Shown piece after piece: positions 1-64,000 of a stretch of 64,000 nt of DNA; the stretch's first letter is position 1; each line of letters starts with the position of its first letter. Below the pieces are notes generated by a model. That model saw only the letters and a list, made by a program, of their open reading frames with translations, did not search any database and was not told the origin of the DNA. The position numbers were made by a program, and so were the translations under genes. Source of the stretch: a virus (lineage: Duplodnaviria; Caudoviricetes); IMG/VR virus record IMGVR_UViG_3300010357_001370, positions 10,927 to 74,926 of that record; one strand, 5' to 3'.

Positions 1-1424
1 TTGAATACCGGGATGCCATAGATCTCGCCGACCTGGTGGCCACCAACGCGAGGCTGTGCGCCCTTGGTTGTGAAGCCGCTGTTGAGGCGGAGGTAGGACA
101 CGGCTGCAGGACCACCAACGATCCTGGAAACGCCACCACGGAGGATGTCGTTGAACATCGTGTCGCCAACGCGCTCAATTGCCTGCGAGAAGGTCTGAGC
201 AGTGTGGAGGTAGCTATCATCGGTGGTGTCACCAGATGCAGCGTTGAAGTGAATCGTGTACTTAGCCGGGTTAAGAGCCGCAGCCTGGTAAGCGATCTTG
301 ACGGCGCGGAAGTCCAGGGCCTTCTTGATTTCCTGGCCGGCATAGTCGACTAGGAGCTCCTCAGCGGAAACGCCGAAGGAGGTATCAAGAACAAGCTCGG
401 TGAGCTGGGACCAGGTAACGCCGATAGAAGTCGGGCGAGGCCTGAACCAGTAATCCGTCATGATTAGCTCGACTTCGCCGAGGTAATCACCCATGAAGTC
501 GCCTTCAGAGTTAAAGCGAGCGTAGCACTTCTTAACCTTGGAAGCATCGGCACCGGACAGCTTGTAGACGCCAGGGGCGACTGCAGCGATCGTGAGGTCG
601 AGGCCGGCCTTGACGAGCCACTCACCAGAATTGGAGAGGTTAGCACCGATCTTGGCCTGAACGGCGATTGGGTCGCGCTCACCAGCGTCACCAAAGAGAG
701 CGGCGTAGCCGTCGAGGTAACCGAGGTTAGCGAACTCAGCCTGTGCACCAGCCTCAGGGGCGGTGACGTTCTTCTGGCCGAAGAAAACGTAAGTACCAGC
801 GCTAGAAACTGTAACGTTGGTCTTGGCGATCATAACAGTGTCGCCGTCAGCGAGGGAACCGACTACACCGTTTGCAAGCTCGTGTACGTAACGATCTTCG
901 GTCGTCTCATACATAGCGCGGCGGTAGTCTGGGTTCTGGAGCTCAGCCTGTCCGTTGATGTTCCACGGATCGTTAGCATCTGCATCGGAGTCAAGGCCCT
1001 TAACACCGAAGGTTCGGTTGTTCATGTCATTGCCCCACTGCGTATTGGTATACACAGGGCGGATGTACTTGATAGAATCCTTAGCGGACTCCATGGCGAA
1101 CTCAGTAAAGATCTTGTTACGGATCGTGTTCGGGTATGCGAGGCGGACGAGGCGGAGCATGTTCTCCGGGGACAGGCCCTGGAAGCCCTGGCTCATCTGG
1201 GTCTCAGTAAGACGGCTCATGAAACGAGCCTGGTTCTCTAGATGGATTGCGAGGTTACGAGCATCAGACTCCTGAAGATTCTTGATGTTCTTTCCGACCT
1301 CGGGAATGCGTGCCCACTTCTCTACGAGCTTGTCAGCGCGGAAATTGCGCTCCTCTCTATAGAGCTTGTCGGTCACATTGTCCCTGACAGTCGGAGTACC
1401 AGCCATTCGGGAAGTTACACCCAT
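1..1424 (-). CDS. Major capsid protein, T4 gp23-like (3' end runs off the window)
   Basis: Not in the ORF track because it has no stop inside the window. Manual translation from ATG 1424 (RBS AAGGAG): MGVTSRMAG...KLVEKWARIPE...LAIHLENQARF...MLRLVRLAYPNTIR...KYIRPVY, later GVSAEELLVDYAGQEIKKALD and HQVGEIYGIPVF. These match gp23 hallmark segments, and the gene lies downstream of the prohead protease. Confidence 0.88.
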   Translation of the reverse strand, partial: MGVTSRMAGTPTVRDNVTDKLYREERNFRADKLVEKWARIPEVGKNIKNLQESDARNLAIHLENQARFMSRLTETQMSQGFQGLSPENMLRLVRLAYPNTIRNKIFTEFAMESAKDSIKYIRPVYTNTQWGNDMNNRTFGVKGLDSDADANDPWNINGQAELQNPDYRRAMYETTEDRYVHELANGVVGSLADGDTVMIAKTNVTVSSAGTYVFFGQKNVTAPEAGAQAEFANLGYLDGYAALFGDAGERDPIAVQAKIGANLSNSGEWLVKAGLDLTIAAVAPGVYKLSGADASKVKKCYARFNSEGDFMGDYLGEVELIMTDYWFRPRPTSIGVTWSQLTELVLDTSFGVSAEELLVDYAGQEIKKALDFRAVKIAYQAAALNPAKYTIHFNAASGDTTDDSYLHTAQTFSQAIERVGDTMFNDILRGGVSRIVGGPAAVSYLRLNSGFTTKGAQPRVGGHQVGEIYGIPVF

Positions 1425-1611
1425 GATTGTTCTCCTTGTTGGGTTGCGTAAATGTGTCTATAGAGGAATCTAGGTTTTAAGTACCACGCTCTCGCGCGTC
1501 ACACCGCTTTGTAGCATCTAAAGCTAATCAGGTCCGTCATATCAGATCGGTCATTCGGGGCAGGTTTATCCCCTTGGGCATATATGTGTGTACCCTAATT
1601 CTCTCACATTT

Positions 1612-1619
1612 TAATTAGT
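1612..1619 (-). promoter_or_regulatory. Candidate late-promoter motif ACTAATTA upstream of the major capsid gene
   Basis: The same ACTAAYTW motif recurs upstream of the protease, portal and other late genes. Confidence 0.4.
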
Positions 1620-1649
1620 GGCACCTCTTGTAGAGGTGTAATAATAGAG

Positions 1650-2591
1650 TTATTGGACTGGCTTTTGTAAAAGATTGTTAAAAGCTTGTCCAATCGGTCC
1701 GTTCTTAGGCGCACGAGCTAGTGCTTGAACAAAGGCTTGCGCGGCTTGGGGGTTAGCATCTAAAGCCTTCTTTAGATCATCCGGGCTATTCACAGCCGTA
1801 GGTGCGCCTGCAACAGCTTGAGGGGAGCTATTTTGCTGAGTAGCTCCTGTCACATTCTTTAACTGGTCTACAGATGGCATATCTGGAATATTGATTCCTA
1901 GGTTTCCTGCTACCTGTACGAGCTTTTGCAAGATCTGCTGGCCTTTCTGGTCTTTTGCAAGAGCAGCTGGATCACTATATTTGCCTAAGAACTTTGTTAC
2001 GGCTTGTTTGAACTCTACAGTCTGATCCGAAGCGTCAGCTTCATATAGAGATTGAAGCCTCTTATATTCAGGATGCTTAAAAATTCCTTCAGCTGTACGC
2101 TGCTGCATATTTACGTCTGGCTGCGCAGGTGTTGTAGGAGTCGCCTGCTGAGTGGGCTGAGTAGGCTCCGGTTGGTTAGCGAAGGTCTGCAGAGCCTGTA
2201 AAGCAGCTGTGAAGACTTCAATAGGCTCAGTTAGATCATTCATAAGATCTGAAGGACTGGCACTATTAGCCTGACCTACTTGCGCGAATTGCGCTTCTAA
2301 ATCTGCGGCTTGGCCAGCTTTCTGAAATTGCTGCTCGAGGTTCTGCGGTTGAGTCGGAATCGGAGCTGTTGCAGCTTTTTGTTGAACTGCTTGCTGTCCA
2401 GCTTTAACTGCTTGCTGAATTCCTTGAGGAACAACCTTTTTTGCAGTATTTACAGCTGCAGTTTTAAGTTGCTGCCCAATATTCTGGGCAGCTCCTCTCA
2501 TAAAAGTACCGACAGTTCCAGCTTCCTCGATCGAATCGAGCTCGGGGAATTGGGAATGTAGGCTCTCTACTATCTTAACTGCGTTATCCAT
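1650..2591 (-). CDS. Hypothetical Q/A/P-rich protein, possible internal head protein
   Basis: 313-aa ORF between protease and capsid genes, start overlaps the upstream stop; IVES/IEEA/LYEA motifs. Confidence 0.55.
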   Translation of the reverse strand: MDNAVKIVESLHSQFPELDSIEEAGTVGTFMRGAAQNIGQQLKTAAVNTAKKVVPQGIQQAVKAGQQAVQQKAATAPIPTQPQNLEQQFQKAGQAADLEAQFAQVGQANSASPSDLMNDLTEPIEVFTAALQALQTFANQPEPTQPTQQATPTTPAQPDVNMQQRTAEGIFKHPEYKRLQSLYEADASDQTVEFKQAVTKFLGKYSDPAALAKDQKGQQILQKLVQVAGNLGINIPDMPSVDQLKNVTGATQQNSSPQAVAGAPTAVNSPDDLKKALDANPQAAQAFVQALARAPKNGPIGQAFNNLLQKPVQ

Positions 2592-4249
2592 TATGATGCC
2601 GTTCCTAGCTTAAATGATGTAATCTTTGGGAGATCCTTAGCAGCTGCCTTTAAGGAAGCAAAGTCCTTAAGCTGGCGCCACTGACCATTTGCCATGTAGA
2701 AAAGCTTACCCGCTGAAGCAAGGCCTTTTTCGATAGCGTCTGGTCTATTCTCGCTTTCTACAGCCTGAAGAGTCTTTAGAACGTTAACGCAGGTGGTGCT
2801 AACCATTTTCTTAGCATCTTCACCTTCAAATCCTACAGTATTCTTAAGTTGCTTGTTTCTAATAGCCTTGGAAATAGCTCCGACGCCAGATAGCCCCAGT
2901 AGCGCTGCGAATCCCGCTACAGCTGCAATAGCAATGCCGAGAGCAGGATCACTCTCCGCAACCTGCATAATTTCACCTGTACCGGTAGCTGCTGCTAGCT
3001 GAGGTTGAAACTGAGGATCATCGGGATCGTGTCCTCCAGCTGGGAGTGACGACGAGGCCGTAGGAGTTAGCTGAGCAGGAGGGATAGATGGAATAGCTGT
3101 AACAAGCGTTGCAGGATCTACCCCAACGGTAGTAGCTACGTCTAAGGGTTCGATTCCTTCCATTCCGATTGGAGTAGGTTCTGGAAGCTCTCCTATAGGA
3201 GCTGTCGGAAGTTCTCCTCCTGGCATGGTTTGATTAAGCTTCCCAATTTGCTGATCTAACATTGTGCTAAAGTCTGGTGATCCATCCGGGAGGGTCGGGG
3301 TAGCTGCTGGAGTAGGGGCTGATTGAGCTCCTTGAGCCTGAAGTCTATCCCACTCTGCGGTAGGTAGAGGAGTACCAGCGGTAGCCTGGGCTACAGGAGC
3401 CGGAGTTGGGGCTGCTGGAGTTGGAGAAGCAACCGGAGGCGCTGGCAGGCTAGCAACTACACTTTGCGCATCTCTACCGAATAGATTCTGCTGTGCAAAG
3501 GACTGAGCTTGTGCCGGAGTGTACCCTTTTGCCATCGCAGCTTGATAGATTTGATTGAATTTAGCATCTAGCGCTGCCTGAAGAGAAGCTGTACTCTCAT
3601 CTTCAAAGAGCCTCGGAACATGAATAATGGCGCTAGCAGCTACTGCTGATTCTGCTAATGCTAACCCGTTTTGCTTAGCCCATTGTCGGATATTTGCACC
3701 GTACTGCTCACTCCCAGCAAGTTTACGTAAGAAATCTAATGCAGCTGCGTTGTTATTTTTTGCAGCAGCTAAAAGATCTCCCCAGGACATCTGCTTGGAG
3801 CCTGTCGGAGTCTGCTGAGTCTGAGGTGAAAGCTGCTTATTTGCCCAGTTGTTTAGCTTATTGCCAGTTACTTGACCGATCTTAGCTCCGCCCATACGAC
3901 CGCCAACCCCACCGGCTACGGCCCCTACTCCGCCAAGAGCGGATCCGAGAGCAGCGCCACCAATTCCACCGGCTACGCTACCTACCATTGGTAGTGCCTT
4001 AGCGACAGCCTGTGCACCCTTAGCGAGCCATTGCGGTGCGGCTTCCATAAGCTTAGATGCTGCACGAATAAATTCTGCGTCATTTTCTAGAAGAAGATGA
4101 ACTTCATCTATTTGAGTGCGCATTTCGGGAATACGGTATAGAGCTCTGATAGTTTTATCGGAGCTTTCATTCAAAAGGTATGCGGTACGAAGAAGGGCTT
4201 GCTTATGAGATACCCCGTTCCCTTCTAGAAACATTCGAAGTTCTGTCAT
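2591..4249 (-). CDS. Hypothetical A/G/P-rich protein, possible internal head or ejected protein
   Basis: 552 aa; LNES, LMEA, LAES motifs; Gly-rich hydrophobic stretch and a late hydrophobic segment; head-module position. Confidence 0.55.
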   Translation of the reverse strand: MTELRMFLEGNGVSHKQALLRTAYLLNESSDKTIRALYRIPEMRTQIDEVHLLLENDAEFIRAASKLMEAAPQWLAKGAQAVAKALPMVGSVAGGIGGAALGSALGGVGAVAGGVGGRMGGAKIGQVTGNKLNNWANKQLSPQTQQTPTGSKQMSWGDLLAAAKNNNAAALDFLRKLAGSEQYGANIRQWAKQNGLALAESAVAASAIIHVPRLFEDESTASLQAALDAKFNQIYQAAMAKGYTPAQAQSFAQQNLFGRDAQSVVASLPAPPVASPTPAAPTPAPVAQATAGTPLPTAEWDRLQAQGAQSAPTPAATPTLPDGSPDFSTMLDQQIGKLNQTMPGGELPTAPIGELPEPTPIGMEGIEPLDVATTVGVDPATLVTAIPSIPPAQLTPTASSSLPAGGHDPDDPQFQPQLAAATGTGEIMQVAESDPALGIAIAAVAGFAALLGLSGVGAISKAIRNKQLKNTVGFEGEDAKKMVSTTCVNVLKTLQAVESENRPDAIEKGLASAGKLFYMANGQWRQLKDFASLKAAAKDLPKITSFKLGTAS

Positions 4250-4842
4250 TATGCTACTCCTGCGGCATCTTCAGCTGGGGTATCCTGAGGATCTTGCTTA
4301 GCTTCAGGGGGGAGATCTCGAGCTTTCCAGTCCGGGAATACCTGTGCTCCGAGTTTATTGAGTTTATCGAGATTTACCCACTTCCACTTAGAGTAATCAA
4401 GGCCACCTTCTGCTTTCCAGAGCTGGCCGATCGTTCCTTTAACTGCAGCAGGAGCTGTTCCATCATTAACCTGAGCAATGAGCTTACGAACAAGATCATC
4501 GAAATAATTTTTGGTATCTTCGAGGTTCTGAATGTCTAACGGTCCACCTTCTTGAGGTTCCTCGACTGTTGAAGAGGTCGGGGATTTAGCTACCGTAGCA
4601 CCGGGATTCTCGAAGGCTTGAATCAGCGAAGTAATCATTTCATCGGAAATACCAGTAACGCCTGCCGCAAAATTCGTAGCGGCGCTACCGATTCCACGGC
4701 CGATCGCCTTTGCTCCTCGGCCTATGTTACCGATGCCGCGACCTATAGAACTAGCAAGTCCTTCATCTAATTCTAGGCTTTCCTCAAGTTCTGGAAAAGC
4801 AGAGTGTAGCTGCTCAAGCAGAGTTTCTACAGGTTGCGACAT
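4249..4842 (-). CDS. Hypothetical protein, possible internal head protein
   Basis: 197 aa; LEES/LDEG followed by IGRGIG repeats; RBS GAGGAG. Confidence 0.55.
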   Translation of the reverse strand: MSQPVETLLEQLHSAFPELEESLELDEGLASSIGRGIGNIGRGAKAIGRGIGSAATNFAAGVTGISDEMITSLIQAFENPGATVAKSPTSSTVEEPQEGGPLDIQNLEDTKNYFDDLVRKLIAQVNDGTAPAAVKGTIGQLWKAEGGLDYSKWKWVNLDKLNKLGAQVFPDWKARDLPPEAKQDPQDTPAEDAAGVA

Positions 4843-4898
4843 TGCGGTTACTCCTCATCTAGTTCAAGTTTTCTATAATATGTGAACGCTTAAAATAA

Positions 4899-6875
4899 TT
4901 ACTGCGCCCAGCTCTTATTGCGTTCGAGAACACCCTTTTCTTCACCGAAATGCATACCGGCTTCCTCGAGAGCCTTTAGACGCTCGCTGCGAGGAATAGC
5001 TGTAGACTCTGGAAGTCTAGAAGCAGCAACCGCTCGTGCGCTCTCATCAATCATCGGCTGAATCTTAAGGAAGGAAGAATAAGCTTCACGGTAGGTCTTC
5101 TGAGTACGGATCTGGTGCTCGTATGGCAAAATAGACTCACCATAGCGTGAAAGCAGGTCTGTCCAGTAATTCTCAACTGCGAGACCGCCGCCTTCCTTGA
5201 AGTTTAGACGACCGCGAACATCCTCGCGCTCTGCAAACTTCGGCTGAAGTTTAGGAGTGCTGGCTTCCAGGATTTCCTTCTTGTAATTCTCAAATTCCTC
5301 AGCAAGAGCAGCTTTAGAAGCGTCAGTCTCCTGAAGGGACTTCTGAAGACGAGCAACCTGAGCGGTGAGGGACTCAATTAAAGCCTTAGCCTCAGTCATA
5401 AGAGTCTCGTACCCAAGCTTTTCTTTTCCGATAGATTCAACAAGACTCTTACGATCTGTTGCAACCTTTTCGGCTACGCGGACGCGCTCTTCGAGAGACT
5501 TCTTCTCCTGAACAAGGCGAGCAGCAGTGGAAGCAGCTTCAGTAAGCTTCTTCTCAAGAATAGCGCCAGAAGCCTGAGCTTCTTTAAGCTGATTCTCGAT
5601 AGCCTTCGTTTCCTCGTTGTAAGCAAACAGCTGTCGACGTCGCTGAGCTTCTAGGAAAGCCACGCGGCTAGCTAGACCCTCGACAACCTTCGGCGTCGGG
5701 CGTGCTGCGAGCTCGGCCTGAGCAGCTGTGAGACCTTCACGAAGCTTCTGATTGTTCTCCTTCATAGCGAGAGCAATCTTCTCCCAATCCTTAGCCTCAG
5801 CTGCGGCGACCTTGACTTCCTCTGCGAGAAGAGCAACGCCTACCTTGAGCTTCTCGGTATTATCGATACCGAAAGTCTCTTGAACTTTCTGAGCTTCAGT
5901 GAGTAGCTTCTCAAGCTCAGCCTTTTCCTGGAGGATTCTCTCCTCCACCATCGCGCGAAGATCAGGGGCGGCACCTTCGTTGAAGAAGCCGAGGATATCA
6001 GTAAGCTCGGCAAGGCGGGCCTGAGGGCTCTCCATCTTTCCGGCATCCTCAATGTACCTGCTGACATCGCGTCGGAACTTCTTTTCCTCCTGGGAACTGA
6101 TCGGCGATGCCTTTACAGTGCCTTCAGTGAGGACAGTGTCATTCTGATCCATGCGATTCTCCTTTATTCTAACACTTTCGTGTTGTACCTGCGTAAGATT
6201 TGGTTTGCGTTCACCAGTACCGCCTTTAGTGATTTCCTGTGGACTATACTCTACATTTAGTGCATCTCCAGCTTCACCGAAGACATCCTGAGAAGGATTA
6301 AGTACGATGTCGGCGCATCGTTCAAGAACGTAAGATTCTGGGTCTACTGTTTCGCGGTCAGCCATTAGCTCACCGAAGCCAGAAGACGAGAATCCAATAC
6401 GCCCACCCTTGCTGATAATATCCTTAGCGAGAGCTCCGTAATCACCGACAAAAGTACCGACAGCCCAAACTAGCTTGTTTGCGTCGTCGATCTCCATGTC
6501 GAGCCACACGATAGCCGCATTCTTAAATTCTCCGTCAGAATCCTCCGGCGGGTGGTCAGCGAGACCGACGCGGCCTTTCCATTCGTGCTGCTGATTCTGA
6601 ATAACGTTTTCCCAGAGCTTACGAACATATTTGCGCTTATTCTGATTAGGCTTTTGATCGTTAATACGAGAGATAGGGAATCGATAGAGATCAATCTCTT
6701 CCCCGCCTTCTGTCTTCTCAGTTAGCTTCTGGAAGCCAGGAATATCACTTACGCGACTAATAGCTTCCTTATATCGTTCGCGAAGTTCCGGAGTGCTATT
6801 GACGTGTTCGCAGTACTTTGCCGCTACAGAATACGTCTCAATAAATCGCTGTAGTGGTTTTCCTACTCTCTCCAT
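4899..6875 (-). CDS. Prohead protease (T4 gp21-like) fused to a long coiled-coil, scaffold-like domain
   Basis: NQNKRKY, GLADHP, GRIGFSSSGFGEL and ADIVLNPS match gp21 family motifs (His/Ser catalytic). About 400 aa of E/K/A-rich heptad sequence follows. Confidence 0.85.
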   Translation of the reverse strand: MERVGKPLQRFIETYSVAAKYCEHVNSTPELRERYKEAISRVSDIPGFQKLTEKTEGGEEIDLYRFPISRINDQKPNQNKRKYVRKLWENVIQNQQHEWKGRVGLADHPPEDSDGEFKNAAIVWLDMEIDDANKLVWAVGTFVGDYGALAKDIISKGGRIGFSSSGFGELMADRETVDPESYVLERCADIVLNPSQDVFGEAGDALNVEYSPQEITKGGTGERKPNLTQVQHESVRIKENRMDQNDTVLTEGTVKASPISSQEEKKFRRDVSRYIEDAGKMESPQARLAELTDILGFFNEGAAPDLRAMVEERILQEKAELEKLLTEAQKVQETFGIDNTEKLKVGVALLAEEVKVAAAEAKDWEKIALAMKENNQKLREGLTAAQAELAARPTPKVVEGLASRVAFLEAQRRRQLFAYNEETKAIENQLKEAQASGAILEKKLTEAASTAARLVQEKKSLEERVRVAEKVATDRKSLVESIGKEKLGYETLMTEAKALIESLTAQVARLQKSLQETDASKAALAEEFENYKKEILEASTPKLQPKFAEREDVRGRLNFKEGGGLAVENYWTDLLSRYGESILPYEHQIRTQKTYREAYSSFLKIQPMIDESARAVAASRLPESTAIPRSERLKALEEAGMHFGEEKGVLERNKSWAQ

Positions 6876-6920
6876 GCGAAACTCCTTCTTCTATCTTGTT
6901 GTAGAAATAGCTCGTACTTA

Positions 6921-6928
6921 TAGTTAGT
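6921..6928 (-). promoter_or_regulatory. Candidate late-promoter motif ACTAACTA upstream of the prohead protease
   Basis: Intergenic, 46 bp upstream of the ATG; recurring motif. Confidence 0.4.
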
Positions 6929-6957
6929 ATCCGCCAAGAAGAAAATATGAAACACAT

Positions 6958-6983
6958 AAAAAAGCCATCCTTCTAAGGATGGC
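6958..6983 (-). terminator. Intrinsic terminator
   Basis: 9-bp stem GCCATCCTT/AAGGATGGC followed by a T6 tract on the minus strand. Confidence 0.75.
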
Positions 6984-7003
6984 CTGCTGTCGTAGTCGTT
7001 GGG

Positions 7004-7204
7004 TTATTTCAAGTTATGCTCGAACTCCAATACTCGCTTTGTAAGCTCTAATGATCGTCTCATTAAGTTAAACTCAACTGAGTAATTGCATCCCTCCATG
7101 ATCGCGGACATTTCATCCAGTCTTTCCGGATTGTTCAAAAGATTCCGAAACTCAGGGTACAGCTCCCTATCGCGATCAAGTACCTCATGAATGGTTCGAG
7201 CCAT
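7004..7204 (-). CDS. Hypothetical protein
   Basis: 66-aa ORF with RBS AAGGAG. Confidence 0.55.
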   Translation of the reverse strand: MARTIHEVLDRDRELYPEFRNLLNNPERLDEMSAIMEGCNYSVEFNLMRRSLELTKRVLEFEHNLK

Positions 7205-7257
7205 GACGTGTTACAAACTCCTTTATACCGCTACTTGGCGGTGACCTTAATATACCA

Positions 7258-8808
7258 CTAGTTCTTAGGATAGGGACTTATTCGCAAACTGAGCTGCTCC
7301 TGGACTAGCGCAGCGTTAAACGCTTCATAGCGAGCAACAATTTCTTTAATCTCGGCAGGAGGAACTGCGATTTCCTTGATTGGTCTACCGATGTAGTAGC
7401 CTTGAGCAAAATCCATTCCTAACCGTAAACAAGTTTCAAATTCTGGCTTGGTTTCAATACCTTCTGCAAGAACTAAGGTACCTAGTCCACGAGCGAACGA
7501 TACCGTATTTTCGTATACTTGCTGCTTATCGATATTTGTAGCTATCCCCTCAATCAGCTCGTGAGAGATCTTTACGATGTCCGGTTTAGAATTGAGAAGA
7601 GCTAAGTGATTCGAATACCCAGTACCGAAGTCGTCTAAGGCGATCAGTGCATTTAGCTTTGCAATCGTCTTATCTAGCAACGACATTACTTCAGGGAAAA
7701 CTTCGCCGCGTTCGATAATCTCTATAACGAACTTGATATTATCGAATACCCCTTGAGCTATGGGTTCGTCGTATATCCTCTTCTTGATGCTCTCCGGAGC
7801 CAGATTGATGAATAATCTAGATTGCTCGGCATTCAAGTTTCTAAAGGATTGAATAGCTGTTAGCGTCATCAAAAACTCTAGCTGCGTATATACCCCAAGA
7901 ATTTCAGCATCGTCTAGAAGCTCAGCGATGTTCCTAAACGCAGGGTTTGTTGGTCGTGTTAAGGCTTCATACCCATACAGCTCACCATCGTTACAGGAGA
8001 TGATGGGTTGGAATACAGTTGTAATTTGTGCATTCTCGATCACCTCATAAACGTGATGTCGGCGCTTAACAATAACTTGATAGTCTAGATACCTTGGCAG
8101 ATCAAAGAGAACAGCAGACGCCCCTTCATTTTGGCCTGCTTCTAAAGAAGCAAACTTAGCATACGTAGTTAACAGCTCCACATCTGTTGTATGCTCGATC
8201 GGTGCGATGCCTATCGAAACTTCAAACGTTCCTCGAATACTCCCTTCTGTATCTAGCTCGTATGTTTTTTCTGCTAAAACTTCTGCAAGATGCTGGAACT
8301 TCTGTTGAATGTCCTCAGCAGACCTGGGGAATTTTGTTATTGCAAGAAACTCGGCATCAGAAAATTGGTAGATATCTTGAATATAATTCTTAAAAACATC
8401 CTGGACAGCGAGAGCTCCAGCTCGTATATAAGAATTACTGATAGCTAACCCGTATCGTTCTAGATACTGATAGTATTCTTTGAGGCGAATGAATATATAT
8501 GCTGATGCTCCTCGAACTACTGTTTGAGGAATTTCTGTTTTTAGAGGTAGGCTTGTTACGGAATCGTGCACGTACCAAAATCGTGCCTTAGATGACGATT
8601 GTGCGAGTAAAACTAATAGCCCAATTAAGACAGCTAAGGCAACCGGAGACAATACCATATGGTAAATCTCTCCCCAATTTGCGTTTGGGGACAGGGTGAA
8701 CACAATGATATCTCGAATTGCTCCAAATGTCAAAAGCCCAGAAAGTAAGATAGCTGCAGCTACCGTAGTGCAAGTGCCTATCTTACTATAGAGTGTGTTC
8801 TTTTTCAT
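7258..8808 (-). CDS. Membrane-anchored degenerate-GGDEF/EAL c-di-GMP phosphodiesterase
   Basis: Two N-terminal hydrophobic helices; FQPI, YEALTR, FINL, IEIIE, ALDDFGTGYS, VKIS, LAEGIET and AQGYY motifs; the GGDEF position reads SDAEF and is followed by VSIGIA. Confidence 0.9.
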   Translation of the reverse strand: MKKNTLYSKIGTCTTVAAAILLSGLLTFGAIRDIIVFTLSPNANWGEIYHMVLSPVALAVLIGLLVLLAQSSSKARFWYVHDSVTSLPLKTEIPQTVVRGASAYIFIRLKEYYQYLERYGLAISNSYIRAGALAVQDVFKNYIQDIYQFSDAEFLAITKFPRSAEDIQQKFQHLAEVLAEKTYELDTEGSIRGTFEVSIGIAPIEHTTDVELLTTYAKFASLEAGQNEGASAVLFDLPRYLDYQVIVKRRHHVYEVIENAQITTVFQPIISCNDGELYGYEALTRPTNPAFRNIAELLDDAEILGVYTQLEFLMTLTAIQSFRNLNAEQSRLFINLAPESIKKRIYDEPIAQGVFDNIKFVIEIIERGEVFPEVMSLLDKTIAKLNALIALDDFGTGYSNHLALLNSKPDIVKISHELIEGIATNIDKQQVYENTVSFARGLGTLVLAEGIETKPEFETCLRLGMDFAQGYYIGRPIKEIAVPPAEIKEIVARYEAFNAALVQEQLSLRISPYPKN

Positions 8809-8849
8809 GTCCCTTCCCTACCCAAATTAGTCTGGGAAGGGCTGGGAGT

Positions 8850-9428
8850 TTAGTGGGAATTCTCGAGCTTTTCGAGAGATGCAAATGTATACCGTAACTG
8901 GAATTTAGCATCTGCTAAGGCATTATGCGCTCCGGCTACTTCAGCATAATCCGCCGGGTCGACGTTAGCGAAGGATACCATTGTTCGAAGGTCTACGTAG
9001 TCCCTATAGCCCCATGGGGTAGGGATGTTGCACAGGTCGAAAGCTCGATTGATGATTGGGAAATCAAACGAAGCATGACACCATACTCGAAACTTTTCCA
9101 CTTCACCAGGGCGGTGAATTCCGGTTCGAGTGGACGGAAAGTGGGAGAATAGCCAAGTACGAAAAGTGTTCAGAGCTTGGTCAATATCTACAGGAACCGG
9201 ATCTACTAGGCTTCGACGAACATCTTCAGCTTGCTTCAACCACCACATAACGGTGCTACCTGAGATAGTCATCCCGCGCTTCTGACACGAGTCTGCGTCT
9301 ACGTTGATAGAAAACTCATCGATAGGCTTTCGCAGCCGACGATCGAAAGCGATCGCTCCAATCTGAGTAATTGCCGCTGGAACTTTATTATCCAGAGTCT
9401 CGAGGTCAAGCATAATATCTAGAGTCAT
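8850..9428 (-). CDS. 3'-5' exonuclease, DEDD superfamily, phage type
   Basis: MLDLETL...ITQIGAIAFD, WWLKQ, SFDFPII, DLRT and HNALADA motifs. Confidence 0.8.
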   Translation of the reverse strand: MTLDIMLDLETLDNKVPAAITQIGAIAFDRRLRKPIDEFSINVDADSCQKRGMTISGSTVMWWLKQAEDVRRSLVDPVPVDIDQALNTFRTWLFSHFPSTRTGIHRPGEVEKFRVWCHASFDFPIINRAFDLCNIPTPWGYRDYVDLRTMVSFANVDPADYAEVAGAHNALADAKFQLRYTFASLEKLENSH

Positions 9429-9643
9429 ATTCCTATCTTTCTGGCTTTTAGCATAGCCTGCTTATCAGCTTTACGTCTCTTTTTAGTTTCAAGATGAGGA
9501 AGAATTACGGCTCTTTCCCACCACCCGTCCCATTCTCCGCCAGGGCCCTCTTCTTGAAGACGAATAAAGAAGACCTTGGGACGGTGCCACCATACATAGC
9601 CTCTAGTAAAATCCCAGAGAAGTTTAATTGTAGCTAATTTCAA
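9425..9643 (-). CDS. Hypothetical protein
   Basis: 72 aa, overlap-coupled within the operon. Confidence 0.5.
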   Translation of the reverse strand: MKLATIKLLWDFTRGYVWWHRPKVFFIRLQEEGPGGEWDGWWERAVILPHLETKKRRKADKQAMLKARKIGI

Positions 9644-10008
9644 AATAACTCCGATTCGTCTGGCAGGAATTCTTCGTCAGGAGTGTAGCGAGCTACCTCA
9701 ACATCTCTATCTACTACGACTTGATTTTTTGTAAACGTAGCTACCCCAACATCGTTGCGGGCAGTAGACTTTGATCCTTTCTTAATTCGGTAACCATGCT
9801 CACTCCATTCTTGAAATGTATGAGGGGTACCGGCATCGAATTTTTTTTCTTTCTTTTTCTTTTTAGGAACTGGCTCTTCTACGTCTACGTATTCCTTAGC
9901 TAATATATTCCGAATCTCTTCCCAGAGCTCGCTCCAACACGGGCCATGAGGAGGCCAGTCCTGAAGTTCAGCAGCTATCTGCTTAGCTACGCGCTCATGC
10001 TTCGTCAT
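9640..10008 (-). CDS. Hypothetical protein with an ArdC-like ssDNA-binding motif
   Basis: HTFQEWSEHGYRIKKGSKS resembles the TFxQWxxxGxxVxKGxK motif. Confidence 0.4.
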   Translation of the reverse strand: MTKHERVAKQIAAELQDWPPHGPCWSELWEEIRNILAKEYVDVEEPVPKKKKKEKKFDAGTPHTFQEWSEHGYRIKKGSKSTARNDVGVATFTKNQVVVDRDVEVARYTPDEEFLPDESELF

Positions 10009-10315
10009 CTTCTATAAACTCCCAGACTACAGAGGTTATTCGATCTCCATTTTTCTTCCAAATAGGAGCCGGCTCGTCGGGAGAGAGTGGAATATAGTAG
10101 ACATCGTCATCTGTTAAGAAGCCATGCTTACCAGAGAAAATATGGTATACGTAAGTCTTTCCATCCTGTTCAAATGGCTCTTCAGTATACTCTCCTTCAA
10201 ACGGGCCACCAACGTCTTCAAACCAGTAAAGAACGCGCTGGCCGTTCTTTGGATACCGGTCGCGCGCTCTGATCCAGACTCTACCTGGAATATCTGGTCG
10301 TATGTGCGAACGCAC
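9995..10315 (-). CDS. Hypothetical protein
   Basis: 106 aa, coupled to both neighbours. Confidence 0.5.
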   Translation of the reverse strand: MRSHIRPDIPGRVWIRARDRYPKNGQRVLYWFEDVGGPFEGEYTEEPFEQDGKTYVYHIFSGKHGFLTDDDVYYIPLSPDEPAPIWKKNGDRITSVVWEFIEDDEA

Positions 10316-10803
10316 TATCTGCCACCGATCTTCTCGATCTCGCCCCAGCCTTCCTTATCGATGGCCTTGAGAGCGTCCATGAAGCCGGAGTACTGACGCA
10401 TCATAATGCTGTCGTCGATCGTAGTCTTAGCGCGATCGACTCCGTTCTTGAGATCCTTATTGACTCGGTCCTGGCAGAGCTGGAAGTTCTTCGAATCCAT
10501 CATGACGACAAGCTTAGTCGAAGCGCCCTGCTCTCGTGCGATCTTGAGTAGCTTATTACGTGTGCCAGCGTTCGTGGACGTAGCGTCCCAAACGACGTCC
10601 TTACCCTGGTTGAGTAGGTACTCGGTCATCGCGAAGCAGGTATCAGCGACCTGATGATTCTTCGACTGATCGGAGATGTCCCCGGTCCAGATCTTGCGGA
10701 GGGTATCCATGTTGACTCGGATATATCCAGCCTCTTCCATTTCGGAGGCGTAGCGGGACTTTCCCGAACCAGAGATATCGAGGGTAGCGATAAGCTTAGC
10801 CAT
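10315..10803 (-). CDS. Polynucleotide-kinase-like P-loop kinase (AAA_33 type)
   Basis: ISGSGKS Walker A, RVNMDTLR and VVWDATS motifs. Confidence 0.8.
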   Translation of the reverse strand: MAKLIATLDISGSGKSRYASEMEEAGYIRVNMDTLRKIWTGDISDQSKNHQVADTCFAMTEYLLNQGKDVVWDATSTNAGTRNKLLKIAREQGASTKLVVMMDSKNFQLCQDRVNKDLKNGVDRAKTTIDDSIMMRQYSGFMDALKAIDKEGWGEIEKIGGR

Positions 10804-10813
10804 TTGAGGCTCC

Positions 10814-11230
10814 TTACTGAATGCTTAGAATGAAATTGCGAAGAGCGATCTTGTCGCGTCCCAATTCTTCCCAGACGTCGTTAATCTGAGATGTGGGAAA
10901 GAGCTTGATGGTCATATCAGGAAAAGCTTCCTGAAGGATCATAAGCATGTTGGTGCCGCCGACCGTATTGTTGCTATGAATGAGGATGCGCTTGACAGTA
11001 GGAAGCTGGAGCTTCTCGTCCCGAATAGCCTTTGCCATCCCCGTGCCGTTTAATCCCGAACCAAGGTCATGATCCAGCATCAACGTATCTGCTACGATCT
11101 CACCCTTGCGGATAGATGCGAGGAAGCTCTCGGCAGTGTACGATGAATCGTAGTCGTTACCAATAAGCTTCGTGAAGAGCGAGAACCTAGTAACATCATC
11201 ATCGAGGATTAGGATCTGGTGCTTCATCAT
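10814..11230 (-). CDS. Cyclic-phosphate-processing receiver-like domain protein
   Basis: ILILDDD, LDHDLG and ILIHSNNTVG motifs are characteristic of this phage receiver-fold family; adjacent to the kinase. Confidence 0.7.
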   Translation of the reverse strand: MMKHQILILDDDVTRFSLFTKLIGNDYDSSYTAESFLASIRKGEIVADTLMLDHDLGSGLNGTGMAKAIRDEKLQLPTVKRILIHSNNTVGGTNMLMILQEAFPDMTIKLFPTSQINDVWEELGRDKIALRNFILSIQ

Positions 11231-11260
11231 ACCTATAATATCAAAATGCCTCTCAGAGAG

Positions 11261-11836
11261 TTAGACTGAGTACACATGAACATTTTGAATCTTGTTTTTC
11301 TTACAATGAGAGTCAATTACTTGCTTATGCACCGGGTCATCATCTATCAGAAAAACGTGATCGAAGACTTGACCATCTATTAACTGAAGAATGATTTGAA
11401 GCTTCCGTTCGCTGTCTGTCATGCTACTAGGAAAAGGATACTTCGGGTCATGAATGGCAAATATAAGATCTGGGTCGATTGTGATATCTATCCCTTGTTT
11501 AGCTAAGAATCTTGGCAAGGCTTCTTCAACAGCTAGCTCGCTTGAACGAGCAGTTAGAATACCTATCTCAGCTTCACCGACTGCGTCACGAAGTATATCG
11601 AGGCCTGGACCGGGCTTTGCGCTCAAGAAGGATTTGGTAACTTCCTCTACGGATGTGAACTCTACGAAGTCTAATTTGAAAGCTTGCGTTCGACCAGCTT
11701 TCTTCCAATCCCTGTATTCGTCAGTCGGCAGGCGATATACCACTTCATCAGTATCCGGATCACGAAGAAGTATTCGTGCATCAGTGACGAGGAGGGTATC
11801 GTCTAGATCAAACAGTACAAGGGTCGAACGCAGCAT
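11261..11836 (-). CDS. HAD-superfamily phosphatase
   Basis: FDLDDTL, LTARS and LIDDD motifs. Confidence 0.75.
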   Translation of the reverse strand: MLRSTLVLFDLDDTLLVTDARILLRDPDTDEVVYRLPTDEYRDWKKAGRTQAFKLDFVEFTSVEEVTKSFLSAKPGPGLDILRDAVGEAEIGILTARSSELAVEEALPRFLAKQGIDITIDPDLIFAIHDPKYPFPSSMTDSERKLQIILQLIDGQVFDHVFLIDDDPVHKQVIDSHCKKNKIQNVHVYSV

Positions 11837-11841
11837 GACAT

Positions 11842-12300
11842 TTACATCTCCAGTATTTCGCGAGTCTTAAGAGTTACGTCGTACTCAAACCAAACATCAG
11901 GAGAAGCAGACGCTACCTTGTCCCGGAGTTCTTTTATTTCAGATGGAGAACGAGGCTGTCCATCCTCAATAAAAGCTACTCTGCAGTTAGGTATCGTTTC
12001 TTTAAGAGCATTCATTATAACAGATGCTACAGCAGTACGACCTGTTCCTAGTGCGCCAGATATCTCAATCTGAACCTTCTTCACGTCTCTACCTACCTTT
12101 GGAGGAACTGGCGGAGGAGCTGGTTTACCATATTCCTCTTTAAGCACACAAACTGTCGGGCGCTTTACCAACTCCTCACATATAGTAGGTCCCCATCCGA
12201 AAAAACGTTGTTTGACTTTCGGATGGGTGCACTCCTCGCCGTTCCTGAGGTACGTGCAGTTCACACTTTTCATTATTTTACTCCAGCTTGCCTTGCCCAA
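11842..12300 (-). CDS. Hypothetical protein
   Basis: 152 aa; Cys-rich N-terminus and a P-loop-like GALGTGRT. Confidence 0.45.
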   Translation of the reverse strand: MGKASWSKIMKSVNCTYLRNGEECTHPKVKQRFFGWGPTICEELVKRPTVCVLKEEYGKPAPPPVPPKVGRDVKKVQIEISGALGTGRTAVASVIMNALKETIPNCRVAFIEDGQPRSPSEIKELRDKVASASPDVWFEYDVTLKTREILEM

Positions 12301-13106
12301 TCTCTCTGCTTGATGACAATACCGCGAGTAGGGTAAAGCCCAGACGCAGCAGATAGCGGGCAGAACTGCTTAAAGCCGCAGAAGGGACAGAACTCGCACA
12401 TACGATTCAAATTAGCTTCTGGTGCCCAGGTGCTACTCTCAATAGTCGTAATCTTATCTGCGAAAGATCTTCGAACGTCATCGAGAGTCTGCTTAGTGAA
12501 TTTAATTGCCTTGAAGACCTTAAGAGGGTCTTCCTTGTCCTGATCAGCAAGAGCGAAATAGATGTTAACAGCAACCTTGTTGACGAGCTCGTCTTCAGGA
12601 ATTCCGTACTGCTTGTGAAGTGCCCAGGCATAGAGCATCATCTGATCTACATAGTACGATGTGTTTGAACTCTTACCGGTCTTATAGTCTATAATATGGA
12701 AGGAACCGTCTGGCTTCTCGAGGAGAACGTCAAGCTTCCCGGTGAAGTTATTCCCATCAAGTTCAAATCTAAATTCAATTTCCTTATGTACCTTGCCACC
12801 GGCAAAGATCACAGGAGCCATTACCTCGTCGTAAAACTTTAGGAATCGCTTAATAGGAATTTCGAGAGAGAACTCTTCGGGAAGAGTAAATTGCTTCTCT
12901 ACTTCAAGGCGACGCTGCTCAATGTAGTCTGGTGACCACGAGGGATCGTAGTGCTCTGCAAACTGGTGGAAGGCATTTCCCTTTCGAGTCAGAACGTTCT
13001 GAACCGTGTCTTCGGCGTAGTAGCCTCTCTTGTACTGCAGGGAGTACTTCAATCGACAAGATTCGAAAGTACCGACTCTTGATGATGAATACGTTGCTTT
13101 TGCCAT
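12273..13106 (-). CDS. PD-(D/E)XK nuclease, RecB/Cas4-like
   Basis: FESC, GNAFH, GKLDVL, IIDYKTG, QMMLY and a C-terminal CEFCPFCGFKQFC cluster. Confidence 0.85.
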   Translation of the reverse strand: MAKATYSSSRVGTFESCRLKYSLQYKRGYYAEDTVQNVLTRKGNAFHQFAEHYDPSWSPDYIEQRRLEVEKQFTLPEEFSLEIPIKRFLKFYDEVMAPVIFAGGKVHKEIEFRFELDGNNFTGKLDVLLEKPDGSFHIIDYKTGKSSNTSYYVDQMMLYAWALHKQYGIPEDELVNKVAVNIYFALADQDKEDPLKVFKAIKFTKQTLDDVRRSFADKITTIESSTWAPEANLNRMCEFCPFCGFKQFCPLSAASGLYPTRGIVIKQRDWARQAGVK

Positions 13107-13154
13107 GTGATATCCTTTAATGGGTGAGTAATAAATATAATATACAATACGATT

Positions 13155-14303
13155 CTATAGCTTAGAGAGGATGTAGGGAATATCGACTTCTCGATCGAGC
13201 CTCGAGATACTATCTCCCATCAAGTCTTCTCCAAGGCTATTAAGAAAGAGTGGAGGAGGAAGAACGATCAAGTCGGTTTCTGAAGTTGCATATTTCTTTA
13301 TAGCTATAAGGATATCTTCAATTGTGAGTAACCCTGCGCATATAATATTGCCACCGTACGTAGCATTATCTATAAAATGAACAGTGTTAGAGGCTGCTTG
13401 AATAGATACCGTTGATTCTATTTTATCTTTAATCATCTGGAAAGCTGCGCGGGATGTTAGCCAAAGAACATTTCCTACCCAATAGGAATCAGACAGCTCC
13501 TGAATAGTAGCTTCGGAAAGGCTATATCGAGTAGTTTCTAACGTTCCTATTTCTCTGAATTGGCATTCGGGATGCTCTTCAGCCTTCTTAGTAAGAAACG
13601 AGTGTAGCTCCCTATGATCTAGGGTTGAAGCATACCGAAAAAATTCTGAGTCGGGTGAGTACTTTGTATAGCCAGGATACCAGAATACGAGTCGATTAAC
13701 TTGTCGAGCAATTATTTGTTCTATCGTATTAGCAAGATCTTCATACCCGACTAGGTTAGGTAGCGCAACGGTAGATGTGTCTACTGAAATACCCGCGCTA
13801 TTAAGCTTATCGAAAGATTCGATCGCAGTCTTAAAAAGACCCGAACTCGTTGTTCCTAGTATTCTGAGCCAGTGCTTCTCAGTAAAGGATGGGATAGAGA
13901 TCGATACGTCGATCGGAGTGTACCTAGCTAATAAAGTTATGATATCGTCCGTGAGGGGACTTCCATTTGTTGTGATTGCTATTCGGATTTGAGAGGGTAA
14001 ACAGCGCCGTATCTCCCGAAGGATTGTTGCTAGCTCAGGATGAAGAAGAGCTTCTCCCTCCGAGACGGTGCCAGGGAACATGTTGCTTAGGCTCAACGAG
14101 GCACTCTCAGTCTTAAGGCAGCTGTTCTTTACAAAATACAACTCTCGATAAAATTCTTCAAGAGATAGAAAGCCTGGCCTCTCTGTATGAAACGGATTCT
14201 GCTTATTAGAACAAAAGAAGCAAGAGGTGTTACAGACTGCTGATATTGGAATCCCTGAATCTCTATGACCTGTTAATTTAGAAAGAATGAAGGGTGTGAC
14301 CAT
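13155..14303 (-). CDS. Radical SAM protein with a DUF512-like C-terminus
   Basis: CNTSCFFC, GEALLHP, TTNG and C-terminal NATYGGNIICAGLLTIEDI. Confidence 0.8.
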   Translation of the reverse strand: MVTPFILSKLTGHRDSGIPISAVCNTSCFFCSNKQNPFHTERPGFLSLEEFYRELYFVKNSCLKTESASLSLSNMFPGTVSEGEALLHPELATILREIRRCLPSQIRIAITTNGSPLTDDIITLLARYTPIDVSISIPSFTEKHWLRILGTTSSGLFKTAIESFDKLNSAGISVDTSTVALPNLVGYEDLANTIEQIIARQVNRLVFWYPGYTKYSPDSEFFRYASTLDHRELHSFLTKKAEEHPECQFREIGTLETTRYSLSEATIQELSDSYWVGNVLWLTSRAAFQMIKDKIESTVSIQAASNTVHFIDNATYGGNIICAGLLTIEDILIAIKKYATSETDLIVLPPPLFLNSLGEDLMGDSISRLDREVDIPYILSKL

Positions 14304-14341
14304 ATGTACAATATAAAAGGCGGTCTTTCGACCGCCTTACT

Positions 14342-14635
14342 TTAGATGTACATACATGCTCTGTTGTAGACTTCTTCCCAGCCACCCATTGCTTGGGCTT
14401 TTGCATCTGTGCAATAACCCTCTTCGCGAGCCTCGTCTGCAAAACCAAGAACATCGTCATAGTTGTGCTCGGCAGCATGACCTAGCATGTCCCAATCAAG
14501 CTTCGGGATACGTCTTCGTGCCGGTTTAGGCAATCCGGCAATATCACCCTGATCTTCAATCTCGTCTGCCTCAATGAGATGACTTAGAGCTCTATCGATT
14601 CCATCCAGGGCTTCAAGTAACTTTTTATAGCTCAT
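14342..14635 (-). CDS. Hypothetical protein
   Basis: 97-aa acidic ORF. Confidence 0.5.
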   Translation of the reverse strand: MSYKKLLEALDGIDRALSHLIEADEIEDQGDIAGLPKPARRRIPKLDWDMLGHAAEHNYDDVLGFADEAREEGYCTDAKAQAMGGWEEVYNRACMYI

Positions 14636-14743
14636 CGTTGTTACGCCAATTCGCGAGTATCGCCATTGACTAAAGCAGCGAGATCGTCGCCACCACTTAT
14701 ATCATCCTGAACAGATTCCCGAATGCGATCCAGAGAAAGGCTA

Positions 14744-15898
14744 TCATCCGTTTCTGTTAGGCCTTCCAGCCGGAAATAAGAAGTTTTCAACAACTCGGCC
14801 ACTCATCAAGAGAGCAGCTACATCTCCAGCATCGGCTCCTGGCTCCTGCTTAGATACAAGCTCCTTCATTCGGGCAATACCGGCAGAAGCTTCGTCTTCG
14901 TTAGCCTCGGATAGAAGGGCGGAAGCAACAGCCCCGGCTCCTAGGCGCTCGTTAATTTCAGAATCGAGAACGTGGGACTCAACGAGATCGCGCCAGCCAG
15001 ACATATCTGCAACATCCTGCTTAACGTACGGGCTGACGAGCATGTCAGCTTCCTGGAGCTTTGAAGGCTTCTTCTGAGCGGACTCAACTACCTTCTTATA
15101 GACCTTCTCTTCGTTATTACGAGTAAAAACTTCAGGGGTGGACGGCTTACGCTGGTAGCCTTCCTTAATCATACTGAAATCGAGAACACCTTCCTGAAGT
15201 GGCTGTTCCTGGTGCTCAGCTTCCCATCGCTCTTTCATAACGTCAAGTAGCTCCTGGCCCTTAGCCTTTAAGATTGCGCTCTCACGAGTTCTACGAGAAG
15301 AGCTCTCTTCAAGTTCTCCATCAGCCCAGTTGTACTTACCAACTCGATGGCCGCCGCAGGCGTAACACTCTACTACGCCATCCTCATCGCAAGTTACATC
15401 AGAGCTTCCACAGGAAGGACAAACATCTGTACCTTCCTTTATATGATGAACACTCTCGTACATTCCCTCTTCTGGAAGCTCAGCTGCTCCAGCTTCAAGT
15501 CCAGTCATTGCACCAGTAGGAGCTGGAGGCGGCATACCAGCAGCCGCGGCAGCACCGACGGCATCGGGGCTCATCGGAGCTCCAGGCATTGCACCGACAT
15601 CAGCCCCACCTGGAACCGCGTCATCCTGACGACCAACGCGCACCTTAGAGAGCGGAAGGCTATCAAGGAAGCGAACGACTGAGTCTATTGCAACCGGGTT
15701 AGATGGAGAATCGATATACTGCTGTAGCGCAGGAACGAGCATGGTTCGAAGCTGATTGGGAATGACGCGGGCAATCTCGCCACCAAAAGAGTTGGCATCA
15801 TTCGCAGCTTCATTCGCCGTCTGAATTACCTCAGTCAGCATCTCCTTAATAGAGAAAAGCTTCTCGTATAGCTTGTCAATGTTTGGCTTGGTTGCCAT
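14744..15898 (-). CDS. Hypothetical protein with an internal Zn ribbon, possible head protein
   Basis: CPSC...CYAC and many (I/L)xE-(G/S/A) motifs; ACTAACTA motif upstream at 15932-15939. Confidence 0.55.
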   Translation of the reverse strand: MATKPNIDKLYEKLFSIKEMLTEVIQTANEAANDANSFGGEIARVIPNQLRTMLVPALQQYIDSPSNPVAIDSVVRFLDSLPLSKVRVGRQDDAVPGGADVGAMPGAPMSPDAVGAAAAAGMPPPAPTGAMTGLEAGAAELPEEGMYESVHHIKEGTDVCPSCGSSDVTCDEDGVVECYACGGHRVGKYNWADGELEESSSRRTRESAILKAKGQELLDVMKERWEAEHQEQPLQEGVLDFSMIKEGYQRKPSTPEVFTRNNEEKVYKKVVESAQKKPSKLQEADMLVSPYVKQDVADMSGWRDLVESHVLDSEINERLGAGAVASALLSEANEDEASAGIARMKELVSKQEPGADAGDVAALLMSGRVVENFLFPAGRPNRNG

Positions 15899-15947
15899 AA
15901 ATCACTCCTATTTCCGTTGTGGATCCGTATCTAGTTAGTGAGAATCG

Positions 15948-16256
15948 TTATTGATGGTGGTGTAACCCAGAACCGATAACGACACCATCGATAAATCTTT
16001 GCTGTCTCGATGCTTGTTCGTTCTGAGCAATCTCATCAATAGCCTCTCGAGGATCAACATCAGATTCCGCAAGATCTTTCCAAAACTCAATTGAATCACA
16101 AGGAGGGGTGCAAACCTCCACAAACTGTGAAAGATTGCACCCATACTCTTCGAGGAGGTATTCGCGGCATTCATCGAAAAACGCAGCGTTTTTTGTGTCT
16201 TCCCGTATCTGATCCCAAAATTGATCTGGCTCAGACTTGTAATAACTGTTAACCAT
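15948..16256 (-). CDS. Hypothetical protein
   Basis: 102-aa acidic ORF. Confidence 0.5.
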   Translation of the reverse strand: MVNSYYKSEPDQFWDQIREDTKNAAFFDECREYLLEEYGCNLSQFVEVCTPPCDSIEFWKDLAESDVDPREAIDEIAQNEQASRQQRFIDGVVIGSGLHHHQ

Positions 16257-16262
16257 GCGTAA

Positions 16263-16637
16263 TTAGTCTGAATCTTCTACAACATTGGCAATTGCGCTAT
16301 CAATCTTCTTCTGCAGCACATCTGTTAATACGTTATGCTTTTCGTCGTAGATTTCTCCAACCAGCTTCTTGAAGAACGTCGACGCAGCGATATACGTATC
16401 GACATTAGTTTCAATTGTTCCGTCTGCTCCGAGCTGATCGTTCACATAGCGAACTCCTACAGTCCCTAGAAACGGAACTTGAAGTAAGTTCAGCTTAGTA
16501 GGATCTCTGGTAATTTGCTCTATCCATCGGATCAGTGTGAACTCCCAGACCTCGCGAATAACGTCGCGCTGAATGCCGGAGAGGGCAGAAATCTCTTCTA
16601 GCGTATGCTTAGTCTCTTCATCTAGTTTAAGGAACAT
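16263..16637 (-). CDS. Possible HU/IHF-like DNA-binding protein
   Basis: Helix-turn-helix-like start (LEEISALSGIQRDVIREVW) followed by QVPFLGTVGVR, resembling the HU fold. Confidence 0.35.
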   Translation of the reverse strand: MFLKLDEETKHTLEEISALSGIQRDVIREVWEFTLIRWIEQITRDPTKLNLLQVPFLGTVGVRYVNDQLGADGTIETNVDTYIAASTFFKKLVGEIYDEKHNVLTDVLQKKIDSAIANVVEDSD

Positions 16638-16640
16638 ATG

Positions 16641-18299
16641 TTATCGTACCCTTTCCTTCGACGGCTCAGCCGTACTGTAACTGATAATATACTCACGAGT
16701 GTAATTGGGATACAGCTTTCCATCTTCCTTCTTTGAAATAAGGGAATTACCGGACGAGCCCTTAATCTCTAGCAGTCTGTTTGTGAAGGTGGTAGCAAGG
16801 CTAGGAGCAATACCGGCCCCGGCTGCAGCCATCGCCGGTTCAGCAAGAGCACCGGTAGTGGTGCTGTTTTCAAATAAACCGTTTACAAAGTTGACAAACA
16901 TATCCTTAACAGCTTCTGTAGTTTTACCAAATCGATATGTCTTAGCCTCAGCTACCTGGGTAGGCGGAGTCGTTGACGTTCTTGGAAGATCCACTACCTT
17001 GTGTTGCTGATCTCCGACGGAGACGATCGCGGGTGCAGGACGAACCGGTACGGCACGTTCTGATTCGGGAAAGGTAGCGTCCTTATGGACGACCTCCTCT
17101 ACAACCACTGGCTCCTCTACGGGAGCGATTGCAGCAGGAACTAAAACGGGTTGAGCAACTGGCTGCTCAATATGCGGAGGTACTGGTTTCCGGATTGGAA
17201 CCGAGCCTACAGTAGTTCGTTCATCTGGAACAATAGTCGTCGGCTTCTTTTTCTCTTCTGCAGGTGCCGGCGTTGGGGGAACCTTATCACTAGAGAGAAC
17301 GTTCTTTACGTCCATCTTCCAATCCATCCAACGCTGAGCTACTCGTCCTGCAAAGGATAGTCTACGAACTGCCATTTCCTTTCTCTTCTTACCCTGAGCA
17401 ACTGCGAGAAGCTCCTCGGCCTTATGCTGAGACATTTCATCCAGGAAGTGCTTTAGGTGCTTCTGATCAATAGGAATAGATGGTGATGAAGAGATAATGC
17501 CGACCTCTATGAGAACAGAGATCACTAAGAGTAGCCCCAGCATTAGGGAGCTTTCAGTTAAGCTTGGAATCAACCAAACGAGACCGGACGCCATCAGCTT
17601 AAACATACTGACTGACGTAGTCTGTGCTGCTGCAGATTCTGCTGCCTGAATTCGAAGCTCAGCTTCGTGAGCTTGCTCATTAGTTAGCTGAGCTTGAAGA
17701 GTAACAGACTGTGCCTGAATCTTAGCAATAGAATCAGAAAGAGACTTAGCAGCGGTTGTGAAATCCGGCGGTAGAGTCTTAAGGCGATCTGTATTTGTTT
17801 GAATCAACGTGGCGTACGAGTCTAACGTAGCCTGATAGCTCTTCTGAGCCTTTTGGCTAGCTTCAATCTGAATTGCTACGGCAGAAACACTCTGAGCTTC
17901 AATTCCTCGATTGATTACCGTTAGAGTGAAGCCGTAAGAGGCCATGATAGACACGAGAGCGAGTACAGTGTACAGAGAATATGCACGAACAGCCTGAGAC
18001 TTGAGCTTAAGTCGCCAGAGCGTGTTGCCTCGGACGATTGAGAAAATCTTAAAGAACTCAAACGTGATGGCGACTGCTACTAGAACAGTCTGCTCTAGCG
18101 GCTGAGATGAAAGGCGGTAAAACATGTTCACGGATAGTAGAATAGATACTACCGAGAAGCCGATAAATGCCAGGTACTTAAAAGCGACAAAGAGGGTCGA
18201 AACTGAGAAGAATCGACTCACCAGGTCTCTTAAGCCTAACAATATAGAAGAAATGGTGACTTTTTGCGTGCTCGGCACGCTGGTGTCTGTTGTGGACAT
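16641..18299 (-). CDS. Multi-pass membrane protein with a coiled coil and Pro-rich linker
   Basis: Three to five hydrophobic helices flank a heptad region; PV/PA-rich tail. Confidence 0.6.
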   Translation of the reverse strand: MSTTDTSVPSTQKVTISSILLGLRDLVSRFFSVSTLFVAFKYLAFIGFSVVSILLSVNMFYRLSSQPLEQTVLVAVAITFEFFKIFSIVRGNTLWRLKLKSQAVRAYSLYTVLALVSIMASYGFTLTVINRGIEAQSVSAVAIQIEASQKAQKSYQATLDSYATLIQTNTDRLKTLPPDFTTAAKSLSDSIAKIQAQSVTLQAQLTNEQAHEAELRIQAAESAAAQTTSVSMFKLMASGLVWLIPSLTESSLMLGLLLVISVLIEVGIISSSPSIPIDQKHLKHFLDEMSQHKAEELLAVAQGKKRKEMAVRRLSFAGRVAQRWMDWKMDVKNVLSSDKVPPTPAPAEEKKKPTTIVPDERTTVGSVPIRKPVPPHIEQPVAQPVLVPAAIAPVEEPVVVEEVVHKDATFPESERAVPVRPAPAIVSVGDQQHKVVDLPRTSTTPPTQVAEAKTYRFGKTTEAVKDMFVNFVNGLFENSTTTGALAEPAMAAAGAGIAPSLATTFTNRLLEIKGSSGNSLISKKEDGKLYPNYTREYIISYSTAEPSKERVR

Positions 18300-18390
18300 A
18301 CATCCTCTCCAATTGTTAAGAGCAGAGCTCTTCTTTAATATACAAGTACATCTGGTGCTACTTGTACTAATTTAGTGAATGAGGTACTAG

Positions 18391-18816
18391 ATGGCAGAAT
18401 CCGCACAACTCGTGACCGGCTTTGCAGAGGGAAACCTTGAACAGTGGTCCGGGATGCTTAAAACACAGGTCCCACGAATTTACTCCCTTCTGTTTAACAC
18501 GGTAGATCCTCTTATCTGCGCCTCTTTGATTGAATTAGTCGGCAGTAACACTAGGTTTCGAAAGAAGTCGGGTATTATATCTCCAGAACTGTCAGGACAG
18601 GCTGTTCGATCCTTTCAGGTTCGGCTAACGTACCGGGTTCCAGACTTTATTGGATTCACGGGATCCGACGAGGCCATCAATCAGGATAAACTATATATCC
18701 TTCGACGACTACAAAAGATTCCTGGAATCTCCTTTTCTGATACTGCTGTAACTATTCAGCCTAAAGATGGATCTATCGTAGTCTCCTTTACAGTTCCAGT
18801 GGGGTACATGCAATGA
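18391..18816 (+). CDS. Hypothetical protein
   Basis: 141 aa, RBS GAGG, coupled to the neck gene. Confidence 0.55.
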   Translation: MAESAQLVTGFAEGNLEQWSGMLKTQVPRIYSLLFNTVDPLICASLIELVGSNTRFRKKSGIISPELSGQAVRSFQVRLTYRVPDFIGFTGSDEAINQDKLYILRRLQKIPGISFSDTAVTIQPKDGSIVVSFTVPVGYMQ

Positions 18817-20012
18817 ATGAGGTAATGACTAAGTATGAGATCCTCAAATCTTACAAAAACGCAAATCATCCTGAGAGCATTCGAGACACATGGGTGGCCT
18901 TGGGCGGCGCAATCATTACGCCAACGTCTCGAACCTATATCAAGGACATGGTTTACCGCGTTGACCTCACTACTACATCTGGGGATGTTCCCGTTGACGC
19001 AGTTCTCCACGGCGCACTTATTCTCTGTGAGGCGAGCCTATATAACTCGAATCCACTTACGTGGGAAGCTGCAATCGTCGAAGACGACGAAGAGGGCTTT
19101 CTATCATTCGTCAATGGCATTATATCCCCTCATTTTAGACTCCTCCTCACAGCAGAGGAGTTTGATGCGATTACTGCGCCGCAGAATCCGGCATTTGTCC
19201 CATATTCAGAAGTTACAACCTCATCGATCCTTATTCCCGACGATGAGCTCGAAGCGATCCTCGTCGAGGTAGGCGTTCCATTTGTTCTTCTTGAAGAGCT
19301 TGAATTCCCTCGCAACAAGATCTGCAATGACATCATCAAGCCTGCTATGCAGGAGTATTTCAAGTTCTTCCCGATTGTTAGACGCGAAACAAAGTACAGC
19401 ACCATTGCTCAGGCTGGTCAGGTGTTTGAAGTCCCTCTACCTATGAATGCCTATGGCGCTGTTCGCGTATACGTTAACCAGGGCACTACGAACGAAGCAG
19501 GAGCTGCAGCTGGCAACCCGATGCATTTCTTTGCTTCTGAAATCGCTTGGTGGGGCGGTGGTTCAAATAACAACTGGTCGCCTATACGATACGGAAGCGG
19601 ACGTGCTCCAGGCTTCTCTAACCTCCAAGGCTTCAATACTATGGCCCTCGATCGAGCAGCTCGTCAGGGTATCCTGAATTATGCTACCCGAGCTGAGTTC
19701 CATATTGAACGAAAGGGCGATAAGAAGGTTCTAGTTGGGTATGCTAATAGAACTGGCTCACTAGAGATACATTGGGCACTGGCATCTAATGACTGGGCAG
19801 ATGTAGAATACGCGAGACAGCCAGAGCTTCGTAAACTCTGTACCGCTCGCGTATTACGTGCACTCGGAATGCTTCGAGGACAAGTGAAGTCAGATATACC
19901 GGGGCAGATCAACTACGACATGTTCATCCAGCGAGCTAAGGAGCTCGAGGATGAAGTAATGGCTTTCTGGAAAGAAATCCCCCGTGTCGCGGTTATTCGC
20001 GGTTCGATGTAA
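18813..20012 (+). CDS. Neck/head-completion protein, T4 gp13-like
   Basis: C-terminal LRKLCTARVLRALGMLRGQVKSDIPGQINYDMFIQRAKELEDE resembles the gp13 C-terminus. Confidence 0.6.
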   Translation: MNEVMTKYEILKSYKNANHPESIRDTWVALGGAIITPTSRTYIKDMVYRVDLTTTSGDVPVDAVLHGALILCEASLYNSNPLTWEAAIVEDDEEGFLSFVNGIISPHFRLLLTAEEFDAITAPQNPAFVPYSEVTTSSILIPDDELEAILVEVGVPFVLLEELEFPRNKICNDIIKPAMQEYFKFFPIVRRETKYSTIAQAGQVFEVPLPMNAYGAVRVYVNQGTTNEAGAAAGNPMHFFASEIAWWGGGSNNNWSPIRYGSGRAPGFSNLQGFNTMALDRAARQGILNYATRAEFHIERKGDKKVLVGYANRTGSLEIHWALASNDWADVEYARQPELRKLCTARVLRALGMLRGQVKSDIPGQINYDMFIQRAKELEDEVMAFWKEIPRVAVIRGSM

Positions 20013-20631
20013 GCCCGATGGAACGAGCAAACATATCCAGATTAGAATACAGATCTTCTATAGTGCCGTCGTTCAAGATTTCCGTCTCAGCATCTAACGT
20101 GAGAATCTCTTGCTCGGAGGGATGAGGATCAATTGTCGTTTCAACCTCTGGGCGACGGATGCGCAGGATATGAATAGGAGTATTCATTTCCAGTCCGAAC
20201 TCCTGAAGCGCGGATACCTCGTACTGAAATCGAAGATCAGATACAACGAAGTTCTTTCCCGGGTAGTTTCCTGCATAGCGAAGAAGAGATTTTACGTACG
20301 TCCTGCGACCAGTTAACATAGCGTAACCGGGAGAACGATCTACTAGAAGCATGGACCATTCAGTGCCTAGAAGCTGCGCGGCTAGCCGGGGACTGATGCC
20401 CCAATAGGGATCCTCTTTTTCCTTTTCCGGGGAATCCCAGATTGAATGATCCCATCCATAGATATCCTCAAGAGCTTTCTTGAGAGGATCTGCGAAATGA
20501 TATAGCGTCAGAAACGAGCTTCTCTCAAAGCCTTCTTCATTACCTTCTGCAGAAACCTTAAAGGATGTTGTAAGGTATGAGGCTGCGGTATCCTTACCAG
20601 ACCGCTTAACTCCGGTTACTGCTACTATCAT
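19993..20631 (-). CDS. Deoxynucleoside monophosphate kinase
   Basis: GVKRSGKDT, FADPLK, PRLAAQLLGTE, SDLRFQYE and HPSE motifs. Confidence 0.88.
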   Translation of the reverse strand: MIVAVTGVKRSGKDTAASYLTTSFKVSAEGNEEGFERSSFLTLYHFADPLKKALEDIYGWDHSIWDSPEKEKEDPYWGISPRLAAQLLGTEWSMLLVDRSPGYAMLTGRRTYVKSLLRYAGNYPGKNFVVSDLRFQYEVSALQEFGLEMNTPIHILRIRRPEVETTIDPHPSEQEILTLDAETEILNDGTIEDLYSNLDMFARSIGLTSNRE

Positions 20632-21197
20632 TTGTCCGCCTTTGAAGTTGACTCTGTAGGAATATCTTTCTTTGGAAAGACATCTCCCAGAGTCGTTCGA
20701 ATCCCGTCACAATGCTCCTCGGAAAGCTTATACCTAGGCTTATCGAGAACAAGCTGAGACTGCTCAGCTATTGATCTAAGCAGCTCTTTGAGTTCAGTTA
20801 TCTCATCCTGCTGCTTCTTATATACCTCGTCTGATCCACTCTCAACTACGAACTCTTCCTTCATAAAGGTATCGAGATCCACTGCGGAGGCTCGCTTCTG
20901 CCACTTCTTGACCTCGGTACGAGTCATAGTGGAGAAGTTGGAAACTAGCTCCTTTAGAAGAGAGTAGATGCTGCGATTCTGAGTAATTAACGAAGAAATA
21001 GTGGAGCTGAGAGTGCGTTCTAAGTCTGCGTCGTCGTGTGGGAGATGCCAAGATATACCGGACGTGGTATGCCCGACCTGGCCTCTCTGAGTATGGTATA
21101 CTGTATGTTCGAATTTGATGTCCTGGCCGTGTTTCTCGATTTCTTTAAGTTCGAGGTACTCACCAAGCGGGATCTGAATAGTCTGAGATACATCCAT
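20628..21197 (-). CDS. Hypothetical protein
   Basis: 189-aa ORF coupled to the dNMP kinase gene. Confidence 0.5.
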   Translation of the reverse strand: MDVSQTIQIPLGEYLELKEIEKHGQDIKFEHTVYHTQRGQVGHTTSGISWHLPHDDADLERTLSSTISSLITQNRSIYSLLKELVSNFSTMTRTEVKKWQKRASAVDLDTFMKEEFVVESGSDEVYKKQQDEITELKELLRSIAEQSQLVLDKPRYKLSEEHCDGIRTTLGDVFPKKDIPTESTSKADK

Positions 21198-21253
21198 TTG
21201 AAGCTCCTTCTCCGCTTAGTATACATATGATACTCGGAGAAGGAGTAGTTCAC

Positions 21254-21856
21254 TTACGGAGCAGGTACTTTTGCTCCGGCCTGCATCTCGTCCCAGTTCT
21301 TTTGAGAATATTGAGTTTCGCGAGTATCGTAAATAGTAGGTCGATTACTTTCGGTTGGGAAGATAACAACATCTGCTTGAGCAGTGTTATTACCACCAAA
21401 GTTCGCTACAATCCACTCTGCGAAATCTTCCTTGGTCATTCCAGCATACTCACCTAAGTCCTGTACAAAAGTTCTGTAGAGCTTTGCTACAAGTTCTTCG
21501 AAACTGTCTGGACCTCGACTTGGATCTTTTTGACGCTCAGTTACGCTTTTCTTTGCTCGAATCAAAAGCTGTTCTAAAGAGATAGGGGCCTGGTTCTGAA
21601 CACGAACCATTATTTCCTTGGGATCGTATGTACTGGGGCGATCTTCTCGCTCTGTTCGGAAAGTTTTGGCTGCTAGCGGCGGTGTAGTAAATTCAGCAGA
21701 GATGCCCTCATTGCCTTTTTCAACGAGACGATTAACGGCTTCCTCTAACTGAGAAAGAACGCGCTCAATAGCCTTGATGTTCTTCATAATACCGTCCTCA
21801 TCACAATTAGTACTAATTGTTACATGATATACTTCCTTCAAAATGCGGAAGGCCAC
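21254..21856 (-). CDS. Hypothetical protein
   Basis: 200-aa ORF; start codon uncertain. Confidence 0.5.
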   Translation of the reverse strand: MAFRILKEVYHVTISTNCDEDGIMKNIKAIERVLSQLEEAVNRLVEKGNEGISAEFTTPPLAAKTFRTEREDRPSTYDPKEIMVRVQNQAPISLEQLLIRAKKSVTERQKDPSRGPDSFEELVAKLYRTFVQDLGEYAGMTKEDFAEWIVANFGGNNTAQADVVIFPTESNRPTIYDTRETQYSQKNWDEMQAGAKVPAP

Positions 21857-22159
21857 ATCAAAATAGGCTGCACATCAAATCTAGAGCAGCGAATTCAAGC
21901 TCTACAAGTAGGAAACTCCTCTAACCTAAAGCTTCTCTATATTATAGAGTTGCCGGATGAGGAGTCCTATTCATTCGAACAGCATACTCACGGGTTCTGT
22001 CGCATGTATCACCTACAAGGTGAATGGTTTAAGCCTGAAGTGCTCGAGCATCTTCAGCGGCATCCTTGGTATCGGGAATATATGATCCCAGCTAACAAAA
22101 TAGAGAATAAACAGCCGAAGTCTCCACAGACACAATCGGCCGTAACACAAACCCCTTAG
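21824..22159 (+). CDS. T5orf172/MUG113-type GIY-YIG nuclease domain protein
   Basis: IYFLQ...IKIGCTSNLEQRIQALQVGNS...GEWF. Confidence 0.8.
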   Translation: MIYFLQNAEGHIKIGCTSNLEQRIQALQVGNSSNLKLLYIIELPDEESYSFEQHTHGFCRMYHLQGEWFKPEVLEHLQRHPWYREYMIPANKIENKQPKSPQTQSAVTQTP

Positions 22160-22595
22160 GCTTGCGACCGGGAGATGGACGCTTCACGATGTACATTATC
22201 GGTCCCATAACCGCAACAGCGTGCTCTGGATCGGGGCTGCTAGCGTGAGCGAAGTTCTCTCTACTTAACACGTACGCAATACACCTAGCCCGAGGATGAA
22301 ACTTTCCGTTCTTAATCAGATACTCACCTGCGTACTGCCTTCCGATCACGTGGTCCTCTGATAGTTGCGAAAATGTACACTCCCCCGAATTATATGCATC
22401 TAAGGCCGCTTTGGATATTATTGCATATTCCGGGCCATACTGCTCTGTAAGCGGGTGTGGCATAACCTTCATTCCGAAGATATGCTCTCCAACCATTCTA
22501 CCTAAAACTTGAACAAAGTCCTTTCCAGCTTTCTCTTCAAGATACATCGGAAGGAATACCTGTACGTAGTTGTTCATCGCTAAAGTTGTATCCAT
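22092..22595 (-). CDS. Hypothetical protein
   Basis: 167 aa with RBS AGGAG; directly downstream of a promoter motif. Confidence 0.55.
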   Translation of the reverse strand: MDTTLAMNNYVQVFLPMYLEEKAGKDFVQVLGRMVGEHIFGMKVMPHPLTEQYGPEYAIISKAALDAYNSGECTFSQLSEDHVIGRQYAGEYLIKNGKFHPRARCIAYVLSRENFAHASSPDPEHAVAVMGPIMYIVKRPSPGRKPKGFVLRPIVSVETSAVYSLFC

Positions 22596-22614
22596 TTGGG
22601 TCTCCTAAGTGCCT

Positions 22615-22645
22615 ATTGTATCTACGGATGTAATATAGGAGTCAA
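22615..22645 (-). promoter_or_regulatory. Sigma70-like promoter TTGACT-N19-TACAAT
   Basis: Member of the repeated TTGACT...GA-TAYNAT family. Confidence 0.6.
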
Positions 22646-22647
22646 AT

Positions 22648-22674
22648 AAAAAAGGCACCCGAAGGTGCCCTTTT
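22648..22674. terminator. Intrinsic terminator, potentially bidirectional
   Basis: GGCACC-CGAA-GGTGCC stem-loop flanked by A6 and T4. Confidence 0.75.
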
Positions 22675-22692
22675 CTGCGAGGACTGTATCGA

Positions 22693-23172
22693 TTACTCGA
22701 CCGAGATGTCGACCGTCTTCGGCTTGCGCTCCTCGGCGAGAGGAACGGTGATGCTAAGCATTCCGTCCTTCATCTTCGCCTGAGCCTTGCTCAGATCGAA
22801 TTTCGAAGGCATCTGGATTGCCTTCTTGAAGGCCGAAGATCGGATGCCGTGGTAAACGCACTCGCAGTCGTCCCCGCAGTCACAGCCAGGGCCGCACTCG
22901 CAAGAGTCTTCAGTCTTCCCGTCCCCCTTGCTTTCGATAATCAGGCGACCATCATCTGCGTGGATAGCGATATCAGCCTGGCCGTATCCTGCGAGTGCAA
23001 GATCAATCCGAGCTGACCCATCCTTGAGAGCGTAGATGTTATGAGGAGGGAAGGACGTGGTAGTCGAAACCGTGGTGAAGAGGCGATTGAAATCCCTCCA
23101 CGCGTCTCGACCGAGCAGGGACTCGAAGAAATCCGAGTCAAAAAGGAAACCGAAATCGTTGCGGCGTGCCAT
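22693..23172 (-). CDS. Small heat-shock protein (Hsp20) with a Cys-rich insert
   Basis: FPPHNI, DLALAGY, YHGIRSSAFKKAIQMP and AKMKDGMLSITVP; insert CECGPGCDCGDDCEC. Confidence 0.9.
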   Translation of the reverse strand: MARRNDFGFLFDSDFFESLLGRDAWRDFNRLFTTVSTTTSFPPHNIYALKDGSARIDLALAGYGQADIAIHADDGRLIIESKGDGKTEDSCECGPGCDCGDDCECVYHGIRSSAFKKAIQMPSKFDLSKAQAKMKDGMLSITVPLAEERKPKTVDISVE

Positions 23173-23278
23173 AAAGCACCTCCTACAGAAAATATGCGCC
23201 CCGCATACGCGGCGGCGAGTTATCCCCTATTCGGGGCACAACTCAAACATAGAAAGGACTGATCGTCCTCTAATATAA

Positions 23279-23827
23279 TTAGTGTCTGTTCAAATAGCCA
23301 GAAACGATACCAGAAATCTCAGCTACAAGATTCTCCTGAGTGCCAGTTAGCTTTCGATTATCCCGAAGATACTCGACTACCTCTTTTGTCTGCTTCGCAT
23401 ATTTAGTGGCCCACTCTACATCCGCCTCATCGAGATCTGCGATATTAGAAAGCCTATCGGCGAGCTTGATAACGAGCCCCCAGGAACTGATACCCGCAAA
23501 CTTCCGCTTTAGGTATTCTGTCTTACCGAGCCTTTTCAATTCGTCTTCATCGGATGTGAGCTCAAAGACTAGTGCGGTTACGTTGGGGCCAAAGAGCCTG
23601 AGGAGCTCTTCATATGTAGCATCTGTATTCTCGATAGTGTCGTGCAGGTACGCTGCCGCTACCAGATCGTCAAGTTTGTGAGAATCTGGCTTAGCTCGCT
23701 TCACAGTTGCAGCTACCGTCTCTGGATGAGTGATATACGGAGCCCCGCCGCGGCGGTTTACACCAGCGTGCTTTTTAGTTGCATACTCTAAGGCGTCTGC
23801 GGACCTGCTATCTATTAGATGCTGCAT
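23279..23827 (-). CDS. HD-domain (p)ppGpp hydrolase-like protein (SpoT-HD/Mesh1 type)
   Basis: KHAGVNRRGGAPYITHP, AAYLHDTIENT, LVFELT and IKLADRLSNI motifs. Confidence 0.85.
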   Translation of the reverse strand: MQHLIDSRSADALEYATKKHAGVNRRGGAPYITHPETVAATVKRAKPDSHKLDDLVAAAYLHDTIENTDATYEELLRLFGPNVTALVFELTSDEDELKRLGKTEYLKRKFAGISSWGLVIKLADRLSNIADLDEADVEWATKYAKQTKEVVEYLRDNRKLTGTQENLVAEISGIVSGYLNRH

Positions 23828-23829
23828 AG

Positions 23830-24360
23830 TTAATTGGTCATCGATATCTCAAGGTCTTCAGCTACCTCGGGAATGGTAAGAAGCTTCTCTAGAGTAGATG
23901 CTGTGTCCTTATGGAGGATGAATACCCCGCGCCCTTCAGTCCACGCATTCCCCATCTTAGCGGTATCGTCTATCAAGATCCATTTTTCCTCCTCTGGGAT
24001 AGCCTCGTACCCAAAGGCCTTAAGAGCGCAATCGAGCTTAGTTCGTCCTGGAGACTTGATGATAGTTTTGGGAAAGTACTCGAGATGCTTTCGTATCCAG
24101 GTTCGCTTCTGGTCCGCCCAACCGTATCCATGCGGAACGCCGGTAAGGATCGATGGCCCGAGAGGCGCTAACGCATCCCAAAGCTCTTTCCCGTCCGGCA
24201 TCCAATGCAGCCTGGCATAGAAGTCGCCTACGCCAGCTACAGCCTTCCATATTCGGCCGAGAGACCGGCCGAAGTCTACTATGCTTGTTCCGGTTAGCTC
24301 CTTGACTCCGCGTTCGAAATCAACGATCACACCGTCCATATCAAGAAATATTCTGTACAT
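23830..24360 (-). CDS. 5'(3')-deoxyribonucleotidase-like HAD phosphatase
   Basis: IFLDMDGVIVDF, SILTG, QKRTWI and LIDD; probable start is MYRIF at 24360. Confidence 0.8.
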   Translation of the reverse strand: MYRIFLDMDGVIVDFERGVKELTGTSIVDFGRSLGRIWKAVAGVGDFYARLHWMPDGKELWDALAPLGPSILTGVPHGYGWADQKRTWIRKHLEYFPKTIIKSPGRTKLDCALKAFGYEAIPEEEKWILIDDTAKMGNAWTEGRGVFILHKDTASTLEKLLTIPEVAEDLEISMTN

Positions 24361-24565
24361 TATCCGTTTCCTCTTCAGAAGCAACGATGTCGAAGCAGGT
24401 ATCCATACCTTCGGCAAAGCCTACGTCCTTACCTTCTCGATATGATTTATCCCGAACTCGTTGAAAAATGCTGGTGATCTTTTGTTCGTAAAGCTGTCGT
24501 TCGTTTCCGCTAAGATTCGCCCTGTCAAACAGTTCGACAATAGTCCGAGGGAGAGCCATATTCAC
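24341..24565 (-). CDS. Hypothetical protein
   Basis: 74 aa, RBS GGAGG. Confidence 0.5.
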   Translation of the reverse strand: MNMALPRTIVELFDRANLSGNERQLYEQKITSIFQRVRDKSYREGKDVGFAEGMDTCFDIVASEEETDNVQNIS

Positions 24566-24630
24566 ACCTCCGAGGAAACGGCAGGGGCGAGTTTCCCCGC
24601 CCCTACTGGATGAGATATTCAGTTAGTCGA

Positions 24631-25500
24631 TTAGACGCCGAACACGTTTGCGACCTGCTTCTGCAGAGCGAGGGATCTGTGGAATTTGCGCACGCTGTGC
24701 GTTGCGACATTGGTCGCGATCTGCATGAGTGCGTAAGCGCTGAGCTGCGGACTGGCTTTGACTCCGACGATTTTACCGTCAGCGTCATAGTCGAGCGTAA
24801 GCAGGCCCTGGCTGATTGCCGCGGCGAGCTCGGCGGCTTTCTGCGAGAAGGTCTCTAGCATGAGAATCTGGAGGTAGATGTCGGCGGGCTCGGAATTGAG
24901 CATCCTGTATGAGGCCTTGAAGCCCTCGATCGTCTTTTCCATGTTGGAGAGGAACCCGTCGGCGACGATGCGGTAGTCCGGATCAACGTTGTGCTTGAAG
25001 GAGACCTGCTGAACGATGTTCCCGATCACGATACCGTTCGCGCAGACGAAGCGAAAGCCGCCGTAGTAGAAGTCGAGCTTCGAACTGCGGTCATAGCTGT
25101 TGCGAGCGATGATGGTCGGGACGTAGAGGTCCTTAGGGCCGCCGTCGAGCGCGGTGTTGTCCGAGCCGTCGGGCACGAACGAGTAGTCGGGGAAGCGGAA
25201 CTCTCGGAAGAATCGATTGCCGTGAGCAGCGACGGCCGTGTGTCCGATATCGTACCGGATGCCCTGCTTCGTGAGCATCGTCTCGACGAAGTCGTTGGCG
25301 CGCTTGTGCGTGGTGACGATGTACTTGGGGCTGACGCTCGAGAGGTACTCTCCGGTGTCTCCTCGATAGATAGCATCGATGCCGGTGTCCTGGCCGTTCG
25401 TGAGATGCAGCCTTTCGCGTTTAACATCGAAATCGAATTTGCGATCGTCCTTATAGTCTCTTGCTCCGGAAAGGAGCTTCAGACGAGATACCTTAGCCAT
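24631..25500 (-). CDS. DUF932-like phage/plasmid protein
   Basis: YLSSVSPKY, IIARNSYDRSS, GGFRFVCANG and FKH motifs; strong C/G-ending codon bias. Confidence 0.7.
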   Translation of the reverse strand: MAKVSRLKLLSGARDYKDDRKFDFDVKRERLHLTNGQDTGIDAIYRGDTGEYLSSVSPKYIVTTHKRANDFVETMLTKQGIRYDIGHTAVAAHGNRFFREFRFPDYSFVPDGSDNTALDGGPKDLYVPTIIARNSYDRSSKLDFYYGGFRFVCANGIVIGNIVQQVSFKHNVDPDYRIVADGFLSNMEKTIEGFKASYRMLNSEPADIYLQILMLETFSQKAAELAAAISQGLLTLDYDADGKIVGVKASPQLSAYALMQIATNVATHSVRKFHRSLALQKQVANVFGV

Positions 25501-25555
25501 GTGAGGCCTCCTTGCCCCTCTAGTAGAGGCTGGTGTGCATCGTTGTTGGTCACCT

Positions 25556-25585
25556 ATAATATCAACCGAGATATGCGAAAGTCAA
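25556..25585 (-). promoter_or_regulatory. Sigma70-like promoter TTGACT-N18-TATTAT
   Basis: Direct reading; member of the repeated family. Confidence 0.65.
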
Positions 25586-25617
25586 AGAAAAAGGCCCCCG
25601 AAAAGAGGGCCCTGTAT

Positions 25618-26226
25618 TTACGCAGCAGTCTTGCGAGGTTTCCGCATCTTAACCGGAGGTTCGACTGGCGGCGCGGCCGTGCTCTTCTCGGGCCACGGAA
25701 TCCCCTTATCGCCGACTTTACTCGCGATATGCGCGAGGTGATCGAAATCGACATGCGCCTCGTTACGAGGATTGAAGAAGAACCACTTGTGTTCGAAGTC
25801 CATATTCTTCTTGATGATCGCGTGAATCAGAAGCCACTCCTGCTCGACGTTCGCGAGAACGATTCGGTAGGTCGAGTTGCGATCTTCGAAGTTTACACTG
25901 CGGAGATTTGCCTTGCCAGCGACAGCGCGATTGAAGAGCTCCAGCATAGGGCGGACAACGTCGAGAGGAACGAGTCTCTTTGCGTGGCGCTGCTTGTGCA
26001 GGCGAGCAAGAGCGTTCTTCATTCTGCGGTCTTTCTTCGCAGCGAGCTCTGCAGCCCTCTGCTCGGCCGTCTTGCGCTCGATCTTGACCTTCTCTATCTG
26101 CTCCGGAGTAGCGTTCGGATCTTTCGGAATCCTCTGGCCTTTCTCATCCAGCACGTAGCGCTGGTAGATCTTGCCGGACGGAGCGGTGTATTTTTCGGTG
26201 AGCCAAGCACTAAGTTTCTTGGGCAT
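25618..26226 (-). CDS. Hypothetical basic early protein
   Basis: The ORF extends to 26265, but ATG 26226 has an AGGGG RBS and lies downstream of the promoter. Confidence 0.55.
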   Translation of the reverse strand: MPKKLSAWLTEKYTAPSGKIYQRYVLDEKGQRIPKDPNATPEQIEKVKIERKTAEQRAAELAAKKDRRMKNALARLHKQRHAKRLVPLDVVRPMLELFNRAVAGKANLRSVNFEDRNSTYRIVLANVEQEWLLIHAIIKKNMDFEHKWFFFNPRNEAHVDFDHLAHIASKVGDKGIPWPEKSTAAPPVEPPVKMRKPRKTAA

Positions 26227-26267
26227 ATCAACCCCCTGATTAACGTCTGTAGTATCGTCTTGCATAG

Positions 26268-26297
26268 ATTATATCGACCTTCCTCTTAGAGAGTCAA
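26268..26297 (-). promoter_or_regulatory. Sigma70-like promoter TTGACT-N18-TATAAT
   Basis: Direct reading; T-rich UP-like tract upstream. Confidence 0.75.
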
Positions 26298-26312
26298 AAA
26301 ATAAAGGACTTT

Positions 26313-26365
26313 CTAATTCCTTGTAGAATAAGGAATTAGCTAAGTCCTTGTAGAATAAGGAATTA
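26313..26365. repeat. Tandem 21-bp direct repeat forming palindromes (TCCTTGTAGAATAAGGAATTA x2)
   Basis: Exact copies at 26318-26338 and 26345-26365; copy 1 lies within the inverted repeat CTAATTCCTT...AAGGAATTAG. Confidence 0.85.
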
Positions 26366-26692
26366 CAGATCCCCGTCGTCTTCGAAGTTTATCTGGCGAA
26401 GTAGCTCTGTAAACGTATTCATCTTCTCTGTGAGGGCTTCTCGAAGTGTCGGGGACTGGAGAATAGCATCAACTAGAATACTCGTATCCCCGCTAAGCAT
26501 TTCAGAGAGACTGCGTAGGTGCTCGATCCCCATAACATCAACCAGGATGTCTAAATCTTCTTCTGCCTGATCTTCAGAGTTGGCTCCATTGTTAATGATG
26601 AGTCCGATAAGGACGTTCACTATTTCTGAAGGAACGGTAGGTTTATCAAAACTGGAAACGTCTCCAGTTCCCTCATCTTCAAAATCACTCAT
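26363..26692 (-). CDS. Acidic paralogue A4 with GDVSSF leader
   Basis: MSDFEDEGTGDVSSFDKP start. Confidence 0.65.
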   Translation of the reverse strand: MSDFEDEGTGDVSSFDKPTVPSEIVNVLIGLIINNGANSEDQAEEDLDILVDVMGIEHLRSLSEMLSGDTSILVDAILQSPTLREALTEKMNTFTELLRQINFEDDGDL

Positions 26693-27008
26693 CCGTATCC
26701 TCCTCATCATAGTATTTTTCGATTACGTATTTCAAAGCACCTACATGCCGTGAGATCTCTGACGATACATATTGCTTAAAGTCTTCGGATTTCATCAAAC
26801 TATCAATCCACTCATCCGGATCCTTGAAAGTCTCCCACATTGTCCGAATCTCGCTCTCGTCAAATGTATTAAAGAGTTCGTCACTCTCATTATCCGGATG
26901 CCAACCACCAAAGATAAGATCCGTTAGAAGAGAGATTTCTTCTTCGTGAATACCAGGCTTCTGAAAGCTAGATACATCTCCAATATCTTCATTATTAAAG
27001 TCGGACAT
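26685..27008 (-). CDS. Acidic paralogue A3 with GDVSSF leader
   Basis: MSDFNNEDIGDVSSFQKP start. Confidence 0.65.
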   Translation of the reverse strand: MSDFNNEDIGDVSSFQKPGIHEEEISLLTDLIFGGWHPDNESDELFNTFDESEIRTMWETFKDPDEWIDSLMKSEDFKQYVSSEISRHVGALKYVIEKYYDEEDTDE

Positions 27009-27340
27009 TATTCCTCCAACGGTTCGTCATCATCACCCTCTTCTTGTAAACTAATAATTGTCCCTGCTATTGCTTCTATTAAGCTATCTAAAAACGATAC
27101 AAGTTCTGGGGACTGTAATAAATCGTCTACAATTCGCTCGGATGTTCGTGAGTGTATCGCCTGTATAATAATTTCTCGTTGCTCTTTTGTATAATCATAA
27201 GCAAGGCAAGATCGAAGTATCTCTGGATCTATATTAAGATAGATATCCTGAATTGTACTAAGAAGATTTTTAGAAATCTCTGCATCTATACGCGGAGCGT
27301 CAAATGACGAAACGTCGCCAGTATCCTCTAGGTCACTCAT
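27008..27340 (-). CDS. Acidic paralogue A2 with GDVSSF leader
   Basis: MSDLEDTGDVSSFDAP start. Confidence 0.65.
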   Translation of the reverse strand: MSDLEDTGDVSSFDAPRIDAEISKNLLSTIQDIYLNIDPEILRSCLAYDYTKEQREIIIQAIHSRTSERIVDDLLQSPELVSFLDSLIEAIAGTIISLQEEGDDDEPLEE

Positions 27341-27645
27341 AACCCGTCCTCCTCTAATGAGAACTCCATAGCGGTACAGATGAGGTCTATCAATCCGTCT
27401 AGAATCTGCTCTGCTGCGCCGTTTGTCATTAGCTCATCAATAACATCCTGCCGATTGGTATCCAATAGGGCTACTATTCGCTCTTGCTTATCGGCGTAGG
27501 TAGACTGTATAGCATCGAAAAATACGTACGGGTCCTGACCTATGAATAAGTCATCTATCAAGGATTTGGTAAGGTCCGTAGCTTCCGGATTCTTAGATTG
27601 TTGAAGATCTGAGATATCCCCTTCAGCCTCAAATTCATCGCTCAT
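27337..27645 (-). CDS. Acidic paralogue A1 with GDISDL leader
   Basis: MSDEFEAEGDISDLQQSK start. Confidence 0.6.
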   Translation of the reverse strand: MSDEFEAEGDISDLQQSKNPEATDLTKSLIDDLFIGQDPYVFFDAIQSTYADKQERIVALLDTNRQDVIDELMTNGAAEQILDGLIDLICTAMEFSLEEDGL

Positions 27646-28673
27646 TATTTGTCTCCTTTAATGGAGTGCTTTTTAACTGGCTTCGATGTCAAATTGCGAA
27701 CATCATACTCAGATACGTGATCCATATAGTGATGAATCTCTTCAAGTGTCATCTCATCGAAGTCTCGTGTAGTCGGACAAAGAGCTAAAGTTAGCAAGTT
27801 GTCCTGATTCTCATAATGATCCTTGATAAACTTGAGCCCTTCGAGCCCACCTCGATCCTGATCGAACAGTACATGAAGCTTTTTGTCTTTTAGAATGCGA
27901 GTATGATACGGACTGAGGCGCACCATCGAAGGGCTGATTACGTTCTTGTACCCTGCGCGAAGTAGAGCCATAGCATCTGTGACGCCCTCTACCATAATCA
28001 ACTCATCATTCTCTTCTACTGTTTTGAAATTGAATAGATAGGACCAGGAGAATGGATTGTAGAACTTGTACATGTTCTTAAGAGACTTCTCATTCTTTTT
28101 ATAGTGTAGGATTCGGAAAACGATTCCTCGGCACACACCGTTAGAATCGAACGATGGACAGCTAACTGCATGCCCGCTTCCATAGAGACGTTCCGCAGTC
28201 CTAATCTGGTCATACATAGAATGAAAAGCCTGTTGGACATAGATTGGATTATACTTCTTTGCTAATTGAGGAAAGAAATAGAAATCATTTTCGAACAGAA
28301 AGTCAGAAACGTACTCCCCAGGAGCCGAGATCGGCGGAAGCCAGAGACTGTTATCTCCGAGTTGATATTCTACAATTTGAGCATCTGTAATGCCGCGGCT
28401 ATACCAAAACTCTCTACCCGTTTTAGACATCATAAGATGTAGGTGATGCGCGATGTCCGTAAAAATAGCATTGAGCTCAGCCTGTACTCCATCAGGGTTA
28501 GCTACCAGAGGCTCTCCGACTAGTTCAAGAATCTTATTTCTGAATTCTATGTCGAAGAGCTGGTTTAGGTGTTCTAAGAAGATCTTAGGATCTACTTTAT
28601 ACATTTTCTCTAGGAGGCTTTTCTCCTCCACTCCGATGTATGTAAAGTAAATCAGATCATTCAAAATATTCAT
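27645..28673 (-). CDS. DnaG-like primase/TOPRIM protein lacking an N-terminal Zn-binding domain
   Basis: WYSRGI, GIVFR, MVEGVTDAMALLRAGYKNV, LFDQDRGG and DFDE motifs. Confidence 0.75.
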   Translation of the reverse strand: MNILNDLIYFTYIGVEEKSLLEKMYKVDPKIFLEHLNQLFDIEFRNKILELVGEPLVANPDGVQAELNAIFTDIAHHLHLMMSKTGREFWYSRGITDAQIVEYQLGDNSLWLPPISAPGEYVSDFLFENDFYFFPQLAKKYNPIYVQQAFHSMYDQIRTAERLYGSGHAVSCPSFDSNGVCRGIVFRILHYKKNEKSLKNMYKFYNPFSWSYLFNFKTVEENDELIMVEGVTDAMALLRAGYKNVISPSMVRLSPYHTRILKDKKLHVLFDQDRGGLEGLKFIKDHYENQDNLLTLALCPTTRDFDEMTLEEIHHYMDHVSEYDVRNLTSKPVKKHSIKGDK

Positions 28674-28691
28674 TTTACGTCCTTTTCCATT

Positions 28692-30728
28692 TTATGCGCG
28701 ATTGCGAAGGAACTCTCGAACTTCCTTCTTTACGAACGGCGTGATATCCTCTTCAGCGTCCATTATTTCTTTTGCTTCCTCTACGTTGATACAAGTAGAT
28801 ATAGCACCAGATACTTCTCCATCTTCAGCTAATTCGTCGGAGTCATATCCAATCTGAATAACTTCTTCAAGAAGATATTCGAGAACATCCTCGTCAATAC
28901 CACCCTTAGCAATGCTGCCATTATAGAAGATATTACTAAAAAGGGATATAGCAGGACCGCCAGTCGGGCCCCAACCATCTCTGGTACGCAGCAGCTTTCG
29001 AACATCCTCTCGAGTAATCTTCTTATGCGGAGAACCGACAGCGTCCGGAAACCTTTCAGGATCTGGGTCCTTACCACACCACCAAGCTTCGAAAGCTCCG
29101 CTTCCATACGGGATAAGAGTCATTGCCCGGGTATTGATTTCATTAAATTCTTCATCAAATATCTGTAAAGCGGTTACGTAATTTGGAGCTTTAAGAATTT
29201 CTAGTACAGCCGGAGGAGCTGCTGGCTCTGGATAGTTGCTAACATCTCCCTGCTCTTCTTCTTCATTATCTTCAATTCCGATATTCTTAGCTGGGCTGTC
29301 TGTACTGATATACCCAGACACCGGGTTCGTGTAGTACGGCTTCTCCGTAATATACCCCGATTCCGGATCTATGTCGATATCTGATTCTTCGAATCGATAT
29401 TCTCGAAGAGCAGTTTCAATAAGATATGCCTGAGCTTTCTTATTACCACCTCTAGCAGCTTCGAGGAGCTCGTCCTCTCCATCCTCAGAGAAAAACTCTT
29501 CAAGGGCCTTTTGGATGATACCGTTAGCATCAATACCTTCTAGACTGCCTGAGCGATTTTTACGAGTTTGAGGAATACCAGCTTCAACAAGATCCTGATT
29601 ATCTTCTCCGTTTGGATCGGCCCCCGATACAGCCCAGCGAACTAGGGCTTCAAATGCATCAGCATCAAAGCCTCTTGAAATACTTCCATTATAGAATACA
29701 TTGAAGAATAGACTGCTAAGACTGTCCGGGTCTGTTTCCTCAAGAGTGCGGATATCCTGTAATGTAATTCTACGCTGCGGAGACGGAACTAGAATATCTG
29801 GGTCCTGCGAGGAGCCCGTCCACCAACTTTCAAATGCTCCGTTTCCAGTAGGAACGTAAATCTCATCAGTCTCTTCATCCCAGAGCTCTCTGTTTTCATA
29901 CGCAGCGTCGAGTCTCTTCAAAGCTTCTACGTAACTAGCAGCTCCACCGATTCCCCCAGCTACCTTATTTAGAAATTGAGGCTCCTCGAAGCTAGAAACA
30001 TCACCTTCAGTTTCCTCTTCATCCTTGAGGTTTGCTTCGTGCCATCTCTTTCTCTTTTCCTGAGGCTGGAAAGTCTCTAGCTCACGACGCTTGTTCTTTT
30101 GGGATAGCTCGGCCCACTTTTGTTTAATACCTTCTATACCCTGAGCGACCATTCTGCCAGGAGGAAGTTGTCGATCTCCGTTCATCGACCCATCAAGTAT
30201 CTCACTAAGGTATTCTCCGTAATCGAGGTTGCGAAATGCTACAGCCTGTCTAACAATTTCTTCCAGAGCATCTTCGGTTAAACCGGTATCGATGCTGTGG
30301 TTATAGAACATGTTAGATAGGAAGCTGAAGACTTCTTCGGGTTCATCCTTAGCAAGGTTCTTAATATCCTGGCCTGTAATCTGCTTGTGCGGACTAGGAA
30401 AGGCATCATCAATATGTCTACCGTACCCAGAAGAGCCCGTCCACCACCCTTCAAAAGCGCCAGCGCCAAAAGGAATACCGCCGTCGACGATAACTTCCGG
30501 GTCTGAGTTGTACATGTCCTTGAAGATCTTCCAAGCGTCGTAGTAACTTGATTGGTTTGTAAGTAGTTGGGAGAACTTAGCTCGGCTAGGCTCCTCGAAT
30601 TTAGAAGACATGTCGAAGCCCTCAGCCTCGGGCTCCTCTTCTATCATATCTTCAACTACCGGGTCCTCTTTGATATACCCAGAAACCGGGTCTATTTCAT
30701 TAGCTTCTCGCCACGTCTTTGGCTCCAT
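28692..30728 (-). CDS. Acidic protein with three copies of a GAFExWW/FYNxSI domain
   Basis: Three internal repeats, each after an acidic GD(V/M)SS-like linker. Confidence 0.7.
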   Translation of the reverse strand: MEPKTWREANEIDPVSGYIKEDPVVEDMIEEEPEAEGFDMSSKFEEPSRAKFSQLLTNQSSYYDAWKIFKDMYNSDPEVIVDGGIPFGAGAFEGWWTGSSGYGRHIDDAFPSPHKQITGQDIKNLAKDEPEEVFSFLSNMFYNHSIDTGLTEDALEEIVRQAVAFRNLDYGEYLSEILDGSMNGDRQLPPGRMVAQGIEGIKQKWAELSQKNKRRELETFQPQEKRKRWHEANLKDEEETEGDVSSFEEPQFLNKVAGGIGGAASYVEALKRLDAAYENRELWDEETDEIYVPTGNGAFESWWTGSSQDPDILVPSPQRRITLQDIRTLEETDPDSLSSLFFNVFYNGSISRGFDADAFEALVRWAVSGADPNGEDNQDLVEAGIPQTRKNRSGSLEGIDANGIIQKALEEFFSEDGEDELLEAARGGNKKAQAYLIETALREYRFEESDIDIDPESGYITEKPYYTNPVSGYISTDSPAKNIGIEDNEEEEQGDVSNYPEPAAPPAVLEILKAPNYVTALQIFDEEFNEINTRAMTLIPYGSGAFEAWWCGKDPDPERFPDAVGSPHKKITREDVRKLLRTRDGWGPTGGPAISLFSNIFYNGSIAKGGIDEDVLEYLLEEVIQIGYDSDELAEDGEVSGAISTCINVEEAKEIMDAEEDITPFVKKEVREFLRNRA

Positions 30729-30730
30729 TG

Positions 30731-32473
30731 TTATACTCTCCTTCTATGAGACTTTACATCTGCTATAGCTTTCTTAATTAGGGCTTCCTGCTTAGCAGGG
30801 TCTTCAGCTATGCTCGCGACAATCTTACGTTCTTTAACTGCTTGTGGAGTATTATTTTGAGAAAGGATTAGATCTTTAACATCCTGGCTCATCTGGGCTG
30901 CAAAGGGGCCATCTAGAAAGTCTACCATGTCCTTTTGGAATCCTAGTAATCTACGAATTGATGGTTTCTTTTCCGGGCTGCGCATGATTGCTTTACAGAT
31001 AGCTTCCATTATAGTAGGGTCTAGCTCGCTTAGAGAGTGATTGTAAAATATGTTTGAGAATAATCCGAAGATCTCAAATGGTTCCTCTTTTTCTAGCTTC
31101 TCGATATCTTGAACCGTAATTTGTCCAAACGGAGATGGCCATTCATTAGCTCCCTGATCGTCTAAACCTAGCCACCAGCGTTCAAATTGCCCGTATCCGC
31201 TAGGTATAACAGGAGCATATGTATCCTGATCCGGATCAAGAGAGTTATTGATTTCCATAAGCTCTTCAAACTTGTCATCAAAAAGCTTCCAGGCATCAAA
31301 ATATGTAGGGCTCGATGCTATCTGCTCAGGCAGGATAGTTCTGCTCGGGCGATCAAACGACTCGACGTTACCCGTATCCTCTTCTTCGTCTACGCTCTCG
31401 TGAATACGTTTAAGTATGTAGTTTTTTGGATAATCAGGATGAGGAACTAAGGCCTCTACATTAAGAAGAGTATTGAAAATCTCTTCGCCCTTAGCTTGCG
31501 GAAGTTGTCTGATCTCTCCGGTTTGCGTATTGATAAGGTTGATAACGGTGACTAGATCACCATAACGACGCACTTGATCAGGCTCTAATAACCATCCGGG
31601 TTCTCGTAAAACGTCAATTACATCTCGAAATAGTGCAGGAAGTTTTGCAGGTAATAAATTGAGCGGAAATGGCTTGAGTGCTCTTACCTTACGCATATCT
31701 GATACAGGCTCGTCTTCTTCATTCACGGCTTCCGAAATATTCTCCTTCTTAAGACGATATGAATAACCTTGTAATCGCGAGCTTTCTCCTTGATTCCATT
31801 TGAGTACTTTGATCTCGTCATTAAGGTACCGGAATAAACGAGCTGGACGCTTAGTAATTTTTTCCTTAGAGGTACAGAGCCCGCTTCGTGTACACGTCTT
31901 AAGTACCAAGTAATCTACTGTCCAGTTACCTTCAGAACGCCAATAAACGATAAGTTCATTACTAGGTTCACGGAGAATATCTAATACATGGAGAAGCTGT
32001 TGTCGAAGTTCTGGATCTAGGTTTGGAGAGACTCTATTGAACGGGTACGGCTGGAGATCGGGTGGAATCTCAGACGGGCCTTCTTCCTCATCTGTACTTT
32101 CTTGAATCGGTTTTTTGGCTAACTCGTATGTCTCTGCGTACTCATCCCAGTGTAAAAGGTGAGCATCGGTCAAGAAGTTCATAATCTCATTAGCACCCTG
32201 CCAATCGGAGACTCTGAGAATCGCGCTATCGGGTTCGATATCGATACTAGCCACATCGTAGTAAACGAGTTTGCCCTTAGGTGCATACGGGGAGAGCACT
32301 CCGGCTCCACGAGCTAGAATATCTAACGTGCGCATAAGGAGCTTTCGGAGTTCCGGATACCGAGGTTCATCACGACCAAAGGTTTCCGGAACTCGATTAT
32401 ACGGATATGGAACGAGATCAAAAGGTACCTCGCTCGATACCTCCTCGTCCTCCATATCGTCCAATTGCTTCAT
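30731..32473 (-). CDS. Modular protein: three PYPxNxxP...LDILR domains plus one GxFExWW/FYNxS domain
   Basis: Internal repeats separated by IxES/IxEA plus acidic linkers; start taken at ATG 32473 (RBS GGAG). Confidence 0.7.
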   Translation of the reverse strand: MKQLDDMEDEEVSSEVPFDLVPYPYNRVPETFGRDEPRYPELRKLLMRTLDILARGAGVLSPYAPKGKLVYYDVASIDIEPDSAILRVSDWQGANEIMNFLTDAHLLHWDEYAETYELAKKPIQESTDEEEGPSEIPPDLQPYPFNRVSPNLDPELRQQLLHVLDILREPSNELIVYWRSEGNWTVDYLVLKTCTRSGLCTSKEKITKRPARLFRYLNDEIKVLKWNQGESSRLQGYSYRLKKENISEAVNEEDEPVSDMRKVRALKPFPLNLLPAKLPALFRDVIDVLREPGWLLEPDQVRRYGDLVTVINLINTQTGEIRQLPQAKGEEIFNTLLNVEALVPHPDYPKNYILKRIHESVDEEEDTGNVESFDRPSRTILPEQIASSPTYFDAWKLFDDKFEELMEINNSLDPDQDTYAPVIPSGYGQFERWWLGLDDQGANEWPSPFGQITVQDIEKLEKEEPFEIFGLFSNIFYNHSLSELDPTIMEAICKAIMRSPEKKPSIRRLLGFQKDMVDFLDGPFAAQMSQDVKDLILSQNNTPQAVKERKIVASIAEDPAKQEALIKKAIADVKSHRRRV

Positions 32474-32669
32474 GTCTCCCCCGAGTATCAATCTATTGAC
32501 TAATTAGTCGCATAGTACGCCATCCTTCAATATACCGAAAGTGTTTGTAGAGACTAACCTTTCTACAGTTCCCCACATCCTCAGTAACTGAGGTTCTTAG
32601 GCGGTATATAAAAACATCTTTATCATAAAAATAAGAAGAATAGGCGCACCAAGATTAAGAGGAGATTCG

Positions 32670-33086
32670 ATGACGTCTGCTGAGCATACCAAGTTTCGTT
32701 CTACTAAGATTTGGAAAGAGTTTCGAAAAAGTATTATACAAACCCGAGGAGCAATTTGTGAATGCTGTGGAACAAGGTATTCCGGAAAGAGAACCAAGCA
32801 GCTTCAAATACATCATAAAGATCCGGTCAATTATACAGATTTGAACCCTGAGAAGTTCGTTATTTTAGATTCCAGTTGCCATGATCTTATTGAAAGAATG
32901 TCCACTAAATTAAAGGGTTCGCGGTCAGGGGATATCCCCCACTTGGAGAATTGGATTAGACTTCTCTATACTTTTCTACCGTATGAAACTCAAAGGATAG
33001 TGGTTGAGAAATATGATGATTATCTATCAAGCAAGATGCCTGACGAGTGGAAAGATTTATGTAGGACAAACGAAAACGAGCCTTGA
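32670..33086 (+). CDS. HNH endonuclease-like protein
   Basis: CECCG...LQIHHKDP...CHDLIE. Confidence 0.7.
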   Translation: MTSAEHTKFRSTKIWKEFRKSIIQTRGAICECCGTRYSGKRTKQLQIHHKDPVNYTDLNPEKFVILDSSCHDLIERMSTKLKGSRSGDIPHLENWIRLLYTFLPYETQRIVVEKYDDYLSSKMPDEWKDLCRTNENEP

Positions 33087-33804
33087 AGAACGTAGGTGCA
33101 GGCACGAATATAATGCATTTTCAAAGAATATGCAAACCTACTTTTATAGAGCGTTAAGAAAGTATGGAAAAGATGATTTCGAATGGTCTATAATTTATGA
33201 GGCAAGCGAATTAGAGGATTTAGATGTACTCGAAATTCAATTTATAGAGAGTCTAAATACGCTTGTACCTAATGGATATAATCTTACGAAGGGCGGCGAC
33301 GGTGGAGACACTTTTTCTAGACTTTCTTCTGAAGAACAAGATCAAAAACGAAGGAAAATGAGTTTAGCTAGTACAGGACGTCGCGCTATTACTACGTTAG
33401 GTAGACAAAGATTAAGAGAGAATATGTTAAAAAATAATCCGATGAAGAGAGAAGAGGTTCGAAGAAAGGTAAGTGAACATCATGCTGATGTATCTGGAGA
33501 AAATAATCCCATGTATGGAAAAACACATACGGATGAAGTAAAAAAGAAGCTTTCGATTTTAGCAACCGGAAGAGTACCATCAGATGATGTTCGAGCGCTT
33601 TGGTCTCGACAACGCTCAGGAGCAGGTAATCCAAAAGCACATCCAATTCGATGTGTAGAGACGGGAGAAGTATTTTCTCACATCAAAGAAGCTCTTTCGA
33701 GGTATGGGCAAATTAGTATTTCAAGAGCAATACGAGAAAAGAAAACTGCTGGTGGTTATCACTGGGAGAGAATCACAAAAGAAGAATACGAGAGTATACT
33801 ATAA
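33013..33804 (+). CDS. GIY-YIG homing endonuclease with NUMOD3 repeats
   Basis: IYQARCLTSGKIYVGQT, NGYNLTKGGDGG, NPMYGKTHTDEVKKKLS and IRCVETGEVF. Confidence 0.88.
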   Translation: MMIIYQARCLTSGKIYVGQTKTSLEERRCRHEYNAFSKNMQTYFYRALRKYGKDDFEWSIIYEASELEDLDVLEIQFIESLNTLVPNGYNLTKGGDGGDTFSRLSSEEQDQKRRKMSLASTGRRAITTLGRQRLRENMLKNNPMKREEVRRKVSEHHADVSGENNPMYGKTHTDEVKKKLSILATGRVPSDDVRALWSRQRSGAGNPKAHPIRCVETGEVFSHIKEALSRYGQISISRAIREKKTAGGYHWERITKEEYESIL

Positions 33805-33816
33805 TAGGAGTAAATT

Positions 33817-34047
33817 ATGCATGCAGACTATAAATGTGAATGCGGAGAGCTGCTTGAAGTTACGTTCTCTATAAAGGATGGGCCGCCGAAGGAAGTTAAT
33901 TGTCCAAAGTGCAAGAAAGCCATGCAGCGCGAGTGGAAGTCTGCAATTCATATTCCTCTAGACTTCGCGGACGATCTCACTACGAGCATTAGTCAGCGCA
34001 TGTTTCATGCAAAGCGCCCTACAGGAAAAGACAAGGTCTACTACTAA
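33817..34047 (+). CDS. FmdB-like zinc-ribbon protein
   Basis: YKCECG...CPKC. Confidence 0.7.
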   Translation: MHADYKCECGELLEVTFSIKDGPPKEVNCPKCKKAMQREWKSAIHIPLDFADDLTTSISQRMFHAKRPTGKDKVYY

Positions 34048-34050
34048 CTA
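34043..34050 (+). promoter_or_regulatory. Candidate late-promoter motif ACTAACTA upstream of the portal gene
   Basis: 21 bp upstream of the ATG; overlaps the upstream stop codon. Confidence 0.4.
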
Positions 34051-34071
34051 AGGTAAGAAGGTGCCTGAATA

Positions 34072-36408
34072 ATGGATTCAACACGACTGCGCGAAGGCGT
34101 AACTACATATCTAAGCTCTGCCTTTCCTCAATCTCAGATAGCGCGACAAGGCTTTATGGGTCGTCTATCGTCTCTTTGGGGATGGAGAGCTAGCTCTGCT
34201 CAAGATTCTCAGACAAAGTTATCAAAGAAGGCCGGCGTTCAGTTTGTTCGTGTTGATCCGAACAATAAGTCAATGCGGGAGCTTGATGCCAAACTAGGAG
34301 CGCTTTTCCAGAACGTTCCTCTTTCCGACCGACTTGAAAAGCTCTTCGAAGCATGGCTTCGCGATAGTACGAATGGATACGATGATCTTCGAGATCGTCA
34401 GAAGCGTATTAACGAGCTCAACTTCATGTACTATAATGATCCGTTTATTAGCCGCGTCGTTCAGCTTGTAGCTGATGAAGCCACGCAGCTCGATGTTCAG
34501 GATCGTCTCCTTTCCGTAGAGAGCCCTGACCCGCGAATGGCTGAGCGAATCTATCAGCTCCTCGATATGTGGGGCATCAATCAGCAGCGCATCCATGGCA
34601 TGTGCTTCGATTTGGAGCTTTGCGGTGAAGGTTTCTGGGCTAATAAGATTACAGCGAACGGCGTTGAGAAGATCATTCCTCTTCAGGTAGGGCAGATCCT
34701 CGAACGCCTTGAGTTCAATCCTACAAAGGTAGCTGAGGAGATCAGAGCACGCCAGGGATCGATCATGACAATGATCAATCGCGATGCTAAGCTCCAGATG
34801 CTCTTACAGTCCTTCGAAGAGCTGCAGGTCACAGAAAACTTCGCAGAGATGTTCGAGACAAAGCTTTTTGGTTACGTTATCGATAACGAAACAGTTGTCC
34901 CGCCGTGGACGGTTACGCACTTCCGTCTAAATGCCGATCACTCAGAATTTTATCCATATGGACGCCCGCACCTCCTAGCAGCCCTAGCACCATTCAAGCA
35001 AGCTGCTTCGACAATGACGCTCCAGTCTCTTGCACGTATCCTCTCCTTCCCCGTAACGCTCTATAAGGTTAAGACGGCACAGGGAATGGATACTGCAATG
35101 GTCTGGGACCACGTCAACAGCGTTCGAGAGCAGTATGACAACATCGGTGTTAATCCCGTTGCCGGTCAGTCTGAGGTCTACTCAGTTAACACCAAGATTT
35201 GGATTCCAGATGGTCTACTCGAAGTAGATGTCAAGGAGTCTAAGGCCGATATCGACTTCGTAGGCGACCTCGAAATGTACATCGATCGTATCTGTATCGC
35301 GTCTGGTGTACCGAAAGGTTATCTCGTCCAGGAGTGGGGCGGGTTTGGTGCTAGCGCAGTTTCCTTAACTGAGCAGTTCAAGCCGTTCGCTCGCCACGTC
35401 TATACCATTCAGGCTTCCTTCCTCGAAGGTCTAGCTGATTTGATTCGCCTACACTTCGTTATTACTGGTGAGTTTGATTACACTACACCGTTTACACTCT
35501 CTATGCGCTTCCCGGCCGAAGAAATGTCCGAAGATAAGCGCAATGCTCGTCAAGGATCTATAGATCTCGCTAAAGATGTCATGGAGCTTATCGGTACTGC
35601 AATGGGTGTAAGTGATGAAGAGCCTCTACCGCCAGATGTCGTTAAGGATATCATGGCCAAATACACCTTCCTTGATCCTACTGACGTCCTTAAGTGGACA
35701 AAGCAAGTAGGTGATCAGGTTCTTATTGCTAAGTCCCGCAGCGGGGACGACGACGAAGAAGGCGGAGGTGGTTCTTCCAGCGGAGGCGGCTCCAGTGGCG
35801 GCGGCGGAGGCCTCGATGAGCTAGAAGATATGCTCGGCACCGAAGGTGGCGAGGATATCGGCGGAGGCGATGAAGGTGGTGGGGAAACTACAGAAGAGAG
35901 TATGCGCCGTTCCCGCCGATTCGCCTTGAACAGAATTCGAGAAGCTCGCTTTAAGGAACTTCGAATGCGCTACCGGGAAGTAAAGGATGATCTATACTTT
36001 AAGATACTCCGACAGAACAATATTACAGAGTTTACGCGTAACAAGCGCCACGTTATGCTAGCTAAAAATATTCATTATTCTCAGGAACCGATGTTTGAGA
36101 CGCTGAATGCTTGGAGAGAGTATCAGAAGACGGGCAAGGGTCCTGCTAAGATGAAGACACTTCACGAAACGCTAGTAGCTATGAAATTAGAAGATGCTAC
36201 GCCGAACGCCGGAGATATGAAGTTTGAAAATATCAAGGCAGACATGTCCAAGGAGCGCGCACATCTCGAAGAAGACGTTCCGGGCCCGAGGAATGAGAGT
36301 TGGACCGAACATCTAACAGAAGATCTCAGCGACGGGTTTAATGACGTTGAGTCTCAGGAGGCCGCAGTAGATGATAGCGGGGATTTAGTACAAGAAGGGG
36401 ATAGATAA
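34072..36408 (+). CDS. Portal protein, T4 gp20-like, with a Gly/acidic linker and C-terminal extension
   Basis: ELNFMYYNDPFISRVVQLVADEA, HFR, YGRPHL, FKQ, ASGVPK and QFKPFARHVYTIQ; head-module context. Confidence 0.8.
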   Translation: MDSTRLREGVTTYLSSAFPQSQIARQGFMGRLSSLWGWRASSAQDSQTKLSKKAGVQFVRVDPNNKSMRELDAKLGALFQNVPLSDRLEKLFEAWLRDSTNGYDDLRDRQKRINELNFMYYNDPFISRVVQLVADEATQLDVQDRLLSVESPDPRMAERIYQLLDMWGINQQRIHGMCFDLELCGEGFWANKITANGVEKIIPLQVGQILERLEFNPTKVAEEIRARQGSIMTMINRDAKLQMLLQSFEELQVTENFAEMFETKLFGYVIDNETVVPPWTVTHFRLNADHSEFYPYGRPHLLAALAPFKQAASTMTLQSLARILSFPVTLYKVKTAQGMDTAMVWDHVNSVREQYDNIGVNPVAGQSEVYSVNTKIWIPDGLLEVDVKESKADIDFVGDLEMYIDRICIASGVPKGYLVQEWGGFGASAVSLTEQFKPFARHVYTIQASFLEGLADLIRLHFVITGEFDYTTPFTLSMRFPAEEMSEDKRNARQGSIDLAKDVMELIGTAMGVSDEEPLPPDVVKDIMAKYTFLDPTDVLKWTKQVGDQVLIAKSRSGDDDEEGGGGSSSGGGSSGGGGGLDELEDMLGTEGGEDIGGGDEGGGETTEESMRRSRRFALNRIREARFKELRMRYREVKDDLYFKILRQNNITEFTRNKRHVMLAKNIHYSQEPMFETLNAWREYQKTGKGPAKMKTLHETLVAMKLEDATPNAGDMKFENIKADMSKERAHLEEDVPGPRNESWTEHLTEDLSDGFNDVESQEAAVDDSGDLVQEGDR

Positions 36409-37745
36409 TGGCTATTTCAACTGCTATTCAGACCAGCGGCGCAACTATACAATTTGGAACAGTCAGCGGTTCCGCATTTACTGCTGGTAATATTAGAATT
36501 AAGGGATCAGCTACCGTAGACGGTCAGCTAGATATCAATTCTTCTGCTGCACTCGCTGTGACTGCTTCCGTACTGGCCGTCACAGCTTCTGGAGCGGTAG
36601 GCATCACATCCTCTAAGCCTATTCAAGCAGCGTCGTCCGCGGTGATTGGTGGCTCCGGCGGAGTTCTCCCCGCTACGTCCGGATCGCTTTCTGCAGGAGG
36701 TGGACTCCTCGTTAAAGATGAGACATCTGGTAAGAATTGGTTCCTCCACGTACACGCAGATCGTATTAGGTTGTTCGACGGGGTATCGACAGAGCTAGTC
36801 TTTACCACTCCGGCTGATTCCATAGCCCAGGCTACCAATGCTCTCGCCTGCTCAGGTAACGCCGCAACCGCTACTCTTGCTGCAGCAGCTACAAAACTTG
36901 CAACAGCTCGAACGATTGGTGGGGTCAGCTTTGATGGGACAGCAAACATCAATCTCCCTGGCGTTAACACATCCGGTAATCAGAATACCTCAGGAAATGC
37001 CGCTACTGCGACACTAGCTGCTACAGCTACTACAGCAACAAATGCTCTTGCATGTTCCGGTAATGCCGCTACTGCGACACTAGCTGCTACAGCTACTACA
37101 GCAACAAATGCTCTTGCATGTTCCGGTAATGCCGCTACTGCGACACTAGCTGCTACAGCTACGATTAGCTACAATAATAGATCAGCAGCTAACTACCAGA
37201 TCTTATTTGGCTCCGGTGTCGGGCTATATGCTTCAGACCTTGTAACAATGAATCCCAGCACAGGAACAATCACAACTACAAATATTAGCGGAGCAGGCCG
37301 AGGAGGAATAATTTCCGGCTTCAGTAAAGTCTATAATGCTGTTTGGAATGATTATGCCGACTATATTTCTCTTGAAGGGCCAATTCCAATAATTCCAGGC
37401 CGGGTCTATTCGTACAACGGGCACTTTCATCAGATAGCCTCGTCGTATGCTGAGATGGGAGTAATCGGTATCTGTTCCGATACTTTCAGCTTTGTTGCAG
37501 GTCATAAAGAAGATGAATTCCAAGTACCAATTGCAGTCTGCGGATTCGTCTTAGCTTACGTTGATAAAGTCTATCCGTCAGGGACTCCACTCACGTCAGC
37601 CACCGACGGTGGGCTAACCGAGATGACTCTAGAAACCAAAATGAAGTTCCCGGAGCGTTTGCTAGCTACTTTTTATAAAGAAGAGAGAAGCACCGCTTGG
37701 TACGGAATAGAGGTTAATGGACGGCACTGGGTTCAAGTTCGCTAA
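36408..37745 (+). CDS. Fibre/tail-appendage-like protein with GNAATAT repeats and a probable C-terminal chaperone/autocleavage domain
   Basis: GNAATAT and ARTIGGVSFDGTANINLPGVN are common tail-fibre motifs; VYNAVWNDYADY...GICSDT...IAVCG is typical of phage fibre C-termini. Confidence 0.7.
   Translation: MAISTAIQTSGATIQFGTVSGSAFTAGNIRIKGSATVDGQLDINSSAALAVTASVLAVTASGAVGITSSKPIQAASSAVIGGSGGVLPATSGSLSAGGGLLVKDETSGKNWFLHVHADRIRLFDGVSTELVFTTPADSIAQATNALACSGNAATATLAAAATKLATARTIGGVSFDGTANINLPGVNTSGNQNTSGNAATATLAATATTATNALACSGNAATATLAATATTATNALACSGNAATATLAATATISYNNRSAANYQILFGSGVGLYASDLVTMNPSTGTITTTNISGAGRGGIISGFSKVYNAVWNDYADYISLEGPIPIIPGRVYSYNGHFHQIASSYAEMGVIGICSDTFSFVAGHKEDEFQVPIAVCGFVLAYVDKVYPSGTPLTSATDGGLTEMTLETKMKFPERLLATFYKEERSTAWYGIEVNGRHWVQVR
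36996..37162 (+). repeat. Exact 66-bp tandem repeat, about 2.5 copies, in frame in the fibre gene
   Basis: Copies start at 36996, 37062 and 37128 and encode NAATATLAATATTATNALACSG. Confidence 0.9.
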
Positions 37746-37782
37746 TTTTTCCGTATATTATAAGTCTCTATAAGGAGTTGCT

Positions 37783-38025
37783 ATGGACCTGCGACACAAT
37801 ATTACTATATGCACTCGATGCAAGAAGCCCCTAACAGGCTTGAAGTACTACATCTCGTTAAAGATGGACGCACTAAAAGAAAAGGAAAGCGGGGCTTGGG
37901 AAACAATACCCACTCTCGACCTAACTACAAATGAGGTGGTTTGTGACACTTGCTTTGAAACATTCTCGCAAGCCATAATTGCAGGTATGTCGCAGGAGAA
38001 GGCCGATGAGTCTTCAGCGTCCTGA
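37783..38025 (+). CDS. Small Zn-finger-like protein
   Basis: CTRC...CDTC; RBS AAGGAG; coupled to the radical SAM gene. Confidence 0.6.
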   Translation: MDLRHNITICTRCKKPLTGLKYYISLKMDALKEKESGAWETIPTLDLTTNEVVCDTCFETFSQAIIAGMSQEKADESSAS

Positions 38026-39175
38026 GGAACTGGGGATAACTCAGTTCGAACTTGTAGTAACCGAAAACTGCAATTCGAAGTGTACATACTGCTTCGATAA
38101 CTATTTCGCCGGACAGCGCATTAACACAAAGGATCCTACTCGTTGGATGCAACCGGAGCTTATTCCAGACCTGATCAAGTTTATGGATAAGACCTGCGCT
38201 GATCCAAAGCAGGAAAAGCGTCTCAACATTCACTATATCGGCGGCGAACCTCTCATGAATTTTGAATTTATGAAAGCAAGTGTCCCGGCATTCAGAGAGC
38301 ACTTTGGCCCACGCGTAACGTTTTCTATCAACACAAATATCCTACTCATCACAGATGAGATTCTAGAGATGTTTGTAAAGTACAACTTCAATATCACGAC
38401 ATCTATCGATGGAGGCCGAGAGTCCCATAACGCTCACCGAGGAAACTGGGAGAAGGTAATTGAGAACCTGATACGTATCAAAGCAGCTTTTCTTGATGCT
38501 AAGGGTCCGGGAGCCGATGTAGCTGCCATCGGAGCAGTGTTTGTTGTTAGTGCCGATCGATCCGATTATGTCGTCGAGGATTATAGAACTCTTTCCAAGT
38601 TCTGCAATTGTCGTATTAACCTTAATGCCGAGGATCCGCTCTGGACCGACCAAAAGGTAGACGATGTCTGCAACGCAATTCGTACAATCGCCGCTACTAC
38701 ACCAGATTTCTTTTCAGGAGATCTCGTCGGTGGATTTGAGCCTAAGTATTGGACAGCAATAGAGGGCAATGGAAGTCCATTCTTCTGTCACACGCCGATA
38801 CATAATGTAACAATCAATCCGATGGGTAAGCTATTTTTCTGCCACAGACTTACTCCAAAGTCCTATGAATTTACTCCAGAGTTTTCGGAATTCTATGGTG
38901 ATATTTACCAGGGATATTATAACACCGACTACTACACCAGCATGATAGAATGTCGTGTTGGGGGATCTAACATGTTCGAGGATTGTAAAACATGTAAATA
39001 CGTTAATATGTGTCGGCAGAATTGCCGTGCAGTACACATTGCTAACGGCGGTAAAGTTAATAAAATCATGTGTAAGTATATTCAAACGTACTTCGATCTT
39101 CTAGAACAACACTACGGTCGGGCACTAAATAGGAAGCCTAATAGAGGAGATCTCAATGCCAACCTGTGCACCTAA
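38006..39175 (+). CDS. Radical SAM/SPASM maturase 1
   Basis: CNSKCTYC, IGGEPL, INTN, SIDG and SPASM CH...CKTCKYVNMCRQNC; ATG 38006 has RBS AGGAG. Confidence 0.9.
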   Translation: MSLQRPEELGITQFELVVTENCNSKCTYCFDNYFAGQRINTKDPTRWMQPELIPDLIKFMDKTCADPKQEKRLNIHYIGGEPLMNFEFMKASVPAFREHFGPRVTFSINTNILLITDEILEMFVKYNFNITTSIDGGRESHNAHRGNWEKVIENLIRIKAAFLDAKGPGADVAAIGAVFVVSADRSDYVVEDYRTLSKFCNCRINLNAEDPLWTDQKVDDVCNAIRTIAATTPDFFSGDLVGGFEPKYWTAIEGNGSPFFCHTPIHNVTINPMGKLFFCHRLTPKSYEFTPEFSEFYGDIYQGYYNTDYYTSMIECRVGGSNMFEDCKTCKYVNMCRQNCRAVHIANGGKVNKIMCKYIQTYFDLLEQHYGRALNRKPNRGDLNANLCT

Positions 39176-40106
39176 CTATTTAAACGTCGGATATAAGGAA
39201 TATTTTAACGCCACCGGAGCAAATTGTCAGCAGTACACAAATGGTGGCGGAAACGCTTGTGTTCAATATTGCCCTGCGAACGCAACTACCTACAACAGAT
39301 ACGGAAATGCTTATACTCCAGCCTGTACAGAGGCTCGCTGCGCTCAATCATATATAAACGCCTTTGACGATTGCGCGCAGTACTACAACTATTCAAACTA
39401 TCTGAATTATACGCGAAACGTTTCTGGAGCCGGAGCGTATTCTCTTGGACTTAATACTACACTTATCGATAGTGTTACGACTGTAGACGCTACTGCTATC
39501 AGCGCAATTAAGCATATGCGAGATAAGCTAGTAGAGCTCGTTAACAATAAGCCCCAGCAATCTACAGTTCCTGAAACCGGGCTTACTGCAGTCTCTGATG
39601 CTACTTTTGACGACGGCAACCCGTCGACGATAGAGAAAACTGCCGCAGCCCAGTACAATGCTCTTCAATCTAAGTTTGCCGCTCTCCGGAATGCCATCAA
39701 TACCGGGGTAGCCGTTAGTTCAACTCAAGTCGCACCCGGGGATACTCTTACTAAGAACCACCTAACAGCTTTGAAAACAGATCTAACAAACTTAGCGGCT
39801 GCCTGTTATCAGACATACGCTAATCAGCAAGTAGGTGCAGGGTACGCTAACGCCAACAGTGCATATACTCGCGCTGTTTATGGCGCTTCGGTTGCGTACA
39901 CAAATGCATACTGCGCAGAGTATATCTGTACCAACACGGGCTCCGGCTGCGGGCAATACAATTACTCGGATTATTCCAATTGTACGAATACATTGAGTTG
40001 CGGCAACTGCCGAAATTCGGGTCACTATAACTATAGTAATTACTCGAATCATGCAAATCATTCAAATCATTCGAATTATTCAAATGTTTGCAGAAGAGAT
40101 TACTAA
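39156..40106 (+). CDS. Cys/Tyr/Asn-rich protein 1, candidate radical SAM substrate
   Basis: 19 (Y/H)-x-N triads and about 15 Cys in the terminal regions, around a helical core. Confidence 0.75.
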   Translation: MPTCAPNYLNVGYKEYFNATGANCQQYTNGGGNACVQYCPANATTYNRYGNAYTPACTEARCAQSYINAFDDCAQYYNYSNYLNYTRNVSGAGAYSLGLNTTLIDSVTTVDATAISAIKHMRDKLVELVNNKPQQSTVPETGLTAVSDATFDDGNPSTIEKTAAAQYNALQSKFAALRNAINTGVAVSSTQVAPGDTLTKNHLTALKTDLTNLAAACYQTYANQQVGAGYANANSAYTRAVYGASVAYTNAYCAEYICTNTGSGCGQYNYSDYSNCTNTLSCGNCRNSGHYNYSNYSNHANHSNHSNYSNVCRRDY

Positions 40107-40120
40107 AGAGGTAGTGAGAT

Positions 40121-41116
40121 ATGCCATCCTGTGCACCAAACTATGCTAACGTAGGCTACAAAGAATACTTTAATGCCGCGGCTCCGGGAGTACAATACTC
40201 GAATTATGCAAATCTGTGTATACAGACATACTGTGCAGACTCTCGTGTAGCCTACTACGGTAACACAGGAGCTGGTGGCGGAGGTATATGTAACCAAGGT
40301 GTATGCTATCAAACCTGTACGAACTTCAATCAGTACGGTACCACGTACCCAGCAAATAAAGATGACTGCTCTCAGTATTCTAATTATAGTAACTGTACAA
40401 ATTATGCCCGAAACGGTGGCGGAGCGGGCACAGTTCTTCCTGCACTCAGCCTCGATCAGTCTGTCATTGATGGAATAACAGACATACCAACGTCAATTAC
40501 AGCTGTAACCCATCTTCGAGATAAGTTAGCAACCTTAATTAGCCTTAAGCTAAGACAGGACACGGTCGACGACGCGATGCCTTCGACGATCAGCGATGCT
40601 ACGTTTAATGATAGTAACTCAGCTACTGCTGAAATAACTCTAGCTACTCAGTATAATGCTCTGAAAACTAAAATGGACGCTTTTTGGAATGCATTAAAGG
40701 CTGGAGGAACTACTCTCACTACTCCTAGCTCGGATGCGGTAAAATCTTCTGGAGATACCCTTTTTAAGAATAGTATACTGGCTCTTAAAACGGATCTGGT
40801 GACTATAGCAAATGCATGCTCGCAGACATACGCTAACTATCAGAATGGTTACGCAGCTGTTCTTGCTGATACCTATACGAATAGCGTCGCTACATATACT
40901 AGAACGACAGTGTATAGAGATGCGTTCTGTAGCCAGTTAGTTTGCACAAACACAGGTGGCGGTTGCGGCCAGTACAATTATTCGAATTATAATAATTGTA
41001 CAAATACTGTCTGGCACAACCGATACATGAATACTCAGGATTGTTGGAATTACGCTAATCACAGTAACCATTCGAACCATTCAAATTATCGCGATACCTG
41101 TAGACGAGATAACTAA
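40121..41116 (+). CDS. Cys/Tyr/Asn-rich protein 2, paralogue of protein 1
   Basis: Shared MP(T/S)CAPNYxNVGYKEYFNA start, HxRDKL, SDATF, QYNAL, ALKTDL and HSNHSN...CRRD end. Confidence 0.75.
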   Translation: MPSCAPNYANVGYKEYFNAAAPGVQYSNYANLCIQTYCADSRVAYYGNTGAGGGGICNQGVCYQTCTNFNQYGTTYPANKDDCSQYSNYSNCTNYARNGGGAGTVLPALSLDQSVIDGITDIPTSITAVTHLRDKLATLISLKLRQDTVDDAMPSTISDATFNDSNSATAEITLATQYNALKTKMDAFWNALKAGGTTLTTPSSDAVKSSGDTLFKNSILALKTDLVTIANACSQTYANYQNGYAAVLADTYTNSVATYTRTTVYRDAFCSQLVCTNTGGGCGQYNYSNYNNCTNTVWHNRYMNTQDCWNYANHSNHSNHSNYRDTCRRDN

Positions 41117-41132
41117 CTAAGAGGAGAATAGC

Positions 41133-41831
41133 ATGACTTGTGAACTACAGTGGGATATTAAAGCTCAGGCTTTTAAGGGTATAGCCCAATTTACATATGC
41201 AGAGGACCCATCTAATCTTCCATTTGACGAACACGGATTCTACTATGGCGTTAAGTATGGATTTGATGGAGTAGTTACCGAGCGGTATTACGCTCTTCAA
41301 CCCGGGGATATCTTCGTGAACGAGGATGCAGAAGATCCGGACCGTATCACTACCTTTAAGAGTATCACTAGGCGTACAGTGACTCCTACCGATTTCTACA
41401 TATCCTATAGGTCCCGACCCTTTACTTATCTAGATAATCATCCAGAGATTCAGGTGGATAGCAGGCTTCTCGCTGCAGCAAACGGTCTCGGAATTCGGTA
41501 TAACGCAGAATCGAAGGAAACTCTCGTATACTATGTACATGCTGTAGATCCTCGATGTCGGATGTTGATTGAGGGAACAGACGATGCGGCTTATCTGCGA
41601 GAAGATGCGGATTTCTTAAAGTTTACTCAAGAGCAAGCCGCTGCATTAACAGAATTCAAGTCTGCCGCAGGCGTTTCGTTCCACGGATTTGGAATAACCC
41701 ATCTTGCAGAGATTATTATTGTTCCAGGTATTTATCGATATGTAGCTTTTTGGAACAACGATATTCTAAAGGATTATCTTAATTTCTGGGAGGGAGAGTA
41801 TGCACTTCCTGGTCAGATTTTCAACGTGTAA
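41133..41831 (+). CDS. Hypothetical protein within the radical SAM cluster
   Basis: 232 aa, RBS GAGGAG; ACTAACTA upstream at 41112-41119. Confidence 0.6.
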   Translation: MTCELQWDIKAQAFKGIAQFTYAEDPSNLPFDEHGFYYGVKYGFDGVVTERYYALQPGDIFVNEDAEDPDRITTFKSITRRTVTPTDFYISYRSRPFTYLDNHPEIQVDSRLLAAANGLGIRYNAESKETLVYYVHAVDPRCRMLIEGTDDAAYLREDADFLKFTQEQAAALTEFKSAAGVSFHGFGITHLAEIIIVPGIYRYVAFWNNDILKDYLNFWEGEYALPGQIFNV

Positions 41832-41840
41832 GGAGTCGAA

Positions 41841-43202
41841 ATGTTCCAGTTTAATAATCAACTCGTCTTAAAGGTAACGAAGGGTTGCAATCTTCGTTGT
41901 GAGTACTGCTATGTAATGAATAAGGACCTTCATGAAGGTCAGTTTATAGATTTTGAGCTCTATAAAAAAATTATTGATGCTGTTGTTCTAGATAGACTTA
42001 AGTCTACTCAAGGTAAGAATGAAGACTTTAATTTAACCTTTCATGGTGGCGAGCCTACCACTATTAACAAAACTAGATTTTTCCAGATGTGTGAGTATGC
42101 CCGGGATAAGTTTTTCAAAGCCGGGCTTCATTTGTCGCTATCTATTCAAACAAACCTCACCCTCATCGATGAGGAGTGGTGCCAGCTTTTTAACCGCTTT
42201 AATGTAGCTGTCGGAGCTAGTTGGGACGGAACTGGACCGGCTAACGAAGCTCGTACAGACAAGTCTGAAGACTTCTATCATGAGAAGACTCAGATGTTTA
42301 AGAAGTATAATGTTCAGCACGGGTTTCTACTCGTAGTAAATCGGCATAGTGTAGACTATATCCCAGAGTCGCTAGAGATCCTAAAAAACAAATTCCATAA
42401 AAACCAAGGTCGACTCAACTACGTAGAGGATGTGATTACTCCCTTTGGGCAACCGAGTAGTATAGAAGTACCTGGAAAGGAATTTTTTGAAAAGGTGACA
42501 AAAGCCCAGGTAGATCAGTTCATCGCTACCGGCCAGTGTTTTGATGGTAATATTACAAATAGCATAGAAAAGTTTATGATTGACTACCTGACGAATGTAG
42601 GTAGCTTGTACCCGGAAAACGGTAACTGCTACGTCAAGTATTGCGGCTCTGGAATCAACGTATTGGAAATGGACCCTGACGGTTCCGTTCTCTTTTGCGG
42701 CCGATACGGGGATGCTTATGAAGATGCCATTCTCATGCACGGGCTTGATGAAGACTTTCTCTCTATGAAGCAAATACTAAAACATCTAGAGTTTCAGAAA
42801 GCTAAGATTGCAGCAATGAAGCGATCTCATTGCGACGACTGCAAAGCTCAGAATATTTGTGACCACGGTTGCATGGCATATCACTATACGAAGCCGCAGG
42901 CGGACGGAACCCACAAGTGGGGTATTCGAAATGATCTAACGTGCGCTATGTTTAAGCCTCTATATGATTATATGTTTGAGCATGCTAACGATATTTTTGA
43001 GTCATATTTTAAGAACGACGTCGTCCCAGCCGGACAGACTCAACTTAGCCTACCAAAGTCTTCTAATTTCTATCCAGAGCTAAGTGTTTCTAAGATTCAA
43101 GATAGACTCCAGAAGTACGGGATAACAGTCGAAATTCGGGATTCGCGAATTATATTTAATGCACAGCGCCAGGGGTCATATGACCATACGGCTCATTGTT
43201 AG
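41841..43202 (+). CDS. Radical SAM/SPASM maturase 2
   Basis: CNLRCEYC, FHGGEP, QTN, SWDG and SPASM CYVKYCG...C...CDDCKAQNICDHGC. Confidence 0.92.
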   Translation: MFQFNNQLVLKVTKGCNLRCEYCYVMNKDLHEGQFIDFELYKKIIDAVVLDRLKSTQGKNEDFNLTFHGGEPTTINKTRFFQMCEYARDKFFKAGLHLSLSIQTNLTLIDEEWCQLFNRFNVAVGASWDGTGPANEARTDKSEDFYHEKTQMFKKYNVQHGFLLVVNRHSVDYIPESLEILKNKFHKNQGRLNYVEDVITPFGQPSSIEVPGKEFFEKVTKAQVDQFIATGQCFDGNITNSIEKFMIDYLTNVGSLYPENGNCYVKYCGSGINVLEMDPDGSVLFCGRYGDAYEDAILMHGLDEDFLSMKQILKHLEFQKAKIAAMKRSHCDDCKAQNICDHGCMAYHYTKPQADGTHKWGIRNDLTCAMFKPLYDYMFEHANDIFESYFKNDVVPAGQTQLSLPKSSNFYPELSVSKIQDRLQKYGITVEIRDSRIIFNAQRQGSYDHTAHC

Positions 43203-43210
43203 GAGACTCA

Positions 43211-44233
43211 ATGTCGAACGTCATTCTTACTCATGCATGCAATAAAGGTTGTTCATACTGCTTTGCTCGTGAAACTCGCGACTCTCACGTAACTGTTGGA
43301 GCATGTGCAGACGATGTGCATATGTCAATGGAGATGTTTTCATCTATCCTTGACAAGCACGTAGCCAATCTGCCTCCGGGTCGAGCAGGTCAGGTTAAGC
43401 TTCTCGGTGGTGAGCCAACTCAGCATCCTAAATTCGACGAGATCCTTGCGCTCTGCTATGAGAGGAATATTGAAGTAACTCTGATCTCTAATTTTCTCTT
43501 CTCTAAGGAGAAGCGAGATATTATTCTAAAGTATCTTGAAGCGCGCCCCATGCATTTTCTTATCAACTCTACGGAGCTTGATCAGAAGAACCGTATGGAG
43601 ATCTTCAAGGAAAACTATAATGAGATATATAAGTTTCTATATGCACGAAATGCTGAAGACAATATGTCGTGCGGGCTGACGCTTGATCAGGATGTAGGAA
43701 TTGAATATTACATAAACTATATTGATTACTTGAAGGATAACCTCATCGCAATTGAGCATATGCGAGTAAGCTTATCCTTCCCTGGCGATACGGATAAGAA
43801 GAATCAGTTTTTCTTTATTAACAATACTAAGCTTGGCGATAGCTTGGTGTTCATTACAAAGAAGCTTCTAGATGCTAATATCCCAGCTAACCTCGATTGT
43901 ATTAACTTCCCGTGTATGTACGAGTCTAAAGAAGAGTCTAAGTTTGTAAAGAAATTCTTAGCTGGATCAGATAAGTATATCTGCGGAACCGGTCCCGGCC
44001 CTACGGACTATATGCCCGACGGAACAGCCATCTATTGCTATCCAAATGCTAACACCGTAGTAGACGCTACTAGACTAAAGTCCGATACCGCAGTTCAGGA
44101 ATCTCTTCGTATGAAATACCAGATTGCTAGAGCTACTCTAGTACTACCCGATGCCTGTCAGGAATGTAATGCTAGAAAGGCTGGGCAGTGCGACGGCCCC
44201 TGCTTAGGTTTCTTTAGTTATGATAAGATCTGA
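43211..44233 (+). CDS. Radical SAM protein 3 with SPASM-like Cys
   Basis: CNKGCSYC, LLGGEPTQHP and C-terminal CQECNARKAGQCDGPC; ATG 43211 has RBS AGGAG. Confidence 0.88.
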   Translation: MSNVILTHACNKGCSYCFARETRDSHVTVGACADDVHMSMEMFSSILDKHVANLPPGRAGQVKLLGGEPTQHPKFDEILALCYERNIEVTLISNFLFSKEKRDIILKYLEARPMHFLINSTELDQKNRMEIFKENYNEIYKFLYARNAEDNMSCGLTLDQDVGIEYYINYIDYLKDNLIAIEHMRVSLSFPGDTDKKNQFFFINNTKLGDSLVFITKKLLDANIPANLDCINFPCMYESKEESKFVKKFLAGSDKYICGTGPGPTDYMPDGTAIYCYPNANTVVDATRLKSDTAVQESLRMKYQIARATLVLPDACQECNARKAGQCDGPCLGFFSYDKI

Positions 44234-45341
44234 TGTTAATTTAACATATGTTACACTTCTGGTTACAGAGAACTGCAATCAGAAGTGTACGTACTGTTAT
44301 GATAACTTTTTTGCAGGCGAGCGTGTTAACAGTGATAAGCCAGATGCCTGGCTATCTGTAGATATGCTTCCGAGTATTGTATCTTTTGTAGACAGCCACA
44401 GAGACAAATCTAAACCTATCCGATTTCATTATATCGGTGGCGAACCTCTTTTGAATTTCGAATTTGTCAAAACCAGCGCTAAGCAGCTGTTCTTACATTA
44501 CGGTCCGTCTACAAAATTCTATATCAATACTAATCTTACTATCCTAACAGACGAGATGATTGATACTTTTGTAAAGTACCACTTTACAGTTACCACGTCG
44601 ATAGATGGTCGTAGAGAGGCTCACAATAGGTATAGAGCAAATTGGGATCTCGTAATTCAAAATCTGATCCGACTAACAACGCGGTATATAGAAGCTTTCG
44701 GGCCTGATCATAATAGTATCCGGTCTAACTGCGTAGTTAGCGCTGCTAACGTGTCGACTCTATTAGAAGATTTTTTAGCAATCAATCGTTTTTGTCCATT
44801 ACAGCATCTAGACTTCAATGCAGAGGACCCGGACTGGACTCCAAACAAGCTAGAGGAATTAAAGAGAGTTATTCAAACTATTGCAAGGTTAGTCCCGAGC
44901 TTCTTAAACGAGAACGGGGTGTATCAATCCGCAGTTAAGGCTCAAACAGATTCTAAGTATTGCTGTAACCCTCATAGAACAGTAACAATAGGTCCCAGGG
45001 GTCGTCTTTACTTTTGCCACCGCCTCGTTCCTAAGTCCTATGTATTCACTCCCGGTTTCACAGAGTACTACGGAGATATATATGCCGACTACTCTAATAC
45101 AGAGTATTTCGAACGAATGGATACGTACGAGAAAAATATAGGTCCCGAGTGTGCCGCTTGTAAATATCTTAAGTACTGCAAAGGTGGCTGCAGAGCCTTA
45201 GATTGTAGTCCGAATCCGTTACCGAAAGGTATTGGGGTTCACCCAGATTGTACGTACCAGGGTATCATCTACGACATATACGAAGAACTTAATAGTAAGT
45301 CTCTTAGTTCAGAATCCTTACCGTCTTCACCGGCGCCATAG
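44220..45341 (+). CDS. Radical SAM/SPASM maturase 4, paralogue of maturase 1
   Basis: VTENCNQKCTYCYDNFFAG versus VTENCNSKCTYCFDNYFAG; CAACKYLKYCKGGC. Confidence 0.9.
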   Translation: MIRSDVNLTYVTLLVTENCNQKCTYCYDNFFAGERVNSDKPDAWLSVDMLPSIVSFVDSHRDKSKPIRFHYIGGEPLLNFEFVKTSAKQLFLHYGPSTKFYINTNLTILTDEMIDTFVKYHFTVTTSIDGRREAHNRYRANWDLVIQNLIRLTTRYIEAFGPDHNSIRSNCVVSAANVSTLLEDFLAINRFCPLQHLDFNAEDPDWTPNKLEELKRVIQTIARLVPSFLNENGVYQSAVKAQTDSKYCCNPHRTVTIGPRGRLYFCHRLVPKSYVFTPGFTEYYGDIYADYSNTEYFERMDTYEKNIGPECAACKYLKYCKGGCRALDCSPNPLPKGIGVHPDCTYQGIIYDIYEELNSKSLSSESLPSSPAP

Positions 45342-46165
45342 CAGAATTTGCAACCTGCTGTAAATTCTCTATTCCAGATTTGATGAGCTATATCGCGAGT
45401 GCGTTCTGTACCTAGCATTTCAAGCACCGGGGTACTGAACGCATTCCCTATGTAAGTGCCATCTTCGCGTAGCGGCTGGCATACACAAAGCGAAACTTCT
45501 CCGGTAGTTAAGACAGATACTTGAAACGGGGAACAGTGTTCGAGTTTTGGAACAGTAGACCAATCCCGGATTGCGGGGTCTTGTAGAGACGGAAGACCTA
45601 GTCTTTCAAGGTAGTTCTCAAAGTCATATTCCGGGTCGATCAGCCATTTCATAAAGCCTTCAGAGTAGACATCGATAGTTGTACCAGACTGCATTTCCGG
45701 TACAACAGCAGGACCCATATTAGGATGATAGACGCGCTTAGCCTGCACCTGTGTTGGAGCGATAGCTTGGAGACGTCTATAGTTTTCGAGAGTAAGGTCA
45801 AGAAGAGACTGAGGGATTGCATAATCGCTAAAGTCAACCGCTACGTATTGAATTTTAGTTAGCGTGCGGAGGTTTTCATCTGTCAATTCTGTAGCTAAGT
45901 TAGTTGCGATATAGATGAGGTGAAACCCTGCCGTGGCGAGACGATCTACAATCTCAAAGAAGTTCGGATTCATTAAAGACTCGCCTGCGGGAATAAAGAA
46001 GATACCTAGTCGATCCTTATCGTGTTGATTCAGAACAATAAAGCGTTCGATATCGGGAACGGTCATTATGTGGGTACCGTGCTGAGCTACTCCGGGGATA
46101 ATGCAGCAATGCGGACATCTCTTTTGACAGATACCATATACGGCGTGAAGGTTTATATTGATCAT
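45269..46165 (-). CDS. Radical SAM protein 5 (SPASM/twitch-type C-terminus)
   Basis: CQKRCPHC, GESLMNP, ATN and CVC...CKFC. Confidence 0.8.
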   Translation of the reverse strand: MININLHAVYGICQKRCPHCCIIPGVAQHGTHIMTVPDIERFIVLNQHDKDRLGIFFIPAGESLMNPNFFEIVDRLATAGFHLIYIATNLATELTDENLRTLTKIQYVAVDFSDYAIPQSLLDLTLENYRRLQAIAPTQVQAKRVYHPNMGPAVVPEMQSGTTIDVYSEGFMKWLIDPEYDFENYLERLGLPSLQDPAIRDWSTVPKLEHCSPFQVSVLTTGEVSLCVCQPLREDGTYIGNAFSTPVLEMLGTERTRDIAHQIWNREFTAGCKFCYGAGEDGKDSELRDLLLSSSYMS

Positions 46166-47083
46166 TTATGCCTCTACGAGATTACGAAGTAGCTCTTGAA
46201 ACGTCGGATCATCCTCACGTCCACAGCCTTTGCAACCTTTACAGGGAGCGAGCTTCCGGTTGTAGACGACGTCGTATGCGCGCTTAGACTGTTCAGTTTT
46301 GAAGAGATCGAACAGCGGAGTAGTGAATGCGTTCCCTGCATTAAGCTCCTCATGTCCCAGCGGCATCAGTCCGCAGTACGCTACCATTCCGGTCGGGAGA
46401 ACTACCACTTGGCTCGGAATACAAGTAGCGTCAGTTACATCGGTGCTGGTAAATATCATCTCTCGATTATTTACTATCGTAGGGTCGCTCGGATGAATAT
46501 CGATCTGTTTGAGGTAGCGAAAATAATCGAACTTCGGCATTATATATTTGACCATGTCCCGAGAGAATATCTCCACCGGTTCCGGTTGTAAGTTTATGCG
46601 GGAAGCTATGCGATCAGGAAGGACATACGAGTCTCTCGGATGGTACACCTTCTTTAGATGCACGTTGCTATTCTTAGCGATTCCTACTAAACGCTCCCAG
46701 TTGCTCGCTACTAGATCAGATTGCCATCGGGGAACCCGATATGAGCTAATATCTACTGCGATGTCTTTAATTTTACTAAGAGTTTGGAGCTGTTCGTCGG
46801 TGAGATTAAGTGCAAGGTTAGTCGACATATGAAGGAGATTGAAGCCCGCTTCGTCTAGTGCATCTATAATTTTGAAGATATCCTTATTGATGAGAGGCTC
46901 TCCCATAGGAATTATGAGAATGAGAAACTTATCAGCGTGAGCTTTGTTCAGTCGAATGAATGCCTCAATATCGGATAGCGTAATGTACTGAGGCTCTGCA
47001 TATTCTCGCATGTATGGGATAACACAGTGACAGCAAGGACGCTGGCATGCTCCGTATGTTAGATACAGATTAACTCGAATCAT
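46166..47083 (-). CDS. Radical SAM protein 6, paralogue of protein 5
   Basis: CQRPCCHC, GEPLINKD, STN and YCG...CKGC. Confidence 0.8.
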   Translation of the reverse strand: MIRVNLYLTYGACQRPCCHCVIPYMREYAEPQYITLSDIEAFIRLNKAHADKFLILIIPMGEPLINKDIFKIIDALDEAGFNLLHMSTNLALNLTDEQLQTLSKIKDIAVDISSYRVPRWQSDLVASNWERLVGIAKNSNVHLKKVYHPRDSYVLPDRIASRINLQPEPVEIFSRDMVKYIMPKFDYFRYLKQIDIHPSDPTIVNNREMIFTSTDVTDATCIPSQVVVLPTGMVAYCGLMPLGHEELNAGNAFTTPLFDLFKTEQSKRAYDVVYNRKLAPCKGCKGCGREDDPTFQELLRNLVEA

Positions 47084-47113
47084 ATAATATTAGTACTATA
47101 CTACTCCGCACAC

Positions 47114-47140
47114 AAAAAGAGAGCGGCTTGCGCCGCTCTC
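47114..47140 (-). terminator. Intrinsic terminator
   Basis: 9-bp stem GAGAGCGGC/GCCGCTCTC followed by a T5 tract on the minus strand. Confidence 0.75.
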
Positions 47141-47160
47141 AGATGTCGATCCGTTTTGGG

Positions 47161-47514
47161 TTACTGGACGAACCAGTTGAAAACCAGAGCTCCGAGCCCC
47201 CAAGCCATCAGGTAGGCGAGGGTCTTGGCAGTCAGGCCGTAGAAGAGGTTGAGGAAGGGATGCTCCTCTTTCTCTTCCATCTTCGGGGACCTGGCCATCA
47301 GAACACCGACGATGTACAGAAGGCCGAACGCCTGCCAGAACGTGATCTGGAACCCGATGTCGGGAAGGTACATCGCCCAGAGCGAGGTGATGACCTTGGC
47401 TCCGAGGAGATCGACGGGCACTGCGAATAGCGCCACGAAGGCGATGGCTATCGGCACTCCGATGAGAACGCCTATCAGGGTGGATAGGGCAGACGCGTTG
47501 GATTTATCGGTCAC
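47161..47514 (-). CDS. Hypothetical membrane protein
   Basis: Three to four hydrophobic helices in 117 aa. Confidence 0.65.
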   Translation of the reverse strand: MTDKSNASALSTLIGVLIGVPIAIAFVALFAVPVDLLGAKVITSLWAMYLPDIGFQITFWQAFGLLYIVGVLMARSPKMEEKEEHPFLNLFYGLTAKTLAYLMAWGLGALVFNWFVQ

Positions 47515-47535
47515 TAGAAGTTCTCCTTTTGAAGG

Positions 47536-47739
47536 TTACTGAATTTCCCAGGGGAAAGAAGGCATCTCGTCTTTCTCATACGCAGCGTGGAACGTTGCCT
47601 TGAGATCGTTGAGGGTGACCCTCTTTTCGAAGAAGGCGTGAAGCCAGTGCGCCATGCGCTCGTTGACTTCAGGATCCGCATCGTGAATGCGCTCGGAGAG
47701 GACGTTCTCCTCTTCGGTCATCTCGTACGCTTCGTCCAT
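47536..47739 (-). CDS. Hypothetical protein
   Basis: 67 aa, RBS AAGGAG. Confidence 0.55.
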   Translation of the reverse strand: MDEAYEMTEEENVLSERIHDADPEVNERMAHWLHAFFEKRVTLNDLKATFHAAYEKDEMPSFPWEIQ

Positions 47740-47749
47740 AGATACTCCT

Positions 47750-47905
47750 TTAGAACCGAGGTACGTACTTATACATCCCGTTGTGACGCATCTTACGGTA
47801 TACGTCGCAAACGATCGTCCCGCGCTGACTAGTCATAGGATAGACTCTTACCATATCGACGCCCTCGTCGACGAGTTCCCATTTTTGGTGTTTGAATAGG
47901 CTCAC
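47750..47905 (-). CDS. Small hypothetical protein (51 aa, not in the ORF track)
   Basis: GTG start with GGAG RBS downstream of a promoter: MSLFKHQKWELVDEG...YVPRF. Confidence 0.5.
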   Translation of the reverse strand: MSLFKHQKWELVDEGVDMVRVYPMTSQRGTIVCDVYRKMRHNGMYKYVPRF

Positions 47906-47925
47906 GATAGCTCCCTTGTGCATGT

Positions 47926-47955
47926 ATCATATCAGAGTTCTCCATCGGGAGTCAA
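47926..47955 (-). promoter_or_regulatory. Sigma70-like promoter TTGACT-N18-TATGAT
   Basis: Direct reading. Confidence 0.7.
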
Positions 47956-47972
47956 ATAAAAAAGGATCCGTG

Positions 47973-48092
47973 TTAGTCGTAGTCAGTTTCGTCGTAAGAT
48001 GCCGCGATGACGAAGGACTCTAGGAACTCCATGATGCGCTCCTCTACGATCTTGATGCGAGCCTGTTCGGGAACGACGTGGAAGTCGACATG
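47973..48092 (-). pseudogene. Start-less C-terminal gene remnant
   Basis: Reads VDFHVVPEQARIKIVEERIMEFLESFVIAASYDETDYD* with biased codons; in-frame stop shortly upstream. Confidence 0.5.
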
Positions 48093-48591
48093 GACAGAGG
48101 AGAGAAGAGCTGCTCAAGCGGAACGGGCTCGAGCTCTCTGGGTCGATCCGGAACATAGAGCGCGTGTATTAGCTACTCGTTCCGCCACTTGCGAAGCCCG
48201 TCTTGAAGCTCTTCCCCTCGATGAAAAAGAGAAGCGGCTAAAAGATAGAGAGAGATCAGCTCGGTGGAAGCGCGGGGACCCTATTCCAGAGGACAGTTAT
48301 ATCTATAAAAAGCCTCCTGAGTTTAGTCAAAAAGTCTCCGCAGCTCTAAAGGGTCGTCCTAAAACTGTGGAACATAAACAACATCTTTCAGAAGCCCGAA
48401 GAGCTAACCCGCGAGAATATTCTGATGCTGAACGACAAAGTAAATCTGCTAAAATGACTGGCCGTACTTGGATACATTTTGAAAAGACATCTAAGATGTG
48501 TACTCAAGAAAATCTGCCAGACTATCTTGCTGAAGGCTGGCAGATTGGTCGAGCTCCTAAATATCCCACTTCAAAAGGTAACGAGGGTTAA
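48089..48591 (+). pseudogene. NUMOD3-type homing-endonuclease C-terminal part without a nuclease domain
   Basis: KVSAALKGRPKTVEHKQHLSEA and KMTGRTWI...GWQIGR; the N-terminus of the tracked ORF (48007) is only the antisense of the remnant above. Confidence 0.55.
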
Positions 48592-49645
48592 TATATTTCA
48601 TCGAAATGCTCGGATTGTCCTTAGCACGAAGAACGATACCCTCACGAACCTTGTCCGTGATGATGAATGTCCCCTCGGAGAGCTTTGCGACATCCTCCAA
48701 CGTCTTGAGAGGAGGAACGTCGATGACCCATGGAACCATCTGGAACAGCTCGCAGTTGTCATCCTGGGTGAACGTGTCATCGAAGACGTGGCTGAGCTCA
48801 TCGAGTACGAAGGCGATCTCGCTATTATCGAGACGCGTAGCGGTGTCGAGGTTCTGGACGGTGAAAACGAACAGCTTCACCTCAGTGAGGCCGATTCGGT
48901 TGCTCTGAATGCCAGGACCAGCCACCTCACCCTGAATGGCGAAGTTGGTCATCCTGCCAGTAGCAGCGTACTTACGCATGCGCTTCTCGATGTTGTACTT
49001 GCGAGCCATCTTCCAGAAGATGTTGCTCTCAGTATCCTTCAGCTCCTGGTTGCGGCTGCAAACTCCGAACTCTCCGTTGAAGAGGAAGTAGGTGCCGCTC
49101 GACCCGTCCATCTTGACAGTGACGTCGAACTCATGCTCAGCGAGCATCTTCTCGAGAACGTCCTGCTCGAACCCCTGAGCCCTCAGCTCATCAGTCTTCT
49201 CGATGAAGCCCGGGAATGGACCCTTGGTGTCGCCACCGATCTGAGCAGTCTCCGGAATCTCGTACTTGACGACTCCGAGAGCGTCAGTAACGTCGGCACC
49301 TTCGAGAAAACGATTTGCATCGATAGCATTCTGAGGAGGGTACTTAAGCACGTCTGCAAAGTCTTCCAGAGGCATACTGAGACCCTGGCTTACCTGGCCG
49401 CGGAGCTTGATAGTCTTGACACGGTAGTTGTAGGGTGCCATGAACTCGAAAATCGGAAGCTTCGGAAGAACCGAATCAACCTCGAAGTAGACGCGCCTAT
49501 CGCCAGGCTGCGGATTGGTATCTTTGTTGGTGACGCAGACCCAACCCATCGACTCGAACGTGATCTTAACAATGCTGTCAGCGTTCGGGATAGGCTCGAC
49601 CGTCTTAATAGTCCTGATTGTTGCTAACTTACGCTTAATATCCAT
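48557..49645 (-). CDS. RNA ligase, DRB0094/Rnl2-related family
   Basis: LATIRTIKTVEPIPNADSI, YFEVDS, LRGQVSQGL, KMDGSS, QGEVAGPGIQ and REGIVLR. Confidence 0.88.
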   Translation of the reverse strand: MDIKRKLATIRTIKTVEPIPNADSIVKITFESMGWVCVTNKDTNPQPGDRRVYFEVDSVLPKLPIFEFMAPYNYRVKTIKLRGQVSQGLSMPLEDFADVLKYPPQNAIDANRFLEGADVTDALGVVKYEIPETAQIGGDTKGPFPGFIEKTDELRAQGFEQDVLEKMLAEHEFDVTVKMDGSSGTYFLFNGEFGVCSRNQELKDTESNIFWKMARKYNIEKRMRKYAATGRMTNFAIQGEVAGPGIQSNRIGLTEVKLFVFTVQNLDTATRLDNSEIAFVLDELSHVFDDTFTQDDNCELFQMVPWVIDVPPLKTLEDVAKLSEGTFIITDKVREGIVLRAKDNPSISMKYINPRYLLKWDI

Positions 49646-49684
49646 ATACCTTCCTTTTCCACCAGAGAGCCTACGCTCTCGTTA

Positions 49685-49714
49685 ATAATATCAGAACGAC
49701 TCTCTTGAAAGCAA
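49685..49714 (-). promoter_or_regulatory. Sigma70-like promoter TTGCTT-N18-TATTAT
   Basis: Same spacing and GA dinucleotide as the rest of the family. Confidence 0.55.
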
Positions 49715-49752
49715 AGCGAGGATGTATATTAGATATACTATAAGGAAGCAGC

Positions 49753-50328
49753 ATGGTAGTACTTGACATAGATCAGGACTTTATGTTTAACTGTCCCTCT
49801 CAAACTAAGCGAATTGAAGACTATGTACGCCTATATTATCTTCGTGAAATCTTAGATCGCTTTAACGTAGGTAAGGGAACTCCGTATCGACTCTTTATTG
49901 ATCACGATGAAGTTCTTTGGGATTGCCGCCAGCAAAACTATAGAAATATTGAACTTATACATGTTGATCGTCATGATGATATCCCGCTAGGTCCAAAGGC
50001 TATTAAGCATGATCAAGAGACAGGAAATAAACCTCATCTAGGTAATTGGATCTCTCATCTTATTGATGATGGTCGCTGCTCATATGTAGAGTGGATAGGA
50101 CAGCATACTAAAGGAACGTACGAGATGGAGAGATTGGAAACTCCCTTTAATCACACTCCGTTTACGCTTTGTCAGTCTACTCTAGCCTCGACGCAATTTT
50201 CTAAGCCAATCGACTTAGTTTATTATACTGTAAGCCCGGGGTTCAGTCCTACGAATATAGATGTACTTGAATTTATATCGATCTTCTCTGGGTATAAGTT
50301 GGAACCGGGGTCTCAACTCTTTCTATAA
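49753..50328 (+). CDS. UPF0489-like (arginase/deacetylase-fold) protein
   Basis: LDIDQDF, IDHDEV, HVDRHDD and GNWI motifs. Confidence 0.55.
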   Translation: MVVLDIDQDFMFNCPSQTKRIEDYVRLYYLREILDRFNVGKGTPYRLFIDHDEVLWDCRQQNYRNIELIHVDRHDDIPLGPKAIKHDQETGNKPHLGNWISHLIDDGRCSYVEWIGQHTKGTYEMERLETPFNHTPFTLCQSTLASTQFSKPIDLVYYTVSPGFSPTNIDVLEFISIFSGYKLEPGSQLFL

Positions 50329-50360
50329 AAATAAACCCGCCGAAGTTGGCGGGTTTCTTT
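50327..50360. terminator. Bidirectional terminator between convergent genes
   Basis: AAACCCGCC-GAAGTT-GGCGGGTTT. Confidence 0.8.
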
Positions 50361-51109
50361 TAAGTATATAGACAATGTAGGTTGTTATAGAGGACATGGT
50401 AGTGTCTGTCCCCCACTAAAGCGGATCGATCAATATGGAAATGCCCGCAGTACCAGCCTTTGAACTTCAACCCGTTCTTAACGTATTCACCTAAGAAGCG
50501 AACCGCTGTATCATTCTTCTTAAGCTCGTAGTACCTATCTTCCTCCGGATCGAGATGACCGAAAGGAAGGGTATGCTGAAATGTATTGATCGCTTCCTGA
50601 GGACAGGTATGGCTGATTACATAATCGACTTCATTGCCAATCCTTTGGAGGTTCTCAGTACCTCGCATAAAGTCGCCCTGGGTAGGATTCTCTTCTTCCC
50701 ACCAGCTGATGCGATTCTGCCGACGAGCCTTATCAATAGATACCGCTCCCCCGAAATTGAAGAATGTTTTACCCTCGATAGTGAAAATATGTCCATGTTG
50801 GAGAATATAGATCTTATCGGATACCTTGTAAGCTTTTCCTCCATAGAGGTCAACTAAAGGTAGCTGATAGATACGTTCGTAGTTTTCATGGTTACCAAGT
50901 ACGGCGAGAGTGATCCATGGCTTATCGTTGAACCACTTCGTCCAGTACATTTCTTCCTCATTCGTTGGATTCAGGCTCCATATGAGTCCGAAATCGCCGA
51001 GAATGATAACGTGCGAAGGGTACTCTCCGTCGCAGACGGACTTGACATTGTGATTATTTAGTTTACGCACATCAATCGGACAGTGCGTATCGCCTGAGAG
51101 AACGATCAT
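50360..51109 (-). CDS. Calcineurin-like metallophosphoesterase
   Basis: GDTH, GDFG, GNHE, SHTCP and GHFH motifs. Confidence 0.9.
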   Translation of the reverse strand: MIVLSGDTHCPIDVRKLNNHNVKSVCDGEYPSHVIILGDFGLIWSLNPTNEEEMYWTKWFNDKPWITLAVLGNHENYERIYQLPLVDLYGGKAYKVSDKIYILQHGHIFTIEGKTFFNFGGAVSIDKARRQNRISWWEEENPTQGDFMRGTENLQRIGNEVDYVISHTCPQEAINTFQHTLPFGHLDPEEDRYYELKKNDTAVRFLGEYVKNGLKFKGWYCGHFHIDRSALVGDRHYHVLYNNLHCLYT

Positions 51110-51119
51110 ATAGTAGTCC

Positions 51120-51413
51120 TTATTCTATTGTTTGCCTAGTCAGAGGAAAGCCTGGTGTTCCAAATTCTTGTAGGTTCATCCATGCCGTCCATATCAAGCA
51201 GGCTTCGTTATCACAAAAGGCTGCCTGTTTCACTTGCATTGATACCGCGACGCGGTCCAGTGCTTCAAGTATTTCACCATCTGAAAGAAGTAGGCCGACG
51301 TACTCATATCCAATCGGTCCTTCGTGCTTCTTCGTCCACGTCATCATCGCTTGTTCGAGTGATTCACGTGTGAGGGTGAGAGTGTCTGGAGAGATATTCT
51401 TAGGTGCAGTCAA
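51120..51413 (-). CDS. Hypothetical protein
   Basis: 97-aa ORF with RBS GGAG. Confidence 0.45.
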   Translation of the reverse strand: MTAPKNISPDTLTLTRESLEQAMMTWTKKHEGPIGYEYVGLLLSDGEILEALDRVAVSMQVKQAAFCDNEACLIWTAWMNLQEFGTPGFPLTRQTIE

Positions 51414-51521
51414 GACTCCGCCCTCCTTGTCTCTAATATACTTAGTATACTTGAGGATGGGAGAGCGGGTATAATAGGAGAGGGGCGGATCGCCCCTCTA
51501 CCTACGTAGTTCGTTTTGTTA

Positions 51522-51722
51522 TCAGCCCCTGCGAGCGTGTAGTCTGAGGTACGCTTCCTGAAGCGTGATGCCAGTCTCCTGGTGGAGCTTGGCAGCGATC
51601 GTGGAGCGTGCCACAGTCGGACGATCGGCCTTGACGTTCCAGGTCTTGCGACCGGCATCGAAGGCCATCGGAGCGTTCTCTCCGGCGAGCGGGTTGGAGA
51701 GGGTTACGAGATACTTCTTCAT
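51522..51722 (-). CDS. Hypothetical protein
   Basis: 66 aa, biased codons, coupled to the upstream gene. Confidence 0.55.
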   Translation of the reverse strand: MKKYLVTLSNPLAGENAPMAFDAGRKTWNVKADRPTVARSTIAAKLHQETGITLQEAYLRLHARRG

Positions 51723-52108
51723 TCGGACTCCTTGTCTTCATCATGGAACTGTTCGAAGAAGGCCTTGATCTTCTCGTTGTCTTCTGCCGATGCACGGCTC
51801 TGGAAGAGGGGACGGAAGTCCTTCATTGAACGTTTTTCGATCTCGGGATCGGTGATCAGGACGTCACCCTTGATGACCATCTCGACCTTGAATCCGGTCT
51901 GAGTATCGATGTTGACGAGTCGAATGAACTTGTCGATCGCCTCGTCGGTCCAGCTCTTGGGAGCCTCGACCAGGAACTTCTTCACCGTCACGTACGTCCA
52001 GATCGGGTAGTACGTAGTGGCGGTTGAGCCCCAGGAGTTGTAGCCGTAGCTGGCGGTACTCTGACCAGTGCTAGTGCCGTTCCAGCCATCCCAGTATGTG
52101 CTGGACAT
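51719..52108 (-). CDS. Hypothetical protein
   Basis: 129 aa, biased codons. Confidence 0.55.
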   Translation of the reverse strand: MSSTYWDGWNGTSTGQSTASYGYNSWGSTATTYYPIWTYVTVKKFLVEAPKSWTDEAIDKFIRLVNIDTQTGFKVEMVIKGDVLITDPEIEKRSMKDFRPLFQSRASAEDNEKIKAFFEQFHDEDKESE

Positions 52109-52109
52109 A

Positions 52110-52358
52110 CTAGATCCCCAGCGGGTTGTCGGACGTGTTGTACTTCATCCGGAAGGTGCGGTAGTCGAGACCGACCTCTTCCAGGGTTTCGCGGCCGAGC
52201 TTGCCGTTGACGACGACGGTGCCGTCATCGCGGATCGAGTGGTCCTTCGCGTTGTACGCGCCGTACTTCTTCGAGTACGTCTTGTTGTACTCGTCGATCA
52301 TGTACTGGGTCCAGACCTTGCGAATGAGCTTGTGGGTTACCTTAGCATTGTACGCCAT
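52110..52358 (-). CDS. Hypothetical protein
   Basis: 82 aa, RBS GGAG. Confidence 0.55.
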   Translation of the reverse strand: MAYNAKVTHKLIRKVWTQYMIDEYNKTYSKKYGAYNAKDHSIRDDGTVVVNGKLGRETLEEVGLDYRTFRMKYNTSDNPLGI

Positions 52359-52401
52359 GTAACTCTCCTATTGAGAAAATCACCCCTCGTACGAGGAAGT
52401 G

Positions 52402-52635
52402 TTAGATGACTGCGAGGCCCTCGCGCTTGAGGGTGCCGTTGTAGATGAAGTATTGGATGTTGGAGGGGGTGGAGGTGCGCTTCTTTTCCGCGGTGAGAAT
52501 GCTCTTCTCATCGCCCTGGCTCTTGAGAGCGGCGATGTAGTCGTCGAGCGCCTTCTGAGCGGTGTCTTTGTCCCAGTTCTGATTGCCGTACTTCTGGATG
52601 ACATCCAGGGCGATGTTGGACTGAGCTTTCGGCAT
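52402..52635 (-). CDS. Hypothetical protein
   Basis: 77 aa, RBS AGGAGG. Confidence 0.55.
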   Translation of the reverse strand: MPKAQSNIALDVIQKYGNQNWDKDTAQKALDDYIAALKSQGDEKSILTAEKKRTSTPSNIQYFIYNGTLKREGLAVI

Positions 52636-52654
52636 GTGAGCCTCCTAGCAGAGG

Positions 52655-52683
52655 AAAATAGCCGCCCCATGCGGGGCGGCTTT
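52655..52683. terminator. Intrinsic terminator after rIIB
   Basis: GCCGCCCC-ATGC-GGGGCGGC. Confidence 0.7.
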
Positions 52684-52694
52684 AGTTCTGTTAC

Positions 52695-53642
52695 TTACGC
52701 CTTGCGGATCCTGACGTCGGTGAAGTCGACATCGAACTCCTTGGCGAACTGGTACTTGGCCTTGCCGGCGGTCATGTTCGAGTAGTACTCGACGCAGTCC
52801 GGATCGTAGGCGGAGCGGCACTCCCAGTTCCCGGTAGCCGGAGCCTTCTTCTCGGCCGAGGCAGCCTTGGGCTCGTCCTTGGCGTAGCTGTAGTCGTCGG
52901 TGCTGTACTTGTCCTTGATCTCCTCACCGTTCGGGATCTCAGAGACGACCTCGTACTCGCACACGCGCATCTTCTGGTTGTTGTAGTCGACGGGGACCGC
53001 GACCACGTTCTTGGGGTTGACCTTGCAGACCACGGTGCGGGCACCGCCGAAGGAGGCGAGGTAGCCGTAGGAGCAGACGTGAAGGCCGTTGGAGCAGGTC
53101 TGCTCGGGGTTCTCGTCGACCATGTTGCGCGGCATCTTGACGACCTTGCCGATGGAGTTGTCGAGGTGCGAGCCATCGGGGTTGGCGTGGATGGAGGTGT
53201 AGTCGTTGTTGACCCTCTTGTAGGTGAGGAAGCAGCCGTCGGCGGTGATGGGGAGCGTGCAGGCCTCCAGGAAGCCGTAGAGCTCGTTCACGGCGCGGTA
53301 CGACGGGTTCTCCATCAGGTTCTCCATGAACCTGATGAGGTTCTCGACCGGCTTCTGCTTCTTGAGCAGATCGAGGATCCTGGTCGTGAGGGCGTTGTGC
53401 ATCGGCATGCCATCGTACTTGAACTCGTCGTTGTCGATGGTGATGCGACCGTTCGAGAACTTGGCAACCGCCTTGGGGATGTTGACCAGGGACTCGATCT
53501 CAGTCTCGGTAGCGCTGCCGGAGAGAAGGGTGTCGACGATGGCCTGGTAGTTGGGGTGATCGTTCGCGACCGACTCCATCTTACCATCGAGGTAGAGATT
53601 GATACCGCTCTTGGTCATCACGAACGGGACGGACATGTTCAT
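52695..53642 (-). CDS. rIIB: rIIB-like protein
   Basis: NLMENPSYRAVNELYGFLE, LPITADGCFLTYK, CSNGLHV and KMRVCEYEV. Confidence 0.88.
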   Translation of the reverse strand: MNMSVPFVMTKSGINLYLDGKMESVANDHPNYQAIVDTLLSGSATETEIESLVNIPKAVAKFSNGRITIDNDEFKYDGMPMHNALTTRILDLLKKQKPVENLIRFMENLMENPSYRAVNELYGFLEACTLPITADGCFLTYKRVNNDYTSIHANPDGSHLDNSIGKVVKMPRNMVDENPEQTCSNGLHVCSYGYLASFGGARTVVCKVNPKNVVAVPVDYNNQKMRVCEYEVVSEIPNGEEIKDKYSTDDYSYAKDEPKAASAEKKAPATGNWECRSAYDPDCVEYYSNMTAGKAKYQFAKEFDVDFTDVRIRKA

Positions 53643-53690
53643 AAGTGCCTCCGAATCTTCCTATTTGACGTTGTATAGACTGTTACGTCT

Positions 53691-53720
53691 ATAATATCGA
53701 ATTGCCTCTCTAAAAATCAA
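53691..53720 (-). promoter_or_regulatory. Sigma70-like promoter TTGATT-N18-TATTAT upstream of rIIB
   Basis: Overlaps the rIIA stop codon. Confidence 0.55.
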
Positions 53721-55984
53721 CCAATTCCATTCGACTTATCAACCATCTTGACGTAGTCGATAGCGTCGTTGATCGCCTTTACGTGATCCTTGTCTACCGT
53801 GCTGAAGTTCTGAGTGCCGACATCGACGCGGAGCGTGTTGCCATTGAGGCTGAAGTTGTTGTAGCGCTGGTTGCAGCTCGCCAGCATGTACGAGAGCATC
53901 GGGTAGTTGTGGTACACCTTAACCGTATCGATCTTCTTTTCGCTATTGCGAGTCTCGATGATCTTCTGAGACCCAAGTCCGAGTCCGAGATACTGATCGA
54001 TGCGTACCACGGTGTCGAGCACAGCCTTGGACCTATCGTACGCCTTCGTATTCGACTTGCAAGTCGTCCTCAGTTCCTTGAGAAGCTCAATACTAGCCTT
54101 CATCGGGCTTCCAGCCGCGAAGTCAGCCCTCTCGAACTCGGCCTGGTACTGCATCAGGCCATTGTAGAAGGAAAGCGTCTCTTCATCCTTACCCGACGCC
54201 ACGAAAACGTCCGAGTGCCTCTTCAGGTACATTTTGCAAACGTTCTTCACGAACATCTCGAAGGACATCCATTCCTTGTTCTTGGCAAGATTGAGCTCGT
54301 CGAAGAGCTTCCAGGGCACCACGTAGATCTTGAACTTGGCAGCCCTCGGAACGAAACCGTCACGGAACAGGTACGACATCGCCCTGCTAATTTCGTCATT
54401 CTTCTTACCGAAGAGCTTAGCGTTGCTACCGCGATAGTTCTCATTGATCGCGAACTGCTTGCGATAGTCGACGAGGTAGATCTTGACCTTGTCCGTAATC
54501 AAAGCGATATCCATCTCGTTACCGGCGACGTAGCTGCGAACCCTCCCCTTAAGAGCTTGGGTCCGCTGAACATATTCGGTCTTCGGAAGATTTTCGTACT
54601 TGACGACCGGCGGATTGCCGAGCTCGGCCAGAGCCTTGTCGCTGATCGAGGTCACGATACGGATAACCGTTTCGGACAGCTTCTGCTGCTTGCAGTAGAG
54701 CTTGATCCTCGTGCGCAGGTACTGGCTGTTGACGTCCTTGGCGCCGGCGATGACGACCAGGTAGTTGTGACCGAGCTGAGCCTCCAGCTTGCCTATCGGG
54801 TTCGAAGCGTTACTGACCCTGACGGTCTTGTCGCCACCACGACGCCCGGACTCGTAGTTGCACATGAACGCGTACGCATCGGTCGTCATCGGCTGGCCGT
54901 ACGTGTACGTCGTGCCCTTGTAGGTGAACTGGATCTTCGCGTTACGATCGCGGAGGATGGTGCTGAAGTATTCCTTAGCGGTCTTCGCAGCCTCCCAAAC
55001 CGTCGACGACCCGTTGATCTTCTCGGACGCCTGCTTTTCCAACTCCCTGTGGATGTTCACGAGAGCCTCGTGGATGTTGTCCTTGGTGAGCTGGTCGTAC
55101 GAAAGCTCCTCGCGAGAGGGATTGATGTCGCACGAACCAAGCGGCATGTCGATGATGAGCGGGTTATTGAGGTACGCGATCACGTCCTGGAACTGCTGAT
55201 CCTGAGCGAGGCTATTGATCGGATAGACGATGTTACCCATCTTCACCAGCGCGCCAGCATCGAAGCGATACTTGCGGTCGACCACGTTGGGGTACTTCTT
55301 ATAAATCTTCCAGCCCTGACCTTCGAAGGTCGAAATCGCCGAACTGTAATCCTCCGTGTATTCCGCGAAAGACTTTACAGCGCCGGTAATCTTGGGGCGG
55401 CTAGCATCGAAGGGCCACAATACCGTAGCAGCCTCGATCACGAACTCCCTGAAGTCCTTCTCAGGAACGGGGAAGGTGATCCGGACACCGGAGTGCTGAG
55501 TAGATGCCTCGGATTTGATGAGCATGTAGGTCGGCATGCCAGCCTGATCGAGGAAGGCGCTGTAGGTCGACTTGATGCCGTCCTTCACGCTGTCGATGGT
55601 GAACATGTCAGTGTAAGCGAAGGGGCTCTTGGAGCCGAGACCCAGAGCGCCGATCTGGTCGTTGCGCTCGGTCTTGGAGGACGCGAAGTAGCCGGTGTAG
55701 AGCTCCCCGATCTGCTCAGGGGTCATTCCGGTGCCGAAGTCCTCGACCGCGAAGTACGGCTCGATCTGCGTGGGAAGGTGAACGACGAAAGGATCGCTGT
55801 TGCCAGCGTCGACGTGGCTGTCCAGCGCGTTGCAGGAGAGCTCACGGATGATAGCCGCGATCTTGTACTTGTACATGTTGCTGGAGAGAACCTTGAAAGC
55901 CTTAGCCGAAGCATGGATCGTGAAGGTCCTAGCCTGGGTCTGAAGGTTAGTAGTTAGCTGATTATTTTCGCTGTGGAGCTGCAT
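53717..55984 (-). CDS. rIIA: rIIA-like protein (N-terminal GHKL ATPase)
   Basis: AFKVLSSNMY, IRELSCNALDSH, DFGTGM and GALGLGSKSPFAYTD; directly upstream of rIIB. Confidence 0.9.
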   Translation of the reverse strand: MQLHSENNQLTTNLQTQARTFTIHASAKAFKVLSSNMYKYKIAAIIRELSCNALDSHVDAGNSDPFVVHLPTQIEPYFAVEDFGTGMTPEQIGELYTGYFASSKTERNDQIGALGLGSKSPFAYTDMFTIDSVKDGIKSTYSAFLDQAGMPTYMLIKSEASTQHSGVRITFPVPEKDFREFVIEAATVLWPFDASRPKITGAVKSFAEYTEDYSSAISTFEGQGWKIYKKYPNVVDRKYRFDAGALVKMGNIVYPINSLAQDQQFQDVIAYLNNPLIIDMPLGSCDINPSREELSYDQLTKDNIHEALVNIHRELEKQASEKINGSSTVWEAAKTAKEYFSTILRDRNAKIQFTYKGTTYTYGQPMTTDAYAFMCNYESGRRGGDKTVRVSNASNPIGKLEAQLGHNYLVVIAGAKDVNSQYLRTRIKLYCKQQKLSETVIRIVTSISDKALAELGNPPVVKYENLPKTEYVQRTQALKGRVRSYVAGNEMDIALITDKVKIYLVDYRKQFAINENYRGSNAKLFGKKNDEISRAMSYLFRDGFVPRAAKFKIYVVPWKLFDELNLAKNKEWMSFEMFVKNVCKMYLKRHSDVFVASGKDEETLSFYNGLMQYQAEFERADFAAGSPMKASIELLKELRTTCKSNTKAYDRSKAVLDTVVRIDQYLGLGLGSQKIIETRNSEKKIDTVKVYHNYPMLSYMLASCNQRYNNFSLNGNTLRVDVGTQNFSTVDKDHVKAINDAIDYVKMVDKSNGIG

Positions 55985-56022
55985 TTGACTCTCCTTCCTA
56001 ATGTCCTGCTATCGTTACGTAT

Positions 56023-56052
56023 ATCATATCTAGCGAACAAGGGAAGAGTCAA
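56023..56052 (-). promoter_or_regulatory. Sigma70-like promoter TTGACT-N18-TATGAT upstream of rIIA
   Basis: Direct reading. Confidence 0.75.
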
Positions 56053-56077
56053 ATAAGAAGGAAGAAATTGTTTTGAG

Positions 56078-56128
56078 CTAATTCCTTATAGAGCGTAGAA
56101 TTAGAATTTCCTTGCTCTACAAGAAATT
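56078..56128. repeat. Pair of imperfect palindromes related to the 26313-26365 element
   Basis: CTAATTCCTTATAGAGCGTAGAATTAG and (reverse) AATTTCTTGTAGAGCAAGGAAATT. Confidence 0.6.
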
Positions 56129-56621
56129 ATAAGGTCATGTATTGCTTGGAGGCTTCCGTGATCCTCTTTAGAGCGTCCAGGAAGTCCCGCACGTACGCGA
56201 GGTTCTGAAGGTCGAGGTAGTTGTTATCGAGGGAGTTGCAGTGGAAGAGGCTGAGACCCTTCTTGATGTAGAAGTGATCGCGAAGCAGAAGGTCAAGCTT
56301 CTTCCTCTCACCGAATAGAGATGTTTCCTTGACCTGCCGGTATAGTGAGAATTCGAATACTTTGACCTTGGACTTCTCGGTGTCGTAGTACAGACCATCG
56401 TCGCTCAAGGAAGGCTTGCAGCGACGGATTCGGACGGTATATCCACCGACAGAGAAGTCATCGACATCTCCGACGGAAACTCGACCGTGAAGAGCTGAGG
56501 AATATAGAGAGGATGCGGTAATAACATATTCGATGAACTTCTGGGTCTCGTCGTAGAAGTCACTTATAGCTTTAGCGGTCTTGTGAGCGTTGTCGACGAG
56601 AGGAGTATCGGTGTCAGACAT
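56127..56621 (-). CDS. Hypothetical protein
   Basis: 164 aa, RBS AAGGAG. Confidence 0.55.
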   Translation of the reverse strand: MSDTDTPLVDNAHKTAKAISDFYDETQKFIEYVITASSLYSSALHGRVSVGDVDDFSVGGYTVRIRRCKPSLSDDGLYYDTEKSKVKVFEFSLYRQVKETSLFGERKKLDLLLRDHFYIKKGLSLFHCNSLDNNYLDLQNLAYVRDFLDALKRITEASKQYMTL

Positions 56622-57037
56622 ATATCGGTGCTCCTTTGTACCGATATTATCGAAACGCCTCTCAGGAAGTCACAACTCCGGAATAGTTTCAAGAACGAGA
56701 TGCACATGTATATCGGGGAAGCTAATATAAGAGATTCAGAGTAATGATCCATATAGTAGTTACAAGCGTACTCAAAATCACGTGAAACACAGCGGATCTC
56801 TCGGGATGGTGGGATGTTATATCGAAGGTGTAGTGCTGCCTTGTAGGTCTCGGTTAAGTGCTCTCCGTAAGAGTCATCGTATAACACTCCGGTTTTCCAC
56901 AAGTTGTCACTAGCAAATGCATTTAGTAGATAGTACGGAGTTCCAAATGGATAGTCTGTTTCAAGTTCAGCAGAGAGATTCAAATTAGCTAGATCCGATA
57001 GTAGACGTGGTCGATTTTCGAAACAGGCAATCTGCAA
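56564..57037 (-). CDS. Hypothetical protein
   Basis: 157-aa ORF overlapping the next gene by 58 bp. Confidence 0.4.
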   Translation of the reverse strand: MQIACFENRPRLLSDLANLNLSAELETDYPFGTPYYLLNAFASDNLWKTGVLYDDSYGEHLTETYKAALHLRYNIPPSREIRCVSRDFEYACNYYMDHYSESLILASPIYMCISFLKLFRSCDFLRGVSIISVQRSTDICLTPILLSSTTLTRPLKL

Positions 57038-57182
57038 TCACCTCTAGGATTGCAGTTTCAAGATCCTTTTGATCATCTGGAGTTATTTGATAGGTTTCAT
57101 ATAGTCTATAACATGAAACCCAACATAAATCATTTTACTGTCTTTATGTTGGGTTTGGTAGATGAGGTAGTACATACTAATA

Positions 57183-58148
57183 TTAGTATACTTTTGGTTT
57201 TTGAAAATATTCCAACATGGTAGATACCAGATAGGTATTCAGGTATTCTCTATCTGGTTCTTCAGGAAGAGTTGTAGCTGCATACGCAGTATCTACTCGT
57301 ACCCGAAGAGACTCAACCAACTTCATAAGCTCATCAAGCTTCATTCCTCCGAGCTTGACTTTCATGATTGTATCTCGAGTCTTTCCCATAAAAGGAAAAG
57401 AAATACGACCAGTTTCGAGAAGTTCCTCTGCTTCAAAATACAGCCGCACTAAGTGACTAGCAAACTTAGTATCGTATCCGAGAGACTCAAACGTGTCGGT
57501 CTTTACTCTCCATCCGTACGTGTCTCGCTCTTCCTTCATCTTCTCGTAGATAACCTTCATCGGAAGACCTACATGGAAGGACTCATCGTGCTGCTTTGCA
57601 CCGCGGTAGTGGCGAAGAGACCTGTTGAGAAGATCAGCAAGATCAGCGCTCATCGCTGCCTTCGGATCTGCGATCTCTTTAGCAAACGACTTCTCAAGGA
57701 AGTTAGTAGTGTTGACGAGCTCCGTAAATCGAGCCCTCTTCTCAGTGAGCTTATGCTCCTGGCTCTTTGCATAGCCTCCGAACGACTTATACGAACGCTT
57801 GCAAACGACACGCTCAGGGTGCTCAAGAAGCGGCATCATGACCGGGTCGCAAACAACCATCACGTCGGTAGGCGTGAAGAGCGTCTCAAGGATATTCGGG
57901 TTGTTAGCAAGCAAGAGCTGGAGATATGACTGAAGCGTGTAGCGAGCATCGTCAACGTCATCAGCCGTGTTCCGGCGACCAGCCCCAGACGATTTGGTCG
58001 AAGCGTCTACGATATCTACGGCTTTGAGACCGAGAACGTCCTCGGGGGTTGGAAGAAAGACCTCCATGTAGTCTACATCCGATTTCGGCGTAGCAAGTCC
58101 ATACATGTGAGATCCGTTGCGAAAGCGGTAGACTGTTTTGCGGTCCAT
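57183..58148 (-). CDS. Polymerase-beta-superfamily nucleotidyltransferase (RlaP/Nuc-transf type)
   Basis: GSHMYGLATPKSDVDY, NPNILETLF and YDTKFASHLVRL; ATG 58148 has RBS GGAGG. Confidence 0.85.
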   Translation of the reverse strand: MDRKTVYRFRNGSHMYGLATPKSDVDYMEVFLPTPEDVLGLKAVDIVDASTKSSGAGRRNTADDVDDARYTLQSYLQLLLANNPNILETLFTPTDVMVVCDPVMMPLLEHPERVVCKRSYKSFGGYAKSQEHKLTEKRARFTELVNTTNFLEKSFAKEIADPKAAMSADLADLLNRSLRHYRGAKQHDESFHVGLPMKVIYEKMKEERDTYGWRVKTDTFESLGYDTKFASHLVRLYFEAEELLETGRISFPFMGKTRDTIMKVKLGGMKLDELMKLVESLRVRVDTAYAATTLPEEPDREYLNTYLVSTMLEYFQKPKVY

Positions 58149-58343
58149 AAGGACCTCCTTATTTAAGTGCATCCCACGGAGGCGGGAGGTATGGTGGAGT
58201 AAGTACTTTCTCTCCCTTTGCGTATGGCTTTGACAGTTCTTCAAGCCAGGCACAGTAGGCAAAATAATCCTTTTTGGGAAGAAGCATATAGCAATAGTCG
58301 GTAGAGACTAGTTTCACTTCTGCAAATAGTATCTGATTGCCTC

Positions 58344-58595
58344 TTACATTGTAGAAGGAAAAGCTTGGTTGTTGTTGAGCTCTACTCGTTTGAGGCAGCT
58401 TGCCGGATTGCCAGAGAGACCGAGTTCTTTGAATGTGGCGGTGTAGGCATGAGCGAGGTGATTTAGCTCTTGCCAGTTTCGAAGGAAGACCTTATCAAGG
58501 TACCCACGGGGATATGCTTTGAACCATGCTTGATGAGCATTCTGGGTACAATGCAGCGCCCCGAGGGCCTTATTGATTACAGTCCTCTGCGACAT
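58344..58595 (-). CDS. Hypothetical protein
   Basis: MSQRTVINK..., ATG overlaps the RNA ligase stop. Confidence 0.5.
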   Translation of the reverse strand: MSQRTVINKALGALHCTQNAHQAWFKAYPRGYLDKVFLRNWQELNHLAHAYTATFKELGLSGNPASCLKRVELNNNQAFPSTM

Positions 58596-59716
58596 CAGAG
58601 CAGATCCTCGTACGAGATGTCCTTGATCAAAGCCTCCACGTTCTTGCCATCCCACGCGGCAAACATATACTTGCGAAGCTTTACATCCTCTGCGAGAACC
58701 TTCATAGCGAAGTCCTTCTTCGTGGGAAGGATCTTCTTCCACTCATCGGTAGCTGCCATCGCCGCAGCGATTGTAGCCAGCGTGTGGTTGTACTTATCTC
58801 GGACACGGTCGAAATACTCCTTGTACTCCGGGAAGTACGAGATGAACTCGTCTTGCTCGTTCGTCTTGATCAGCTCAAGCACACGCTTAGGGTTGACGTT
58901 ACCGTTATCCTTCAGGTGGTGAGCCTGCAGGTACGCCTTCGACTTGACCTTAACACGGTGCCAGTCCTTATCGACTACAACGTAGCCCTCCTGCGAGAAC
59001 GGCAGGGCAGCAGCGTTAGCAACCGCCTCGTCGAACGTTCCGAACGAGTACTCTTTCGGCTTCTTGATACCGAGATCGATAGTCTCCTCCAACCCGGTGA
59101 TCAGGTTACGAGAACCGAGATGCGTGATGGTAGTATCACTGTACGGAACGACGATACGGTTCCAAGGAGAGGTGAGCTCGAAAATGTACGTGTAGTCCTG
59201 ATCAAGCTTATCGAGAAGATTACTGTAGCTGCCGCAGGTATTTGCCGCGGCTACTTTGAACAGCTCACCAAACGATTTGAACTCCTCGGTAGGAAGCTGG
59301 AGGTCGGTCTCAAAAGCATCTATCATACCATTGGTAGATACGTGCCAGAGATCGTCATCATGCCATAGCTTGATGATTGAACCATCAACCTTCTCCTGCA
59401 CTTTTGCAGAAGCCCAGTCGATCTTATCTGCGTATCCCTCGCCATAGTTACCGAATTTGTTAAAAGGCCAGCAGACAATCTCGACCTCGGTAGCTATCCC
59501 TCCGTTGACAAGAACACGCTCGCTCTCTATTTCGGTGATCTTGAGAATGATGCCGCGGGATACGCGAACAACCTCATTGTAGAAGTCAGAGTCGATCTGT
59601 GAATAAGAGAAGATGGTATAGGGACCTTTCTCCTTAATTGTTAAGCAGAAGGGCTTCTCGGTAAGCTCAGTACGCCACGCTGGGTGAGCTTTAATATAGT
59701 TAACTAGTGCGTTCAT
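58595..59716 (-). CDS. RNA ligase, T4 RnlA-like
   Basis: IFSY, SRGIIL, PFNKFGNYGE, EKVDGSII, FELTSPWNRIVV, EGYVV and VKVKSKAYL. Confidence 0.88.
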   Translation of the reverse strand: MNALVNYIKAHPAWRTELTEKPFCLTIKEKGPYTIFSYSQIDSDFYNEVVRVSRGIILKITEIESERVLVNGGIATEVEIVCWPFNKFGNYGEGYADKIDWASAKVQEKVDGSIIKLWHDDDLWHVSTNGMIDAFETDLQLPTEEFKSFGELFKVAAANTCGSYSNLLDKLDQDYTYIFELTSPWNRIVVPYSDTTITHLGSRNLITGLEETIDLGIKKPKEYSFGTFDEAVANAAALPFSQEGYVVVDKDWHRVKVKSKAYLQAHHLKDNGNVNPKRVLELIKTNEQDEFISYFPEYKEYFDRVRDKYNHTLATIAAAMAATDEWKKILPTKKDFAMKVLAEDVKLRKYMFAAWDGKNVEALIKDISYEDLL

Positions 59717-60015
59717 ATTACTCCTCGATTTCGTTCACGAATTCTTTCTTGAGAGCTTCGACAATAGCTTCGCGCTCGGCGCGGGCGGTGCCATCGCAGA
59801 CAGAGCACGATATTGCCGGTGAACATCAGGCTGTTGCAGCCGTTGTCACGAGCGAAGGCGAGTCTGTCGTGGTAGTCGCGCTTGTAGAGGTCGCGGAAGC
59901 GAAGGTTCTTCTCTATCTGATTGCTGTACGTCTCTTCGTGCATCTGCGCAACGCAGAACTTGCACTTGTTGGGGCATCCAGCGGGAACGGCTATCGAAAG
60001 GGACTGTATGACCAT
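59713..60015 (-). pseudogene. Truncated radical SAM gene joined out of frame to another gene's 3' end
   Basis: CPNKCKFC followed by only about 45 aa up to LMFTG, then non-family sequence; another frame reads CSVCDGTARAEREAIVEALKKEFVNEIEE* ending at 59718. Confidence 0.7.
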
Positions 60016-60051
60016 TTATGGTCTCCTCTTCTATGTGTCTTTCTTGCATAG

Positions 60052-60081
60052 ATTATATCAAGCTAACACTGAAAAAGTCAA
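60052..60081 (-). promoter_or_regulatory. Sigma70-like promoter TTGACT-N18-TATAAT
   Basis: Direct reading. Confidence 0.75.
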
Positions 60082-60110
60082 AAAAAGAAGGCCCTAATTA
60101 GGGCCTTCTC
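60081..60110 (-). terminator. Intrinsic terminator
   Basis: 10-bp stem AGAAGGCCCT/AGGGCCTTCT with a T tract on the minus strand. Confidence 0.75.
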
Positions 60111-60128
60111 TAGTAAGGAATTAAAGAG

Positions 60129-60956
60129 TTACTGAGGAGTAAGAACGATAATTCCTTCTGGAACAACGATTTGTAACTGATTTGAACCATCTACGGCGAA
60201 CTGCATTCCAACCGTCTGCACGCCGCCATGGGCAATTGCATAGTCTAGAGCAGTCTGGTCATACGCCCCTGTAGTGTCGGCACCGTCAGCCGGAATAGAG
60301 TAGAGATATAGCTGACCATCGATTGCGATCCAAGAGAACTTAAGACCACTCGTCGGCCCCTGAGCAGCTACGTAGTAACCAGCGTTAAGCTGTCCGTTAA
60401 ACTTCTCGGGGTGGAGAGCTGACTCTGCAGCTTTGGCAACGAAGGTAAATACGTTACCAAGGAAACTAGAATACTTCGCATCTGGAATCGAGGAAACAAT
60501 CCAGTTCGTAGAGTTAGAACCATTAAGTCCTGCAAGGTTAATAGTATCCGTTGTTACTGTTGCGGTAGCGGTGCTGACACCGTCGTTAGCTATAACAACA
60601 AACGTAGCAGGAGCCGATCCAACAGGAGTGACGATTCCGGAATGGGTATTAAGAGTAGCGACAGTACCTTCAGAAACATCGTCGATTGTAGGTGCTGGAA
60701 GGTCTACTACACGTTCGTCATCTGAGCTGAATTGAGCTCCAGCATCGGCTGTAAATGCACGAGCAACAGAGAAGCGAGCTGCCTTCGCTGAAGCATTCCC
60801 GCCACTAGTTTCTAGCTGAATTCCGTATGGAGTCTTTTTAACCTGGATAGAGAAGGCTCCGGGAGTAACTGGATCCACGGGCTTCTTTTTCTTAAAAAGA
60901 ACCAATGCTAGAACACCTAGCACGATGACCCCTAGAATAATCAAAAACACTAGCAT
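60129..60956 (-). CDS. Membrane-anchored hypothetical protein with a beta-rich body
   Basis: N-terminal hydrophobic helix followed by KKKK; RBS GGAGG; ACTAACTA upstream at 60981-60988. Confidence 0.6.
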   Translation of the reverse strand: MLVFLIILGVIVLGVLALVLFKKKKPVDPVTPGAFSIQVKKTPYGIQLETSGGNASAKAARFSVARAFTADAGAQFSSDDERVVDLPAPTIDDVSEGTVATLNTHSGIVTPVGSAPATFVVIANDGVSTATATVTTDTINLAGLNGSNSTNWIVSSIPDAKYSSFLGNVFTFVAKAAESALHPEKFNGQLNAGYYVAAQGPTSGLKFSWIAIDGQLYLYSIPADGADTTGAYDQTALDYAIAHGGVQTVGMQFAVDGSNQLQIVVPEGIIVLTPQ

Positions 60957-61015
60957 TAGATATACCTCCTAAGCTTATCTTAGTTAGTATACAATGCTAG
61001 TGTTCTTAGTTGAAC

Positions 61016-61564
61016 TTATCCGATTAAGACTTCGCCGAGAGGGGTCAAGCGAATGATCGATCGGCAGCTACTACAGCGGTATCGCCCTTCTTTAGCTGCT
61101 TTAAGTGTCCTTCGACAGAAGGGGCAGGAGAATACCTTTGGAAAAATCGGGGTTTCATCGACAAATTCCGCCTCCTCTTTAGGTAAGAAGTGGCTGATAG
61201 CTTCGTCCATATTTGCAGGGATTGTAAAGAACTGGTTAAACCCGAGGAGCTGAAAAACCTCGAATACCTTCTGTTGGATATGAAGAAGAACGAGGTCTCC
61301 TTTCTTATCCTTCGCGGACTTTAGCAAGAAGGTAAATGCACCGATACCGGTCGAGGATACGTAATTCAATCCTCCAAGATCGAAGATGATATTGGGGAAG
61401 CCGAAACTTATGCATAGCTCGCATTGTCGTTGAAAATACGTAGAATTCGATGTATCGATCTGCCCGACAGCTCTAATAAGGCAGCAGTTTGGGACTGCAT
61501 CCACCTTAGAAAGAACGAGACGTACATGCTCATTTCTCTCTTCACCAAATCCAGGAACTATCAT
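61016..61564 (-). CDS. STAS anti-sigma-factor antagonist with a C-terminal Zn ribbon
   Basis: GQIDTSNS, FDLGGLNYVSSTGIGAF, KVFEVFQLLGF and FPKVFSCPFC...GRYRCSSC. Confidence 0.88.
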   Translation of the reverse strand: MIVPGFGEERNEHVRLVLSKVDAVPNCCLIRAVGQIDTSNSTYFQRQCELCISFGFPNIIFDLGGLNYVSSTGIGAFTFLLKSAKDKKGDLVLLHIQQKVFEVFQLLGFNQFFTIPANMDEAISHFLPKEEAEFVDETPIFPKVFSCPFCRRTLKAAKEGRYRCSSCRSIIRLTPLGEVLIG

Positions 61565-61601
61565 AGAACCTCCTATATTTTTAACTTTATGTTATTATCA
61601 G

Positions 61602-61781
61602 TTAGTCTCCGCCGTGGCTATAAACCGGAACGATTTCTTCTTCCTCCCACCAACGTTTTACGAAAGGGCTATCGAAGTACACTAACGGGCCGCCCCCCGA
61701 GTCAACTACGTAAGCTGGCTTAGTAACGACTTCTCCGTTTATGTGCTCGTACTTATAGACTTTTTGTTTCTCTTTACCCAT
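61602..61781 (-). CDS. Small hypothetical protein (59 aa, not in the ORF track)
   Basis: MGKEKQKVYKYEHINGEVVTKP...YFDSPFVKRWW...HGGD*. Confidence 0.5.
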   Translation of the reverse strand: MGKEKQKVYKYEHINGEVVTKPAYVVDSGGGPLVYFDSPFVKRWWEEEEIVPVYSHGGD

Positions 61782-61872
61782 CGACTACCGCATCCTCTTC
61801 TGCAGGGAAGAAGTCGTATACGCCTTGTACTTGTCATCTACCATTGGGATACTCCTTTACCTTAGCTTTGTT

Positions 61873-62163
61873 TTACTTATTGCCACGATGTGCAGCAATA
61901 AGAGAGCACATTTCAATAAACTTTTCTTCGGAGTAGACATTTTTCATTATGTTCACCATTTGATGTACGATACGAATGTTTTCCTTGGTGTAATCCTTAG
62001 AACTATCTATTCTATCAATAGAGGCTGTTCGAGTGCTATTATCAGATACTCTATTGCAGTCTCCATCTTTTTCAAAGGAAATTGGTAAGCCTGTATACCA
62101 ACACTTCTTATCTTGTGAAATGTAAACATCCCATACATCCTTTAGAGTGATGCTTACCTTTAT
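61873..62163 (-). pseudogene. HNH-like endonuclease fragment abutting the IS left end
   Basis: CWYTG...SIDRIDSSKDYTKENIRIVHQMVNIMKN; the tracked TTG start at 62217 lies inside the IS terminal sequence. Confidence 0.6.
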
Positions 62164-62217
62164 TACTCTTTTTTGCGAGAAAACCTCGAAATCTTCAGTT
62201 TCGAGGATGAATCGCAA

Positions 62218-62598
62218 TCAACCCTGAGATTCAATATATCGTCTAATCGTTTCATCCGAAGCTTCTCCTATTGAACAAGCAAAGAATCCATCTGACCAAA
62301 AAGTTCTTTCATTCCAGAACTGCTTCTTTAGGAAACCTTCGTGATCTTCCCAAAGTTGATGTGTTGTTTCCCTTTTCAGACATTTCACAATCTGAGTCAC
62401 AGATACCTTAGGTTCGTATTCAATCAGAAAATGAATATGATCAGTATCAACTTCCATTGTGAGTATCTCAAAGTCTCTTGGCTGAGAAATCCTGTGACAG
62501 AGAATCTTAACTTCTTCTCCAAGACTTTTAAGTAGAGGTTTTCGATACTTACAACAGAAGATGAGGTGAACTTTTAGTGAAGTCTTATGCATAAACAA
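62218..62598 (-). CDS. tnpA: IS200-type Y1 (HUH) transposase
   Basis: HLIFCCKYRK, DTDHIHFL, LKRET, FWSDGFF and IRRYIESQ. Confidence 0.93.
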   Translation of the reverse strand: MFMHKTSLKVHLIFCCKYRKPLLKSLGEEVKILCHRISQPRDFEILTMEVDTDHIHFLIEYEPKVSVTQIVKCLKRETTHQLWEDHEGFLKKQFWNERTFWSDGFFACSIGEASDETIRRYIESQG

Positions 62599-62627
62599 CC
62601 TCTCTAAATTAGTACCACTAATTAAAT

Positions 62628-63875
62628 ATGAGCGGAACGATACATAGAGCGTTAAAAATCAGGCTCTATCCAAACAAAGAACAAGAGACTCAAATACTGA
62701 AGACGCTTGGTTCTTGTCGTTTCCTCTATAACCAGATGCTCGCCGAGAGAATCAAAACCTACGATGAATGGAAAGCCTCTGGTGAAGATGTGCGAAAACT
62801 CTATGAACATCAATATAAGACTGAAAAACAATACAAACAAGAGTTTGAATGGCTCTCTGAGGTCGATTCAATCAGTCTCCAGCAGTCTCGAATTGACCTT
62901 TCTATGGCTTACCAAAACTTTTTCAGGTCCCTCAAAGGAAAAAGAAAAGGTAAATCAGGATTTCCTAAGTTCCATAAAAAAGGTCAGAAAGACTCTTATC
63001 GAACATTGAATCTTGGAACTACTATAGCAATCAATTACGAAACTCGAAAAGTTAAACTACCTAAACTTGGTTGGATTAACTACAGAGATTTAAGGAAAAA
63101 TATAAAAGGAGCAATCAAGCAAGCTACAGTAAGTCGCACTAAAACAGGAAAATACTTTGTATCGATTCTATTCGAGCAAGAGCTCGAATTAGAGGGAGTT
63201 GAAATCAATCAGGATCTGAAAACCAAGGGTCTTGATATGAATCTCTCCTCCTTCTATGTAGACGATCAAGGTAATTCTCCTGCATATGAACATATCTATC
63301 GCAAGAATGAACCACGATTGAAACGGCTTCAAAGGAAGGTTTCTAAGAAACAGAAGGGCTCTAAAAATAGGGAAAAAGCTCAACTGAGAGTGAATAGAGT
63401 GTTTGAGAAAATTACAAACTCCAGAAAAGATTTCTCTCAAAAACTTTCTACAAAACTCATACGAGAGAATGATGTCATCGTAGTAGAGTCTCTTAATCTT
63501 AGAGCAATGGCTCAATGTCTGAATCTTGGAAAATCTGTCAATGATCTTGGTTATGGAGAGTTTTTAAGACAGCTTCAATACAAAGCATTATGGAATAATA
63601 AAATACTAATTGAAGCTGACAAATGGTTCGCTTCTTCAAAGACTTGTTCAAAATGCGGATACGTTCACAAAAATCTGCAACTTCAAGACAGAGTTTTCAA
63701 TTGTCCAAGTTGTGGATTCGAGATTGATCGAGATCAGAATGCAGGAATCAATCTCAAAAATTACGGATTAAGAGAATTAGGGCTGGGACAGCCCGAATCT
63801 AAGCCTGTGGAGAACGAGTTGCACGAGGGCTCTTCGATGAAGCAGGAAGCCGTGAAATCTTTAGTTTCACGGTAG
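62628..63875 (+). CDS. tnpB: RNA-guided endonuclease TnpB
   Basis: ALKIRLYP, GSCRFLYN, GFPKF, GLDMNL, VVESL, SSKTCSKCG, CPSCG and DRDQNAGINL. Confidence 0.95.
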   Translation: MSGTIHRALKIRLYPNKEQETQILKTLGSCRFLYNQMLAERIKTYDEWKASGEDVRKLYEHQYKTEKQYKQEFEWLSEVDSISLQQSRIDLSMAYQNFFRSLKGKRKGKSGFPKFHKKGQKDSYRTLNLGTTIAINYETRKVKLPKLGWINYRDLRKNIKGAIKQATVSRTKTGKYFVSILFEQELELEGVEINQDLKTKGLDMNLSSFYVDDQGNSPAYEHIYRKNEPRLKRLQRKVSKKQKGSKNREKAQLRVNRVFEKITNSRKDFSQKLSTKLIRENDVIVVESLNLRAMAQCLNLGKSVNDLGYGEFLRQLQYKALWNNKILIEADKWFASSKTCSKCGYVHKNLQLQDRVFNCPSCGFEIDRDQNAGINLKNYGLRELGLGQPESKPVENELHEGSSMKQEAVKSLVSR

Positions 63876-63900
63876 TTCACTACAACAGTCATTGCCGCTG
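63740..63900 (+). ncRNA. Predicted TnpB omega/reRNA scaffold plus flanking guide
   Basis: Established for IS605 TnpB: the RNA overlaps the tnpB 3' end and right end. Hairpins GGGCTG-GGA-CAGCCC and the right-end hairpin are present; the 5' boundary is a guess. Confidence 0.5.
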
Positions 63901-63926
63901 TTGTTAAGTTTGCGCTTGGATTGTAG

Positions 63927-64000
63927 TCGGGGTAGAGGGAGTCGAACCCTCACGAATTAACGTCTGATCTTAAGTCAGATGCGGCTACCAGTTACGCCAT
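63927..64000 (-). tRNA. tRNA-Leu(UAA), 5' end cut by the window edge
   Basis: D-arm TGGCGTAACTGGTAGCCGC, anticodon arm TCTGA-CTTAAGA-TCAGA, long variable arm, T-arm GAGGG-TTCGACT-CCCTC; CCA not encoded. Confidence 0.88.

Follow-up and report, generated by a model that had tools for sequence, protein, structure and literature searches.

An uncultured, T4-like phage carries, directly downstream of a probable portal gene and a tail-fibre-like gene, a cluster of six radical-SAM (rSAM) genes together with genes for a four-Cys zinc-ribbon protein, two paralogous proteins (S1 and S2) and a 232-aa protein. The cluster occupies positions 37783-47083 of the window, the 64,000-nt stretch of DNA that was analysed. 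We propose, with slightly better than even confidence, that a multi-enzyme rSAM maturation system encoded by the phage takes S1 and S2 as substrates, each as a whole protein, and would turn them into virion-associated proteins with stapled arms. If this is true, peptide-antibiotic chemistry is applied here to whole phage proteins. We found no published description of this module in the literature, as the original prediction had supposed; yet two close systems, HXS (PMC13128918) and the triceptides (PMC11499958), were unknown to the reader who made it. The features of the locus are:

34072..36408, plus strand: probable portal protein, 778 aa (context, outside the module)
36408..37745, plus strand: tail-fibre-like protein, 445 aa (context; PHROG tail-fibre families, E 1.6e-20)
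37783..38025, plus strand: zinc-ribbon protein, 80 aa, CxxC...CxxC, conserved accessory of the module
38006..39175, plus strand: rSAM1, type A radical SAM/SPASM enzyme, 389 aa; CxxxCxxC; Pfam Radical_SAM 51 bits, SPASM 31.1 bits
39156..40106, plus strand: S1, putative substrate, 316 aa; predicted N-arm 1-95, helical core about 96-228, C-arm 229-316
40121..41116, plus strand: S2, putative substrate and S1 paralogue, 331 aa; predicted arms 1-101 and 235-331, core 103-233
41133..41831, plus strand: 232-aa acidic protein, function unassigned, close clade only
41841..43202, plus strand: rSAM2, type B radical SAM/SPASM enzyme, 453 aa; SPASM 42.9 bits
43211..44233, plus strand: rSAM3, type C radical SAM enzyme, 340 aa; CxxxCxxC; eight invariant C-terminal Cys
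44220..45341, plus strand: rSAM4, type A paralogue of rSAM1, 373 aa; SPASM 41.2 bits
45269..46165, minus strand: rSAM5, type D divergent HxsC-like radical SAM enzyme, 298 aa; CxxxCxxC; PF04055 24 bits
46166..47083, minus strand: rSAM6, type D paralogue of rSAM5, 305 aa; PF04055 29.5 bits

This gene order, with rSAM5 and rSAM6 convergent to the rest, agrees with the original prediction, and so do the tight junctions. The zinc-ribbon gene and rSAM1 overlap by 20 nt, as do rSAM1 and S1, and rSAM3 and rSAM4 overlap by 14 nt; the remaining same-strand junctions of the cluster are gaps of 8-16 nt, rSAM5 and rSAM6 abut, and rSAM4 and rSAM5 share a convergent overlap of 73 nt. The true start of rSAM1 is likely the ATG at 38006, judged by the length of 389 aa found in its orthologues, and that of rSAM3 is probably the ATG at 43211. 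The predicted zinc finger is present, with four Cys invariant in 10 orthologues; the protein occurs at every locus examined and matches no family in Pfam, NCBIfam or PADLOC. Homologues of the 232-aa protein were detected in two relatives only (L003 and L007), and searches of family models and the PDB revealed no family and no relative.

S1 and S2 are 46% identical and rich in Cys, Tyr and Asn, as had been noted (C15 Y32 N40 in S1, C15 Y27 N37 in S2). S2 is nearer than S1 to the single copy of one-substrate relatives, for example 59% versus 44% identity to that of L003. S1 matched none of the known protein families (Pfam, PHROG and other family models). The substrate family is rare and metagenome-only, with about 50 representatives of 200-370 aa, and tblastn against 50,697 phage records detected no relative. 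An AlphaFold2 model based on 44 sequences predicts for S2 a confidently folded helical bundle (residues 103-233, pLDDT 80-94) between arms with pLDDT below 50, so that S1 and S2 are predicted to consist of disordered arms on a helical core. The core resembles only generic helical bundles among known folds, and the fold thus gives no sign of a virion role.

The arms contain nearly all of the candidate modification sites. They hold 20 of the 22 aromatic-x-Asn/Asp triads and 14 of the 15 Cys in S1, and 20 of 23 triads and 14 of 15 Cys in S2, which makes about 7-13 triads of the form (Tyr/His/Trp/Phe)-x-(Asn/Asp) per arm, along with 6-8 Cys. Most triad and Cys positions of the S1 arms are retained in 8-9 of 9 full-length relatives. 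Compared to shuffled sequences, the close family shows an enrichment of the motif [YHWF]-x-[ND] with z = 18, and the distant members one with z = 29. Since the shuffles preserve amino-acid composition, the enrichment is positional and not compositional. It persists if triads followed by S/T are left out (z = 11 and 22, respectively), while isolated N-x-S/T sequons are depleted and sequons in the distant members are not enriched. In addition, [ND]-x-C is enriched in distant members (z = 9) and C-x-[ND] in the close clade (z = 7). C-x3-[ND] is depleted (z = -2.2 and -7.6), and CX3D-type spacing is not seen.

All six enzymes contain CxxxCxxC near the N-terminus, as predicted. The accompanying claim of SPASM/twitch-type Cys in all of them did not hold: the curated SPASM-domain cut-off of 27 bits was passed only by rSAM1, rSAM2 and rSAM4, rSAM3 matched no SPASM model, and for rSAM5 and rSAM6, with their five C-terminal Cys, any twitch match is faint. 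The Pfam Radical_SAM cut-off was exceeded by rSAM1-4; rSAM6 scores at the cut-off and rSAM5 under it. There are four types, A (rSAM1 and rSAM4, 43% identical), B (rSAM2), C (rSAM3) and D (rSAM5 and rSAM6, 38% identical). The best families of rSAM1 are PapB, CcpM, QhpD and HxsB, all well under their respective cut-offs, and its nearest solved structures are 8VPO, CteB and anSME; rSAM4 aligns over its full length to the PapB model (113.8 bits, cut-off 340). Type B resembles anSME and cyclophane synthases. rSAM2 aligns full-length to anSME (TIGR03942, 115 bits, cut-off 349; PDB 4K36), and next come PapB and the cyclophane or C-C bond formers AmcB, DynA, YhhB, XyeB, DarE and GrrM. Family matches of rSAM3 are only weak; the profile of its orthologues aligns along the length of SuiB and also matches SkfB. 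Type D is distantly HxsC-like: an iterative search tied rSAM5 to the HxsC-like enzymes of four relatives (L012, L013, L014 and L031), and in BLAST rSAM6 weakly matches a double HxsC-like protein of L013. A clustering with cofactor- or base-modification families was also considered; instead, those enzymes that could be typed fall among SPASM/twitch rSAMs which modify peptides and proteins, their closest families or solved structures being PapB, CcpM, QhpD, anSME, CteB, ChlB, SuiB and SkfB. Because all six score under the curated cut-offs of the characterised maturase families, their chemistry is extrapolated from these relatives.

Type A, substrate, zinc-ribbon, type B and, mostly, type C form, in this order, a core that recurs in about 10 divergent phage lineages at 25-45% protein identity (L013, L014/L034, L015/16, L031, L032, L033, L035, and the close clade L001-L011). 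Orthologues of rSAM2 (33-39% identity) were found in every divergent locus and those of rSAM3 (40-44%) in L013-L015. The one gene that stays with these enzymes throughout encodes the Cys/Tyr/Asn-rich protein, and it lies close-set or overlapping between types A and B in every lineage. This supports the predicted pairing of enzyme and substrate genes; against it, types B and C also occur in phage records without the substrate family (L018, L036). Within the close clade, rSAM4 is confined to two-substrate contigs, which also carry rSAM5 and rSAM6; one-substrate contigs lack all three at this position. S1 and S2 (46% identity) have diverged to a similar degree as rSAM1 and rSAM4 (43%), and the sequences suggest a joint duplication of substrate and type A enzyme. 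Four HxsC-like and type B domains, with HxsC and HxsC4 as top families at scores below the curated cut-offs, are encoded by a second cluster 30 kb upstream. The contig has as many as about 11 rSAM genes.

Based on these observations, the enzymes probably cross-link the arms of S1 and S2, which are packed with Tyr/His-x-Asn and Cys. The type B enzyme rSAM2 could make three-residue cyclophanes like those of triceptides, by linking the aromatic side chain of each triad, through its ring, to the C-beta of the residue in third position. PapB and QhpD form Cys thioethers, and the type A enzyme rSAM1 (rSAM4 for the duplicated S1) might join Cys sulfur to Asn/Asp carbons, likewise giving thioethers. 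Further modifications of some kind may be added by rSAM3, by the HxsC-like rSAM5 and rSAM6, and perhaps by the HxsC-like and type B domains of the second cluster. The zinc-ribbon protein, HxsD-like in position, could be a shared accessory which presents the substrate or donates electrons. The product would be a helical handle bearing two arms that are rigid, resistant to proteases and stapled at multiple points.

This product would most likely be associated with the virion, as a component of neck or tail, since the module adjoins portal, fibre and baseplate genes. The identification of the fibre in the original prediction is supported by the PHROG match, and the portal is a probable one: its match to Pfam Portal_T4 is sub-threshold (E 0.0014), whereas in the Atlas 29 of its 30 best matches are Portal_T4 clusters (top score 0.97). 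The portal is kept beside the module only in the close clade (close relative L003). The N-terminal part and the C-terminal domain of the fibre again lie at most a few kb from the module in L003, L014, L015 and L033, and in L015/L016 gp25 and Tail_P2_I baseplate genes follow downstream. For most of the large neighbours in the divergent loci, no structural family could be recognised. Virion location and late timing are what we infer here; a T4 late promoter or other timing signals were not found in the window.

Alternatively, matured S1 and S2 could act outside the virion, in the infected cell or its envelope, and serve superinfection exclusion by blocking the DNA entry of competing phages, or anti-defence. 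The model would be HXS, in which HxsB, HxsC and HxsD mature HxsA, a whole protein that keeps phage DNA from entering (PMC13128918). The top families of rSAM1 include HxsB, HxsC and HxsC4 are those of the second-cluster enzymes, rSAM5/6 fall into the HxsC-like lineage, and a small conserved partner, the zinc-ribbon protein, is present. However, the HxsB and HxsC scores are far under the cut-offs, S1, S2 and the zinc-ribbon protein match neither the HxsA nor the HxsD model, and the repeat is aromatic-x-Asn/Asp and not His-x-Ser. HxsA is proposed to bind DNA electrostatically, while S1 and S2 are near neutral (pI 5.9-6.6), their repeats are not basic, and they have no signal peptide, TM segment or peptidoglycan-binding domain. 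The module is, moreover, accompanied by fibre and baseplate genes, and we consider this explanation unlikely.

It is also conceivable that S1 and S2 are not substrates at all: even with no enzyme involved, metals might be bound or disulfides formed by their arms, rich in Cys, His and Asn, making them compositionally biased structural proteins, while the rSAMs act on sugars, nucleotides, cofactors or similar. Kdo-pathway, carbamoyltransferase and aminotransferase genes and extra SPASM rSAMs adjoin the module in several relatives, the matches of rSAM3/5/6 are weak and mixed (including viperin, MoaA, NirJ or AhbD), and the type B and C enzymes without the substrate family point in the same direction. 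The fixed position of the substrate gene between types A and B, the full-length alignment of these types to peptide or protein maturases, the positional enrichment of the triads and the apparent joint duplication make this quite improbable. We give still less credence to a classical RiPP pathway, in which the arms would be multi-core precursor regions, cross-linked, cleaved from a leader-like core and released as small bioactive peptides. Although the closest relatives of the enzymes are RiPP maturases and the N-arm repeats of roughly 10 residues vary in copy number between family members as in multi-core precursors, neither the cluster nor any conserved core encodes a protease or exporter. 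Furthermore, the motifs flank a conserved folded core on both sides, some cores have insertions of folded-domain size, and the extreme N-terminus M-A/P-Y-S-E-Y-F-N is among the most conserved segments.

The closest precedents for the maturation of S1 and S2 as whole proteins are the triceptide synthases and the bacterial HXS defence system. In triceptides, rSAM/SPASM enzymes (XyeB, YhhB, HaaB, HtkB, GrrM/OscB and ChlB) form three-residue cyclophanes in an aromatic-X2-X3 motif by linking the C-beta of the third residue (PMC11499958). Similarly, the phage substrates are enriched by 18-29 SD in (Y/H/W/F)-x-(N/D), and rSAM2 has SPASM, with AmcB, YhhB, XyeB and GrrM among its best families and ChlB among its closest structures. 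However, rSAM2 reaches 70-89 bits for such families, whose cut-offs are 310-450, and its anSME score is higher. Triceptide precursors are short leader-core peptides, in contrast to proteins of 316-331 aa with a folded core, motifs at both ends and triads interleaved with many Cys; the present chemistry is putative, and the system is phage-encoded, with its many rSAM genes on one contig. HXS is an anti-phage system in which HxsB is a SPASM rSAM, HxsC an rSAM and HxsD small, and HxsA carries His-x-Ser repeats (PMC13128918). In both systems a whole protein with aromatic-x-X repeats goes together with one SPASM rSAM, at least one non-SPASM rSAM and a small partner protein. Besides the differences in scores and substrate given above, the present system is encoded by a phage, lies beside structural genes and has additional enzyme types.

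A further likeness exists to ranthipeptide/sactipeptide-type thioether maturases (PapB, CteB, CcpM) and to QhpD, which modifies the protein subunit QhpC. For rSAM1 and rSAM4 the best family is PapB (113-114 bits), with CcpM and QhpD coming next; the solved structures closest to rSAM1 include CteB, and the phage substrates are Cys-rich with Cys near Asn/Asp. Unlike in these systems, the scores are far under the cut-offs of 340-500, the substrates are far larger and show no CX3D-type spacing, and the thioethers are putative. Finally, the Campylobacter phages CP220 and CPt10 are T4-like and have 11-12 radical SAM genes (PMC2853527). In 50,697 phage records, tblastn detected neither a relative of the substrate family nor close relatives of rSAM2 and the HxsC-like enzymes, and in this the present phage differs from CP220/CPt10. 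Common to all of these large T4-like phages is an exceptionally high number of rSAM genes of unexplained function.

The module is real, and chance cannot explain it. The gene order of the original prediction (an 80-aa zinc-ribbon protein, rSAM1, the Cys/Tyr/Asn-rich paralogues S1 and S2, a 232-aa gene, rSAM2, rSAM3 and rSAM4, followed by rSAM5 and rSAM6 in convergent orientation) was confirmed, and so were its tight junctions, the genes overlapping or being separated by 8-16 nt. Translation of rSAM1 and rSAM3 probably starts at 38006 and 43211, respectively, and Shine-Dalgarno sequences are present ahead of the genes for the zinc-ribbon protein, S1, S2, the 232-aa protein and rSAM2. Where rSAM4 and rSAM5 converge, their 3' ends share 73 nt (45269-45341).

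Searches of Pfam, NCBIfam, PHROG and PADLOC gave no family for S1 and S2. Among 5.8 billion proteins, a word-indexed search revealed nine close relatives, all of them metagenomic, and a profile search of 1.8 billion representatives gave 33 S-family matches, to which further searching added a few more. The family profile found nothing significant among PDB sequences, and the related-locus search with the family alignment A1 returned no viral contig. The Atlas leads for S1 all scored below 0.9; one of them was a mostly viral cluster with the Pfam family 'rSAM target Cxxx repeat'. The S-family proteins are 200-370 aa in size and begin with M-(A/P)-Y-(S/N)-E-Y-F-N, which is followed by a variable number of ~10-residue units C-x-T-S-(H/Y)-x-(N/D)-x-x-(N/D)-x-C. 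The helical core that comes next is conserved, and further (Y/H)-x-N triads are found in the C-terminal tail. The core of S2 (residues 103-233) was predicted by AlphaFold2 from 44 sequences as a helical bundle with pLDDT values of 80-94, those of both arms being below 50; a first fold of S1 from 11 sequences reached a pLDDT of 35 and was therefore unusable. Foldseek searches of PDB and BFVD with the S2 model gave nothing at E <= 0.001, and VIA-align returned generic helical bundles only, the best of which, a designed helical filament with a Z of 10.8, does not reach the level at which matches between helical proteins become meaningful. The arms hold 20 of the 22 triads and 14 of the 15 Cys of S1 (20/23 and 14/15 in S2), and most of these positions are conserved in 8-9 of nine full-length relatives. 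Signal peptides and TM segments are absent from both proteins, whose pI is 5.9-6.6. Classical RiPP precursors are a poor description of S1 and S2, which are 316-331 aa long and carry motifs on either side of a folded core; protease or transporter families were found neither in the cluster nor in the conserved cores.

The strings with a period of three, for example NYSNCTNYTRNAS and NHSNHSNHSNYSN, are ambiguous, since they fit both aromatic-x-Asn triads and N-x-S/T glycosylation sequons. When compared to composition-preserving shuffles, [YHWF]-x-[ND] was enriched in the close clade (z = 18) and in the distant members (z = 29), and remained so when a following S/T was disallowed (z = 11 and 22). 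N-x-[ST], by comparison, showed no enrichment in the distant members (z = 1.2) and isolated sequons were even depleted (z = -1.7 and -4.4), so that glycosylation was rejected. Since the triads are enriched even without S/T and the sequons are not, the conserved unit is aromatic-x-Asn/Asp. It fits the triceptide motif as published (PMC11499958), in which X2 and X3 follow an aromatic residue and the aromatic ring is linked to a C-beta, and S1 and S2 are thus candidates for the adjoining substrate with aromatic-X2-X3 motifs that is expected next to a triceptide synthase. Cys residues are also placed non-randomly beside Asn/Asp, with z = 9 for [ND]-x-C in the distant members and z = 7 for C-x-[ND] in the close clade, whereas the C-x3-[ND] spacing of PapB is depleted in the S family.

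All six enzymes contain the predicted CxxxCxxC motif. In the search with the radical SAM superfamily model PF04055 (gathering score 29.5 bits), rSAM1-4 scored 39-51 bits and rSAM6 exactly 29.5 bits; rSAM5 remained below with 24 bits, but is 38% identical to rSAM6. SPASM/twitch-type Cys had also been claimed for all six. This holds for rSAM1, rSAM2 and rSAM4, which pass the 27-bit cut-off of the SPASM model TIGR04085, a C-terminal auxiliary-cluster domain with the spacing CX2CX5CX3C (31.1, 42.9 and 41.2 bits; residues 336-349, 331-344 and 311-324, respectively). In contrast, rSAM3, rSAM5 and rSAM6 have C-terminal Cys (eight invariant in the rSAM3-type enzymes, five each in rSAM5 and rSAM6) with no TIGR04085 match at E <= 0.01 and no recognised SPASM/twitch domain, rSAM5 giving a faint twitch-family match (E 0.0087).

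Pairwise and iterative comparisons sorted the six enzymes into four types. Type A comprises rSAM1 and rSAM4 (43% identical), whose best families are PapB, CcpM, QhpD and HxsB and whose nearest solved structures are 8VPO, CteB and anSME. Type B, represented by rSAM2, aligns over its full length to anSME; its next families are PapB and the cyclophane or C-C formers AmcB, DynA, YhhB, XyeB, DarE and GrrM, and its solved relatives include ChlB. For rSAM3 (type C) family matches were weak, but with a profile of its orthologues SuiB was aligned along the length of the enzyme and SkfB was matched as well. Type D (rSAM5 and rSAM6) was linked to HxsC-like enzymes of other loci only by iterative search. 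The scores against characterised families were consistently low: rSAM1 and rSAM4 reached 112.9 and 113.8 bits against the PapB ranthipeptide maturases (NF047865, cut-off 340 bits), and rSAM1 78.7 bits against HxsB (TIGR03978, cut-off 370 bits). In spite of its full-length alignment, rSAM2 reached 115 bits against the anaerobic sulfatase maturases (TIGR03942, cut-off 349 bits), and a target of the sulfatase type was not seen in the cluster. Against the triceptide synthases (cut-offs 310-450 bits) rSAM2 scored 80.8 bits for XyeB (TIGR04496), 83.9 for YhhB (NF041707) and 70.9 for GrrM/OscB (TIGR04261). PADLOC gave generic viperin-model matches to the radical SAM cores and nothing else. Because all scores are far below the equivalog cut-offs, we consider the six enzymes as new families within the peptide- and protein-modifying SPASM/twitch group; judged by sequence, they are outside every characterised family. 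Grouping with cofactor or base-modification families, which would have spoken against the original prediction, was not observed.

The four Cys of the zinc-ribbon protein (CxxC...CxxC) are invariant in ten orthologues, and it has no NCBIfam or Pfam match. In one related metagenomic locus, a 375-aa radical SAM protein (L035:1692-2819) matches the zinc-ribbon profile at its C-terminus with E 1.2e-17 and is thus a natural enzyme-accessory fusion. The fusion speaks for a joint function of the zinc-ribbon and a radical SAM enzyme, probably with the zinc-ribbon in an accessory role.

The core order type A, substrate, zinc-ribbon, type B and, mostly, type C is shared by a close clade (L001-L011) and by divergent contigs (L013, L014/L034, L015/16, L031, L032, L033, L035), the enzymes of which are 25-45% identical to those in the window; often an HxsC-like enzyme lies in front of the core. 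This synteny is the strongest evidence for the S-family proteins being the putative substrates. The module is a rare one, and all its known copies are metagenomic. In the window the zinc-ribbon gene is shifted ahead of rSAM1 and its old place is taken by the clade-specific 232-aa gene. Within the close clade, contigs with two substrates (window, L001/2, L005) have rSAM4-6, and in those with one substrate (L003/4, L007-11) unrelated genes follow straight after rSAM3. The single-copy substrate is nearer to S2 (59%, 53%) than to S1 (44%, 45%), the type A enzyme of the one-substrate contigs is orthologous to rSAM1 and not to rSAM4, and the divergence of S1/S2 (46%) resembles that of rSAM1/rSAM4 (43%). 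From this orthology and similar divergence we infer that S1 and rSAM4 arose from a co-duplicated substrate-enzyme pair; the lineages behind this are few and may go back to a single event.

The expectation that the enzymes do not occur without the substrate genes was borne out by the core shared across lineages, but not by two records. L018 (IMGVR_UViG_3300037086_000474) encodes a type C enzyme (7998-8993) which is 37% identical to rSAM3 and lies inside an array of ~14 small paralogues (L018:1-16978; 100-195 aa) starting with MK(I/L)R(T/S/Q)GF(V/I)SNSS(S/T)SSF. The whole 112-kb record contains no S-family gene or Tyr/His-x-Asn substrate, and the paralogues may be a different family of radical SAM substrates. 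In L036 (IMGVR_UViG_3300002026_002465), positions 1-9749 harbour five radical SAM genes including a type B enzyme and two zinc-ribbon genes; the 178-kb record as a whole gave no S-family match. This cluster also contains a 264-aa Tyr/Asn-rich ORF (3345-4139, minus strand), which could be a diverged substrate or could merely reflect AT-rich composition. Furthermore, the contig of L031, which has ~10 radical SAM genes in all, encodes a 609-aa protein (L031:14563-16392) with radical SAM genes flanking it and a weak precomputed match to Pfam PF27846 (rSAM target, Cxxx repeat). It may represent a second kind of target protein in these phages.

A second cluster of radical SAM genes is located ~30 kb upstream on the same contig (G000:C1:5691-10210, numbered as L012 below), and a further gene lies apart from both clusters:

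L012:5691-10210: HxsC-like enzyme of 343 aa, zinc-ribbon of 97 aa and type B SPASM enzyme of 432 aa
L012:5691-10210: fused double HxsC-like protein of 641 aa
13155-14303 (-): lone radical SAM gene, 382 aa, with weak MoaA, viperin and NrdG-type matches

The second cluster contains no obvious substrate gene; in L013 the same gene set is directly beside the core module. Its double enzyme scored 153.3 bits against HxsC (TIGR03977, cut-off 267.9) and 172.5 bits against HxsC4 (cut-off 500), in both cases below the cut-off. In total, the contig has about eleven radical SAM genes and a twelfth weak match, giving 12 matches. In addition, L012:3226-4785 encodes three paralogues in tandem (165-185 aa, 30-32% identity) beside a GT2-type glycosyltransferase gene (L012:2343-3251).

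The source contig (74,926 bp, viral in IMG/VR, 29% complete according to CheckV), of which the window covers bases 10927-74926, belongs to a divergent T4-like phage. Its matches include rIIA (E 2.8e-125) and RNA ligase as well as RNA ligase/tail-fibre attachment catalyst, primase, tail-associated lysin and a head-maturation-protease-like protein. Among 50,697 phage records, no DNA-level likeness of the region to cultured phages was detected, and tblastn and megablast with the cluster, S1, a distant S-family member, rSAM2 and the double HxsC-like enzyme gave no substrate relatives and only enzyme matches below 35% identity. The 778-aa protein encoded upstream of the module has a sub-threshold match to Pfam Portal_T4; since 29 of its 30 best Atlas matches are Portal_T4 clusters (top score 0.97), it is probably the portal. 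The 445-aa protein matches tail-fibre PHROGs (E 1.6e-20). PDB sequences gave nothing significant for the 778-aa and 232-aa proteins. A homing endonuclease gene accompanies the portal gene:

33004-33804: GIY-YIG homing endonuclease gene just upstream of the portal gene (PHROG, E 9e-42)

An IS605 OrfB/TnpB-like gene was found near the module in L003 (12180-13457).

Portal and fibre genes lie directly upstream of the module in the window, baseplate genes (gp25 and Tail_P2_I) follow a few kb downstream in L015/L016, and the C-terminal domain of the fibre protein was seen again near the module in L003, L014, L015 and L033. In four divergent lineages, a conserved family of 430-724-aa proteins without PHROG match is encoded directly upstream of the module; BLAST gave no match to it in the compared part of the window:

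L013:5509-7683: family member
L014:4182-7998: family member
L015:7109-8911: family member
L033:3371-4654: family member

On the 3' side of the module, sugar genes were observed, namely KdsA-like DAHP_synth_1, KdsB-like CTP_transf_3 and SIS (Kdo pathway), carbamoyltransferase and aminotransferase genes, accompanied by additional small SPASM radical SAM genes. This suggests that a sugar-modification pathway may be encoded beside the module in the following stretches:

L014:14099-20924: Kdo-pathway genes
L015:13637-16552: Kdo-pathway genes
L033:8066-14379: Kdo-pathway genes

In the light of synteny and motif enrichment, the module is best explained by a phage that modifies its own proteins chemically, but this reading is unproven. 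That S1 and S2 are substrates of the radical SAM enzymes we regard as quite probable. The full mechanism, in which these enzymes cross-link the arms of S1 and S2 as parts of a probably virion-associated protein, we favour slightly; cyclophanes would be formed by type B and thioethers by type A. The observations that bear on a virion role are the structural-gene neighbourhood, the generic helical bundle of the core and the lack of a PHROG family for S1 and S2. The T4 late promoter TATAAATA has no occurrence in the window, sigma-70 and terminator scans were at background level, and the PHROG scan of the large neighbours in the divergent loci was mostly empty. Since the neighbours mostly lack a PHROG, the fold is generic and the late promoter is absent, it is the position of the genes that points to the virion. 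It is tempting to speculate, though we are inclined to doubt it, that S1 and S2 form a neck, fibre or baseplate accessory, whose two arms are covalently stapled by dozens of cyclophane and thioether rings installed by the radical SAM enzymes and whose substrate-enzyme pairs were co-duplicated; S2 would then pair with rSAM1, and S1 with rSAM4-6. Among viral structural proteins, such a component would be the first 'RiPP-like' one to be cross-linked by enzymes, and its stapled arms could serve adhesion or penetration as a rigid device that resists proteases. Should the chemistry be confirmed, virus biology would gain a new class of post-translational modification, and enzymes that staple long Tyr/His-x-Asn and Cys arrays on a folded scaffold would be interesting for engineering peptides and proteins.

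The main alternative is that S1 and S2 are non-virion effectors serving superinfection exclusion or counter-defence, and it is kept alive by the similarity to the bacterial defence system HXS. There, the effector is the whole protein HxsA, which contains five His-x-Ser repeats besides a peptidoglycan-binding domain. It is matured by HxsB, HxsC and the small HxsD, resulting in +8 Da on an SHRSS motif and a processed N-terminus, and mature HxsA stops phage DNA entry from the periplasm (PMC13128918). HXS is thus a precedent for a full-length repeat protein that radical SAM enzymes mature together with a small partner, and the families nearest to the phage enzymes include those of HXS. However, the repeat in the phage proteins is aromatic-x-Asn/Asp and not His-x-Ser, S1 and S2 lack an export signal, a peptidoglycan-binding domain and basic repeats, and the phage system has extra enzyme types and sits among structural genes. 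The small four-Cys partner is present, but is not HxsD by sequence, and NCBIfam and Pfam gave no HxsA or HxsD match for S1, S2 or the zinc-ribbon.

Multiple radical SAM genes in phages are not without parallel, since the Campylobacter phages CP220 and CPt10 carry 11-12 unexplained ones (PMC2853527). These are no close relatives of the system analysed here. A confirmed cross-linking chemistry would offer a candidate reason for the presence of at least 10 radical SAM genes in some large phages, a question open in other phages since 2010. The searchable literature contains no description of phage structural proteins modified by radical SAM enzymes. Such enzymes are known to cross-link small peptide natural products and, in a few cases, proteins (QhpC, HxsA). 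In the present system, a conserved multi-enzyme version is encoded by phages and appears to be aimed at their own proteins of 200-370 residues near tail and portal genes.

Follow-up and report, generated by a model that had tools for sequence, protein, structure and literature searches.

Tandem phage proteins rich in aromatic-x-Asn triads as probable substrates of a conserved radical-SAM/SPASM gene cassette

Two adjacent paralogous proteins, p1 (39156-40106) and p2, encoded on a 64,000-nt stretch of DNA from a large uncultured phage (positions 10,927 to 74,926 of IMGVR_UViG_3300010357_001370, a record of 74.9 kb in total; hereafter the window), carry dense arrays of aromatic-x-Asn triads and are surrounded by radical-SAM (rSAM) genes, which raises the question of whether the triads are enzyme targets and what the product would be. 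A first-pass annotation had taken it as established that triceptide-type enzymes link a residue to the one two positions later and that aromatic-x-Asn is a known pair; this holds, the known i to i+2 pairs being Trp/Phe-Asn, Trp-Asp, Tyr-Asp and His-Ala (PMC11002830, PMC11499958). The features of the locus are compiled in Table 1.

Table 1. Features of the p1/p2 locus, in window coordinates
Feature	Position	Strand	Remarks
Tail-fibre-like protein, 445 aa	36408..37745	+	Directly upstream in the same gene string; context, outside the cassette
Zinc-ribbon-like protein, 80 aa	37783..38025	+	Small, Cys-rich; overlaps rSAM1 start
rSAM1, type B radical-SAM/SPASM	38006..39175	+	389 aa; PF04055 E=2.4e-13
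p1, N-terminal triad array	39156..39428	+	Residues 1-91; 8 triads, 7 Cys
p1, helical core	39429..39812	+	Residues 92-219; 0 triads, 0 Cys
p1, C-terminal triad array	39813..40106	+	Residues 220-316; 11 triads, 8 Cys; holds the family-invariant Y221-x-N223
p2, paralogue of p1	40121..41116	+	About 48% identity to p1; N array 1-100, core 101-231, C array 232-331
Unknown protein, 232 aa	41133..41831	+	Only in close relatives of the window cassette
rSAM2, type A radical-SAM/SPASM	41841..43202	+	PF04055 39.4 bits (cut-off 29.5)
rSAM3, type C radical-SAM, SPASM-like Cys set	43196..44233	+	PF04055 E=1.8e-10; CxxxCxxC at residue 15
rSAM4, type B	44220..45341	+	rSAM1 paralogue (43% identity)
rSAM5, type D, small radical-SAM	45269..46165	-	Partial SPASM/twitch Cys set; CxxxCxxC at residue 13
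rSAM6, type D	46166..47083	-	rSAM5 paralogue; distant kin of HxsC-like type E enzymes
DUF512-type radical-SAM (type F)	13155..14303	-	PF04055 E=6e-15, PF04459 E=3e-8

Exact counting revealed 19 (Tyr/His)-x-Asn triads in p1 and 17 in p2 plus one Trp triad (W-H-N), with 15 Cys residues in each protein, in full agreement with the counts reported earlier. Whole-protein shuffling gave mean values of 4.8 (p1) and 3.6 (p2) triads, and the observed count was reached in none of 5000 shuffles; when shuffling was restricted to the Cys/Tyr/Asn-rich ends, 8 triads were observed versus 2.0 expected in the N end and 11 versus 3.3 in the C end (p<5e-4). Triads were 4-5-fold over expectation and confined to the ends, and i/i+2 was the only enriched arrangement, with no enrichment of aromatic/Asn at i+1, at i+3 or in reversed order. 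Densities of 6.0 (p1) and 5.4 (p2) triads per 100 aa were found, the next highest value among the 168 window ORFs being 1.35; besides p1 and p2, no triad-rich ORF was present in the window or in the 10.9 kb upstream of it. In p1, Cys is absent between residues 73 and 217 and triads between 84 and 221. A centre free of both had been described before, but its estimated length of about 110 aa was too small, the span being about 125-135 aa. The p1 C array contains a 9-bp DNA repeat (Asn-His-Ser; tandem repeat 40047-40085, 4.3 copies). C-x-N triads, likewise claimed as repeated elements, do exist (four in p1, five in p2), but their excess over chance is slight (whole-protein p 0.11 and 0.017; about 0.02-0.1 on shuffling of the ends) and the family as a whole does not share them. 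Across the family, the commoner Cys pattern was a Cys placed before the triad aromatic at a distance of 4 (114 cases) or 3 (38 cases) in the 33 members.

At E<=1e-3, an exhaustive HMM profile search yielded 32 representatives, including an unrelated tape-measure-like protein. The search revealed about 30 distant relatives of p1 and p2, and the resulting alignment comprised 33 members of 195-370 aa, none of which had a Pfam, PHROG or NCBIfam family match; a weak HxsA3 match (E=4e-4) was seen in one of the 33, with no HxsA match otherwise. All aligned members keep the architecture of triad-rich ends with a core between them. In total, 668 triad motifs were counted, with up to 37 in one protein; the N parts held 415 triads versus 154 expected and the C parts 199 versus 70, while only 54 were found in 4259 core residues. 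The sole invariant alignment columns are Y221 and N223 of p1, which belong to one triad. At Y27-x-N29, Y79-x-N81 and Y221-x-N223, the aromatic residue and Asn/Asp are kept in 97-100% of the sequences, whereas only 30-41% share the same middle residue. Selection on the triads, anticipated for homologues, was thus visible as conservation of positions 1 and 3 with position 2 free, and in none of the 33 homologues had the triads been lost while the enzymes were kept. These data support the aromatic-x-Asn/Asp triad as the selected unit. Cys is dispensable, as evident from a member with no Cys at all (P0037), and so is His, with 0-1 His triads in the substrates of L005, L011 and L014. Distant members carry regular 10-11-residue repeats.

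AlphaFold2 modelling with the 33-sequence alignment confirmed the helical core of p1 as a confidently predicted domain (pLDDT 85-95; helices 112-131, 164-181 and 200-215), while from the same alignment no fold was modelled for the ends (pLDDT about 30). The low confidence of the ends may reflect problems of aligning repeats and low-complexity sequence rather than disorder. Structure searches with the core returned generic helical bundles only (best Z 9.8) and thus no informative structural relative; together with the Pfam and PHROG searches, they linked neither p1 nor p2 to known virion proteins, whether by family or by fold. Since the core was confidently helical and the ends were not modelled as any fold, the beta-solenoid, named earlier as the alternative architecture, gained no support.

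Cassette genes were located directly beside the substrate gene in all 13 loci with any context. The full set, consisting of enzyme types A, B and C and the gene of a 68-80-aa zinc ribbon, was present in 9/9 long loci (the window, L003, L005, L007, L009, L011, L013, L014/15 and L028), and on each of the four short contigs the substrate gene had at least one cassette neighbour (L016, B and A; L026, B and zinc ribbon; L025, zinc ribbon, a second substrate paralogue and A; L010, a second substrate paralogue and zinc ribbon). In every locus, the substrate gene is wedged among enzyme genes, often with overlapping stop and start codons. An rSAM1 orthologue precedes the substrate gene in most loci, type A often occurs in 2-3 copies per locus, and type A is immediately followed by an rSAM3 orthologue (323-345 aa) in every long locus. 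The zinc-ribbon protein, a candidate partner of an rSAM enzyme, has homologues of 68-109 aa in every long locus, always directly before an rSAM gene, and the window genome encodes a paralogue in its upstream cluster; its relatives gave faint Zn_ribbon Pfam matches. Orthologues of the 232-aa protein occur in L003, L005 and L007 (231-234 aa); it has no Pfam, PHROG or NCBIfam match and no usable atlas match. rSAM4 was found only where two substrate paralogues occur (the window, L003, L007) and not in L005, whose sole substrate, P0009, is the orthologue of p2 (59% identity). rSAM6 is likewise restricted to the window, L003 and L007, the type F enzyme has an orthologue inside the L011 cassette (L011:15827-16975, 37% identity), and up to about 11 rSAM domains were counted per genome. 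With p1, p2 and every relative open to checking lying among the same three rSAM types and the zinc-ribbon gene, by tail genes, we conclude that they are very probably enzyme-cross-linked phage proteins, the neighbouring rSAM/SPASM enzymes very probably being the ones that act on them; none of the papers found in our literature search describes this kind of phage protein.

All six cassette enzymes contain CxxxCxxC, and rSAM1, rSAM2 and rSAM4 contain C-x2-C-x5-C-x3-C with flanking Cys. None of the six has an N-terminal extension of RRE length, and the same applies to the anaerobic sulfatase maturase AnSME and the cyclophane synthases. The rSAM1 ORF opens at TTG 37979, with relatives beginning at ATG 38006; the enzyme has CxxxCxxC at residue 31 and the full SPASM Cys set, and its best NCBIfam matches were PapB (112.9 bits), CcpM and QhpD-type families, all far under the cut-offs. 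rSAM2, with SPASM TIGR04085 at 40.2 bits (cut-off 27), is the cassette member nearest to anaerobic sulfatase maturase and the cyclophane synthases; it scored 115 bits with AnSME (full length) and 85.9 with DynA, both under the cut-offs, and matched AnSME 4k36, CteB 5wgg and ChlB 9gm3 in the PDB. No PDB relative of rSAM3 was found by sequence search. rSAM5 (38% identical to rSAM6) gave 25.1 bits with PF04055 and 17.8 bits with PF13186, and both type D enzymes fall just under the Pfam cut-offs; rSAM6 showed weak BLASTP links to enzymes of 628 and 303 aa of L013.

Known triceptide enzymes include XncB/XyeB, OscB/GrrM, MscB/FxsB, YxdB, YhhB, HaaB, HtkB and ChlB (PMC11499958, PMC11002830). Against five characterised cyclophane synthase families, the best score in each case came from rSAM2, with 80.8 bits against a cut-off of 450 for XyeB (TIGR04496), 83.9 against 445 for YhhB (NF041707), 70.9 against 310 for GrrM/OscB (TIGR04261), 60.1 against 370 for FxsB (TIGR04269) and 88.7 against 425 for AmcB (NF041718). 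AmcB was the best cyclophane match; for none of the cyclophane, thioether and Hxs families did an enzyme attain the curated threshold, and therefore the reaction type is not fixed by the enzyme family. The earlier notion of long poly-cyclophane substrates was supported in part: the comparative evidence speaks for substrate status, but by score no enzyme belongs to a known cyclophane synthase family. The phage system resembles triceptide biosynthesis in its repeated aromatic-X-X3 motifs, X3 often being Asn/Asp, with many motifs per substrate, and in that the neighbouring SPASM-type rSAM enzyme lacks a recognition domain at its N terminus. It differs in that its substrates, 195-370 aa long, are proteins in which arrays at both ends flank a folded helical core of about 125 aa instead of short leader-core peptides, in that three enzyme types and a zinc ribbon take the place of one enzyme, and in that the system is phage-encoded, in a tail gene block, without a recognised protease or exporter.

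Thioether-forming systems offer a second comparison. QhpD, an rSAM/SPASM enzyme, installs several intramolecular Cys-to-Asp/Glu thioethers in QhpC, the Cys-rich gamma subunit of quinohemoprotein amine dehydrogenase. Common to both systems would be SPASM enzymes that cross-link a Cys-rich polypeptide, which then remains within a protein, and PapB of the ranthipeptide pair PapA/PapB is the top NCBIfam match of rSAM1 and rSAM4. The links made by QhpD and PapB are, however, Cys-to-Asp/Glu thioethers, whereas the phage family can do without Cys and conserves the aromatic-x-Asn triad as its unit; QhpD/PapB family scores (TIGR03906, NF047865) amounted to about a third of the cut-offs.

In the HXS system, the rSAM enzymes HxsB and HxsC and the small HxsD mature a whole period-3-repeat protein, HxsA (PMC13128918). 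The phage cassette likewise encodes a whole period-3-repeat protein alongside at least two rSAM enzymes and a small partner; rSAM1 and rSAM4 match HxsB (E about 1e-21), and HxsC is the best-scoring family for the enzymes encoded upstream of the window. Yet the phage repeats are aromatic-x-Asn/Asp and not His-x-Ser, the phage proteins have neither a peptidoglycan-binding domain nor an N-terminal processing signal, and HXS is a bacterial defence system rather than phage-borne. Both family cut-offs were missed, with best values of 78.7 bits against 370 for HxsB (TIGR03978) and 94.6 against 267.9 for HxsC (TIGR03977, upstream cluster), and HxsD (TIGR03976) had no match at E<=1 in the 74.9-kb record, including the zinc-ribbon protein, a different small protein in the place of the small partner.

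A division of Tyr, His and Cys sites among paralogous enzymes had also been suggested. For His there is a hint, as type D and/or HxsC-like type E enzymes accompany substrates with at least three His triads in four lineages (the window group, L009, L013, L028) and are absent from the available DNA in the three with 0-1 (L005, L011, L014), a comparison of about 7 lineages, partly on short contigs, that ignores phylogeny. No enzyme dedicated to Cys emerged, Cys being dispensable and the PapB-like type B enzyme persisting beside substrates with only 2 Cys.

As to the location of the product, the 445-aa protein upstream of the cassette matched the tail fibre protein family phrog_6722 (E=1.6e-20) and other tail-fibre PHROGs, and its gene contains a perfect 66-bp tandem repeat (x2.5, 36996-37162). 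In three lineages, the cassette lies beside tail-fibre/baseplate genes, on the same strand and tightly packed; L009 encodes a 901-aa protein like the long-tail-fibre distal subunit nearby, and L014/15 encodes gp25, a baseplate wedge subunit and P2 gpI. The label "portal" for an upstream 778-aa protein was not supported. Given the setting of the cassette among tail-fibre and baseplate genes, we consider a rigid, protease-resistant, virion-associated component the most likely product, the virion location being judged from gene neighbourhood. Marine pelagimyophages carry radical-SAM gene cassettes in a host-recognition cluster, with unnamed substrates (PMC7029224), and share with the present cassette the placement of rSAM genes among tail-fibre genes of large T4-like phages.

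Taken together, p1 and p2 are best read as protein-sized substrates of a conserved phage-borne cassette whose triads are modified, most likely by a triceptide reaction, to give a virion-associated product; we assign this reading a probability of about 0.6. The core cassette would combine a single substrate gene, or a tandem pair of paralogues, with three radical-SAM/SPASM types (A, rSAM2; B, rSAM1 and rSAM4; C, rSAM3) and the small zinc-ribbon protein. The helical core would fold independently and serve as handle or scaffold while the two unstructured ends enter the enzymes. We infer that the triads are the modified sites and that the chemistry is of the cyclophane type, where abstraction of H at the Asn/Asp C-beta would be followed by a C-C bond to the Tyr/His ring two residues earlier, with a mass change of -2 Da per triad. 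The lineage-specific rSAM5/6 and HxsC-like enzymes would probably act on His triads or add other link types, and the Cys residues 3-4 positions ahead of many triads may join additional links. Pfam, PHROG and NCBIfam revealed neither a protease nor an exporter in the cluster, and therefore the product would stay a protein.

It is unlikely, though worth serious consideration, that the triads are enzyme targets of a chemistry other than the triceptide C-C cyclophane, be it ether/C-N cross-links as in darobactin and dynobactin, an HXS-like small mass change, C-beta oxidation/epimerisation or mixed reactions by 3 to 11 enzymes. Three unrelated enzyme types conserved together are more than one reaction requires, the best score of rSAM2 is with an oxidising and not a cross-linking enzyme (AnSME), rSAM1 and rSAM4 lean to the thioether formers PapB and CcpM, and the HxsC product, to which the upstream enzymes point, is a +8 Da change (PMC13128918). 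On the other hand, family scores this far under the cut-offs point firmly nowhere else, Asn and Asp are known X3 residues, and a strict i/i+2 aromatic-Asn/Asp pair with a free middle is what characterises triceptide motifs (PMC11499958, PMC11002830).

Less probable still is that the modified protein acts, by analogy with HxsA, as an intracellular or exported effector, for instance in superinfection exclusion or against host defence, instead of as a particle component. HXS is the only experimentally studied system of like logic (repeat protein, two rSAM enzymes, small partner) and its product blocks phage DNA entry (PMC13128918); moreover, p1 and p2 resemble no known structural protein. Such a role is at odds with the failed Hxs family tests, with the lack of a signal peptide-like N terminus, a peptidoglycan-binding domain or any other Pfam domain, and with the packing of the cassette into tail-fibre/baseplate blocks. 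We regard it as very unlikely that structural repeats of an ordinary kind, left unmodified, make up p1 and p2 (a Cys-bridged/Asn-ladder beta-solenoid, a metal-binding His/Tyr needle like the tip of T4 gp37, or a prion-like segment rich in Asn/Tyr), with the rSAM enzymes acting on another target, for example a fibre protein, a small molecule or nucleic acid. Beta-solenoids can hold Asn ladders, aromatic stacks and 10-12-residue Cys-containing repeats, and conserved i and i+2 with a free i+1 would also be expected for one face of a beta-strand; the regular repeats of distant members and sugar-activation genes adjoining the cassette in some lineages fit this as well. Against it stand the position of the substrate gene between enzyme genes, the restriction of the motif to p1 and p2, and the AlphaFold2 result of ends without a fold beside a well-modelled core. 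Phage proteins fold in the reducing cytoplasm, and the dispensability of both Cys and His in the family argues against a disulfide-bridged or metal-needle architecture.

A further-reaching form of the preferred reading is offered tentatively, as a possibility short of even odds. Large uncultured phages may build a chemically stapled particle component, in which a folded handle with two Tyr/His-x-Asn/Asp arrays would become a polycyclic, protease-proof element serving the tail or the recognition of hosts. Several distinct cross-link types would be installed by the three conserved radical-SAM enzymes together with as many as eight accessory enzymes and the zinc-ribbon partner. In effect, a virion protein would undergo RiPP chemistry, each type of aromatic residue having an enzyme class of its own. 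The natural variation in the family (His triads present or absent, Cys present or absent, one or two copies, with matching enzyme sets) makes the assignment of enzymes to sites testable. If the triads are cross-linked, these proteins would be the largest and densest poly-cyclophane substrates known, with the 37-motif member at the upper end, and radical chemistry of the peptide-antibiotic type would reach a folded viral protein. If the reading is true, enzymology would acquire three new families of SPASM enzymes whose substrate is defined, and the radical-SAM cassettes in the tail-fibre/host-recognition regions of large environmental phages would have an explanation.

Recounting the (Tyr/His)-x-Asn triads in the paralogous proteins p1 and p2, the putative substrates of the neighbouring radical-SAM (rSAM) enzymes, reproduced the numbers of the first-pass annotation exactly, with 19 triads in p1, 17 in p2, one Trp-x-Asn and 15 Cys residues in each protein. 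After shuffling of the whole proteins, 4.8 (p1) and 3.6 (p2) triads were expected; with shuffling confined to the compositionally odd ends, expected and observed numbers were 2.0 versus 8 and 3.3 versus 11. No enrichment was found in p1 and p2 at other spacings or in reversed order. Triad density amounted to 6.0 (p1) and 5.4 (p2) per 100 residues, the remaining 166 reading frames of the window all staying at or below 1.35, and the 10.9-kb segment preceding the window contained no additional triad-rich reading frame. The middle of the proteins was confirmed to be free of both triads and Cys, but at ~125-135 residues it is larger than the ~110 first proposed. The annotated C-x-N triads do occur in p1 and p2, but they are statistically weak and not characteristic of the family, and C-x-N was rejected as a unit; family-wide, Cys is more commonly placed 3 or 4 residues N-terminal to the triad aromatic. 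An N-glycosylation sequon was likewise rejected, with the Asn of isolated triads being in an N-x-S/T context in 21% of cases versus a Ser plus Thr background of 20%. The C-terminal Asn-His-Ser run of p1 is encoded by a 9-bp DNA repeat (4.3 copies), so array length can drift via slippage.

Close relatives were restricted to nine clusters when a word-indexed set of 5.8 billion proteins was searched. Exhaustive profile searching across 1.84 billion representatives returned 32 proteins at E ≤ 1e-3, one of them an unrelated tape-measure-like protein. Distant members, 195-370 aa in length, share an N-terminal block (Tyr-x-Glu-Tyr-Phe-Asn) that is conserved, an array of variable length in units of Cys-x-(Thr/Val)-Ser-(Tyr/His)-x-(Asn/Asp), a junction that is likewise conserved, the helical core, and a short tail with Tyr-x-Asn at its start. 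Across the 33 aligned sequences, just two columns never vary, Y221 and N223 of p1, the outer residues of a single triad; Y27 and Y79/N81 are among the near-invariant positions. In the best-aligned triads, the aromatic residue and Asn/Asp are retained in 97-100% of the sequences, with the middle residue being identical in only 30-41%. Summed over the family, the N-terminal parts hold 415 triads versus 154 expected and the C-terminal parts 199 versus 70; the cores hold 54 in 4259 residues. Loss of triads from homologues that keep the enzymes had been named beforehand as speaking against modification of the triads; no such homologue was found, and no other feature of the family is as conserved as the triads.

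Pfam and PHROG scans of p1, p2 and all 33 family proteins gave no match, and the sole NCBIfam match among the 33 was a weak one to HxsA3 (E = 4e-4) in one member. By tblastn of p1, the family member P0028 and rSAM2 against 50,697 GenBank phage records, no substrate relatives and only remote, sulfatase-maturase-like enzyme matches were obtained. Scans of IMG/VR added a single locus, located on the same contig as L009, one of the relatives' loci.

Types of rSAM enzymes were defined by all-against-all BLAST clustering of the rSAM reading frames from the loci. Types A (rSAM2-like, 426-458 aa), B (rSAM1/rSAM4-like, 335-401 aa) and C (rSAM3-like, 323-345 aa) were present in all nine long loci (window, L003, L005, L007, L009, L011, L013, L014/15 and L028), accompanied by a zinc-ribbon homologue of 68-109 aa that is invariably encoded immediately 5' of an rSAM gene. 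On four short contigs of ~2 kb each, the substrate gene is flanked by members of the same set (table). Type D (rSAM5/rSAM6) is confined to close relatives of the window, the HxsC-like type E (94.6 bits versus a cut-off of 268) was found in L009, L013 and L028, and type F (DUF512) in L011 and the window. The second rSAM cluster of the window's genome encodes an HxsC-like rSAM enzyme of type E (343 aa), a zinc-ribbon paralogue (97 aa), a type A paralogue (432 aa) and a 641-aa protein in which two rSAM domains are fused, with two CxxxCxxC motifs; its orthologues share the cassette with a triad protein in L013, L009 and L028. The window's phage thus carries about eleven rSAM domains versus two triad proteins. 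Tandem pairs of substrate paralogues also occur in distant lineages, and therefore substrate duplication appears to be repeated or ancient.

Coordinates and surroundings of the features (window positions unless a locus is named)
Feature	Position	Strand	Remarks
Second rSAM cluster of the genome	G000:C1:5691-10210 (L017)	-	Upstream of window
Type F rSAM gene	13155-14303		DUF512
GIY-YIG + NUMOD3 homing-endonuclease-like gene	33004-33804	+	~270 bp 5' of 778-aa gene
Gene string, tightly packed	34072-45341	+	778-aa protein, tail-fibre-like, 80-aa zinc-ribbon-like, rSAM1, p1, p2, unassigned 232-aa protein, rSAM2, rSAM3, rSAM4
778-aa protein	34072-36408	+	Upstream of fibre gene; conserved, 89% identity in L005
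Tail-fibre-like protein		+	Second in string; phrog_6722, E = 1.6e-20
66-bp tandem repeat	36996-37162		Perfect, 2.5 copies, in tail-fibre-like gene
Zinc-ribbon-like protein, 80 aa		+	Cys-rich; directly before rSAM1
p1	39156-40106	+	Triad-repeat protein
p2	40121-41116	+	Triad-repeat protein
rSAM5, rSAM6		-	Convergent with string
RNA ligase	48557-49645	-	PHA02142 OB fold + RNA_ligase
rIIA	53717-55984	-	Downstream of cassette
Substrate gene	L016		Sits between type B and type A
Substrate gene	L026		Neighbours: type B, zinc ribbon
Substrate gene	L025		Neighbours: zinc ribbon, second substrate paralogue, type A
Substrate gene	L010		Neighbours: second substrate paralogue, zinc ribbon
Tandem substrate paralogues	L010:15-638; L025:363-908; L011:9093-9968
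IS605 OrfB/TnpB gene	L005:12180-13457		Cas12f-like
Sugar-activation genes	L009:14099-20783; L014:13637-16552; L028:12669-14346		Adjoin cassette
Topoisomerase IB, eukaryote-type	L011:1-390		Topoisom_I_N, Topoisom_I, Topo_C_assoc

All six window enzymes have a CxxxCxxC motif near the N terminus, and rSAM1, rSAM2 and rSAM4 hold the full SPASM cysteine set; identities are 43% for rSAM1/rSAM4 and 38% for rSAM5/rSAM6. Scores were far under the curated cut-offs and, therefore, no enzyme could be assigned to a known family. The nearest sub-cut-off matches of type A are the anaerobic sulfatase maturase and the cyclophane synthases AmcB, DynA, YhhB, XyeB and GrrM, its closest solved structures being AnSME, CteB and the triceptide synthase ChlB. 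Type B is nearest to the thioether formers PapB and CcpM and to QhpD-type enzymes, also below cut-off; for type C, matches were weak and generic only, and sequence searches gave no relative of solved structure. In all enzymes, the rSAM domain begins within ~30 residues of the N terminus, which leaves no N-terminal recognition domain as in many RiPP maturases; recognition may instead be supplied by the zinc ribbon or the folded core of the substrate.

The likely reading is that p1 and p2 serve as substrates for the adjacent enzymes, with a probability of about 0.85, the triads probably being the modified sites. According to the proposed mechanism, the core would fold and both ends would remain extended and be threaded into the enzymes. 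The 5'-deoxyadenosyl radical would remove hydrogen from the Asn/Asp C-beta, and the resulting carbon radical would add to the Tyr/His ring two residues upstream, so that every triad would become a three-residue cyclophane. Such aromatic-X-X3 chemistry, as defined in PMC11499958, is established, including Trp/Phe-Asn, Trp-Asp and Tyr-Asp pairs (PMC11002830), and maturation of an entire repeat protein by rSAM enzymes together with a small partner is exemplified by HXS (PMC13128918). For the triads, a C-C cyclophane link is a prediction to which we give even or slightly lower odds. The cassette resembles the triceptide and HXS systems in its working but is a member of neither; when tested, its enzymes fell outside the families that define them.

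In AlphaFold2, an alignment of 9 sequences gave no informative model (pLDDT 36), and the 33-sequence alignment was used instead. It supported the helical core of the first-pass annotation, predicting p1 residues 92-219 as three long, bundled helices at pLDDT 85-95; residues 1-91 and 220-316 stayed at pLDDT ~30, a low confidence that does not by itself demonstrate disorder. For the ends, this model offers no support for a solenoid or a disulfide knot. A metal needle or disulfide repeat was rejected, as His and Cys are each dispensable: His is not universal among family members, and Cys is reduced to 2 in several and to 0 in one. Foldseek against PDB and BFVD gave no match at E ≤ 0.001, and exhaustive VIA-align returned generic helical bundles (best Z 9.8, to a designed filament); for a fold of this type, such matches are uninformative.

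The proposed division of Tyr, His and Cys sites among the enzymes was examined by natural variation. L005, a close relative with conserved flanking synteny, encodes a single substrate, orthologous to p2, and rSAM types A, B and C only; this substrate has no His triads and a shorter C-terminal array poorer in Cys. An IS605 OrfB/TnpB gene lies near this reduced cassette, which is devoid of rSAM4, rSAM5 and rSAM6. All substrates with at least three His triads (window group, L009, L013, L028) are accompanied by type D and/or E, whereas for those with 0-1 (L005, L011, L014) neither type was found in the available DNA. In these seven lineages, some represented by short contigs and compared without phylogeny correction, the pattern is a hint, not proof, that accessory enzymes serve the His sites. 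No support was found for a Cys-dedicated enzyme: a reading of the PapB-like type B as a Cys-specific thioether former was rejected, since this type is retained where the substrate has 2 Cys. The substrate duplication is paralleled by one of type B (rSAM1 to rSAM4).

The source contig (74.9 kb, IMG/VR), of which the window covers bases 10927-74926, was rated 29% complete by CheckV and therefore belongs to a large phage genome. For the 778-aa protein, a portal label was rejected as unsupported (T4 portal Pfam match at E = 0.0014, under cut-off); there was no PHROG match, and the best PDB match (E = 0.004) was to unrelated proteins, none convincing. ACTAACTA was dismissed as a promoter motif (5 observed versus 2.2 expected, not significant), and promoter and terminator scans gave a signal no higher than background. 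The fibre-gene repeat encodes a 22-residue Ala/Thr-rich unit with one Cys. On its right side, the cassette has a conserved border in L003, L005 and L007, marked by the RNA ligase gene. The topoisomerase IB, unusual in a phage, is encoded on the 90-kb contig that carries the cassette of family member P0010. Sugar-activation genes (DAHP_synth_1, KdsA/NeuB-like; CTP_transf_3; SIS isomerase; aminotransferase; carbamoyltransferase) adjoin the cassette in three distant lineages and suggest the possibility of additional glycosylation there; the window cassette is without any.

A full-text literature search retrieved no paper on a phage triad-repeat protein with rSAM maturases; unexplained rSAM cassettes have been described beside tail fibres in the host-recognition cluster of pelagimyophages (PMC7029224). 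In the window group, the cassette follows a tail-fibre-like gene. The L009 cassette is found a few genes 3' of a gene for a long-tail-fibre distal-subunit-like protein, separated by genes for two unassigned proteins and one type E rSAM gene, and that of L014/15 is upstream of gp25, a baseplate wedge subunit and P2 gpI. Judged from gene neighbourhood, the chances that the product is virion-associated are about even. As neither a protease nor an exporter or signal sequence could be recognised in the cassette, its most economical reading is that the matured proteins would form a rigid, protease-resistant virion-associated element.
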